Positions 1 to 55,697 of a stretch of 55,697 nt of DNA are shown here, piece after piece; within the stretch, counting starts at the first letter, position 1; each line of letters starts with the position of its first letter. The DNA lies in NCBI GenBank assembly GCA_051942245.1, contig JAVECL010000011.1:62001-117697 (forward strand), written 5' to 3'. The stretch is from Trypethelium eluteriae (Eukaryota). Under the pieces are notes generated by a model that saw nothing but the letters and a program-made list of their open reading frames with translations, was not told the origin of the DNA and did no database searches. Made by a program: the position numbers and the translations under genes.

Positions 1-182
1 CTCGTTCGCAACCTGGCGGAATCTTTTCCCTCTATGGAGTTCATGGCACATGACCGTAACGCTTCTTAGCCCTGACTCCACAACTATCAGCTACATTTAT
101 CCTGGCATTCGAAGAAAGACACTCGCTTCAGAGAGTGCTCTGGGAGCTTTGCTAAGATCTTGACATTTCTGAAGCAGATTCA

Positions 183-3100
183 ATGGATAATTATACTTCC
201 GAACCATTCGGGCGACGGCTTATGCCAAAGCTTCTTGACGCTATAGCACATCGGGATCCCCACCGCACTTTTACGAGCATTGCAAACTCCGGGAAGCTTG
301 AAGATGGCTTCACAGACATTACATTCTCTCAGCTTGCAAAAGCCGTTGACTATCTAGCGCACCAATTCAAGTCCTTTTTCGGTACCTCTTCCCATGGCTC
401 GGACACATTGACCTATCTTGGAGTCATCGATATACGGTATATCATGGTTTTTCATGCTGCTGTGAAGTGCGGTTACAAAGTGAGCTCGCCTACTTCAGGA
501 AATCGTTCCAGTCTCTCGCTGACAAGTGCCAAAAAGTCTTCCTCCCATCGCCCCGCAATCCTGCTGCTATAAATATTTCCCTTATGGATCAGATCCAGAG
601 CACAAAGTTGGTTCATTCTGAGGAAGTCCTGGCAACGATACATGGAATTTGCGATAAAAAGTCGGGGCTGAAATGTCTCCAGCTCGAAACGGTAGACGAG
701 CTTCTCGAACACCGGGCAGATCGTTTTGAATGGGCTCCCTCGTTCGAGCAGGCTAAAGATGATCCCATCCTGGTTCTCCACTCGTCGGGCTCAACAGGTT
801 ATCCGAAACCAATCATCTCAACGCACAGGTCCTTCACTGTCATTGACAATGATCACAAGTTTCCTGGTGTGGCAGGTCGAATTAACAATGACTTTTCACT
901 CTGGGATTTCAAAGTTGAGAATGCACGTATGTACGACGCTTTCCCGCCATTTCATCTTGCTGGTTTTGCTGCTAAAGTGATGGTGCCGCTCTACTTTAAT
1001 GTTTCTAACGTTTTTGGTCCTTCTTTAAGGCCACCTTCCGGTGCCTTGACCATTGAAATTATACAGACGCTTGATGTAATCGGTGCTTATCTTCCACCAG
1101 TCATTGTTGAGCAAATCTTCCGCGAACCAAATGGGCTTAGTGTTTTGAAGAGACTTCATGTGCTGTGTTATGCTGGTGGGCCTTTATCGCCAGATGTGGG
1201 AGACGAACTTGCTAAAAGCATCACCATCTGCCAGTTCTATGGCTCCGCAGAGGTGGGACAGGTCAGACAATTAGTACCTGAGCAGGAAGACTGGTCGTAC
1301 TTGGAATTCAACCCCCATAATAGTTTGGAATTCCAGCCTGGCGATGACGACGCATTTGAGCTGGTCGTTTTTGCGGACGAGACAACCAAAGATTTCTGCG
1401 CTTTAGACCACAATGTTCCTGGAGTGAACGAATGGAGAACCAAAGACCTCTTTAAACCTCACCCAACGAAAACCGGTTTGTGGAAGTTTCATGGGCGTAA
1501 AGATGATATCATAGTCCTCTCAAGTGGTGAAAAGCTCAATCCGGTACCTATGGAGATGATTTTAAATGGCCAAGATTCTGTTACTGGTGCAATTCTGATC
1601 GGGAAAGGTCGTCATCGACCGACCCTAATGGTTGAGCCAAAGTTGGCCGATGAGGATCCAGGTACATTCATCGAGGGTATTTGGAGTGCCATTGAAAAGG
1701 GCAACGCGCTTTTTCCTTCGTTCGGTCGTGTCCTGCACTCTCATGTTATAATTGCGAAACCCGACAAGCCATTTGTTAGAGCTGGAAAAGGTACCGTTGT
1801 ACGGAGATTGACAGAAGTTGCTTATGCCGACGAGATCGAGGCGCACTATGCCACATCAGGTGTCGTTCCTAGCCAAATCAGTGGAACCGAACTGGAGTTG
1901 ACAGCTACTCCCTATTCGAAAGAACCTGTAATGAGGTCTGTCCGCGTACTTCTACAAAGAGTCGCTCCAGGGATTCACTTTTCGGACCAAGAGAATTTCT
2001 ACGTTACCGGCCTGGACTCGCTCCAGAGCACAGAGGTGGCAAGTCTTTTGCGCGTTGAACTGGGGAAGCAGCGTCCAAAGGCTGATCTCTCTTGGCTGTC
2101 TGTGGACATCTTATATATTCACCCTTCAGTGGAGAGCCTTAGTGACGCACTGTTAAAGTTTCTCAACAAAGGCAAGCTCCCTGAGCGGCGGCGAGATCGT
2201 GTTACGGAAATGCGATCCGTGCTAGATGGCTATACAAAATCTTTGCCTACACACGAGGCTCCCAGGAAGATCATGTCCAAGTCAAAAAATCTCACCATTG
2301 TACTGACTGGCTCTACAGGATCGTTTGGAAAAATTCTTCTCAAGAGAATGCTAAAGTCACCAGCCATCTCCGACGTGATCTGCTTGAACCGCTCTACCGA
2401 TGCTGAACAGAAATGGCAGGCTTATTGCGCTGTGTGCAATGAGAACCTCAATGAGGCTGGAAAGCAAGTTAGATTCATCACCGCAAGCTTCGGGAAACCG
2501 AAATTAGGATTGAGTGACCAAGACTTTCAGAGCCTTGCTGAAAGCGTGGATGTTATTCTCCACAACGCGTGGAAAGTGGATTTTAATCAGTCTTTGTCTT
2601 CATTCACAGATAACCTGCGGAGCGTCCGAACATTGATCGACCTCTCTTATGAAGGCAAAACGAGACCTCGAATCGTGTTCATATCAAGTATTAGTTCTTG
2701 CGGACCGTGGGGACCCGCACACACAGTAGAAGGACTGCAAGTACCAGAGACGCCTATCACGGACCTCAATGCGTCGATTACAGACATGGGGTATGGAGAA
2801 TCAAAACAAGTCGCAGAAAATATGCTGCATGCGGCTGCTCTCCGTTCTGGCGTTCCAATCACGGTAATACGCGCAGGTCAAATTGCGGCACCGTCATTGC
2901 CAAGCAAGGGAGGATGGCCGGGACAGGAGTTGATTCCCGGTATTGTGCAAACCTTGAAGTCGCTACGGATGGTGCCCTCTGACTACCACGAAGTTGACTG
3001 GGTACCCATTGATCACTTGGCATCCATAGTGCTAGAGCTCTCTTCCTTTCTGATCTCAACGCATCCCGAGAGCAACGCGAGTCCTACTTCAACGTCGTTA

Positions 3101-3402
3101 ATCCTAGGCCGACTCCATGGATAGAGATTGCCAGATCCATTCAAGATTTCTGCGGTCATGATACCAAGCTTGTCCCAATCTCTGAATGGGTTGACAAACT
3201 TCAAAGGTTGCTTAATGAAAGACTAGTTGACTTTCAGAAATTTCCTGCGCTAAAAACACTTAAGTTCTTCTATTTATTTGCTCATCACGGACCCATCTCA
3301 CGTTATAATACTCAGAAAGCTATGGCGGCCAGTGAGACAATGGCTACGTTAGAGCCAATCTCACCTGACTGGATGAGATACTACCTCGAAGCTGGTTTGT
3401 GA
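183..3402 (+). CDS. NRPS-like carboxylic-acid reductase (adenylation-thiolation-reductase), apparently frameshifted near 3035-3080 (possible pseudogene or sequencing error)
   Basis: A-domain motifs HSSGSTGYPKP, WRTKDLF and GRKDD; T-domain GLDSLQ; R-domain VLTGSTGSFG, HNAWKVDF and GYGESK. Intron donor GTGAGC at 480. The typical C-terminus (YFNVVNPRPTPW...EWVDKL...FPALKTLKFF...W) lies in another frame and ends at 3402. Confidence 0.85.
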
Positions 3403-3672
3403 ATTGAGTTATGATTCGAGCGCCATCTATCGATTCTCACGGAGCAAATTCTTGTGAACGATGATCTGATCAAGTGCCTGGGCATGATTGTATCAAAAAA
3501 TCCGCCAGAAATATGCGTGAGTCTCCTAGCTGTAATAGGGCCAGTGGATTTCTGTCATTGGCATTCATGAATTCCACTTGATCGAGCGCAGGGCGGACAA
3601 GTTGTACTTATTGGATAAGTCTAAGTGTGAACAAGTCTTGCTCCCAGTCCGAACATGCAGCACGCAGTGTAT

Positions 3673-4644
3673 CTATACGATTTTTAATGACCATTGCATC
3701 TCTTGAAGCTTGGGGTCCTTTAAAAGGCCTATTCTTAGATATTCAGGCATTGGTTTTACCTTGACCAAAAATTCGATTTCGTGCATTAAGCCTGCCTCCC
3801 GGATCGCTTCTTGCCAGAACTGGCGCCACGACTGCGGCGAATGGCACAATGCAGGCTCAATCTCACTGACCACGGGTATTTTGCATGGCTCTTTGCTTGT
3901 CGTGCCTAGATTAAGCCCTACCACCATTGTACCTTTTTTTGGGTTGAGAAGTTCCACCACACGGCTCACAGCACGTTTCTGCTTTGCTGCATCGAAGAGA
4001 TGGAAGAAGCTGCCTGTGTGTACTATGTCCATAGATTCTTTCAGCTCCGACCAGATCTTTGCATGATCATTGAGAACGTCAGCGGCTTGGAATCGAGCCC
4101 TAAACTGATATCCATTTGGAGGCATTGATTTGAGATTTCCACGACTATCAGGTCCATCATCGAACAATTTATAAGCCAGATCGAAATAGCCGCTTTCAAG
4201 ATCAACACCGATGCAATTCTTTGTATTGGCGCCATCAAAGGCGAGACGGCTGATATCCTGGCCAAAACAGCAGCCAAGGTCTAGGAATCTTGCGTCATGT
4301 TCAACCACTAAGCTCCGAACCTGGGAATATGCTGGATGTTCGGAGAGCGTACAGAGGAGAAAGCGAAGCATGCCAATGCATGGGTAAGGATAAACCTTGT
4401 AAGCTTCTTGCTGCTAGATTCAAGACATGAGAATGTGTCGCTGTATAGAAGGACAAGGATGAGAACTTACGACTCGTGCCACATGTGATGAAATTCTAGC
4501 GTCCGGTATGCAGCTATACTCTCGAAGAAGAAGACGCCCAGACGATGGTATATTCGCATCGACGTTGACTGTATCGACAAAAAATGACTGCAAGTAGCGC
4601 AAATCAATATGAGGCCGAGCAATAGCCTCGAAGTCTAGAGACAT
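3673..4644 (-). CDS. SAM-dependent methyltransferase, AusD/Trt5-like secondary-metabolism family
   Basis: ATG at 4644; intron 4414-4470 (GTAAGT...TAG) joins the exons in frame. Motifs YPYPCIGMLRFL, FLDLGCCFGQD and SFFHLF. Confidence 0.85.
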
Positions 4645-4973
4645 TTGACTTGCCAAGGTCTCAACCAACTTCTAAGTTGGATCGTATAAGAGATACTCAA
4701 GACTGTCTGAGGCAAAAAATGCTGGGGCACAGCACCAGCTCCTGAGCACGGAAACTTCAAAATTCAAAGTCATTCACGGGAACGCCGGACTTGCTTTTCT
4801 CTATGAACCGCGCCGCTCTCAAGAGCCGAGCTCACTTTCATATCTACACCCGACCAGTCATCTTCTCAAAACACAGTGCGCTAAATTGGGCTTACATACG
4901 AATTAAGCTATTGCTGCCCGAAATATGACCAGGTATGCACTGCGCCTCCTCTTTCATTCACCACTTTTGACTG

Positions 4974-5624
4974 TTGCCTGCAGCATTGCAGGCTCCCCAA
5001 TCAGCTTCACGATCGCCGACTCCTGAAGCTGCCCTTCATCGACAGGGTCGTACTCCACCAACGCCAGCTCAATTGCAAAATCATTTTCTTTCGCATCGTG
5101 TTGTCCTGGACTCAAATGGCGCTATTGCGATTGGCCTTCCATTGACGGGTGGCATTCTCATCAAGTACGTGAATGCGGTTGACCTAGAGCACCTGAGGGC
5201 ATCACGTAAGGCATCTACAGCTCGTCCCAACCCAAATATTCCATCCGAAGAAGACGAGTGGTGTACGAAGCTTCGATCCCTGGCACCGGGCTGGTACCGA
5301 AGTATCAGCGACCGGTACCAAACTTTGAACGACGACCGACCCAAGACAACGACAGAGGAAGAACAGGCATCCATAGGGTATCTCGACTCACCGAGATCAG
5401 GACACGTTGTGGTTGTTAGATGTGTAACTGGACAGATGCCTGCAGAGTGGGGTGCTTATAACAAGTGCCTCACTATGCAAGAGAGATGTGATGTAATGGA
5501 AGAATTTGGAGCGGATGTGTACGGCACAGCAGATGAGGCAGAGGAACTGAATGGACGTCACGAAGAGAAGATGAAAAGGGAGAGAGATAAGCTTGAGGAT
5601 GAATACGGCCCTTTCGAAGCTTGA
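4974..5624 (+). CDS. Hypothetical fungal protein, start unresolved
   Basis: A 216-codon open frame with protein-like composition (IGLPLTGGILIKY, EEDEWCTKLR, TMQERCDVMEEFGA). No in-frame ATG near the 5' end. Confidence 0.5.
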   Translation: MPAALQAPQSASRSPTPEAALHRQGRTPPTPAQLQNHFLSHRVVLDSNGAIAIGLPLTGGILIKYVNAVDLEHLRASRKASTARPNPNIPSEEDEWCTKLRSLAPGWYRSISDRYQTLNDDRPKTTTEEEQASIGYLDSPRSGHVVVVRCVTGQMPAEWGAYNKCLTMQERCDVMEEFGADVYGTADEAEELNGRHEEKMKRERDKLEDEYGPFEA

Positions 5625-5839
5625 GATACAGTCCGTATCGAAATTCAAAATTATGTGAGGCCCGAGGAATATGGCGCTAGAAAATTCGTAGCAGGGTTTC
5701 GGCATAAAGTTGTGTCCCGCTTGGGGATGTGCGTCATTCTAGACCCATAGATCCATGAATGTTTTTGCGGGGCAATTTTTAAGATGGGCGAACGTGAACT
5801 TCCCTCTCCTCGGCTGGACTCTTCTGCAGTACCACGCAA

Positions 5840-7657
5840 ATGGACAACTATGACCGGTGGCGCGACAATTCACCTCGCGGCTCGCAGAGAAGGAAGCTGA
5901 GCTTCCAGCCAACGGGATCATGGGTGCCACCGACTACAGAGCAAAAGCCGGCGGCACCATTCGAGGTTTCGAAAACAAAAAGGATTCGTAAGTCCTTCCT
6001 CACATATGTTCTAAGGCTTTCACAATGCTGATGATTGCGTCAATCAGTTCAGGTCGCTGTCGCCGTCGTGTATTGTCTCTTTGCCGCTGGCATCATATTC
6101 GGCTACGCTGCCCTCAAACCTGTTCTGATCAATGAAGGAGTCTACCGAGATCGTTGCACATCCGAAGAGTTGGAAAAAGGAGTCAGAGTATGTTACGAGC
6201 AGGAAATACGGCTGAATTTCATGTTCACGGTTGCTGCGTAAGAATACCTACACTCGAATATCTAGTATTTGGCAATTGCTGACGACTTCAGCGTTGCCAC
6301 CAATGTAAATGCTTTACCGGTAGGGACGGTTCTTGACCGCTTTGGCCCTCGTATAAGCGGCTTCGTAGGATGCTTCTTTCTTGCGCTTGGGGCCCTCAGC
6401 ATGGCTTTTGCCGATTCACTTCCTTTCGACGGATACATACCAGGATATCTGTTTCTTGCGCTTGGCGGACCGTTCGTATTTATCTCCTCCTTTCAATTGT
6501 CGAACACATTTCCGCGATATTCGGGCCTCATTCTTGCGCTCCTGACAGGTGCATTTGATACCTCATCCGCCATCTTTCTCTTCTACCGCTTAATATATCA
6601 AGCTAGCCATGAGACATTCACCCCGCGAAAGTTCTTCCTGGCATATCTTGCCGTCCCAGTCTGTATCCTTCTGGCCGAAATCTTCCTCATGCCCGCAAGG
6701 TCATACAAGACGGTCGGGGAATTGGTCGTTCAGGCCAAAGACGCAGATCCTTCTGCAAACTCTCATGACGAGTGCCAAACCCTCACTAATGGAGAGTCCG
6801 TCGATGATGCCGCTGTGGTTGATCCTGAGCAACAACACCACCATGATGCGGTCGATGAAGCCACACATCTACTTGGCAAAGATGCCAGCAAGCAGTCCAA
6901 GGCCGAGGAGCGGAAGAGGAATATATCCGGTGTTTGGGGTGCTCTTCATGGAAAATCGGCATGGCAACAGATCCGTTCTCCATGGTTCGTGCTCATTACT
7001 CTCTTTACGGTGATCCAAATGACCCGCATCAACTATTTCGTCGCAACTATCCGCCCTCAGTACGAATACCTCTTACACAGCTACCGCAAGGCGGTGCAAG
7101 TCAATACCTTTTTCGATGTCGCTCTCCCCGCTGGAGGTGTCATTAGCGTTCCCTTCATCGGTCTCATTCTCGACAATACCAGTACCCCGTTCGTACTGGC
7201 CGTTCTTGTTACTATCGCAGCCGTAATCGGCGTACTCGGTGAGATCGGCCAGATGTGGGCCGCTTACGCGAACGTGTGCTTGTTTGTCGTTTATCGCCCG
7301 TTGTACTACACGGCGGTGAGCGACTACGCTGCTAAAGTTTTTGGATTCGCTACTTTTGGGAAGGTTTACGGACTGATCATTTGCTTGGCCGGCCTCCTCA
7401 ATTTCATTCAGAGTGGCCTTGACGCTTTGACCCACGGGTTGTTTCGCGATGATCCAAGACCGATCAATGCCGCGTTACTGGTGGTCGAAGCTGTGGTGGG
7501 GGTCGCATTGGTTGGGTTTGTATACTGGAGGAGTAGAAGCATTGAGCGCGAGCGTTTGGAAGAAGAGGCTGAGGGTGCTACACAAGTTCTTATACCTGGA
7601 GCGGATAGGGAACAGGTGGAAAGGAGCCATGGACATGACACTTACGGTGTCAGTTGA
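5840..7657 (+). CDS. FMP42: FMP42-like MFS transporter (SLC43/LAT3-like)
   Basis: Introns 5988-6047 and 6238-6291 restore the frame. Motifs AAGIIFGYAALKPVL, VGTVLDRFGPR, LTGAFDTSS and KVFGFATFGKVYG; many hydrophobic TM segments. Confidence 0.85.
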
Positions 7658-8727
7658 ATGTCTCTCTTGCTGTTATTCGGCTGCCACACTTTTTGGACTA
7701 ATCGTTTCTTCAAAAGGTCTCGGACATGAATGGGAATCTCGTGATCATCTTTGCGTGGCGTTAGAAAGTTCTACTGCACATGATATCGATTGCGCAGATC
7801 AATCCGCCAGATCCAATTACTCTCCAAAAGGATTAAGTAGTACGTTACTCTATGCTCAAGTTCAGGGATCAAGCAAGAAATGGAATATCTTCGCCTACAC
7901 TTCTATCGTGTGAGACATAGTCAGCTGCAGTGCCCTCACTAGACATACCTTATGCTACGTAAACCAGGCATAATGGTCGGGCAATTGCAGACCACCTCTT
8001 ACAAGCCAGAGCCTTCTTGCATACAAAACTGACCCTAACTCGTTTCATAACATTGCGTCCAGTCCTACGCATGCTCGAGCTGAAAGCGCGATCGAAATCT
8101 TTACGTTCATCCTAATACGATTAAAGTAGATGGCAGACAAACTTCATCAATAACGGCGGCGATTTGCTTGGCTGTGGTTCTAGCGAAATCAAGTCTCGAT
8201 TATCCTTCACAATACTCCGTAGAGACAGTCATCGTTCCCATAGTTTGCAATCAAGCTTTTGTACTGCGCAAGCTCACCGCTTTGAGTCTGGTCTGAGATA
8301 CTTTGTTACTGTACTGTAGGTACCTTATCCCAGAGCGCATGCTGGGGTGCTGGCGTGGCTGGCAGAAAGCAATAGATCCCGGCGTCGATCTTAGCCTTAG
8401 GTGCAATCATCTCACGCCATTGCATCTTCATCTAACCTTACCCACAGTGATGCATAACTCATCGGAAACCTTACCTCAAAGATCCACTCTTGAGCTTATG
8501 CATGCAATGCACTTGTTGGTGGAGAATAAACTGTAAGCTAACTGACTCAAGCTTCAAGAAACTTCCGAAATGTCGCGTCTGTTTGAGGGGTACGTTTCCT
8601 CTTTGTTGTTCTGTGTAAATAGCCCACGACCTCCTTCCTTTCCGTTTCAGCGACTTTGTCGCATCTACTTTACATTTTTCGTTTTTGAGCGGCAGGTCAT
8701 TGGGCCGTAGAGCCATCTTGCTTCAAC

Positions 8728-10560
8728 ATGCGTTGGACACCGGTTTCCGGGAGCCCGCAGCTGCAGCTTCAAAGACACTTGACTCGACAGTCGAGTTCTC
8801 GTGGCATGCTAGCCGCTCGCTTTGCTAGACCCAAGACACATAACAATGCACGCATGCTCCATTTCCAAGGCCCAAGTTGGAGCGGGACAACTTTCAATCC
8901 AAATCTCAGCAGAAAGACAACTCCACGCTCACGTGCATGGGCTTTCCCAGTCGCTGCTTCTGCTTTAGCAATCTTTTCTTTCGGTCTCACTACTTATGCT
9001 ACCTCGCAGTCTCTTCATGCAGAGGCGCCGCCCGAAGAAAGCCTTCCAAAAATTCGATTTGCTGAAGTTCGGGAGCATGGTATTGGCGCCAAGTCAATCT
9101 GGGTCACCAGGGGCACCAAGGTGTACGATATCACGGATTGGATAGAGGCGCATCCAGGAGGGGAAGTCATTCTTCGAGCTGCTGGTGGATCCATCGATCC
9201 ATACTGGAAGCTTTTCACGATTCATCAAAAGCAGGATGTCTACGACATCTTAGAGTCCTACTTGATTGGTGTCATTGATCCGCAAGACCTCGTCAATGGT
9301 CAATTGCCTACTGACGATATTGATGATCCTTTTCAGACTGATCCAAAGCGTGATACACGACTCTTAGTGCACTCCAATCGCCCTTGCAATGCGGAGACTC
9401 CAGGCCCTCAGCTGAGCGCATTTATTACCCCGAATCCACTTTTCTATGTTCGCAACCATCTTTGGGTCCCGCAAGTTGCGGAACCCGAGGAGCACAAATT
9501 GACAATTGAGCTCGTGGACGGGACCGAGAAAATTTATACGTTGCGAGATCTTAGGGCAAAGTTTCCTGAGTGTAAGATCCACGCGACACTTCAGTGCAGC
9601 GGCAATCGGCGCTCACACATGAGCGCAACAAAGCATGCGACTGGTTTGCAGTGGGATGTTGGTGCAATCGGAACTGCAGAATGGTCCGGGGTCCTCCTTC
9701 GGGATGTATTGGCAGACGCTGGTGTCAATGTTAACCCGCACCCGTCGATTGATCCCGAGGAGAAGACCGGCGACGTCGTTCGGCATGCCCAGTTCATCGG
9801 AGCAGAGACATATGGCGCTTCAATCCCAATCTCCAAAGCTCTTGCAAGTGATGGTGATGTCCTCTTGGCTTATAGCATGAATGGAGAGCCTTTGCCCCGT
9901 GATCATGGGTATCCCCTTCGCGTCATCGTTCCAGGAACCGTAGCCGCCCGCAGCGTGAAATGGCTTTCTCGCGTGGTACTTTCGCCCGAAGAATCACCAT
10001 CGCAATGGCAACGAAGAGATTACAAATGCTTTGGTCCCAATGTGCAAGCCGCGGGTGTGAATTGGGATAGAGGCAAGAGTATCCAAGAAATGCCGGTGCA
10101 ATCAGCCATTACCTCTTTGCAAGAAATCAGCGGACATGTTCCGGAGTACATCTCTGGCCGTGGGAGAATCTATTGGTTGGACGATGACCATATCGCACTC
10201 GAAGGTTATGCCTTCTCTGGTGGCGGCCGCGAGATTGTGCGTGTAGATATTAGCACAGATGGAGGTCGCACCTGGCAACAAGCTGAACTCTTGGGAGAGA
10301 GTGATGGAAGTGGGCGAGATGGAAAAGGCGATGCGGCTCGCAAGGGAAGCAAATGCTGGGCCTGGAAGCGTTGGAAGTGTGACATTCCCAAGATGGATGC
10401 TGCTATCGGTGGTGAGTTCGTCGTCAAGGCGACGGATGAGAGCTACAACACGCAGCCAGAGAGCTACATGGCGACGTGGAATTTTAGAGGTAACTTGACG
10501 TCGGCCTGGCAGAGGGTGCCATACGCGCCAACCAAGGAGATCCGGGGTTTGGTACCTTGA
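8728..10560 (+). CDS. Sulfite oxidase (cytochrome b5 + molybdopterin + dimerization domains), probably mitochondrial
   Basis: b5 motif VYDITDWIEAHPGG; Moco domain FYVRNH, TLQCSGNRR and DHGYPLRVIVPG...ARSVKW; C-terminal WNFRG. Arg/Ser-rich N-terminal leader. Confidence 0.95.
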   Translation: MRWTPVSGSPQLQLQRHLTRQSSSRGMLAARFARPKTHNNARMLHFQGPSWSGTTFNPNLSRKTTPRSRAWAFPVAASALAIFSFGLTTYATSQSLHAEAPPEESLPKIRFAEVREHGIGAKSIWVTRGTKVYDITDWIEAHPGGEVILRAAGGSIDPYWKLFTIHQKQDVYDILESYLIGVIDPQDLVNGQLPTDDIDDPFQTDPKRDTRLLVHSNRPCNAETPGPQLSAFITPNPLFYVRNHLWVPQVAEPEEHKLTIELVDGTEKIYTLRDLRAKFPECKIHATLQCSGNRRSHMSATKHATGLQWDVGAIGTAEWSGVLLRDVLADAGVNVNPHPSIDPEEKTGDVVRHAQFIGAETYGASIPISKALASDGDVLLAYSMNGEPLPRDHGYPLRVIVPGTVAARSVKWLSRVVLSPEESPSQWQRRDYKCFGPNVQAAGVNWDRGKSIQEMPVQSAITSLQEISGHVPEYISGRGRIYWLDDDHIALEGYAFSGGGREIVRVDISTDGGRTWQQAELLGESDGSGRDGKGDAARKGSKCWAWKRWKCDIPKMDAAIGGEFVVKATDESYNTQPESYMATWNFRGNLTSAWQRVPYAPTKEIRGLVP

Positions 10561-10919
10561 TGCATGGGCGGTTTACTGGGAAGCAAGCGACTTGTCCTTG
10601 AAGCATTGTCCATATTCTTGTTAAGCATTGAATTGAGTCAGCATATTTGGAGCATTCACCATATTCACCCTCTTAGATACCGAGAACGCCAGCGGCTCTA
10701 AACACATAATGTACGAGGAATGGTATGCTGAGAAGGATCATTGACGTCAAATTGGTTCGGCGGGGTATAGCCCGAGCAAGAGGAAAGGCTGTGCCTGTCA
10801 AAGTCCTCCTCTTCTGCTAATCTGTATCCTTTCCTACTTGCTGCTGTGGAATGATGCTCTACGTATTTACTTCGTGTTTTAGATGATCTATTGGCCTGCG
10901 CGTGTTCCTAATAATCAGC

Positions 10920-13328
10920 ATGTCGGCGAATGAAAGGACACCTTTGATCGCGGTGGTGCACGTTGCTCCACCACGACAGCGATATCCACATCAAACACTC
11001 CGTCGATTTTGTACCATTGCTCTCACTACGATACCCATTGCAGTTATTATTGCTATCCTTGTGCTGTTCTTTCTTGGCTTCGGAGCCGACGACTTTTTCG
11101 ACGAACACCCGCATCGAAGACCGCAAGCGCCTTACCCTCCTCCATCAATTTCGCTTTCTGACATTTCCGGGACGAGTACTGGGCTCTCTTATGAGGATTT
11201 GCAACAAATATTGCTGGATACGCCTCAGGAGAAGAAAATAAGAGAGTGGAGCCAATACTACACGGCTGGACCACACTTGGCAGGGCAGAATCGTTCCCTG
11301 GCCACTTGGACTCAAGAGCTATGGCAAGGGTTTGGTATTGCAGATTCACGGGTGGTGGCGTATGATACTTATCTGAATTACCCTCTGGGCCATCGCCTGG
11401 CTCTATTGGAGAAAGGGAAGGAGACTGCTGAGGATCCACCCAATACTCCAAAGACTTCAGATGAATGGACTGTCAAATTTGAAGCTACCCTTGAGGAAGA
11501 CGTCCTGGACGAGGACAGCTCAACTGGTCTACCAGACCGCATCCCTACATTTCATGGCTATTCTGCCAATGGAAATGTTACGGCACCCTATGTCTTTGTG
11601 AATTATGGCACGTATCAGGACTTCGAAGACCTTCAAAAGGCAGGCATACCGTTGGAAGGGAAGATTGCCTTAGCCAAATATGGGGCGATATTCAGGGGCC
11701 TGAAGCTCAAGCGTGCCTCAGAGTTTGGCATGATCGGTGCAGTCCTGTACTCTGATCCGGGCGATGATGGCGAAGTCACTGAGAAGAATGGATACAAGAG
11801 CTACCCCGAGGGACCCGCAAGACACCCAAGTAGTGTACAGAGAGGCAGCACACAGTTTCTAAGTGTAGCTCCTGGCGATCCAACGACACCTGGGTACCCT
11901 TCCAAACCAGGTGTTCCCCGTCAACCTGTTGATGGTGCGATTCCGTCCATTCCATCCCTTCCCATTTCATATCAGGAAGCTCTACCACTTCTCGAAGCAC
12001 TCAATGGCCATGGTCCGAATGCATCGTCGTTTCCCTCTCACTGGCAGACTGGTGGGCTCGACTACAAGGGTATCAACTATAATATTGGCCCTTCGCCTGA
12101 CGGTCTCGTCTTGAACCTCGTAAACGAACAGAACTATACAATCACTCCTCAGTGGGACGTCATTGGTATCATCAACGGCACCAGTCAAGATGAAGTTGTT
12201 ATTATGGGTAACCATCGTGATGCCTGGATTGCCGGTGGCGCAGGCGATCCCAACTCGGGTTCTGCAGCCTTGAATGAAGTTGCGCGGAGTTTTGGCGTGG
12301 CTCTCAAAAAAGGCTGGAAGCCTCGTCGTACTATAGTACTTGCGTCCTGGGATGGTGAAGAGTACGGCCTCATTGGCAGCACAGAATGGGTAGAAGAGTA
12401 CCTTGCTTGGCTCAACGCTTCCGCGGTTGCATACCTGAACGTCGATGTAGGGACGCGGGGACCAGAATTTGATGTTGCAGCAGCACCTTTGCTGAATAGG
12501 GCTATCATTGAGACCACGAAACTCGTCCAGAGCCCCAATCAGACCATTGCCAACCAATCTGTCTACGATATCTGGCTTTCCCGCAAGCCTGCGAGCATAC
12601 CGCCAATGAACTCCAGCACTCCAAGGATCAGAACGATGGGATCTGGATCCGATTTTACAGCATTCCAAGATCATGCTGGAATTCCTTGTGTTGATCTGGG
12701 CTTCAGCGCCAATTCGGAGAGTGCAGTGTATCACTATCATTCCAATTATGATAGCTTTTACTGGATGGATAAGTATGGTGATCCTGGTTGGCATTACCAC
12801 GTTACAGCTGCCAAAATCTGGGGTCTTCTTGCTGTAAAATTGGCCGAAGAACCTCTCATTAGCTTTAGTGCAGAGGATTACGCCACCGGGCTAGACTTGT
12901 ATCTCGATCAAGTACAGGCGAAGGCAGATGATCTTAATGTCGAGTTTTCCTTCGAGCAGCTCCGCAGTGCCATTAGCAAACTGTACGAAGCCTCATCCAA
13001 GCTTGATGCTATAGCTGCATCGCTCTCGTCGGAACTTGCCAGGGACGATATTCCGCTTTTTCAAAGGACGAGTCTGCTGAGGAAGGCTAAGAAAGTTAAC
13101 AAGAAATACCAATATCTTGAGCGAGCGTTCCTGTATCCGGATGGCCTCGATTCGAGACCTTGGTTCAAGCATGTTGTATTCGCCCCAGGATTATGGACAG
13201 GATACGCTGGTGCAACGTATCCGGGACTCGTTGAAGCTTTGGATGCCGGGAACTCTACAAATGCAAAGAGATGGGAATCTATCATTACAGATCTTGTTAA
13301 TGACGCCACCCGGTTGGTCCAGGCATAA
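10920..13328 (+). CDS. M28B glutamate carboxypeptidase II / transferrin-receptor-like protein (Vps70/Tre-like)
   Basis: N-terminal ERTPLI and one TM segment; PA domain; GNHRDAW, GAGDPNSG, SWDGEEYGLIGSTEW, GSGSDF and YHSNYDS; TfR dimerization region RPWFKHVVFAPG. Confidence 0.93.
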   Translation: MSANERTPLIAVVHVAPPRQRYPHQTLRRFCTIALTTIPIAVIIAILVLFFLGFGADDFFDEHPHRRPQAPYPPPSISLSDISGTSTGLSYEDLQQILLDTPQEKKIREWSQYYTAGPHLAGQNRSLATWTQELWQGFGIADSRVVAYDTYLNYPLGHRLALLEKGKETAEDPPNTPKTSDEWTVKFEATLEEDVLDEDSSTGLPDRIPTFHGYSANGNVTAPYVFVNYGTYQDFEDLQKAGIPLEGKIALAKYGAIFRGLKLKRASEFGMIGAVLYSDPGDDGEVTEKNGYKSYPEGPARHPSSVQRGSTQFLSVAPGDPTTPGYPSKPGVPRQPVDGAIPSIPSLPISYQEALPLLEALNGHGPNASSFPSHWQTGGLDYKGINYNIGPSPDGLVLNLVNEQNYTITPQWDVIGIINGTSQDEVVIMGNHRDAWIAGGAGDPNSGSAALNEVARSFGVALKKGWKPRRTIVLASWDGEEYGLIGSTEWVEEYLAWLNASAVAYLNVDVGTRGPEFDVAAAPLLNRAIIETTKLVQSPNQTIANQSVYDIWLSRKPASIPPMNSSTPRIRTMGSGSDFTAFQDHAGIPCVDLGFSANSESAVYHYHSNYDSFYWMDKYGDPGWHYHVTAAKIWGLLAVKLAEEPLISFSAEDYATGLDLYLDQVQAKADDLNVEFSFEQLRSAISKLYEASSKLDAIAASLSSELARDDIPLFQRTSLLRKAKKVNKKYQYLERAFLYPDGLDSRPWFKHVVFAPGLWTGYAGATYPGLVEALDAGNSTNAKRWESIITDLVNDATRLVQA

Positions 13329-14407
13329 CTTCGTAGGATAGCTCGCGATCTTAATACGCTCATGCACTTCTTGTGGGTGATCTGGGCAAAGGTGAGGGAA
13401 AACGACTCGTCACGTGAACCCAAAATCTATCAATCAATAATGCGTCAATGTAAAACCCTGTTTTCAAATTTTACATGATGACTTGCAAAGATGTCACCCT
13501 TATTTCGAGAAAGGTACAAATCTTTTTGTGTAGCATTTTCCAGTCCACAGATGTAGGAGGTTTCCCGCGCATGTGAGCGTATTGTGTAGCAGAACTTGAT
13601 GTCCCTGATAAGTTGAAGAAATCCTTGGAAAGGAAATAGAGTATAAGTTTCGACGACTGGCTGGGAACGTCCAGGGCTGCGGAGCTTTACAGAGGCTGCG
13701 GGGCAGATCAGCAGCATATTCTCAACCAATCATTTCCGCACCTCGCACCTTTTCAGAGGGCAGTTCATGGATAAACAAATCGAAAAAAATCGGAAGCCAG
13801 AATAGGCCATTTCTTATGCTCGAAGCTACAATAAAGACGCTATGCGCAAGCAGACACCCCCCTCAGGCCCCATGTTGCTGGCTACATGAAAGGAAGCAGA
13901 TGATACTCCCTTGTGCCGATCAAACACACACGGCAGTGGATAAATACCTTAGAGATCGGCGCTATGTGCCGTAGCGGCCGGGACGTCCGGGGAAGCAGGC
14001 TGAAGGCAGTACGGACCCTTGACAGATCTACACAACACCATAAGGTAATCACGAACTTTGGGATATTTAGGATAGAGACGGGGCCGGGGAAAGACCCGCA
14101 GTGAGTTTATCCAGGGTACAATTTCGTGTCAATATCACTGTTTTCGTTACATTAGCAAATCTGCTTGAGCTATTTTGCCGCCAAGTGTTTCGTAGATCCC
14201 CTCAATGTCTTCGAATGAGAAGCCATCGCGTCCATCTCGTCCGTATCATCCATTGGATAAAAGGAAGACCGGCATTGCTATTTGGGCGATAGTCTGTTCA
14301 ACACATTGTACTATATACGTCCAAATGCCAAGCCTTGAATCGAGTAGGTCTTCACTCTCTGACATTCCAATCCACTTGCATCCTTCCTAGTCTCCAATAC
14401 TAGCAAC

Positions 14408-15591
14408 ATGCATCTTGCAAACACCCTTGCGGTCGTAGCCGCTCTTGTAGGAGCGGCAATAGCTGTCCCAGCTCCTAGCAGGGCGACGATGAAAGAAACT
14501 TCGACAAGACTACGCCCCAGACAGGACACTTCGTCACCGTATCTGAATACTGCAGCCAAAGCCAAGGGCAAGCTCTGGTTTGGCTCAGCAACTGACACCA
14601 CAACTGCTGAAACCAGCGATGTCTCCTACATGACCATTTTTAATAACTCAAACATCTTCGGTCAAACGACCCCTGCCAATACGATGAAATGGGAATTTAC
14701 GGAGCCGACACAGAATAATTTCACTCTAAGTGCAGGCAATGAAACCATTGCATTGGCAAAAGCTAGTGGTAAACTTGTCCGGTGTCATAATCTGGTGTGG
14801 TCCTCGGAGCTCCCTAGCTGGGTTACAGGCGGCAACTGGACGAATGCGACATTACTGGCAGCTATGGAAAACCACATTACCACGCTTATTCAGGGATATG
14901 GCAGTAGCTGTTATTCCTGGGACGTCGTGAACGAAGCTCTCAACAGCGATGGTAGCTTTACTTCCAACGGTAAGGAAATCCAGAACTCTACCTTAATGTC
15001 ACTTGGCTGATGGTGATTCCAGTGTTCCTCACAAACATTGGCGAAGCCTATGTTCCACTTGCATACAAATATGCCACCGCTGCAGTTACTGCCACTGGAG
15101 CAGACATCAAACTCTTCTACAACGATTACAGTATCGAGGCGCCCAGCACGAAGAACACTGCTGCTGTCAATCTTGTAAAAACCATTAAGTCGTACGGCGC
15201 CAATATCGACGGCGTCGGCTTCGAGAGCCATTTCAGCACCTCGTATTACCCAACGACGACCCAACAAGAGCAGGCCATGGCTTCCGTCGCCGCGGAAGGC
15301 GTCAACATCCACGTTACCGAGCTTGACGTCGCATGTTCCAGCGTACCGTGCTCAACCGCAGATCTAGCCACACAAGCAACCGCATACTACGACACTATCT
15401 CCGCCTGTATGGGCACAACAGCATGCACCGGCATGACGGTCTGGGATTTCGATGATAAGTATAGCTGGATCCAGCCTAGTAGCAATGGCGGCGAAGGGAA
15501 TCCGGATCTGTATTACTCAAACTACACTCGGCACCCAGCCTATACAGCCGTCTATGAAGCAATTGAGGGGCAAAGCTGCTCTGTCTGCTGA
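14408..15591 (+). CDS. Secreted GH10 endo-1,4-beta-xylanase
   Basis: Signal peptide; TPANTMKW, RCHNLVW, WDVVNE (acid/base Glu), LFYNDY, VTELD (nucleophile) and TVWDFDDKYSW. Intron 14970-15022. Confidence 0.95.
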
Positions 15592-16699
15592 ACAATTGAA
15601 AAGATGATGGTAGAGAAGACATAGAAGATTCCTTGTCGAATCGTGATTGCGCTGAGGAGAGCTTCAAATATCATCATCTTCTCGTCTATAGACTACTATT
15701 GTATCTATTGACCACAGCTTGTTCTTCGAATTTCCCGATTGCGGCATACGGAGCAGAGCCGCAAAAGCAGCAGATAAGTCAGCCAATCTAGGTCCAGGGC
15801 AAGCGCACTTGGCGATTCTTGAGTCTTCCGTAACTGGAACTTGACGTGAACAAGCGGAATAGTTCCAGGCCTCGTGGCTTTGGAAATGCTCTTAAGATTT
15901 GAAGACCTCCAAGTATCAAGGTGAGGAGATGTTCAATAAGAAATGGATGATGCCCCAGATGATGGACAAGTCGAGACGATGAGAGAGTGTCTTGTTATGG
16001 CGGAAGCAGCGGCATTAAATGGCCTATGCAGAACAAGAGCATTTGTGATCTCTCTATAAGATCGCCAAATTGGACGAGACATGAGCCATGATTTATTAGT
16101 ATCAACTGATTACCGAATTCACTTTATTATCGAAGTAGGTAGGTTACATAGTATCGTAAGGCAGGCCTGAATCGCTGCCGTCGATAGTTGCCGTGTTTTC
16201 CGCGCGAGATCCGGTGGCTCGATAGAAATTCAGGATCACCAGGCCCCGAATCCTCTGTCAGCCACGCTTCCCGAAAAATATCATTGCATTGTCAGACTCC
16301 TAGATTTAGAGAAAGATGGATTTCAGACCATGATATGGCCAAATATATTGTCGTGCAGCCAGTCTCGGCTTTTATGTGGACCGAGTGGCACAAAAGATAC
16401 ATCGAACTTAGCGCCGGGGCGGTGGTTTATCCCAATCTCAGAAGGCCATTAGAGGCTGGTTCGGCTTGGACCAACACATTGAGGTTCCTAGACGTCGTCC
16501 AGATAGCAATTGCCGAGAGATAGGCCTCCACAATATCGCGACATCAGTGTAGACGCTCGGCAACCGGTCAGGAACTTTGGCCCAACTTGTGGCACATCTA
16601 AAAGCTCCAAGGTCTTCTTAAGGAGTGCTACAGTGAGGTCTTGTTTCGAGGAATTCATTCAATTCAAAATTCCCCGTTGCACTATCTGCCGTTGCCACA

Positions 16700-17456
16700 A
16701 TGTTTTATCGACCACTCATCGATGACCACGGGTTGCCGCATGACCCTTTCAAGGTACGAACCCCAGAGAAACAGTGAGCGGGAGAGACGAGGATTCAGAT
16801 CAACATGAGATTCTATTCAATTTATCATCCGCTTCTCTAAGACCAATTAGTCATGTGTTATTCCCCGGCCGATCGGCTGGATTTCCACACTGTCTAAAGA
16901 TGGAATTCCCAATCTGGCGCCATATAGTCAGTTCACGAACGCGACTTTCAATCCCCCTTACGTCCTCTTCTCAGCCAATCAGACAATCGACGAGCAGCGC
17001 AAAGACACAGTTGTAAACATCGAAGCTACCGGCGTATTTGTCTGGAACATGGCTACCTACGCGCTTCGTGACGCGGTCAATGCCAGTTCCGAACAATATC
17101 CTCCCGGCACGGATGAGTTCGCAGCTGCAGGCCTCGAAAAGAAGAAGGCGACCTTGTCGGACACTCCTATGGTAAAAGCCAGCCCGGTGCAGTTTGAGTG
17201 CCGCTATTACACCACTCTTCGCTTGCCCGGTAACGCACCAATGGGCAGTGTCGATATTGTGATCGGACGCGTTGAAGCAATACACATTGCAGATGAAGTG
17301 ATAGACAAGAACGGTATGCTGGATGTCCCTCGGATTCAGCCGATTGCGCGATGTGGCTACTACCAGTACACGACGGTGAAAGATGTCTTCGAGATGAAGC
17401 CACCTGCAACGATTGAGCAGGGGCTAGAAGGGAGAGTAGGGAAGGCAAAACTCTGA
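16700..17456 (+). CDS. Flavin-reductase-like domain (FMN-binding split barrel) protein
   Basis: Exon 1 MFYRPLIDDHGLPHDPFK; intron 16754-16850; exon 2 SCVIPRPIGWIST...NLAPYSQF...SPVQFEC...PIARCGYYQY. Confidence 0.9.
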
Positions 17457-18022
17457 CCTACCTGCCATCGTTTTAGCTGCACAAATGCAATGCTGCTTCA
17501 AGCGGATTCGTGGCACTTCCTGCTACTGCACTCATGCTTGTCTTAATCTTTGACTTCGGACTGTGTGAGCAATGCTGACGATTGCGTTGCGAACAAGTTG
17601 AGCGACACAGATGCGAAGCCTATCATCTACGACCAAGTGCTCTTTCTCTGGCACAACTGAGTCGGTGCTCTGTGGATGGGTTGTTTGACAGTGTCGCAAG
17701 ATCAATTCCAGATCCGCCCCGCTCACCTCCCGATGGGCCCGAGCTGGGGCAATAGAGCCTGCATTACGGCAAGAGATGAACTGGCCTAGACCGGTCTCGA
17801 TGCTATTCCGAATAATACATCGGCTGGTCAGCTTACTTGCGTATCTCAGATGGCTGCGTATTTGCAGGTAGACGCGTGTATTCTGTTCGTCGACTCGAAC
17901 CTGCGAGTATCTCCTTGGACATGGCGTATTTATCTCTGACCAGCGATCACCGCTGCCACAATCCAAGTTGAGACATCAGCTCCATAATTTCTGGGAAAGG
18001 TACACTGTGCCCAAGGGTATCT

Positions 18023-19662
18023 CTAATATATCCGTTCCGTGCTTGGTTTGACCCAATGAGCATCTTGACAGTAATGTTCGACCTCCCAATTCTTAATTTT
18101 ATCAAGATCCCACCCAGCCAAAAACCTGTTCTCTTCTGGTGTCCCGTCACCTACAGGTCCTCTTGGCCAACCAAACCGTATTGATGATACGAATGTACAT
18201 TTTCTGGCATGGTAATTGTATTGCATACACCGCGGGTTTTGGAAGCACGCATCTCGACAAGAGTCGAAGGAGTCGTGGGCGGGAGAATCGTCTGGGTCGC
18301 GAAACCCATCCCAATCAGCATTTTCCCAGTCGGGACGAATTTTTTGACTAGTAGGGTCGAAATAAACGATAAGATCGGCGAAGAGGAGGGGACCTTGCTA
18401 TGCTTGGTTAGCAAAACAGGCGAAAGCCCCGGTGAGGAGGAACTTACGCCCGGGTACCGTCTTTCCTGCTCCCACTTCCAAAGGCCTATCATGTCTTGTG
18501 GCAAAGAACGATGAAGCGATAGCGCTGGCTCGCACCAGTAAAGCTCCGAGTATGGTATACCCCCAATCGGGTGAGGGCAGAATGAAGGCCAGTGGCCTGA
18601 CAAAGGAACCCCGGCATTCCAAAACGCCCATCCCAGTATAGAGTCGCCACAACAGTCACCTTTGATATCATCAACATATCGCGCGCTGAGTGAAGGCTCC
18701 AAATATTCTCCGTGCGGTCCGACTTTTCGGGCTAGAAGTTTCTTCATAGCAGCTCGTGACACCACAAATCCAGTCCCACCATATGCGAACCAAGTCTTCT
18801 TGCCATCCGCCGCCTCTTTCCCTGGCGATGGCGAGCCCATATATTTTGGCGTGTCCGGATCCAGATTATCCAGGAATCGAAAGAGATTGTCCCAGAAGAA
18901 GTACGTGTCATCCTCCATGAAGACGTACCACTTCACGTTTGGCCGCATTTCGAACGCCTTCTCCATCATTGGCAGGAACTTGAATCTGTCCAGCTTCCAT
19001 CCTTCTGAATTTGAGTGCTCGAGGCGCCCTTCGGCTCGTAGCTGCTTTTGCTTGTCATAAGTCTCGAAGTCGGGGTTGTCTTGCCTGTAGGACTGTGGCA
19101 ATTCAGCAAGAACGTCGTACACGCGTCGGTCGCCAATCCGATCATCAAGATCGGAGAAGATGAGAAGGTTCTCTATGCATCTGGCGACACTGGATAATTG
19201 TGCGCCGACTTTCGCCTTGTCAGCATTGATACCGATCCGGAGCGAGACTTGGATGTCCGCAAGTATGTACGTTGGGAATCCCGCGCAAAGGCCTGAGTCG
19301 CTGTGTCCGTCGAAGGCTGAGATTTGTGAGCGCGAACGGAAGCGGGAGTGCGTCTCCCACGTCCAGTAGTCAAGCTTCTCTTCCGATGCGCTCTGCAATG
19401 ATTCTGTCGGTGACTCGGGCTGCACTGCATTTTCTGGACTGACCGGTGGCTGTGGACTACTCTTCGTATCTTCAACTACATCTGGCGTTGTATCGGTGGA
19501 CTGAAGTTTGGATGGCTCTTGAGACGAATAGTTCCATTTTGGAACCTTAAAGGAAAGCTGAGTCGCGAAGCTGAGGAACGAGAACGCCAGAAGAGCAGCG
19601 ATGGTGGCGGCCAGGAGCTTAGCCCAGCGACTTCTGAGGAATGGCTGGAAAGTAGTGGCCAT
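18023..19662 (-). CDS. Glycosyltransferase family 31 (Fringe-like) type II membrane protein
   Basis: ATG at 19662, N-terminal TM segment; GWKLDRFKFLPM, KWYVFMEDDTY, FAYGGTGFVVS and CCGD. Intron 18398-18447 gives an in-frame Cys-containing C-terminal exon ending at 18023. Confidence 0.88.
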
Positions 19663-20526
19663 AACAACTCTCTTCTGCCATTTCCTTTTGCTATAATTGC
19701 GATGAAAATAGGTAGGAGACACGAAGCGTGCGACAAACTGGAAAGACGCGGGAAGATACGCGGGCACTCACCGTTGGGTCTTGGGTCGAACAGCTTCAGC
19801 CTTGCCAAGTTGTAGCCACCGGTCAAGACTTGCTGCGACGTCCTGTTGGGTCCAGGCGTCGGCGAGATTTATTGGCCGGGGAAACGGAGACTTGTTAGCT
19901 CTTTGTCTGAGGCAACAAGCATGCTTCGGAATCCTTGGGTCTAAAGCTGCTGCCGAAAGTGGCGAGCAAAATACGTGATTTAGAGATCATCGAGTGTGAC
20001 AGCAAAGTACTAGTCGTGCCTATAGGTCTCTGAGGTAGCTACACTAAGCTCTGTCGGGTTAGCGCTACCGTTCGCCTTCTCTTCCCTGACACGCCTGAGT
20101 CGCAACCCCTGCATTAGCCAATTCGCGCTTTGCACTGACCGCCCAACCGTGCCACCCTCTTTTCCCCTACAGCCGCTCAAGCCATCTTGTAATTCCTGCG
20201 TAGATCTAGCTTATCCTAGGGTACGATAAGAATACCGAGGGGCAAGGTGATCAGTCTTGGTCCAAGATTTTGGGCCTCTCTTGGATTGCATGAAGCTAGG
20301 GCAGAGGTATTGCAGCGATCCTCTACTGTGTCTTGCTGGATGATCTATCAAGCTATTATCAGGGCACTGCATCTCATCGAGATCTTGTTGGCGCTCTTCT
20401 GTGGATTGCAAAGCTTAAGTAGGACTACTGAGCAGGTTGCTTCTTTCACTTCTTCAATTCTATCGAACCATTACCCATACCCGTTAATTATTAAGTACTT
20501 CTCAAGGAGCCCCAGAACATGCAAAG

Positions 20527-22237
20527 TCACTTCCCCTTTGCTGAAGCGAGGTGAGCCTTTAGTCGTTTGAACAGCAGTTTAATATGTAGGAAGTCAGCCA
20601 CACCCAAAGCTATGAAACTCAGTGGAATTGCAACAGCAAAATATACCCAGAATGTCTGTCCCAACGATCCCAGATCGTTTGTCATGCTAAAAAAGCTCGA
20701 AACAAAAGATAAAGGAACAAAGACAACGGCGAGATACGTCAGCCTTGTAAGATTCTTATTCTGGCCGAAAGCGCGCCTACTTTCCTCGATGGAGACAATC
20801 GCCGTGGCCACCAAGACGATACGTTCAATGCGGTCTTGCAAGCTCGCGATATCCTTGTGCACGATCTCAAAGTCGCGCTGGAGGTCTTGTAGACCCTCAT
20901 CAGTATTCTTATCTGAGGTCTCCCGGAAGAGCTTGTCAATGGTATCAGCAAGCATGCTTCGGTACTGAGGTACGCTTCTTCGCCACGGATGCAGCTTTCT
21001 CAGGGAAGCATCGATACTACTTGGGTCTCTGCGGAAGTCTGGATTTTCTAATTCCCACTCAATTTGAACCAGACGGGCTCCCACATAGCGACATAGTGTC
21101 AGCCATTCGGCGCAGACAAGCTGCAGCATGCGGTAAACAAGGGTCTGCGGTTGCGCCGCAAAAGCTACACCGTCTTCGTTCGGGAGACGCTGAGTCCAAT
21201 AAAGTACGTCATCAAAGATTGAGGTTCGCGGAGGTCCTTCAAAGGAAGAAGATTTGTCTTCCATTCCTGGAGTCGGATCGAAATTGCGGTAGCCAGACCA
21301 CAGAGGATATCCTTCAGTGACTGTGGGATCGACTAGCAGTACTCCGAGGACACCTGATTCATATGCTTTGTTGGGTCGAATCCAAAATGAGCTTTTGCTA
21401 CGGATTAATGCGACGCTGGTGCCCTCCTCATCAAAGATGGTCTTGTGATTCCTGTCATTATCCAGTCGACGCAGGACGTTGAAAGAGCCTGCATCACATA
21501 ATGCTTGCTTATGCGACTCTGGTGATTTGAAGTACCTAGGTTGGACGTACCGTATGTGGGAATAAGGGCGGTCCCGTGAAACAACGTCCAGATCTGGAAG
21601 TTCCACCCAAGGATCGCGCGTATTGTACCACAAGTAATCACTGATATGACCTCTGAAGAATAGTGGGTCGATACCAAATCGTGCGCCCAGAAGCTCAACC
21701 ACATCTCGCGATAAGTCTTCAACTACAAACAGTCGAGCTTCAACATGATCATGGTCGACGTGCCTATCTTCGAGCAAAGCCGCAAGTGATGCAGCATCAC
21801 TAATGTCAGTTCTGCTCACTTTCTTGCCTCGTGGAAAGTCAAGCATTGCAATCCGTGTGCGGCTTGCACGCTCAGCTCGATCAACATCCTTCAAGAACTT
21901 CCACTTCACGGGCGCCGTAGTCACCTCCATCCAGTCAGCAAGGTAGCGTAGGTGTGGCCACCTACTGGAAATGGATTTGAGATAGCTGAGGTAGGGCATG
22001 TGTGAGCTATGAGTTAGTTAGGCTCTCGAAACAATACACTCGACGAGGTTTTACAAACGTATCGATCTCCCATTCTTGAGCGCAGGCAGAAGGCTTTTGT
22101 TCATATACATCTCCGATGTAGTATGCATCCCCAGCCTCACTGGTATGTGGAAGAATATTAGCGGTGATGTGGGTTGCATTAGACGCGGTGTAAGCGATAT
22201 GCTGGTCAAGCGGCGGTCGAGGCCGTGCAAATGACAT
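20527..22237 (-). CDS. Fungal CorA-like Mg2+ transporter family protein
   Basis: LFVVEDLS...IDPLFF motif; C-terminal LTRLTYLAVVFVPLSFVSSFFSM plus a second TM segment. Probable first exon 22059-22237 with intron 22007-22058 (GTTTGT...CTAAC...TAG). Confidence 0.8.
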
Positions 22238-23072
22238 AGTGAAAAGCTACTTTGACGGAAATAGAATTTTTTGAAACGATTGCAATTCCTTCCCCGAAGG
22301 CTGAACAAAGCCTTTGCAGGTGGCGGAAACGGTTGGTGCGAGTTAATGATTTTGATCATCGGATGAAAGCGCTCACCGGGTCCCAGCAGGGGAATTCTAT
22401 CGATCGTCCGTACTAAGGCAACAAGGCTGACTTTACAGTCATCAGCGCGGAGTCGCGACATGAAGTCACTCTTGTGGCTGAAACGCTACAGAAAAAGGCT
22501 GCAGTCGGGAGAGAATGCGGAAATCGAGGCATCCTCTTCTGGCAAGTGACACAAGAAGGCGATCACTACATCGCCAACCAAGCTAACTACTTTGCACATT
22601 TTAAAATTCTTGTCATGTGTATTGAGTGACATGGTAAGTAACGGCGTAGCGGAGATAAGTCACAATCCAGACCATTGAGAGACGAAAAGAAAGTTGAAGG
22701 AGCCTTGCGGCAAGATGGGGTCATTATTCGGATCTTGAAGCTTAGCCCGAGGGTGCTGATTATTCGGTGGATTTGAAAGATTGTCGAAGGGGACGAGGAA
22801 CCGCCCATTGCCCAAGTTGGGGAGAGAGCTTTAGACAATACGCAATCACATTGCTGCTTTGTAAAGAGTACGTAGATTGAATTTAGGTACATCAGATTAG
22901 CGTGGCGGTGCGCTCCCTGTTCCTAGAGTATGGCTAGGCGACAAGTACCAAAGGTGCCAAAGTTAGTGGCGCGCCGTTGCCCAGCAACCACAGAAAAATA
23001 TCGCGGGCCTGACCATGAACGTCATCTCCGTGAAGACACTCTTCGAACGAGACTTCGACTATTTTTTCAAAG

Positions 23073-25400
23073 ATGAGCGTGCGTGTGGTGGCTAGGATAA
23101 GGCCACTGCTCAAGCTGGAACAGGAAAAGGATGTCATTGTTACGACCAGTGGATCCGGTGAAGAATCTCCTGCGAGTCCGACAGTCGTACGGATACCAAA
23201 TCCCAAGAACGAGACAGAGTCCTTCAGCTTTCAATTCAATAGCGTTTACGACCAAGAATCGACACAGCAGTCCATTTTCGACAATGAAGGTGTGTAATTG
23301 CCATTAAGTCCGCAATACTCAGCTGATACGTTGAGAACAGTCTCCCCTACAGTGAAGCATCTCTTCAACGGCTTTGACGTAACTATCTTTGCATATGGCG
23401 TTACAGGAACCGGAAAGACGCATACTATGCGAGGTGGCAAGAGTTTGGCCGAGCGAGGTGTCATTCCACGGTTGTTAAGTAGCATCTACAGGCGAACCAG
23501 GAAGATTGAGAAGGACTCAGCTGGGCAGACACGGGCGGACGTCTCGATGAGCTATTACGAGATTTACAATGACCGTGTACACGATCTTTTCGAAAGCCCT
23601 GAAAAACGGACTCCATCTGGACTCCCCATCCGTGACAATAACGGGAAAACGGTAGTGGTTGGTCTGACAGAAAGACCTTGCACGACTTTGAAGGAATTCG
23701 AGCAGCTATATGACCAAGCAAACGTGAATAGATCGACATCGGCGACGAAGGTGAGAAGACTTTCCCGGAGAACAAATTAGACGTCGCTGATGTGTCTACA
23801 GCTTAATGCACATTCATCCAGATCACACGCCATCCTCTGTGTGAAAATCTCGCAGACAACCGGCGACCAGACGAGGATCAGCACCGCTTCCGCCATTGAT
23901 CTTGCAGGATCCGAGGATAATCGAAGAACGGACAACGGTAAAGAACGAATGGTTGAATCTGCGAGTATCAATAAGAGCCTTTTCGTGCTTGCCCAATGTG
24001 TAGAGGCAATCAGTAAGAAACAAACCCGAGTACCTTATCGAGAGTCGAAGATGACTCGTATACTCTCACTTGGACAAAACAACGGGTTGACAGTGATGAT
24101 ATTGAACCTCGCCCCTGTTCGGTCATATCATCTTGACACTCTGAGCTCATTGAATTTCGCGAACCGCACGAAGAAGATTGAAGTCAATGAGATCGAGAAT
24201 GAACCTATCTTCAACCACGGTACAGCGGCCAAGCAGACTGCAGCAGTGTCGGGATCTTCCATCCAACAAAGGCAACCACTTCGACCACTAGCTGTCTCCC
24301 ATAATGTGCAATCCACCAAAACCGACAAGCCGGTCAAAGCGTTCTCAGTATATTCAGACAAAACAAAGACAATTAGGCCACTAGCGACCATAGCGAACAC
24401 CGGCAGAAAACTTGAATCCTCGAAACAAGCATTGTCTGAGTCGTCGAACTTTCAAACAACAATGCGTGCCGACAAAGCGATGCGGCCGAGTAACATTGCG
24501 CGACCACCACCGCCAGCTAATCCGATGTTATCGAAAGCCAATATTGAGGCTTTGATAGATCGCCGAATAGAGGAACAGCTAGCAGTACAGCGACATCAGG
24601 ACTCTGCCGCTCCTACCAAACATGTGGACGAGGAATTCCAAAGGAGATTGGAAAAATTAGAACGGCGTATTGAAGAAAAGGAAGAAATGGATGATCCAAA
24701 AGCCGAGGGTCTACAGTACCTCCTCATGGCAAAACAGCATACAGCATCAGGGCACGATCAGTCGGCACTAAAGATGTACCAGCTTGCCTTGCCCTTCTTT
24801 CCGCAGAACCGGAAGCTGGAACACAAGATACAAAAGCTAGAAGATAAGATCAAAGCTAAGAAAGCAGCCCACATAAGCCTACCTAAGATGACATCGGAGA
24901 ATCCAGTCCCAGCCCCGATGTACGCGGTACCAGATACGTCCGAGAGCGAAAATGCCATAATTCGGAAGCCAACCAGACACGAGACATGTGAAGACCCTGA
25001 CGATGATGACTACTACGAAGAACCCCCCAAGCTCTCAACATATGACTCCGACCCAGACGCAATGCACAACGCTCACCGGAAATCACGTCAGCCCGTTTCG
25101 AAAGCTAAGCTTCCCGTCTTCCGCGACCTCTCGGATGCTCCCGACGAGCCGGCTAGCCCTCGAACGTCGACGCTGTTGCAGATTATCAATACGCGCGACT
25201 TGAAGCAGATACGGTCGCTAAAGGGAGTGGGAGCTAAGCGAGCGGCTGCGATTGTCGATGCGCTCTGTGAGATGGATGCTGGAAGTGGGTCAGAGGAGGC
25301 GACGACGATGAGCACGATTACAAGTTTAGAACAGCTGGAGGCGTTGAAGGGCGTGGGGAGGAGTACGGTGGAGGGTATGAGGCTGGGTCTGGCGAGTTGA
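23073..25400 (+). CDS. Kinesin motor protein with C-terminal helix-hairpin-helix (Kid/kinesin-10-like)
   Basis: VRVVARIRP, P-loop GVTGTGKT, NAHSSRSH, DLAGSE and VPYRESKMT; C-terminal LKGVGAKRA and LKGVG. Introns 23290-23340 and 23751-23801. Confidence 0.92.
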
Positions 25401-26171
25401 GTTGTTCGCCTCTGATATGTTGTTTTCTCTCTTTTCATCTGATGGCCACCTCATCACATTGTCTTCTTTCCAATATTTCCCTTTTTTTCTCTCATCCTGG
25501 TCAATAATGGGAAGGGTCTCAAGGCATTAGCAAGGTGTTTCATGGGTCATCTCGGTGTAAGAATAGCACAGCGACACGTATGTACGCGTCCTTGCCTTGC
25601 AACAATGCAGGTAATGGTGGCAAATATCGGAAACTAAATATTGACTTCTCGTGCTTAGCGGAGACCAAACTGCCGGAAGTGCCCCACGGTTTTATCGGTG
25701 CGCATCGGCCTCCACAGCGGCCGAGTAATTTTTCTACTCTTCGCTCCATACCCGTCTCGGTTTAGCAGTGATCATTTAGTACTGCACCACCAAATGGTTA
25801 GATGCTCAATTGAGCAAATGACGCAAGTGCCCGCCATAATTCTCAAACGAGCAACACGGGACCTCAATGGGAATGGAACCTGGAGCATGGATCACTAAGC
25901 TGCAGCGGTAATGGTGCCGAATACCCGAATCGGCGAGGTGTTTGAGTCGGTGCGTTGCTCTGATGCACCATCTAATTTGTGGATTTGTGAGCAGGGCATG
26001 GCAAGGCAAGGCAAGACCATGTGGACGATTAAAAACACTAATAAGAGAAGAGCCTCCTTCGGATTTCTTCCCCTGCTCTGTCTTGCATCTTCCTACGGAG
26101 TTCCGTTGCATAGGCGGCCTTTTTCCCAAAATTTTTGGGGATACAAAACAAAATAATATACCATTTTCAGC

Positions 26172-28057
26172 ATGGACCGGATAGAACGGTTGCTATCTCG
26201 GCCTACTGCCAAACCCTACCGAAGCCGTGACCTCGAAGCCTCTGAGACTCCGTTTTTGAATGCGCAGGGCCACCTCGATTTTGCGCCCGGCGATGTGGAG
26301 AATCCCAAAGAATGGTCTCGCCCCCGGCGATGGTACGTCACGGTTGTAGGAGTTACTCTCGTGGTCAACGCTACGTTTGCGTCTTCGAGTCCCTCAGGAT
26401 GTCTTGAAAGTATTGCAGATACTTTTGACGTTTCGGTGGAAGCAACGAATCTCGTCATTACACTGTTCCTTTTAGGTTACTGTTTCGGACCACTGTTCTG
26501 GGTATTTCGACTCTCATCCCTCCAGTGAGGTCTCCGTATATTGATTTCTTTTCTTAGGCACCATTATCCGAGTTTTATGGTCGAAGATGGCTTTTCTACC
26601 TCTCATTCACGGCCTACCTGGCTTTCAATTTCCTTTGCGCATTTGCAAATAATTTCGGTGCTCTTCTGGTCGGACGTTTCTTAACCGGAACGTTTGCAAG
26701 TTCTGCTCTTTCGAATGCGCCAGGCGTGCTTGCCGATATTTGGGGTCCAGTAGATCGAGGCAACGCCATGGGCTTATTCTCTATGATGACCTTCATTGGT
26801 CCATCTCTTGGACCTGTAATATCTGGATTCCTGCAGCTGAAGGAGGACTGGCGTTGGAATTTTTACGTCCTCCTCTGGTTAGCTGGTGCAACTGAGATTC
26901 TTATGTTCACAATCCCAGAGACCCTCCCTTCAATCGTTCTGCTGAACAAAGCGCGTCGTCTACGAGCTCTCAAAATTCCAGGTTATGAAAATGTTCAGGC
27001 TCCCGTGGAAGCTACGGATAGAACGCTTGCTGGCATTTTCAAAGTTGCCCTCTTGCGGCCTTGGCAGATCCTATTCGACCCAATCTCATTCCTCGTTGCC
27101 ATTTATGTGGGTGTCGTTTACGCCCTACTATACATGCTTTTCACCATCTATCCCATCGTTTTCCAGCAAAAGCGTCACTGGAATGCTGGTGTCGGAGAGC
27201 TGCCCCTCATTGGCACTATTGTCGGTGCTGTCATGGCCGCCGGCATTGTTTTCTACAACTCTTCTCGTGACGTGAAGCGCATGCTAGCCGGTCATACCCA
27301 ACGTCCAGAAGATAGGCTGCCATTAGCTATGCTCGGAGGTGTTATGTTTGCTATTACCATGTTCTGGTTTGCCTGGAGCGGAGAATACAACAGCGTACAC
27401 TGGATTGTTCCAACGTTGGCAGGCGTGTTTTTATCGTGCTCCATCTTGTTGATATTCGTCGCCTTTTTGAATTACATCACTGACACATACCTAATGTTTG
27501 CTGCATCTGCGCTGGCTGCTAATACGATCATGAGATCGGCTTGTGGCGCTGCAGCACCGCTCTTTACTCAATACATGTGAGTGCCTGCGTGCATGAATTC
27601 CTAAATTTTTACATCAGTACATTTCTTCGCAGTCGGTGCTAACCTTTTCAGGTTTGATGCTTTAGGCGTCGGCGGTGGTGGTTCCTTGATCGGCGGTGTG
27701 GCAACATTACTTGCGCCAATACCATTTATCTTTTACTGGAAGGGCGAAACCATCCGTCGAAGATCTAGGTTTGCCCCCACGGAGAACAAGCCGAAGCAAG
27801 AAGACAAGCCTGCGGACGACGAGCAGCAGCAGGAGCGCGATATATCCGATGACCTCGAAAAGGACGAGACCAGCCCATCGCGTCAAGTGACTACTTCTAG
27901 TGAAAGCGATCTTTCCCGAGTGAGAAGTCGTGAGGTTGAAGCAGGACAGGAGGGCGCTAGGACGGATGACGGAGAACTCAGAACCGCTACTGGAGAAGTC
28001 GTTGAAACAGAAAAAGATTTGGAGAAGCATCAAGCATATCGTAAAGAGACCAGATGA
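26172..28057 (+). CDS. MFS drug:H+ antiporter (DHA1 family)
   Basis: DVENPKEWS, GPLFWAPLSEFYGRR, GPSLGPVISG, PETL, RPEDRL and ASALAANT. Introns 26502-26557 and 27577-27651. Confidence 0.93.
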
Positions 28058-28531
28058 ATTGCGATGCGACCTTAAGCAATAGCCTTTTACTGACAGGTTC
28101 TCTTGCTCCTTTGATCATTGGTTCATTAATCCCTGAGCAAATCCATCAGTCGCGGATGGCTACACCTGGAATCCACGAGGATGTCACTTCTCCATAATTA
28201 AGATGGAAAGACCTGCATTTAAAACCAGGAGGCCCTGTAAAGAGCAGAGTGGGCTCGTGGAGTATTTTGTCTGGTCGTACTGACGGCGCGAAGTCAGAAA
28301 TCGAACATGAAGAAGGGAAAGATGAAAATCAAGTCGCATTGGATTTTGGAGACATAATTCTTGCGTAGTACAAGATGCAAATAGGACCAGGGGAGAATAA
28401 TCTACTTCTAGATTCTTGGCTGTATATACTTTTTGATATAGATCTTTAGGCGACTGGTAACAGGAGCTAAGGGAAAGCAGATACAGAAAATCAAAGTACT
28501 TGCTTGGGGTATCAATTGTGCGTCGCATTCA

Positions 28532-30843
28532 TCATTGCGCAGTCCCATTACTACCCTCCTCTTTCTCTCGCTTATGTTTCGTCTTCAACCCATCCCCAGG
28601 AGGCTGCAGAGCCTGCCATTTCAGTCCCGAAAATCCCAAAACACAATTAAACATCTCATCTCTACACCCTCTAGAGGCCACAAGCTCAGTGATTGGGCCA
28701 TCCGTCCAGTGAAATTGCAACACTTCCATCGTAGCCGCTCGCCCTATCCGCGATTCTGAAGATTGTTTTCGAATTTCCACGAGCTCCATATACGACCGTG
28801 ACCATCGTCCACCGTGACCAGGGAAGGAAGAGGAAAATCTCAAGCCAGAGCCAAACAATACAAGTCGACCCAGACTCGAATGCCAGCGGCAGCGAAAAGA
28901 CAGTATCCCTTCGCCACCAATGGCCGACGTGGACGAACTCGCGGTCTCATATGAAGCTGCCGAATCGTCGGAGTCATACCCAGTAGCAGCCTTCTCCCCT
29001 GTCGACGTTGTTTTCGTGATAACCGGAAGCTCCATACTCCCACTGTATTCCGGACCAGCTGGGTTGATCTTTTCAGACAGGTATTTCTCCGTAACGCGAT
29101 GTCCAACAATGGCAGCGCGTGCATTCTGTGCCTCGCTACGGAGATAGCGGAACGCCCATTCGGCATGCGTCGGTATGTCCCAAACAGTCCATTTTATTGG
29201 CGAGACTGTGTGTCGAAATTTGGGGTATAAGCTTGAGATGGGCCTGGAGAAGAAAAAGTATATTATGCCGATCCATTCCAGTATCTTGACACTGAACTCC
29301 ATACTTGTAAAGTGTCCGACGAGTATGCAGCTTATCAAGAATATCAGAGTACACGTGGTCATCCATGGATCTTTCCAGTCGTAGCAATTTTGATAGATTT
29401 CTAACAGATCGGCCAAATCACCAATCTGAAGCTGAACGATTGGACCGATTTCGTCGAGCAAGGGGTCTAGCCACTTGTCGTTTCCGTGCTTGCTGATAAG
29501 TTCCGATAGCCGGAGAGCTCGCGTGCCTCGACTGATTGCTCGTTCATAAGATAGTCGGATTTCGTCAATGGACTCCGGGCGGACACGACGCCGCACCGTG
29601 ACGAAGATTAGGTAGGAGTACTGAAAGGATATCAGCTGGCTGACAACTGCTTCGATCTTGTGAAGAGAGATTACCAGGAATGTAACCATATGATTGTAAT
29701 ACCACACGGTCAGCATGATTGCTAGCCATTTACCCGTCTTTTGGGGATCCTCCCACCGATAAACACGCCGAACGTTAAGGATCCATTCTTGCCAAGGTGC
29801 CGATACCATGACGAGGCGCTCCACGTGCCGAACAAGGGTATCTTGGTTGAAAGGTAATGTATTAAAATCGTCAATGTATTGAGAAGTAAAGTCTTGGCTG
29901 TAATAAAGCATGATCTGTTCAAGATCAGAATTAGTAGCTTGATCTGAGCTCATATCGGGAAGAAACAACATGCCGCTCCAATATAACGTTCATAGCGAAA
30001 TCTTCCAGTAGTGCCATCCTCGTTCCGATCATAATAGTCGGATTGTATGGGGAAATCAAAGTGCTGTTTCGGTACCACACGCGCTCGAAAGATATGCCTG
30101 CTTGTGATCCAGGCTACCCGTGCCTTTTCGCGATCTGATTCTAGATCATGCATCTTTTGCTCGAGCCTTTCACATTCGCTCTCCCGATCGGATGAGCCCT
30201 CAGCCGACGATGCTGCTCTAGACGACTGTACCCGAACCATCTCTTCGTGAGTATCCAGAAGTTGAAGGTCCGCTTCAGGCGACAGGTAAGGATGTTCTGG
30301 GGTAGCCAACTTTTTGGCAGCTTTTGCTTTTAGAGCACGTCTCGGGTGTGCTACTGCATGAAGGGTACCTTTCGTCGTTCCGAAAGTAGCATCGATGGTA
30401 TTGCTCACAGAGAAACCCTCCTTTCGAATGAGTTGCTTTGGACTGAATGCAGGGTTTTGCTTGACATCTTGAACGATGTCATTTTCTGCAAGATCTTCAT
30501 GTTCACTTTCTTCCTCAAGATCTGTTTTATCCCGCTCTTTCTTCGAGTCCTTCGATGTACCGTGGAGCACTCTCTTTGCCTTGGCTTTGGTCGCTTGGCC
30601 AATGTTTCGGACTCGTTGTTTAGGGGAGACTTGACTGGACATGTCATTACTGCGTCGACGATGCTGCTGTGATGTTTCGTCGTCAGACTCGTCGGTCATA
30701 GGACTGCGCAAATCGACTGCCTCTGTGGAAGTTGCATCAGCCTTTCGGGGCTGCTGGGGAAGGTGTGAGCCCGAGATTGGCTGCAGTTGCACCTCAATAC
30801 GATCCTCATCGTGGACGCCATCAATGTAGCTGGTATCCTGCAT
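28532..30843 (-). CDS. Conserved fungal membrane protein (DUF3292-like with putative C-terminal PH/GRAM-like region)
   Basis: Two long ORFs joined by a GC-AG intron at 29915-29973, plus an in-frame intron at 29621-29674. Motifs QDFTSQYIDDF, VERLVMVSAPWQ, VYRWEDP and WDIPTHAEW. Confidence 0.75.
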
Positions 30844-31744
30844 TGCCGCCTTGTAGGATCGGATGGATTCATGGCAAATTATGCAGCTTGACCGGGTTAA
30901 GCCAACAATCGGCTACAGAGCAACGCCGGAATGCTCTGACCGCATGTGAGTTGATAGAGCAACACGGTGAAGCGCAAAGATGGCAGCTGAAGGTAGGCCA
31001 TGCTCGTTGCCTACGCCGACAAACCATGGCCGGTTTACCCTACGCGTTCTCGGGTGGTGATGATGTTGGTGGCGATTGTGATAGGATAGCCTGCTCAATG
31101 ACAGCATTACAGCGATCTACACAGGTATTTGTAGAGCAAAGCTAGTCTACGCTAGGTAAAGCCGCCGCATACTTATCGATCCGTTGCAGCGTATCATGCA
31201 ATGCGCGCCCCTTTATCGATGGGAGCCGCGTTGCAGCCACTGACGCGCATACTGGTACTTTGGGTGATTTGCATGTGATGGCGTCTTGCTACCTCTTCAC
31301 GTATTTCATGTCTCTATCCCTCAAAAACACATGTTCGACACTAAATGATGAGATGCAAGGCCCGGCCGCCACGGCTGTACATGAAGTCCTCGAATCAGTC
31401 ACCGCGCCCAATGCGCGACAGAATGTAGACAGCCACCCTGTTAACGTTGTAGCCATACTTTCGCCCAAGATACTACAATCCGATAGAGTTACTGCAGATG
31501 CGAGTCAGTTGCGCCGCATACACTCGCTATGTCGGTGAAAGTCGGCGCGGTGCCATCGCGCACGCCGCATTCGTTAACGGCGATTTGTCCGCAGTCGGTC
31601 CTTCGATAGAAACCCACTTCAGATTTCCCGCAACAACTTACATACTCGCCGAATTACACCACCCGCTGCGACTCACTGTCGCTAATTTACAGTGAGGCTG
31701 ACCGCAATCCAACGAGTGCAATCTCATCAACGTCTTCGTAGGTC

Positions 31745-32164
31745 ATGGCAACGCCCTCAGACTCAAGCGCGCCGGTGAAAGCAACATGCCATTGCGGTGC
31801 TGTGACAATCCAGACTCCTGGCAGACCTCGCGAAATCAATGAGTGCCAGTGTACAATCTGTCGACGCTACGCGGCCGCTTGGGCATACTATGATCCGAAG
31901 GAGATTAAGATTTCCGTCACAGACAGCTCACCGACCAAGAAATACGTTTGGGGCGACCGCGACCTCGAATTCCACTTTTGCTCGGTTTGCGGGTGTGTGA
32001 CTCACTGGAAGTCGATCCAAGAAAGTCGCAAAATGGGCATCAATACAAGGATGATGGATCCCGATGAAGTCAGGACAGCGAGTCGCAGGATCAGCTACGG
32101 GACTCTATCGACACCCTTGAGGTCAAAAGAGACAGCACATTCCGAAGACAAAGCCCAATATTGA
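31745..32164 (+). CDS. GFA / CENP-V family zinc-binding protein
   Basis: CHCGAV, CQCTICRR and FCSVCGC cysteine pattern; GINTR. Confidence 0.9.
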   Translation: MATPSDSSAPVKATCHCGAVTIQTPGRPREINECQCTICRRYAAAWAYYDPKEIKISVTDSSPTKKYVWGDRDLEFHFCSVCGCVTHWKSIQESRKMGINTRMMDPDEVRTASRRISYGTLSTPLRSKETAHSEDKAQY

Positions 32165-33472
32165 TGTGCAACCCTTGGGGCCTGGACAAGCGGAACCTCC
32201 ACGCACATGAGGCAACGGACACTTTTAGGTGCGGTTCAAGCTCTACCGAATCGAGACCTACTGCGAAAAGGTGGCTCGACGACTGAAAAGACGGAGGAGT
32301 GGCACGCGTCAGGGCGGGTTTACCCAGGCGTCTGAGAGTCGAAGTTTGTTAAGATTTGGGGCCAGCGCGCATGAGAGCATCGAAAAGGAATAACAATGTC
32401 CTACAGCATTCTCGGACAGAGTTTCACAGACAACCTTGACGGTTGCAGATTATACTCAACCAGCCGAGTCCCCTTGGACAACGCCTCGTTCTGATCATCC
32501 CTTTCTTTTCTCGAATAGCCAGAATCGATGTCTTTCAATCGGCAGTACAATGCGAAGACCATCAATATTCACGAGCATATATCGCCCAGTAAGCAGGTCG
32601 CCCTTTATATCGCGCCAGACGTTTAGCGCGATTTCGTGAGAGTAACGTCGGTGAATATCGCACTGTGAACAACATCTGACTTCGGCGTCGACCAGACTGG
32701 AGAGTGAAGTCATCCTCTATCACCCGTCTGATTAGCGCTTAGCCCTAACTGCAACCGTCATTTGTTCAGCTCAGAAGTATCGATCGGCGTAGCGACGTTG
32801 CATGAATCGTCGTTATACTGCAACTACAGAGCTGATAACGGCCTCAAAATATGACGTTGAGGCTTAAATCTCAGACACTACCTTGCTATGACTGTTAGGA
32901 GTTGTCAGCGCTTGAAGGTGGGATGATAATAGAAGCGTCTTGTAGTGCTAGCAAAACGTAGCTTCGCGCGACCTAGGTGGTAGGCGGCAACGCCAAAGTA
33001 GTTCCAAGCTGAGATACGTCGTAAGGATCCACAGATGGGTTGAGTACAGCGTTCATACAGAATGAAGCAAAAGCAGGCGTACAGACAACCTCGAGACCGT
33101 GCTCAAGACAAAGGACCTATAAACTCGCTCGCTACGAAGGGTGGCTCGCAACAGAGGGACGGACGTTATATCTCTATCCGTCAACAATATATAGTCCACA
33201 CTGAGTGATACACATATGAGGTTCAGACGACATACAGTCACAGGAGCCGAGCCTGGTGCATAGAAACATCCTCAGGCATGTAGGCAAGTACTGCAGAGCA
33301 GGCAAACGTCTTCAATCATCTCATCTTCTCTTGAGACTATGCTTGGTCCACAAGCACGACGTGTCATTTCTCGTTGAAGGTTTATTTATTCTACAACAAA
33401 CGCCAGTACATGAAGCCCAAATTCCGTCAAGCATGTCATTTTATCCATCCCTACGTCGTTTGCAATTGTCGG

Positions 33473-34757
33473 TTAAGCTACAAGAAAACCGTAAGCATTT
33501 TTCGATGGATAAGACTTCACCAGAGTCATGGGACTTACTAGAAGGGCTGTTGTTCAGCGAGCTCGAGGCACTAGCATCCCCTGGATCAGTGCTCTGTAGA
33601 GCAGCGAGAATGCCAGCGAGCGAGTTGGGGTCCTGACGTTTCTGGTTTGCCGAGCCCATCAAGGAGCTAGAAGCACTCGCATCCCCTGGATCGGTACTCT
33701 GGAGGGCAGCAAGGATTCCTGCGAGCGAGTTCGGGTCCTGACGCTTCTGGTTTGCCGAGCCCATTAAGGAGCTAGAGGCACTCGCATCTCCGGGATCAGT
33801 ACTTTGCAGAGCAGCAAGGATACCTGCGAGCGAGTTGGGGTCCTGACGCTTCTGATTTGCCGAGCCCATCAAAGAGCTAGAAGCACTCGCATCCCCTGGA
33901 TCGGTACTCTGGAGGGCAGCAAGAATGCCTGCGAGCGAGTTAGGGTCCTGACGCTTCTGGTTTGCTGAGCCCATCAAGGAGCTAGAGGCACTCGCATCCC
34001 CCGGGTCGGTGCTTTGGAGGGCAGCAAGAATTCCAGCAAGAGAATTGGGGTCCTGTTGACGCTTCTGGTTCGCAGAGTTCATCAAGGAGTTGGAAGCACT
34101 GGCATCACCTGGATCGGTGCTTTGCAGAGCAGCAAGAATTCCAGCAAGAGAGTTGGGATCCTGTTGCCGTTTCTGGTTTGCAGAATTCATGAGGGAGCTC
34201 GATGCACTAGCATCCCCAGGATCAGTGCTTTGCAGGGCAGAGAGGATGCCCGCCAAGGAATTGGGGTCCTGGCGTTTGTCCAGCGATGAAGCTTCGGCAT
34301 CATCGAAGTCCCTCTCAGAGAGCTCTGCCAAGATGTCCGCAGCGCTCTCGGCAGCTTCTATACAAAGTTCAGATTCTGATGCAAAGGTCTAATCTTGGGT
34401 GTCGGCCGAGTACTTACCACGACGCTCTAATTCGGAAGCAGGGTCAGCGTCAGCTTCGACTGCGGATAAGTCTCGCAAGATCTGGTGAGCAGTCTCGGCC
34501 ACTAGAAAACTGATTAGCTACCACCTATAAGGCATGATCATTGGATAAAAGGACTTACCGCGGCGGTGGAGGGACGAGTCTGCAGATGCATCGCTCACAT
34601 CCCTCTCTGAAAGAGACTGGAGGACTTCGGCTGCGTCGTCTGCTCAACTGTGAGTCCACGTTGTCGCGATACGAAATCTGGCAGTATGCTCACCAACTGC
34701 AGACACAGCTCCCAAAGAAGCCGCGAGGGCGAGGAAGACGTGAATGTTGAATTTCAT
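33473..34757 (-). CDS. Secreted KEX2-processed repeat protein (KEP), putative peptide precursor of about 350 aa
   Basis: Exons 34694-34757, 34559-34639, 34418-34501, 33539-34357 and 33473-33477, all joined by canonical phase-1 GT-AG introns. Signal peptide MKFNIHVFLALAASLGAVSA; ten related units separated by RR/KR. Confidence 0.88.
33540..34271 (-). repeat. Coding tandem repeat: 7 copies of a 105/108-bp unit, (Q)QDPNSLAGILAALQSTDPGDASASSSLMGSANQKR
   Basis: Directly visible in DNA and translation. Differences between copies are mostly synonymous; the last copy has a different end. Confidence 0.98.
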
Positions 34758-34901
34758 GTTGTAATTAGTTGCAAGGAAATTGAGAACAATAAATTTGTAA
34801 GATCTAAATCCGAAGGAGTGAAATGAATTAAAGAGGAAGTGACCAGCACAAAAATCAAGACGTTCCGGACAGCTCACCGAGCCGCATCAACGGCGATCGT
34901 G

Positions 34902-34907
34902 CTTATA
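34902..34907 (-). promoter_or_regulatory. Possible TATA element (TATAAG) of the repeat-protein gene
   Basis: CATATAAG on the minus strand about 145 nt upstream of the ATG at 34757, followed by a pyrimidine-rich leader. Confidence 0.3.
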
Positions 34908-35525
34908 TGAATCTGCACCGCTTCCTAGACTCTGCTCAGAGTGGCCAATGTCCCGTTTCAAGAGGAATCATGATGTATAGGAGATCCCTGCAGCGCATCG
35001 CGGCTTAGTTGATTCCGAATCTTGGAATGCAGACACTTGTGGACATGTCCAGGATGTGGATAGCGTATCACATCACGAAGTCGCCATAGACAATGCTTAA
35101 GGCTCAGCCACTTTGGTAAAGTTTCGTAGTTAGATTCCAAAACGGTGTCAGAGGTTGTTGTGAAACGGTGATGCGGAAACATTCCACGCTTGAGGCTGAG
35201 ATCAGACTAGCATGCCTACGAAACAAGCTTCACTAGCTATCGAAGCTCAAAGTTTATTCCATGCTTTAGAGACTTCTCACGCAGGTCTCAAGATTTAAAT
35301 CTTGCTTGACAATGCATAGTCAGAAATATAAGAGCAAGCTAAGTATGGCCTCTATGGAGTACGATAAAAGAGAATGCATGGGAACTAGCTAGCCGGTCTG
35401 ATGCCGAAAGTCAGATTCTGCACTACACGCGCGATCCCCATCCATGAATGGAACACGAAATTCATCCCTGCCCAGCATAAGACTGTATCTCCGTAGAGCG
35501 ATGAGAGCATTTTCCTGCTGGCACA

Positions 35526-36689
35526 TTAGCTCCTTTTTGCAGCATCTCGTTCGTTCTTCGTAGTCTTGACTCGTTGTTTTTCATGTTCAACGATATCCTC
35601 CCAATGGATACGGACCCATTCCAATACATTTTTTTCTCCCATCTCAGCGACGGCAGTCGAGAAGGAACACTGGTAGTGTGGTTCCATTGCGGGTTCAGAA
35701 CGTACGCTTAGGCCCTCTCCAGAGGACAGAATGGTCCATCTTTTCATACTACGCATCGCAAGATTGAGCTTCTCGGAATTGTCGAGTGGAATTGTCGAAG
35801 CAATCTTTGACATAATCTCTTTCTCGGCATTTGCCTCTTGCCAGCGTTGCAAGCGTTCGTTGTAGACGCTCTGGAGATTGAACTCACTGAGGGCCTCCTG
35901 AAGGACTTGCAACCTGCTTGGTACCTGTTTCTTAATCCAAAGATGCTGATTATTGGGAACCCATTCGTCCAAGAATCGTTTGAATTGTGGTCGCTTTCGT
36001 AGACGTTGTCTATCATTTGAATTTTGCCTTTGTTCACAATTGCTACCACTGAATAGTCTCCCACCTGCAATCCACGCAAACATTTCATTCTCGGTGTTAA
36101 ATCCCGCACCAAAACGTTTCTCATCCAGACCCATAAACTGCATAGTAAGGACAGGGTCGTGTGTCATGAATAGCCTGCTCTCCTTGGCATTATGGACCTC
36201 GATTTCCGGGATTCTAACATGTAGGCCCCGATCAGAAGCTGTCAGACCAAGGTCACGGATCGTCAAGCCAATAATTTGCCAGAGATCACCATAAGAATTC
36301 ATAAAAAACCCCCACTCCAGATCGCCTTGACGACATGTTGAGATATCGAGCTGGGCGAATGGCACAGACGTATCTTCAAGCTCTGACGGCAACTTCACCG
36401 CAAACGACATCGAGTCGCCATGACTCACATGGCGCTTCGCCTGAAGTAGGGAGGCAATTTGCTGGATAGATAAGCCGCGGTGACCGAAGTGTTGTTCAAC
36501 GAGGACGTCAATGTCCCCATAGTCGAGTTTCTCGGGGGCTTCAGGCGGAACGGCAGCCTTGATAAAATATGGGTTGAGTACTTGAAGAAAATGATCCCGA
36601 AACTGCTGGTAACGAAATGGTGACATGCGAGGAGTCTCGATTGGTGGCTCACCACTCGGTCCTGGCTGAGCAAAAGCTTGGCCGCCCAT
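35526..36689 (-). CDS. Uncharacterised protein with Pol-beta-like nucleotidyltransferase signature
   Basis: Intronless, ATG at 36689 (MGGQAF). EAPEKLDYGDIDVLV supplies a DxD motif, FAQLDI a candidate third Asp; also YGDLWQIIG and LGLTASDRGL. Confidence 0.7.
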   Translation of the reverse strand: MGGQAFAQPGPSGEPPIETPRMSPFRYQQFRDHFLQVLNPYFIKAAVPPEAPEKLDYGDIDVLVEQHFGHRGLSIQQIASLLQAKRHVSHGDSMSFAVKLPSELEDTSVPFAQLDISTCRQGDLEWGFFMNSYGDLWQIIGLTIRDLGLTASDRGLHVRIPEIEVHNAKESRLFMTHDPVLTMQFMGLDEKRFGAGFNTENEMFAWIAGGRLFSGSNCEQRQNSNDRQRLRKRPQFKRFLDEWVPNNQHLWIKKQVPSRLQVLQEALSEFNLQSVYNERLQRWQEANAEKEIMSKIASTIPLDNSEKLNLAMRSMKRWTILSSGEGLSVRSEPAMEPHYQCSFSTAVAEMGEKNVLEWVRIHWEDIVEHEKQRVKTTKNERDAAKRS

Positions 36690-37412
36690 AGTAGACTGCA
36701 GCGGGATTGTGTAGTATTCAGAAAAAGAGAGAGGATTATAGAAACGGACGCTCTTGAGAAAATCCAAGGTTTAGGCTCACTTCGATCATCCTCACATGGT
36801 TAACGGCAGGTGCAAACGGTGCGAGTCATTCTTGTGGTCAACAAACGGAATGCCGCAGGAAGCTTTGGGAGTCATCCAATCTTACCATCCTCAGGCCCCA
36901 ACCGTCCTCTCGGCGTTAATACCCAATCCTCTCTTTCGAGACGAAGCCCAAAGGTCGGAGGATCATGTTCACAACTCGTGCGACAGAGTTATAAGAATGA
37001 TATCCTTTCCTCCGTCTTCGATCACTCGATGTGGAAAGGAAGGCGTGGAACCTGAGAATAGTATGTAGTCAACGTCGCCAGGTGGAGTTCCTCTAAAGCA
37101 AAATTCAACAGCGACGAAAGAGCCTACATGAAGAAAGGCAAAAGAGGTATTGCCGATGGTGTGGGTGATGTGATACGAGGGTAGCCCCTGGCGGCTATGG
37201 CGGGGAAGCTACCTACATACGGAGGACAGCTCCAAACCCAGGGAATTGATCCTGGCAACACTCATATACGAGCCTTTTCCCAGCCCAATTGTGGACGCAG
37301 CTCACCGAGTCCCTCCCTCCATCGGTGATCGCTTGCTATGGCAGACCTCTAGACGGACGCAGCCCAGCTTTTAGCTTCCCTTTGTCTCTCTACATTTAGC
37401 TTCATCACCACA

Positions 37413-38530
37413 ATGGCTGCCGACGAAGCCACCAAGCCCCCCACCACCTACGAGCAGCTCGCGGCAATTGAAGATGACTTTGACGATGTTGATACCGAAA
37501 TACGTGAGCCTGCCATGCGCTTGCATACAGCATCTTTGCGCTTACGGTCGCGCCTTCTGCAGGACTGCTCTGACTTGCTTGTGAATTAGTGCGACTCCAG
37601 TACAAACTCAGCTCGCCATTATACAACCGGCGGCAAGAAGTGGTTTCTCACATGAACAACTCCGAACGGTTCTGGCCTCTAGTATTCGAGCAAGTCCCGG
37701 AAGAGTTTGAAAAATTCGTCCAGCCCACTGACTCCGAGCTCTTATCTGGAGCACTTCGCGACTTCAATGTCACGAGATTCGAGCTAGAAGAGAGCGCAGA
37801 AGCAGAAGACTCAAAAGGCGAACCACGTAGCTTGCACTTCAGATTTGAGTTTCAGGCGAACGATTGGTTCGAGGACCGCGTCTTGGAAAAGCGAATCTGG
37901 TACCGTCACGCGAAAGATGGATGGGCTGGTCTGATATCAGAGCCAGTCAAGATCCACTGGAAAAAGAACAAAGATCTCACGCAAGGTCTCACGGACGATG
38001 CGATCGCCCTGTTCCAAGCGCGCTCGGCGGCGGGTGATATGATGAAGCAGGACTTGCCCGAGTACCAAGCGCTGGTGAAGAAGGTGGAGTCGTGGAATGG
38101 TGCAAACACAAGCTTCTTCACGTGGTTTGCCTGGATATCATCGAGGCGTTACGTTGGAGCAGAAGAATCAGCACAAGCTGAGAAGGAAACAGCAGAGCGG
38201 AGGGAGAAGCGGAAACAAGGCGAGCAAGTCGAAGATCATTCCAGTGACAAGGTGGTCACGGATCAAGATGCAGAAGTCCATCCTTTCGGCGAAGAATTGG
38301 CCCTCGCACTAGCCGAAGAAGTGTGGCCTGCAGCAACGAAATTCTTCATCCAAGCTCAAGAAGCTGCTGATGACGAAATGTCGGAGGCTGAGTTCGAGGA
38401 GGAAGATGCTGACGAAAGTGATGAGGATGATGAGGAGGTATCTCCGATCGACATTCCAAGCCTGGTCAAGGGTAAGAAGAACAAGCATGATGAAAATGGT
38501 GGCCCTCCAAAGAAAAGGCAAAAAACCTAA
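37413..38530 (+). CDS. NAP/SET family histone chaperone (Vps75-like)
   Basis: Intron 37504-37589. PLYNRRQE, FWPLVFE, FEFQANDWF, VKIHWKKNKDLT and SFFTWF; acidic tail and basic NLS PPKKRQK. Confidence 0.9.
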
Positions 38531-39469
38531 TCTAAACGTGTCTAACAACAGCAGGGCGTTTGCCGTTGGTATGGCTCCGTTAGCGGAGGGGATTCAACAA
38601 AGCCTTGAACTAGATATTTCGGGAAACTTCGGTAAGCAATGCAATGGATACTCCTTCTAGGGGTGATTGGTCCGGCAGTCTCTACTAGGTAGTAGTGATA
38701 CCCATTCATTTACCTATGCAATCGATTATTGTCATCATTATAAAGAGTTATGTTCTTAACCCGCCCATCTATGAAGTGCATACCGATCCTGGAGGAAAAC
38801 CATTGGGCGATTGAACCATTCCTCAATCTGGGTACGCAAATCTAGGTTAGCACGACATGCATTTTGCGGATAGCTTGTTCCGCGCCCTTGCTCAACGAGA
38901 CCGACGATTCTTGACAAGGCCAATGTCTTTCTGCTAGCCCTGAGCGTATGCTACACCGCTACAGAGCATACAAGGCCGCCTGGCAATTGTACGACGTACA
39001 ACTCCATAAGCGGCTTCGTACTCTCCTTCAGTCTCGTAGCTTTCTATAAGCTAGATGACAGAGTCGTGTGTATGGATGCCGAATTGCTTCAAAGTCAAAG
39101 CAACTCGAAATTTCTCCTCGAAACGGTATTTCGCTATACAACAAGTAGCCATTACTTTATCTGGATTCGGAAAATCGGACGTTCACGGTTAGTGGTAATC
39201 AGTGTGTTATTGAACAGCTGAATACCACTACTATTGTACTCAACAGAGGGTGAAATAGAAAAGTCGGCACTATCAGATGTGGCTGAATTCTAGACCTCCA
39301 CAGGTCCAGGAGGCTCCCCTGTGAAATCTATTTGAGCTGAGAAAAACCGCTCAGTTGGAGTCCAGAGGACCTATAAGCTCCCCTTGAGATCCCAATTTCA
39401 CTTTATACAACTGAGGAAGACTCTATAAGTTTTTGAGCCTGCCTATCTAGGCGGCTCAATACTGTCTAC

Positions 39470-40411
39470 TTATGTAAGCTGAATAGGATGTGCCTCGAAG
39501 TACTCTTCAAAAGTAGAGGGTCTGCCTCGGGCGTTCTCAACAGCCCAATCGACCAACTTCTTAGAATCTGGGCCGAAGTAGCCGAACTCCTCTTGATACT
39601 TGAATCCTTCAGCGAAGATGTCAATCAAGCTGGTCGGGAAAGATAGGCTGTTCCTGAAATCCTCCAGCGATATCTGCTTGTAGACGACGGTCTTGCCTGC
39701 GGCTTTGGATATCGCGGCTGCTATGTCTTCTAAGCTGTACAGGGCCGTGGCAGCGTAGAACGTCTTGCCTTCGTACTTGTTGGGCTCGGCGAGAATGGCG
39801 CCAACGAACTTGCCTGTGTCCCCGGAAGCGTCAATCAAGGGGACCAGGGACTTCGGAGAAGTGTGGCGGGTCATAACCCAAGTGCCATCAGAAGCCTGTT
39901 GGGGAGACAAAAAGGTCTGTGACTGGAAGTTCTCCATGAATGATCCTGGACAGTAGAAGGCGCTCTTGATGGGAAGGCCTCGGATGTACTGCTCAGCTTT
40001 CGCCTTGGCGTCGAAAGGGTGGACCTTAGTGTACTTGCCGCCAGAGATTTCTTTAACGGGCGGTAGAGTGCTGAAGATTATGTATTCGGCACCTTTCTCA
40101 AGGGCAACGTCAGCGATCGTCTTGGCACTGTTGTACTCGACCTCAAAACCGTCTGGACCGAAGGAAGGCGTCGTCATGGCGAAAACAGTATGCGTGCCAG
40201 TTAAAGCTGTTTCGAGAGAGGCCCGGTCGAGAACATCACCCTGGACTACTTCAACCTTCTGCTTGAGCTGCTTGGCCTTCTCAGAATTGACATCACGGGT
40301 AATGGCACGAATCGTGTATTTTTGCGAGAGCTCTGGGTCGTTTAGCAAATAGTTAATTACCCCACCGCCTTGGTGGCCAGTGGCGCCAAAGACAGCAAGA
40401 ATCTTGGACAT
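39470..40411 (-). CDS. NmrA-like NAD(P)-binding protein
   Basis: Rossmann motif AVFGATGHQGG; IRAITRD, HPFDAKA, GSFMENF and DTGKFV. Intronless. Confidence 0.93.
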   Translation of the reverse strand: MSKILAVFGATGHQGGGVINYLLNDPELSQKYTIRAITRDVNSEKAKQLKQKVEVVQGDVLDRASLETALTGTHTVFAMTTPSFGPDGFEVEYNSAKTIADVALEKGAEYIIFSTLPPVKEISGGKYTKVHPFDAKAKAEQYIRGLPIKSAFYCPGSFMENFQSQTFLSPQQASDGTWVMTRHTSPKSLVPLIDASGDTGKFVGAILAEPNKYEGKTFYAATALYSLEDIAAAISKAAGKTVVYKQISLEDFRNSLSFPTSLIDIFAEGFKYQEEFGYFGPDSKKLVDWAVENARGRPSTFEEYFEAHPIQLT

Positions 40412-41190
40412 AGTTTGGACTCCTTAGGTGCAAAAGGCTCAAGATGCTGATTATGTGAATTCGGGCCCTTTGCTAGGGAACAACTGAAATTCGGTGATAT
40501 TTCTCAAGGAGGCAAGTATCCTTGATCTTGTTACACCCTGTCTGGTACTTGTCAATAGGGCGAAAGGGACGACTTCATACAATGGTTAAGTAGAGAGACG
40601 AAGCTATCTGTGAGCTGTGCAGCCCACGTTTGAGCCTATTCACGCTAAGGTGCGCTATTTTAGGCTATCTCTACTTACAAAGCTGCCCAAGAGGTGCGAG
40701 GAGACGCTGCAGAGTATGGGCTGAGAGCTTCGGACAATGCCTGGCGCCGCTCCATTGATACCTCTGAATATGACAATGATCAGTTTCAAATCTATGTGGC
40801 GCTAAGCATCCATGCGTAGGGAAGTGATAGTGCCTCTACTAGGTAGGCAATGGCATGGCGTTCAACAACCTCACTGCCTCCTTTTCGACGAGGTCAAGAT
40901 TACGTAAGTCACAGGAGGCTCACGGCGCTTGAGTGACGAGCGAAAAATCCGAATATCTCCGAAGTTGTCAAATAATTATCTCAACTTTTAAACACAATCA
41001 TACAATAAGACCTACCTTTCCTACAGATTTTCTAAAAGGACGCGAGCCTGCTGCAGACTGTTCAAGGCCGTCTGATAAATGTGCAAGTTCAGCGACTTTG
41101 CATTCTATCATAACTTTTCTGTCCAGAAAGCCCTTTATCGTAGTCCGAACTCCATCAAGCGGGCTCCATTGGCTGTCGTATTTGATTCGG

Positions 41191-42855
41191 ATGGCAGACA
41201 AGATGCCGCTTGAATCAACGGCAGAGTCCCCATTCCTTACTCCCTTCTCGAATTCGTCGTCTGAAAATTTAGCTATCTTATATCTTTCTCGCGACCTCCA
41301 AGTTCCAGTTCAGTTGAAGGAAGCCAGCCAAACTCTCTCCAGGACCGAGACAAATTCAGCTACAAACTCCGATGCCGATAGGGATATTGTCGTCAACACA
41401 CGTTTCGGTTCTTTCCCTCATAGTACGCTAGTAGACTTACCCTGGGGCTCACAGGTCCTCGCTTCCAAAGTCGATACCGGCTCATGGGCCAAGAAGCCTA
41501 ATGGTAAGAAACGAAAGCGCGATGAGAGCCAGAAAGGAGAACCCTCAGAGCATGATAGAGACTCAGAAGAGTTGTCATCGAGGAGGGAGCAGGGGCAGCG
41601 ACAGGCGAAGCCTGTGATCGCAGCTGACAGCGGGTTTGCTCATCTTGTTCCTCCAACACCTGAAATCTGGACTAGGGCCCTCAAACATAGGACTCAAGTC
41701 GTCTATACTCCCGATTACAGCTATATTCTTCAGCGACTACGGGTTCGTCCTGGGACGTGCCTGATTGAGGCTGGAGCGGGGAGTGGGTCGTTCACACATG
41801 CGGCTGCCAGGGCAGTATTCAATGGTTATCCTCCGACCCCAGAGCAATCAGAAGGGGCAAGTGACCGAGTGACGGAGGATCTCGGCGATACCACAAACAA
41901 GGACGCCACAGTAGCACACGTCAGAAAGAAGAAAAAGTATGGAAAGGTCTATAGCTTCGAATTCCACGAGCCGAGGGCTGGACTTCTGGAACAAGACATC
42001 GTAGGTCACGGACTGCAAAGCATTGTCCAACTCACGCATCGCGATGTTTACAAAGATGGATTCTGTGTAGACGATGCATCAATCGAAGGTGCACCAAGGG
42101 CAGATGCCATCTTCCTGGACCTGCCAGCGCCATGGCTCGCTCTCAAGCATTTAACACGCGGCGGAACTACGGAGGGTGTCAAAGACAAGGTCCCATTAGG
42201 ATCTTCTAATCAGGCCAACAGTCATCAAGAGATCAATGCCGGGAACGACGGCGGCCTCAAAGACAACTCTAAGTCCTACTCGTCCCCGCTCAATCCTCGT
42301 ACCACAACACGGATCTGTACATTCAGCCCATGCATTGAGCAAGCGCAGAGGACCATCACCACGCTGCGCTCTCTTGGTTGGGTTGAAATTGAGATGGTGG
42401 AGATCATGCACAAGCGACTCGAAGTCCGCCGTGAGCGCGTCGGACTCCAAGAAGAGGGCCTGAGGGGCGTAAATCCGAGTCCCGCTAATGTTAGTGAAGC
42501 ATTCGAGAGACTGAAAGAGATCGAAGGCCGGCAGAGGGCGTTCCACGAGAACCAAGTCACGTCATCGGTGGACGGGAGCAAAGGAGCTGGTGAAAAGGCG
42601 ACGAAGCCAGAAGAGCAGAAGGCGAAACAAGCGATGGCTAATTCGCTAGGTATGATAAGTAAGGCGGAGAGGTTGAAGAATATTCGCGATGCTGAAGCGA
42701 AACGTAAGTTGTATAAGGAGGGAAGACTGGTACATCGAACGGAGCCAGAGCTCAAGACGCATACGTCGTATCTCGTCTTTGCGGTGCTATCACGGCAGTG
42801 GACAGCCGACGACGAGAAGTTGTGTCGCGAGAAGTGGCCATTGGGTGACGCGTAG
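41191..42855 (+). CDS. TRM61: tRNA m1A58 methyltransferase catalytic subunit
   Basis: TRFGSFPH, PTPEIWT...HRTQVVYTPD, IEAGAGSGSF, FEFHEPR, FLDLPAPW, CTFSPCIEQ and THTSYLVFA. Likely ATG at 41191. Confidence 0.95.
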   Translation: MADKMPLESTAESPFLTPFSNSSSENLAILYLSRDLQVPVQLKEASQTLSRTETNSATNSDADRDIVVNTRFGSFPHSTLVDLPWGSQVLASKVDTGSWAKKPNGKKRKRDESQKGEPSEHDRDSEELSSRREQGQRQAKPVIAADSGFAHLVPPTPEIWTRALKHRTQVVYTPDYSYILQRLRVRPGTCLIEAGAGSGSFTHAAARAVFNGYPPTPEQSEGASDRVTEDLGDTTNKDATVAHVRKKKKYGKVYSFEFHEPRAGLLEQDIVGHGLQSIVQLTHRDVYKDGFCVDDASIEGAPRADAIFLDLPAPWLALKHLTRGGTTEGVKDKVPLGSSNQANSHQEINAGNDGGLKDNSKSYSSPLNPRTTTRICTFSPCIEQAQRTITTLRSLGWVEIEMVEIMHKRLEVRRERVGLQEEGLRGVNPSPANVSEAFERLKEIEGRQRAFHENQVTSSVDGSKGAGEKATKPEEQKAKQAMANSLGMISKAERLKNIRDAEAKRKLYKEGRLVHRTEPELKTHTSYLVFAVLSRQWTADDEKLCREKWPLGDA

Positions 42856-42901
42856 TTGCAAATGAAGCACGCAAGAGATTTCTTGTGGATAATAGCACAT
42901 T

Positions 42902-44508
42902 TCATTTATCCAACTCATCACCTATTGATGTTTTGCTTTCCCGGGTGACCACGAGGCCTTGGTTTTCTAGACTAGTTGCCTTCATAGTGGCATCTGGCTC
43001 CGATGGAGCATCTGCAATCTTCTGTCTGATGTCGTCGAGCGTATTGTACCTCGAAGGATTCTTCTTCTTCTCACCAGGCCCTTCGGATCTCATCTGGTAG
43101 CCTCGAACCCTGCAGCCAGTTCAGTAGACTACTCGGATAATGTCGAACAGTTTTGTCATACCTTGGTCCTTGACCCGTCTTCTCCGGCATCTCTGATTCG
43201 TAGATCTTGTTAAAATTCTCTACATCATGCTCGAAACTGTCCCTCGAAATACTTTCCCTTATACCGCTAAAGAATGCATCGATAATGTGATGATTATGAA
43301 TCTGAAGCAAAACCCAAGCTAGCATTTCCTTTGCATCTAGCAGATGGTGGACGTAAGCGCGATGATGTGTCCCACAGGCAAAGCAAGAACAGCCTTTACG
43401 AAGAGGTCCCAGATCGGTCGCATGATCTTTGGTCCACAAATCGATCGCTAGTGGCTGGCGCTCTGAAGACTGTTCGGAAGGACCATCTATGGGTGCCTGA
43501 ACTGCCGGAAAGGCAAAGTCCAGGGCAAGTCCGGCATCTGTCGCAGCACCAACGAGTGGGAAGACGAACAAGTCGACACCCATGGCAACTTCGTCGAGGA
43601 CCTTATGTGGAGTGCTAACCTCATCCAATGACAAGCGTACGCCAGAATATAACCTTTCTGGCAGGTCGGGCAAGCAAGCGGTGTCGTAAAGAGCGAATCC
43701 ACAGAGCCTGTTGTCCATCTCGTCCTCCAGTTGCGCGAGATATTGGGACTGGGCCGCTACGCTCAAAGGTAATATGGGGGCCAAAGCATACGAAGCAGTC
43801 GAAGAGCCCGGATCCCCTGGAGTAGCAATGGACTGCAGGAGTTTACGAGTCCAAGCAGCGGTGCGATCTACCATCTTTTCCGCGCGTCGTTTGCCAGGTG
43901 CCTCTCCGACAACGTTATCGCTTAGTCCGATGACCAGGTCTGGTGATAGCTTCTGCGCATCGTTAATGAACTCATCCACATCCAGGATTTGGAACCCCAC
44001 GGACGTTGATATGATGATGCTGCGATTGGGCGCTTGCTCGGACTTGCGATTGAGATTCGGGGGATTTACAGGAGGCATTCGTCGAGGCGCGAGTACTGCC
44101 ACAGTATCTCGCGGCAGAGTTGTGAATTTTTTAAGGGGTGATTCGCCATTCTTGACGGGTTGTTGGAAAAGCGGTGGTGTTCGTCGGGGCGCATTTTCTA
44201 CAACTTAGAAGCTTCAGTCAGAAGAACTCTGTCAGCCTAAATCGAAACCGCTCCTGGCGGCAGTACAAAAACTTACAATCTTCGAGTCCTAGATAAGTTG
44301 CCTTGATATTGGAATGCCGTCGCATATTGTCTTGTGATAGGTGCGGCACCGCGCCTCTTGAGGTTATCGCGAGATAGTGCGGCGTTTCTATGGCATGCCG
44401 GTGAGGAAGCTCAAGCTTGCCCAAGCGACCGCCATGGCTTCTTTCTGGAATTTCTAGGAGCTTGAATGGCCGCATTGAATCGTCATATGGGTCTTCAAGA
44501 CGCGTCAT
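42902..44508 (-). CDS. QTRT2: Queuine tRNA-ribosyltransferase accessory subunit
   Basis: RLGKL, TSRGAVPHLSQD, KMVDRT, GVDLF and the Zn site CSCFACGTHHRAYVHHLL...EML...LLQIHN. Introns 44204-44276 and 43110-43161. Confidence 0.9.
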
Positions 44509-44634
44509 GCTCGGGTCTGCAAGGTCTCTTGGTCGCGTCAGGGTCTTGGCCACAAATACCAGGTAGCTTCCGGATGTATCAGGCTTTTGGAGCAGTGAGA
44601 CTCGAGGTCGTGAGTTCGAGCGTCTGGCACGTGC

Positions 44635-44656
44635 TTTCGCGTTCCACTTTACGCGT
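44635..44656. promoter_or_regulatory. MCB-like elements (TTTCGCGT and ACGCGT) in the QTRT2/thymidylate kinase divergent promoter
   Basis: ACGCGT at 44651-44656 and ACGCGAAA (reverse strand) at 44635-44642, 60-80 nt upstream of the thymidylate kinase ATG. Confidence 0.45.
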
Positions 44657-44717
44657 ACCTGCTGGGGTTGTGAGAAGTCTGGGGAACGCAAATTACTGGC
44701 TTCTACTTGAAGCAAGA

Positions 44718-45572
44718 ATGGATACCCCCTCGCACCGCGGTCTTTTTGTCGTCTTTGAAGGTCTTGATAGGTCTGGAAAATCCACGCAGAGTGCGCGGCT
44801 TGTTCGAAATTTGAAGGACCAGGGTCACCAAGTTCGGCACATCAGCTTCCCAGGTATGCTATGCGTTCCCTCATCATGCGAGATTACTGGGACTTCCATG
44901 CCGGGTTTGTCCCATTTCACATCAGTCTTGCTGAGCAACCATAATATCATATTGACCGAGAACATGCTCAAAACCTATGATCGCTAAGAGCAAGTAGACA
45001 GGACTACTCCGATTGGTCAGATGATAAATAGCTATCTGAAAGGACAAAGTCAACAAGAGGATCATGTCATACATTTACTCTTTTCTGCAAATAGATGGGA
45101 AGCAGCGTGAGCGGCAGGAAGAACCCGTTTTCATCAACAAACGCTCACAGATTGCAGGGAATCCATTTCACACGACATAGCAAGCGGTACTACCATAGTG
45201 TGCGATAGATATTACTATTCTGGCTGTGTCTACTCTGCGGCGAAGGAAAATCCATCGCTGAGCCTTGAATGGGCTCGCCGACCTGAAGAGGGTCTGCCTC
45301 GGCCTGATGTCTGTGTCTTCTTAGATATCTCACCGGAAAAGGCAGCAGAGCGCGGCGGCTTTGGCCATGAGCGATATGAGCAGAGTGAGATGCAGAAACG
45401 GGTCCGCGAGCTTTTTTTGCGATTGCGATCCTCTCCAGACGAGAACGATTTCGTCACTGTCGACGCAGGACAACCTGCAGACGTCGTAGAAAAGGAAGTT
45501 CTCCAGATCGTCGTCAAAACTCGAGAATCAATTGACGCGCACCGCTCATCCTTGAGATCTGTCCACGCATAG
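44718..45572 (+). CDS. CDC8: Thymidylate kinase
   Basis: P-loop [38 protein letters not shown] and GGFGHERYE. Introns 44854-44997 and 45107-45157. Confidence 0.95.
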
Positions 45573-45660
45573 GAATAGTCTGAGTCTGAAAACAGGAGGA
45601 TGTTGCAGAAAGCGCTGTTTTTACAGCCTCACTATTAGAAGTTAGATTAGAGCTTATGGA

Positions 45661-47137
45661 TCATTCCAAAATCTCAGCACCGCCCCAATCGCTATCTTCG
45701 ACAATCGGTTGTGAAGTGATTTCCTCGGTCTTCTGTTTGCGAGGACTCTGCCGAGCAAGCAGATCGCTGGCGATGGAACTCACACCATCCTCGTCATCAT
45801 CCGCTCGGAATGCCCAGTCGTCTTCTAAATCCGCTGCAAGGCCTGGTGGAATTTTGAACTCAGCTGTAGGCTGATCGTCGTCCTCTTCATCTCCTACATC
45901 AATATCTTCCTCAGGGACATTCATGGATTCTAAGACAGCTTTTATCGCTGCATTTTCATTTGATTGTGTATCCGCTTTCTTGCTGGACTTCCACTTGAAT
46001 AGCCTCATAATCTCCTTCTGGCCTCGATTACGCAGAGTCAAGTCTTTCATGAGCATTGACCACTCCATTTCCACATTGCAGCTTGGGCAGGAGCCCTTTG
46101 TAGGAATAAGACTGTTCTGACTTCCATCTGGCGCAAGAAGCTCTTGGGATAGACAAGAAAGATGCCAGACTCCTTGACAAGTATCCCTAGGACATACCAG
46201 CGCAAGTGCTTTAGGCAGTTGGATCTCTTCCTTGCATTTCGTACAGTTATGTTTCACTGTATTCGTTGCAAGTGTCACTAAGGTCTTCTCCAGAAGTGGT
46301 TTCATAGAACTGTAGCCAAGATCTAATGAGCCCACCCCTTGTACCTGATCTGGACCAAGACTAATACCGTGATCTGTCCGGGTGGGCTTGGAAGGCGTAA
46401 AATTGATACTTATGCCATCGCGTATTGGTACGCTTACTCGCTCCTCAAGCACCTGCCAAGCCTTGTAGACATCGTCAGCGAAGAAACGAAGGCCGAGAGG
46501 CCAACGTTCAAAGCTCTTAACGCGAAGTAGCAAATGCAAATCTGACAGAATGACAGATAGCGATCTTGGGGGTGGCTTTCTCTTGAATTTTGCTGGCGCA
46601 CGCTTTTCCCGCTCGGCTTCAGGGAGATGGCGAGTCAGGTGCGTTTTCTGCCAGGCCCATCTATGGTGTTGGTTAGCTCTCTAGAAGAGGAGTTACAATA
46701 CAAAAGACGGGGGTTCGCCCACTCTTGGGCTTCGCAATTTGTACGATACCTTCGCGCGGGGGTTGATGTGAACGAGTACTCCGTAGACCGTGAGTTCTCC
46801 GCTACGAATTGCAAGGGAGGTTGCGCAATGATCAAAGCAAACCAAAAATTCTTTTCCTATCTGAAGACATCTCATTTGATGGGACTCATGATACTTACTC
46901 AAACTGTAGAGCTGCAATCTTGGAAGGGAAACCTGTCACGAGAACAGTCATCTCCCAGGGTCGCGATGATTTACCGCGCCAGACCCTGGAAGTGTGTGAC
47001 GCACCCCCTGGAGCAGAGCCATTATGTTGTTTTACGCGTCTCGGTGGATTTGGGGTGGATCCCACGTACAGTGAATTCCGGCGGACGGTGGACCGAAGCA
47101 GATAGCAGCAGTAGAAGGCCGGGATCGGTGTCTCCAT
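45661..47137 (-). CDS. SLX1: Structure-specific endonuclease subunit (GIY-YIG + C-terminal Zn finger)
   Basis: [31 protein letters not shown] and AALQFEWAWQ (spanning intron 46661-46898); CTKC...C...C...HLSCL...CPSC. Confidence 0.95.
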
Positions 47138-47825
47138 GATTGCAACGAGCAGAAAGGAAGAAAACGTCCGGAAATAACAGGGTAGGGCTGCAGGAAAAAG
47201 CGTGATTGGCTCGGGCAGGGCTGCGGGAAGGTTAGATTTAGCTCTGGCTTGGGCTGATGTGCAGCTCGACTTCGATGCGTATTATATAAGATAGGTAGGC
47301 ACGTAGATTTAGATTGGCGATGCTAGCGAAAATCCTCCAACACACCTTGTCATTCATACCCCGAGGCTCGAGTGAGGACCACTTGAGCAAGTGCATTGGA
47401 CTCCGTGCCGCTGGCGTGTGCGGCTTGATTGCTTGCTTGCTTCATACGCTTAGTTCCTGAGTGCCACTATTCCTGGGTGCATCTGCCCTCGTTCAGCGGT
47501 CCTCAGTCTCTCCACACATCATCCCTCCGCTTTCCTCGTTCCTGTCCATCACCCATTCCCTTTCATCTGGCGGGCCTTCGTCCTTGCATCACTCGCTGCT
47601 CTCCTGGCCGAAGCCGGCTAGATATTCAGCATTAATATCGCAACGGCGGCGTCACTGGTGTAAAACATGATACGTTAACGGCCGCCGCCCTGCCTCTACA
47701 ACAGTTCCGCACCTGCAATTGCTCCGAGCCCCATTACAACTACCCATCCTTGGCTACATTCCTACCGAATCGCTTGTCACGACTGTCGCAATTCTCAAGG
47801 CTGGCGACGAGCGCAAACAAGTTAA

Positions 47826-52869
<5,044 letters not shown>

Positions 52870-53577
52870 GGACTGTCAGCTTGCATAAAAGGACTGTATT
52901 TCAATAATTTGATAGTGTTGCGCTTTCGCGCTACATGTTGCGATAGAAACAGAAAGCTCCGAGTAGCGAGCACTTCAAGGCGCGGTGGCCTTTCGCTGTT
53001 GTAAGCATAGAAGTTCGCGGCATACAACTCAGTGATGGGCCAGTTGCTGAATCTTTGTATCTCAGAATTTAAAATACCCACTTTAACTTGCTTGATTCGT
53101 GGTTCTGCAAAAAAGCTACCATACCACTGGTCATTTACACCTAGGCTTCTGCAAAGTCATGCGATGCAATGCGATAGGTTTGGATACTAGTAGTATTCCG
53201 TGTCAATTCGTCTCCATCTCGCAATTGATCTCTGGCCTAGCTGAAAACGACGATTGGTAGACAGAGAAGCAGGTTGTTGGAGGCGAAGTGTGGCCTCTTC
53301 TGCACCGTCCCGCAGCTCTGACGGTCTTGGCGTTTGGCCAATGTGGCCAACCTTTCTCCGTAAATACTCCGTACCTGGGTCACCGTGTTAGTACGAAGCG
53401 TAGTACGCAATCAATTCCTCCTATCCTACAGCACATCCTGAGCACATCCCGAGCATACGCTCTTGTGCCCAATTTTCCCTATTAACATGCCGCAATAGCA
53501 TGCTACTGCGCCATCTGTTGTTTTTCTCTGTATGATTTCGTCTTCATCTTGTCCCTCCTTCGCCTGGCCTCCCCGCC

Positions 53578-55697
53578 ATGCTGGGCCGCTTCACGACGTC
53601 GCGCAGGCTTGCACTCATTGCCCTTGTGACTTTCATTGTCAGTCTACTAATATTACAACGGACGTCGTATTCTGGTGGGTGGTCCACCGAGGATGCCTTC
53701 GGGAACAAATTGCCTCTCAGTGAGGACAACCCGGATAACAGATTGCCTGCAGACGATGTCGCAATACCCCAACCCTACCCACCGGGTCCCGGCCAGCGGC
53801 CAGAGGACCAAAAGGCAAAGGAGAAGGCAAAGACCAAGCCTACGTCGCTGCCTACGGCGATAGCCATCCCGTCGAAAGAAGATCCACCTCCGAAGAGACA
53901 GTATCCTTCGCCGCTGCCGCGAATGGGCGCGGAAGATACGCAGGCGTACGTTGAAGAGATGATACAGTGGGATAGACCACAGGTTGGTCATTGGCCATCG
54001 TACGGCGACTACGTTGGTGCAGACTACGATCCTAATCGGTGGGAGGGTTTTCAATCGTATGTCAATGTAATCTCTGTCCGTCCGTTGCAATGACTAATCA
54101 TTTATCTTCAGGGAGAATTCCTATTATACTAAAAACGGCGTAAAACTACTTCACAAGCAGAAAAGCGTAGCCCCAACACCTTATCTTCCATACCCAGACT
54201 ACAATTCCGCGGAATGGCGCGCGAAGTGGAAAGGAGAGTACGTGCCGTGCGAGGGGCCTAGGGGAAAGAATCTCAATGAAAGCATGGACGATCAAATCTA
54301 TGCATATCGCGATCTCCCAGAAGGATTCCCTGACTCGCAAGTCAACAACGCGGACATCACGGGGTTGAACACGAACATTTGCTTTGACCGATACAATCGG
54401 TATGGCGCTTTTGGCATGAGAGCTGGGGAAAAGGAAGATGTCTTCCAATGGAGAAAGCCAGAAGAGCAGCCAAGATGGGATCGTGTCCATTGGGGCAAGC
54501 TGCAAAATGAATGTTTGGTAAGAAATCAGGATCGATACGAAGCCTCGGTACGATCACCTTCTGTGCAATGGTCACCTTGGGAACTACCTGAGAATCATGC
54601 GCAAATGCCCATTATGGATAAGACAGCTACCTCGAATGCTCAATACAAGAAGAGGACTGCGATATTGATACGTGTTTGGGAAGGATACGATTATACCGAC
54701 AACGACATCCAAGCCATCCGCTCTATGATCTCGGAACTCTCCCTCTTTTCGGGAGGGGAATACCAAGTCTTCCTCTTCGTCAATATCAAGGACTACAATG
54801 CGGATATCTACGAAAATCAAGACGTCCATGACGACTTCCTTCGCCGAACCGTTCCAGAGGAGCTACGGGACATTGCTATTCTATGGACTGAAAAGGTGAC
54901 TCATGAATGGTACCCGTACGTTGGAGATTGGCAAGTATATTGGATGCAGTGGATGTCCGTACAATGGTTCTCAAAACATCACCCCGAATTCGAATACATC
55001 TGGAACTGGGAGACGGACGCCCGCTACACAGGCCACCACTACCACTTCCTCGAACAAATCGCCGAATTCGCCCGCAACGTACCCCGCAAACACCTCTGGG
55101 AGCGCAACAAGCGCCTCTACTTCCCCGCCGCCCACGGCACCTACGAGCAATTCCTCCAACAGACCGACGACCTCATCGCCGAAGCCACCAAAGCCGGCAC
55201 CATTTCCACCCCCGTCTGGGGGCCCGTCCCCTACGCCCAAACCCAAACGCCCCTCGGCCCGCACCCGCCGCGCCCCCAAGAGCAAGACAAATTCGAGTGG
55301 GGCGTCGGCGAAGAAGCGGACCTGATCACGCTGCAGCCGATCTGGGACCCTGCGCTGAGCGACTGGTCGTACAAGAACAAGATCTTCAACTTCGTCCCCG
55401 GAGTGCGTCCACACTTCACGCCCGAGAACGCCGCCGACGACGGGCATGACCACGAACTGTATCCGACTATCCCGCGGCGTGTCTTCATCAACACGGTTGC
55501 GCGCTTCTCGCGACGCATGCTCCATGCGATGCATGCGGAGAACCGCGCGGGGAGGTCGATGCAGGCGGAGATGTGGCCGGCGACGGTGGCGCTGCAGCAT
55601 GGGCTTAAGGCGGTGTATGCGCCTCATCCGATCTGGGTGGATAAGGAGTGGCCGGCGCGCTATATGGATGCAGTGTTTAATGCGAATGGCGGGAAGG
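53578..55697 (+). CDS. DUF3405 family type II membrane protein (3' end outside the window)
   Basis: N-terminal TM segment; intron 54057-54111; then an open frame to the window end with CFDRYNRYG, VHWGKLQNEC, RTAILIRVWEG, ISELSLFSGGEYQV, WNWETDARYTGH, WGVGEEADLITL and LQHGLKAVYAPHP. Confidence 0.85.

Follow-up and report, generated by a model that had tools for sequence, protein, structure and literature searches.

The locus described here raises the question of what is made from a tandem repeat bounded by dibasic pairs on the minus strand of a 55,697-nucleotide stretch of Trypethelium eluteriae DNA (the window; contig JAVECL010000011.1, positions 62,001 to 117,697): a secreted precursor that is cut into peptides, or a protein that stays whole, and, in the former case, which kind of peptides. 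An earlier note had proposed a Kex2-processed repeat protein (KEP) releasing pyroglutamyl amphipathic peptides of an undescribed family. According to our analysis, the locus probably encodes a KEP-type pre-pro-polyprotein of 350 aa, from which Kex2/Kex1 processing would yield linear acidic, partly pyroglutamyl peptides.

Regarding the gene itself, we read five exons and four introns on the minus strand (34757..33473), with the exon joins 34757-34694, 34639-34559, 34501-34418, 34357-33539 and 33477-33473. Spliced, the exons amount to 1053 nt, made up of 350 codons and the stop codon TAA. The introns measure 54, 57, 60 and 61 nt, all four are bounded by GT..AG and their donors are GTGAGC or GTAAGT. 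The features are the following:

34694..34757, minus strand: exon 1, ATG and 21 signal-peptide-like residues, ending in phase 1 (from the sequence)
34640..34693, minus strand: intron 1, 54 nt, GTGAGC..CAG, the sole acceptor that keeps the frame open
34559..34639, minus strand: exon 2, degenerate unit 1 with RR at its end, aa 22-48
34502..34558, minus strand: intron 2, 57 nt, GTAAGT..TAG, with a CTAAT branch-like site
34418..34501, minus strand: exon 3, degenerate unit 2 with RR at its end, aa 49-76
34358..34417, minus strand: intron 3, 60 nt, GTAAGT..TAG
34272..34357, minus strand: first part of exon 4, degenerate unit 3 with KR at its end, aa 77-105
33539..34271, minus strand: seven main units of 35-36 aa each, aa 106-349 (from repeat finding and the unit HMM)
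33478..33538, minus strand: putative intron 4, 61 nt, GTAAGT..TAG (from the sequence)
33473..33477, minus strand: exon 5, TAA preceded by two bases that complete the final codon (from the sequence)

The minus-strand frame that contains the repeat (33441..34388) is open for 315 codons. The signal peptide is missed in this single ORF, as had been remarked before, and only splicing of the upstream introns restores the frame; if intron 1 is left unspliced, the frame closes past the signal peptide (ORF 34644..34886). If intron 4 were kept, around 40 unrelated residues, Cys included, would be added up to a stop at 33441. At the N-terminus there is a Lys at position 2, the Kyte-Doolittle mean over 9 residues reaches up to 2.56 and, by inspection, V-S-A precedes residue 21, which places small residues at -3/-1; the family members described below begin with similar signal-peptide-like N-termini. 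The exon joins, that of intron 4 above all, were read from the sequence and are putative. The locus appears to be an intact gene of a filamentous ascomycete, and the gene model, the signal-peptide-like start and the seven KR-preceded units of the earlier note are all present.

Tandem Repeats Finder reported a single array (33559-34271) with a period of 105, 6.7 copies, 84% matches, no indels and a score of 840. The translated gene holds ten tandem units, three degenerate ones and seven near-identical ones of 35-36 aa, and the nine boundaries between them are all dibasic (RR or KR). The main units start with QDPNS or QQDPNS, in all seven cases immediately after KR, and six of them also terminate in KR, the seventh having a different end that runs into the stop. 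A main unit contains 3 Asp and no C, H, F, W or Y; its K and R are confined to the boundary pairs. The three segments from the upstream exons, which the earlier note overlooked, are degenerate copies of the main unit: the local alignment scores of degenerate units 1 and 3 against it (46 and 43 respectively) were reached by none of 2000 shuffles. The similarity of degenerate unit 2 to the main unit was not significant, as 521 of 2000 shuffles reached its score; against degenerate units 1 and 3 its scores were reached by 26 and 1 of 2000 shuffles.

The copies have been kept as protein. Summed over the 21 pairs of main units, pS was 0.614 and pN 0.032, and units 3-6, whose residues are the same except for one extra Gln, nonetheless show 6-15 synonymous differences per pair. 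The variable columns (n=28) are distributed over the codon positions as 3, 2 and 23, so that 23/28 fall at the third. Since pS greatly exceeds pN and the variation is mostly at third codon positions, the copies are old and selected at the protein level, beyond what chance or recent duplication would give, and strong purifying selection acts across the entire unit.

Searching protein sets, a check that the earlier note had proposed, revealed that the unit is not an orphan and recovered a conserved fungal family with SILAAL and NNPEDA motifs. A phmmer search against 1.84 billion representatives (threshold E<=0.001) gave 115 matches, and 15 of the 25 inspected were short fungal signal-peptide proteins with dibasic-delimited units. 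The layout of the family is a signal peptide followed by 2-5 such units having both motifs. The closest relative among the matches listed was P0004, with 54% identity, and P0002 matched with an E of 4.9e-17; the searches turned up no close orthologue sharing this unit. A profile search brought together 46 family members. Those that are named come from Pleosporales, Apiospora and Diaporthe, thus from at least three fungal orders, and all of them are annotated as "hypothetical protein". With a unit HMM built from 106 distinct units of 37 proteins, the seven main units scored 19.4-21.6 bits and the best of 1000 shuffles 6.9. The family core (I-L-x-A-L, 3-4 residues, a small or polar residue, P, x and D-A) is found in the main units, and the window unit has all of the columns that are invariant in family alignment A1 (L, A, L, P, D and A). 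The gene belongs to an unnamed, conserved SILAAL/NNPEDA fungal family, and with its ten units it would be the most expanded member among the relatives examined.

Other matches were discarded. The long phmmer matches (600-1800 aa, 4 inspected) were bacterial-looking NTPase and helical-repeat proteins, look-alikes rather than relatives. Exon 4 matched six Pfam entries at E<=0.001 (XPC-binding, DUF6510, DUF7548, DUF937, APH and CYSTM), which we regard as repeat-summed noise because no single stretch passes alone. None of the 8 family members scanned against Pfam reached a curated cut-off, and an ESM Atlas lookup of P0001 returned no usable match.

As for the claim that the family is undescribed, searches with the motifs, locus tags and accessions of the named members found no describing paper or Pfam family, but public protein sets already contain the members themselves, listed as hypothetical proteins. 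The unit motifs were absent from the supplements of PMC7329392 and PMC6339444, although for the former this says little because its tables list accessions without sequences. KKY37113.1, the sole member that could be checked by accession, is absent from the 9 Diaporthe ampelina entries in Table S2 of Umemura 2020 (PMC7329392); this table consists of accessions only and therefore the family may be listed under others. The window unit also differs from all of the conserved cores named by Le Marquer et al. 2019, namely EDYXI, DADAATXYV[A/V]D, YVW[G/A][G/S], SPPHKT, QKLKVD and XSDW (PMC6339444).

The relatives share more than the protein with the window gene, namely an element upstream of it:

34838..34849, minus strand: conserved 12-nt element GTGCYGGTCACT upstream of the gene, with its end 80 nt from the ATG

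This element is unique in the window at up to 1 mismatch. Of 15 homologue loci, 9 contain a single exact copy, always on the strand of the gene, and with up to two mismatches the element is found in 13 of the 15, at 44-92 nt before the ATG. Furthermore, the phase-1 intron that follows the signal peptide (intron 1 in the window) is in the same place in L004 and L005, whereas L001 lacks exactly that intron; these three loci were the only ones in which the position was compared.

Are the units cut apart? Known KEPs (PMC6339444, PMC7329392) and the window gene are alike in their near-identical tandem units and in the dibasic Kex2 site that marks every boundary; the signal peptide of KEPs has its counterpart in the signal-peptide-like start of the window gene. 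We counted this processing signature over 85 units of 26 family proteins. A dibasic pair lies at most 16 residues upstream of the core in 64 of the 85; in 36 of these 64 a Gln directly follows the pair, and in 9 one to three X-Ala/X-Pro (Ste13-type) dipeptides precede the Gln. Monobasic boundaries were found in 9 of the 85 units, and 12 units had no basic residue, 10 of them being first units, right after the signal peptide. A terminal KR, three residues short of the stop, is likewise found in many members. The KEP architecture that had been proposed thus gains from the family, with its like layout, its Gln after the dibasic site and the Ste13-type dipeptides of some members.

In the rival reading, the protein would leave the cell largely uncut and serve as a component of the matrix or cell wall, either of the helical-repeat kind or flexible and acidic, with the dibasic pairs being loop residues. 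The AlphaFold2 model of the family member P0029 (pLDDT 72, pTM 0.37) speaks for this reading, for its long helices traverse the KR sites and 29 residues have a pLDDT >=90; if the protein folds as that model draws it, the KR sites could be less accessible. In addition, P0003, P0005, P0013, P0025, P0042 and P0079 weakly match bacterial HEAT-like or STAND repeat proteins, by which the unit resembles a helical-hairpin repeat of similar period, and the Ser-rich tails could, from their composition, carry O-mannosylation. Against it, the pTM values are low in both models, since exon 4 (pLDDT 64, pTM 0.18) gave a helix-turn-helix per unit without fixed overall fold, and Foldseek found 0 PDB matches at E<=0.001 for the P0029 model. 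The distance from core to core in the family proteins ranges from 28 to 74 residues, which fits beads on a string and not a regular solenoid. The Gln placed right after so many dibasic pairs, the Ste13-type dipeptides, the terminal KR near the stop and the restriction of K and R to boundary pairs in the main units likewise argue against an uncut protein, and we consider it improbable. Cleavage between the units, giving small acidic peptides, is the most likely outcome.

In this processing, the signal peptide would be removed in the ER, Kex2, in the late Golgi, would cleave behind each dibasic pair, a Kex1-type carboxypeptidase would trim the basic residues and the products would be exported as linear acidic peptides; we infer this because such processing and release are established for alpha-factor precursors and other KEPs. 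Four identical 33-mers, QDPNSLAGILAALQSTDPGDASASSSLMGSANQ, with a predicted mass of around 3175 Da unmodified, would result, and the remaining three main-unit peptides would be close variants of them. Cyclisation would convert at least part of the N-terminal Gln to pyroglutamate. In Agaricomycetes, KEP peptides with N-terminal Gln are reported as pGlu (pyro-Q) forms (PMC9769878), which speaks for the pyroglutamyl part of the earlier claim; on the other hand, the glutaminyl cyclases of Neurospora are described as located in the ER, upstream of Kex2 (PMC5241404), and therefore spontaneous cyclisation may be the only route for a Gln that Kex2 exposes. A pyroglutamate N-terminus is thus plausible, not assured.

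The predicted layout of each peptide is a short helix of hydrophobic character, NSLAGILAALQ, then a turn at TDPGD and a second segment rich in Ser and Ala. The earlier note took the helix for an amphipathic one, and this did not hold: the best hydrophobic moment over 11 residues is 0.29, which is at chance level (1464 of 2000 shuffles of the peptide reached it). The helix is merely hydrophobic and rich in small residues. This bears on the possibility that the released peptides are surface-active and self-assemble into amyloid-like coats of aerial hyphae or spores, as the Ustilago repellents do. In Ustilago maydis, one pre-pro-protein, Rep1, is reported to be cut in the secretory pathway into around 11 peptides of tens of residues, which form amphipathic amyloid fibrils (PMC3133707), and the window gene is similar in the many copies per precursor, the unit of around 33 aa and the hydrophobic ILAAL stretch. 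However, Rep1 comes from a basidiomycete and, besides the hydrophobic moment at chance, the unit has a net charge of -3, no aromatic residue and, among beta-branched residues, Ile but no Val. A modelled assembly of four copies of the 33-mer scored 0.02 (mark 0.32), which tells nothing either way. We think that coats of this kind are rather improbable.

The Ece1 peptides of Candida albicans, of around 30 aa and with a hydrophobic helix, come from units that are not identical, and the active one, which has a basic end, is a toxin that lyses membranes. By contrast, the window units are near-identical and anionic. What Ece1/candidalysin, which is mentioned among KEPs (PMC6339444), has in common with the window gene is the KR-delimited polyprotein and the length and hydrophobic helix of the peptides.

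The dikaritin RiPP precursors (UstA, PhomA) also have the KEP architecture, common to ustiloxin-type precursors, and the window gene could in principle encode an enzymatically modified RiPP of that type, were it not that its unit lacks Tyr, Phe, Trp and His, the cross-linkable aromatics included. Known dikaritin-type cores are, moreover, far shorter than the 33-aa unit. A DUF3328 gene is reported near 22% of the catalogued KEPs (PMC7329392), but we found no DUF3328 (UstYa) among the 25 large ORFs of the window, nor in 30 scanned of the 62 ORFs (>=75 aa) between 26 and 42 kb, nor in 59 scanned of the 104 flanking ORFs of 10 homologue loci. The ORFs scanned in the window and beside those 10 loci also included no other tailoring enzyme, and therefore the peptides are probably not cyclised RiPPs. 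Because the unit is aromatic-free and no DUF3328 lies nearby among the ORFs scanned, linear peptides are likelier than a dikaritin, as the earlier note also preferred over a Tyr-crosslinked product; a dikaritin-like precursor seems very unlikely to us.

Regarding the rest of the neighbourhood, the Asd-4, ATP-synt_C and ankyrin genes that surround one subgroup of the family were not found around the window gene. When 15 loci were compared by tblastx with the window between 20 and 48 kb, the sole match was in L004, whose MFS transporter resembles the window MFS at 26.3-27.6 kb piecewise, with 35-56% identity; we judged it generic rather than a sign of synteny.

Finally, the gene might be the alpha-type mating pheromone precursor of the source fungus. 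Alpha-factor-type precursors (MF-alpha, ppg1, ccg-4) and the family are alike in their pre-pro layout (signal peptide and pro-region), KR-delimited repeats and, as predicted for the family, Kex1 trimming, and the likeness extends to the X-Ala/X-Pro dipeptides that in some family members separate the KR from the start of the peptide. In a language-model lookup of P0118 in the ESM Atlas, where all scores were below 0.9 and count as leads only, an MF_alpha cluster had rank 4 with a score of 0.83. Nevertheless, neither exon 4 nor the 8 family members matched Pfam MF_alpha. Alpha-factor-type peptides are short, of around 9-13 aa, and aromatic, whereas those of the window would have 33 aa and be acidic, free of Trp and of any other aromatic residue. 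That the gene encodes such a pheromone is extremely unlikely.

Linear peptides cut from a KEP-type precursor remain our preferred product, and the gene represents a new type inside the known KEP class. Both the 20-residue core and the upstream DNA element have been kept in fungi ranging from Dothideomycetes to Sordariomycetes. Because of this conservation across classes we propose that the peptides may have a conserved target in the producing fungus, either a receptor or its cell surface, and not a fast-evolving one in a host or competitor; this is the weakest step of the argument. Going further, the SILAAL/NNPEDA family might consist of previously unrecognised fungal peptide hormones, linear, N-terminally blocked, of around 30 residues and in many copies per precursor, driven by a promoter with GTGCYGGTCACT and perceived by a receptor conserved in Dothideomycetes and Sordariomycetes. 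We offer this as a conjecture that is, taken as a whole, unlikely to hold; if it were true, the family would supply candidate ligands for orphan fungal GPCRs.

KEPs are common in fungi, but products or functions are, to our knowledge, known for very few of them. Deleting six KEP genes of Fusarium graminearum is reported to have caused no sexual phenotype (PMC10589705). The window gene is an unusually clean test case, as its predicted product is exact, its unit is wholly under selection and its core is kept across fungal classes, and the conserved upstream element GTGCYGGTCACT may provide a handle on the regulator and the co-regulated genes. If the peptides are signals, they would be a new class of ligands for fungal cell-cell communication; otherwise, they would be one more catalogued type of KEP.

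The minus-strand gene at 34757..33473 is, as far as its DNA can establish, intact and under selection: it encodes ten dibasic-delimited units behind a signal-peptide-like start, it belongs to a conserved family and no tailoring genes were found nearby. Tandem Repeats Finder gave a single array (33559-34271) of 6.7 copies with a period of 105 nt, 84% matches and zero indels, and the repeat-bearing stop-to-stop frame is 33441..34388 on the minus strand, with 315 open codons. The plus-strand ORFs across the repeats are by-products of the repeat. The exon join read from the sequence was the following:

34757-34694, minus strand, exon 1
34639-34559, minus strand, exon 2
34501-34418, minus strand, exon 3
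34357-33539, minus strand, exon 4
33477-33473, minus strand, exon 5

The joined exons add up to 1053 nt (350 codons and TAA), and the four introns (54, 57, 60 and 61 nt) are all GT..AG with GTGAGC or GTAAGT donors. This model has exactly the limits proposed in the earlier note. If intron 1 is kept, the frame closes soon past the hydrophobic N-terminus (ORF 34644..34886). Two AGs lie close by at the acceptor of intron 1, and on our reading only 34640 leaves the frame open. Introns 1-3 are in phase 1, and introns 2 and 3 stand directly behind dibasic codons, so that exons 2 and 3 each encode exactly one unit. Intron 4 is a plausible putative intron, whose retention would add about 40 unrelated residues. 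A TATAAG at 34902-34907 (minus), about 145 nt 5' of the ATG, and an AATAAA at 33385-33390 (minus), about 83 nt past the stop, would fit a compact transcription unit.

For related genes, a metagenome scan gave 15 loci with a member of the family. Two of them, L004 and L005, have the arrangement found at intron 1 of the window: a signal-peptide exon with a phase-1 end, then an intron of the form GTAAGC...CAG. L001 is 97-99% identical to L004 (L001:1-1570 vs L004:477-2258) and lacks exactly that 60-nt intron, as well as a second GT..AG stretch, which is about 51 nt long and lies some 860 nt upstream. Such a pattern would be expected of a processed copy or of a contig derived from a transcript, and hints at a family member that is expressed and has the modelled splicing; the introns backed in this way are those of a relative, not of the gene in the window. 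L001 is also without one repeat unit present in L004.

Residues 1-21 of the protein are signal-peptide-like: residue 2 is Lys, there is a hydrophobic core whose Kyte-Doolittle mean over 9 residues rises to 2.56, and V-S-A stands ahead of residue 21. Splitting the protein at RR/KR gave ten units:

aa 22-48, degenerate unit 1, ending in RR
aa 49-76, degenerate unit 2, ending in RR
aa 77-105, degenerate unit 3, ending in KR
aa 106-317, main units 1-6, 35-36 residues each with KR ends
33 residues reaching the stop, main unit 7

The earlier note had recognised the seven main units but not the kinship of the three exon-encoded N-terminal segments, which are degenerate copies of this unit. For degenerate units 1 and 3, alignment with the main unit gave scores of 46 and 43, reached in none of 2000 shuffles for either. 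Degenerate unit 2 showed no significant likeness to the main unit directly (521 of 2000 shuffles reach the score), but resembles degenerate units 1 and 3 (26 and 1 of 2000 shuffles, respectively). A six-frame scan of the window found the unit nowhere besides this gene.

Regarding selection, the 21 main-unit pairs gave a summed pS of 0.614 and pN of 0.032 (ratio 0.053). Main units 3-6 are identical in residues, except for one additional Gln in unit 3, and differ by 6-15 synonymous changes per pair; in codons 1-28 of all seven main units there are 3, 2 and 23 variable columns at codon positions 1, 2 and 3. The low ratio and the third-position variation mean that the copies are old and were not homogenised by recent gene conversion. 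Purifying selection in this frame maintains the whole unit, including the Ser-rich tail.

A word-based search with exon 4 (P0001) returned a single match, P0002 (E 4.9e-17, 46% identity). Exhaustive phmmer returned 115 proteins at E<=0.001; 14 of them reached E<=1e-10, but none E<=1e-30. We inspected 25 of the 115 individually. Fifteen were short proteins (104-300 aa) with 2-5 units carrying SILAAL and NNPEDA motifs, in most cases with KR/RR boundaries, and most had a signal-peptide-like N-terminus, some models being truncated or mis-started. The other ten, longer helical-repeat or otherwise unrelated proteins, were taken as look-alikes. Several of these are bacterial in appearance, with an NTPase domain and then repeats with a hydrophobic stretch, T-D-P and D-R-A. 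Six (P0003, P0005, P0013, P0025, P0042 and P0079) are long bacterial-looking NTPase or HEAT-like repeat proteins similar to the unit in period and pattern (hydrophobic helix, T-D-P or D-P, then D-x-A), with E down to 5e-24 via repeat summation; their likeness is probably convergence of helical-hairpin repeats.

A search from the family member P0029 gave 17 proteins and a 12-sequence profile gave 46. Each main unit, from the first to the seventh, scored 19.4-21.6 bits against a unit HMM made with 106 distinct units from 37 family proteins, the window excluded; among 1000 shuffles of the protein, the highest domain score was 6.9. Members named in NCBI/UniRef, all labelled "hypothetical" or "uncharacterized", come from Aaosphaeria arxii, Coniothyrium glycines, Alternaria dauci, one Phaeosphaeriaceae species, six Apiospora and two Diaporthe species. 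Three automatic JGI names (Lon protease-like, Zn-ribbon-like, FadR family) are unsupported by the sequences. Pfam gave nothing at family cut-off for eight members, and its six rows for exon 4 are repeat-summed noise, each without a single passing stretch. Compared with the typical family unit, the window's unit has two additional residues ahead of the hydrophobic stretch, and reads T-D-P-G-D-A-S where the typical one has N-N-P-E-D-A-A. The array of 7+3 units exceeds all others seen, each of the 37 family proteins having 2-5.

The survey of boundaries covered 26 proteins with 85 units; two of these proteins, P0002 and P0004, are near-duplicates. A dibasic pair lies within 16 residues upstream of the core in 64 units; a lone Arg is present in nine, and 12 are free of basic residues, ten of these being first units after the signal peptide. 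Gln directly follows the pair in 36 of the 64, one to three X-Ala/X-Pro dipeptides stand between pair and Gln in nine, and 19 are arranged otherwise. X-Ala/X-Pro dipeptides following KR are reported as the Ste13 signature of alpha-factor precursors (PMC9769878), and the family's boundary signature, as read from these sequences, is of Kex2/Ste13 type. An alpha-pheromone precursor would carry such boundaries too, but we regard it as hardly credible for this gene. In many Pleosporales-type members the C-terminal end is KR plus three residues, which makes sense if the last peptide needs a C-terminus like the others.

That the precursor is instead secreted uncut, as an acidic protein of helical or flexible form, is unlikely. 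The AlphaFold2 model of P0029 (36 rows; pLDDT 72, pTM 0.37, 29 residues at pLDDT >=90) does have long helices running from the second half of one unit across KR into the next. Successive cores are 28 to 74 residues apart (76 spacings), which a regularly stacked solenoid would hardly allow. For exon 4 (27-row alignment) mean pLDDT was 64 and pTM 0.18, with a helix-turn-helix per unit whose helix 1 spans N-S-L-A-G-I-L-A-A-L-Q; Foldseek gave no matches in the PDB at E<=0.001. The amphipathic helix suggested earlier did not hold up: the best 11-residue hydrophobic moment, 0.29, was equalled in 1464 of 2000 peptide shuffles, and the helix is predicted to have a Leu/Ile face opposite an Ala/Gly face, with hydrophobic and small residues and no division into polar and apolar. 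Within the processed model, a repellent-like surface peptide is a sub-case that we consider quite unlikely.

Under processing, signal peptidase would remove the signal peptide in the ER, Kex2 would cut behind each RR/KR in the late Golgi, and Kex1-type trimming would precede export of linear acidic peptides, as in the alpha-factor/KEP pathway. In the seven main units K/R occur only in the boundary KR pairs; the commonest predicted product, without KR, is a 33-mer of net charge -3, calculated pI 4.05 and 3175 Da unmodified. Pyroglutamate at its N-terminal Gln is plausible by analogy: KEP-derived peptides with N-terminal Gln are reported in pyro-Q form in Coprinopsis, and to cyclise spontaneously in Pichia (PMC9769878). 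The two glutaminyl cyclases described in Neurospora are both ER-resident (PMC5241404) and may thus miss a Gln that Kex2 uncovers in the Golgi. O-mannosylation of the Ser-rich tail is conceivable.

A RiPP precursor would likewise be a secreted repeat protein, and is very improbable here: Cys, Trp and Tyr are absent from the mature protein, and DUF3328/UstYa or other peptide-tailoring enzymes were found neither among the 25 large ORFs across the window nor in 30 of the 62 ORFs of at least 75 aa at 26-42 kb (the remainder overlapped the gene itself or longer ORFs, or were among the 25). The same search was negative in 59 of 104 flanking ORFs of at least 130 aa at ten homologue loci, ORFs over the family gene, L009 and L012 being left out. 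The gene's flanks hold a NAP-domain gene, a GFA-domain ORF and the first two entries below, and the other three entries lie at the window start:

35526-36770, minus strand, 414-codon ORF, one immediate large neighbour, no Pfam family at E<=0.001
28532-30912, minus strand, gene, the other immediate large neighbour, no Pfam at E<=0.001, weak reticulon and PRT_C rows below cut-offs
350-3124, plus strand, NRPS-like reductase (AMP-binding, AMP-binding_C_3, NAD_binding_4)
3673-4413, minus strand, methyltransferase ORF
6266-7657, plus strand, MFS transporter

The last three may form a small metabolite cluster at the window start (350-7657). A cytochrome-b5 and molybdopterin oxidoreductase gene (sulfite-oxidase or nitrate-reductase type) lies at 8689-10560, and a GH10 xylanase, two ORFs split by an intron, at 14363-15591. 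Six loci (L008, L010, L011, L013, L014, L015) share the order Asd-4 (GATA-type), ATP-synt_C proteolipid, repeat-peptide gene and ankyrin-repeat gene, which is not present in the window; two loci of this subgroup have a Sulfotransfer_4 gene nearby. In L004 an MFS transporter (3073-4731, minus) is convergent with the repeat-peptide gene about 1 kb off, and in the window one at 26286-27577 (plus) is convergent 6 kb from the gene. The two are 35-56% identical in pieces, probably generic MFS similarity.

The gene has the sequence-level features of KEPs, with cleavage predicted. Its unit is not among the conserved KEP cores that Le Marquer et al. list (PMC6339444). KEPs are extremely diverse (838 types and 2560 singletons are reported; PMC7329392), so a further new type is expected and not surprising. 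The truncated 91-aa model KKY37113.1, the only member checked by accession, is absent from Table S2 of Umemura (PMC7329392); this table gives accessions only, so other members may be present in it as a numbered type. No relevant paper came from literature searches with the unit motifs or the locus tags.

Upstream, the 12-mer GTGCYGGTCACT is exact, single and on the gene's strand in nine of the 15 loci; if as many as two mismatches are tolerated, 13 loci (L001-L005, L007-L011, L013-L015) have it 44-92 nt 5' of the ATG. The window has one match with at most one mismatch, at 34849-34838 (minus), 80 nt 5' of the ATG, where about 0.5 would be expected by chance anywhere in 55.7 kb. A CTTGTAAT-like sequence often stands just ahead of GTGCYGGTCACT(TC). 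The element could be a transcription-factor site or start-site element, and it may mark the transcription start. The conservation of this element and of a 20-residue core across two classes points to a conserved, probably self-directed partner of the peptides and away from an arms-race target, though we rate this reading as less likely than not.

The window's gene is real and well defined, and adds a new and enlarged member to an unnamed KEP family that spans classes. It provides an exact, testable product prediction, and its conserved upstream element offers a way into the study of its regulation.
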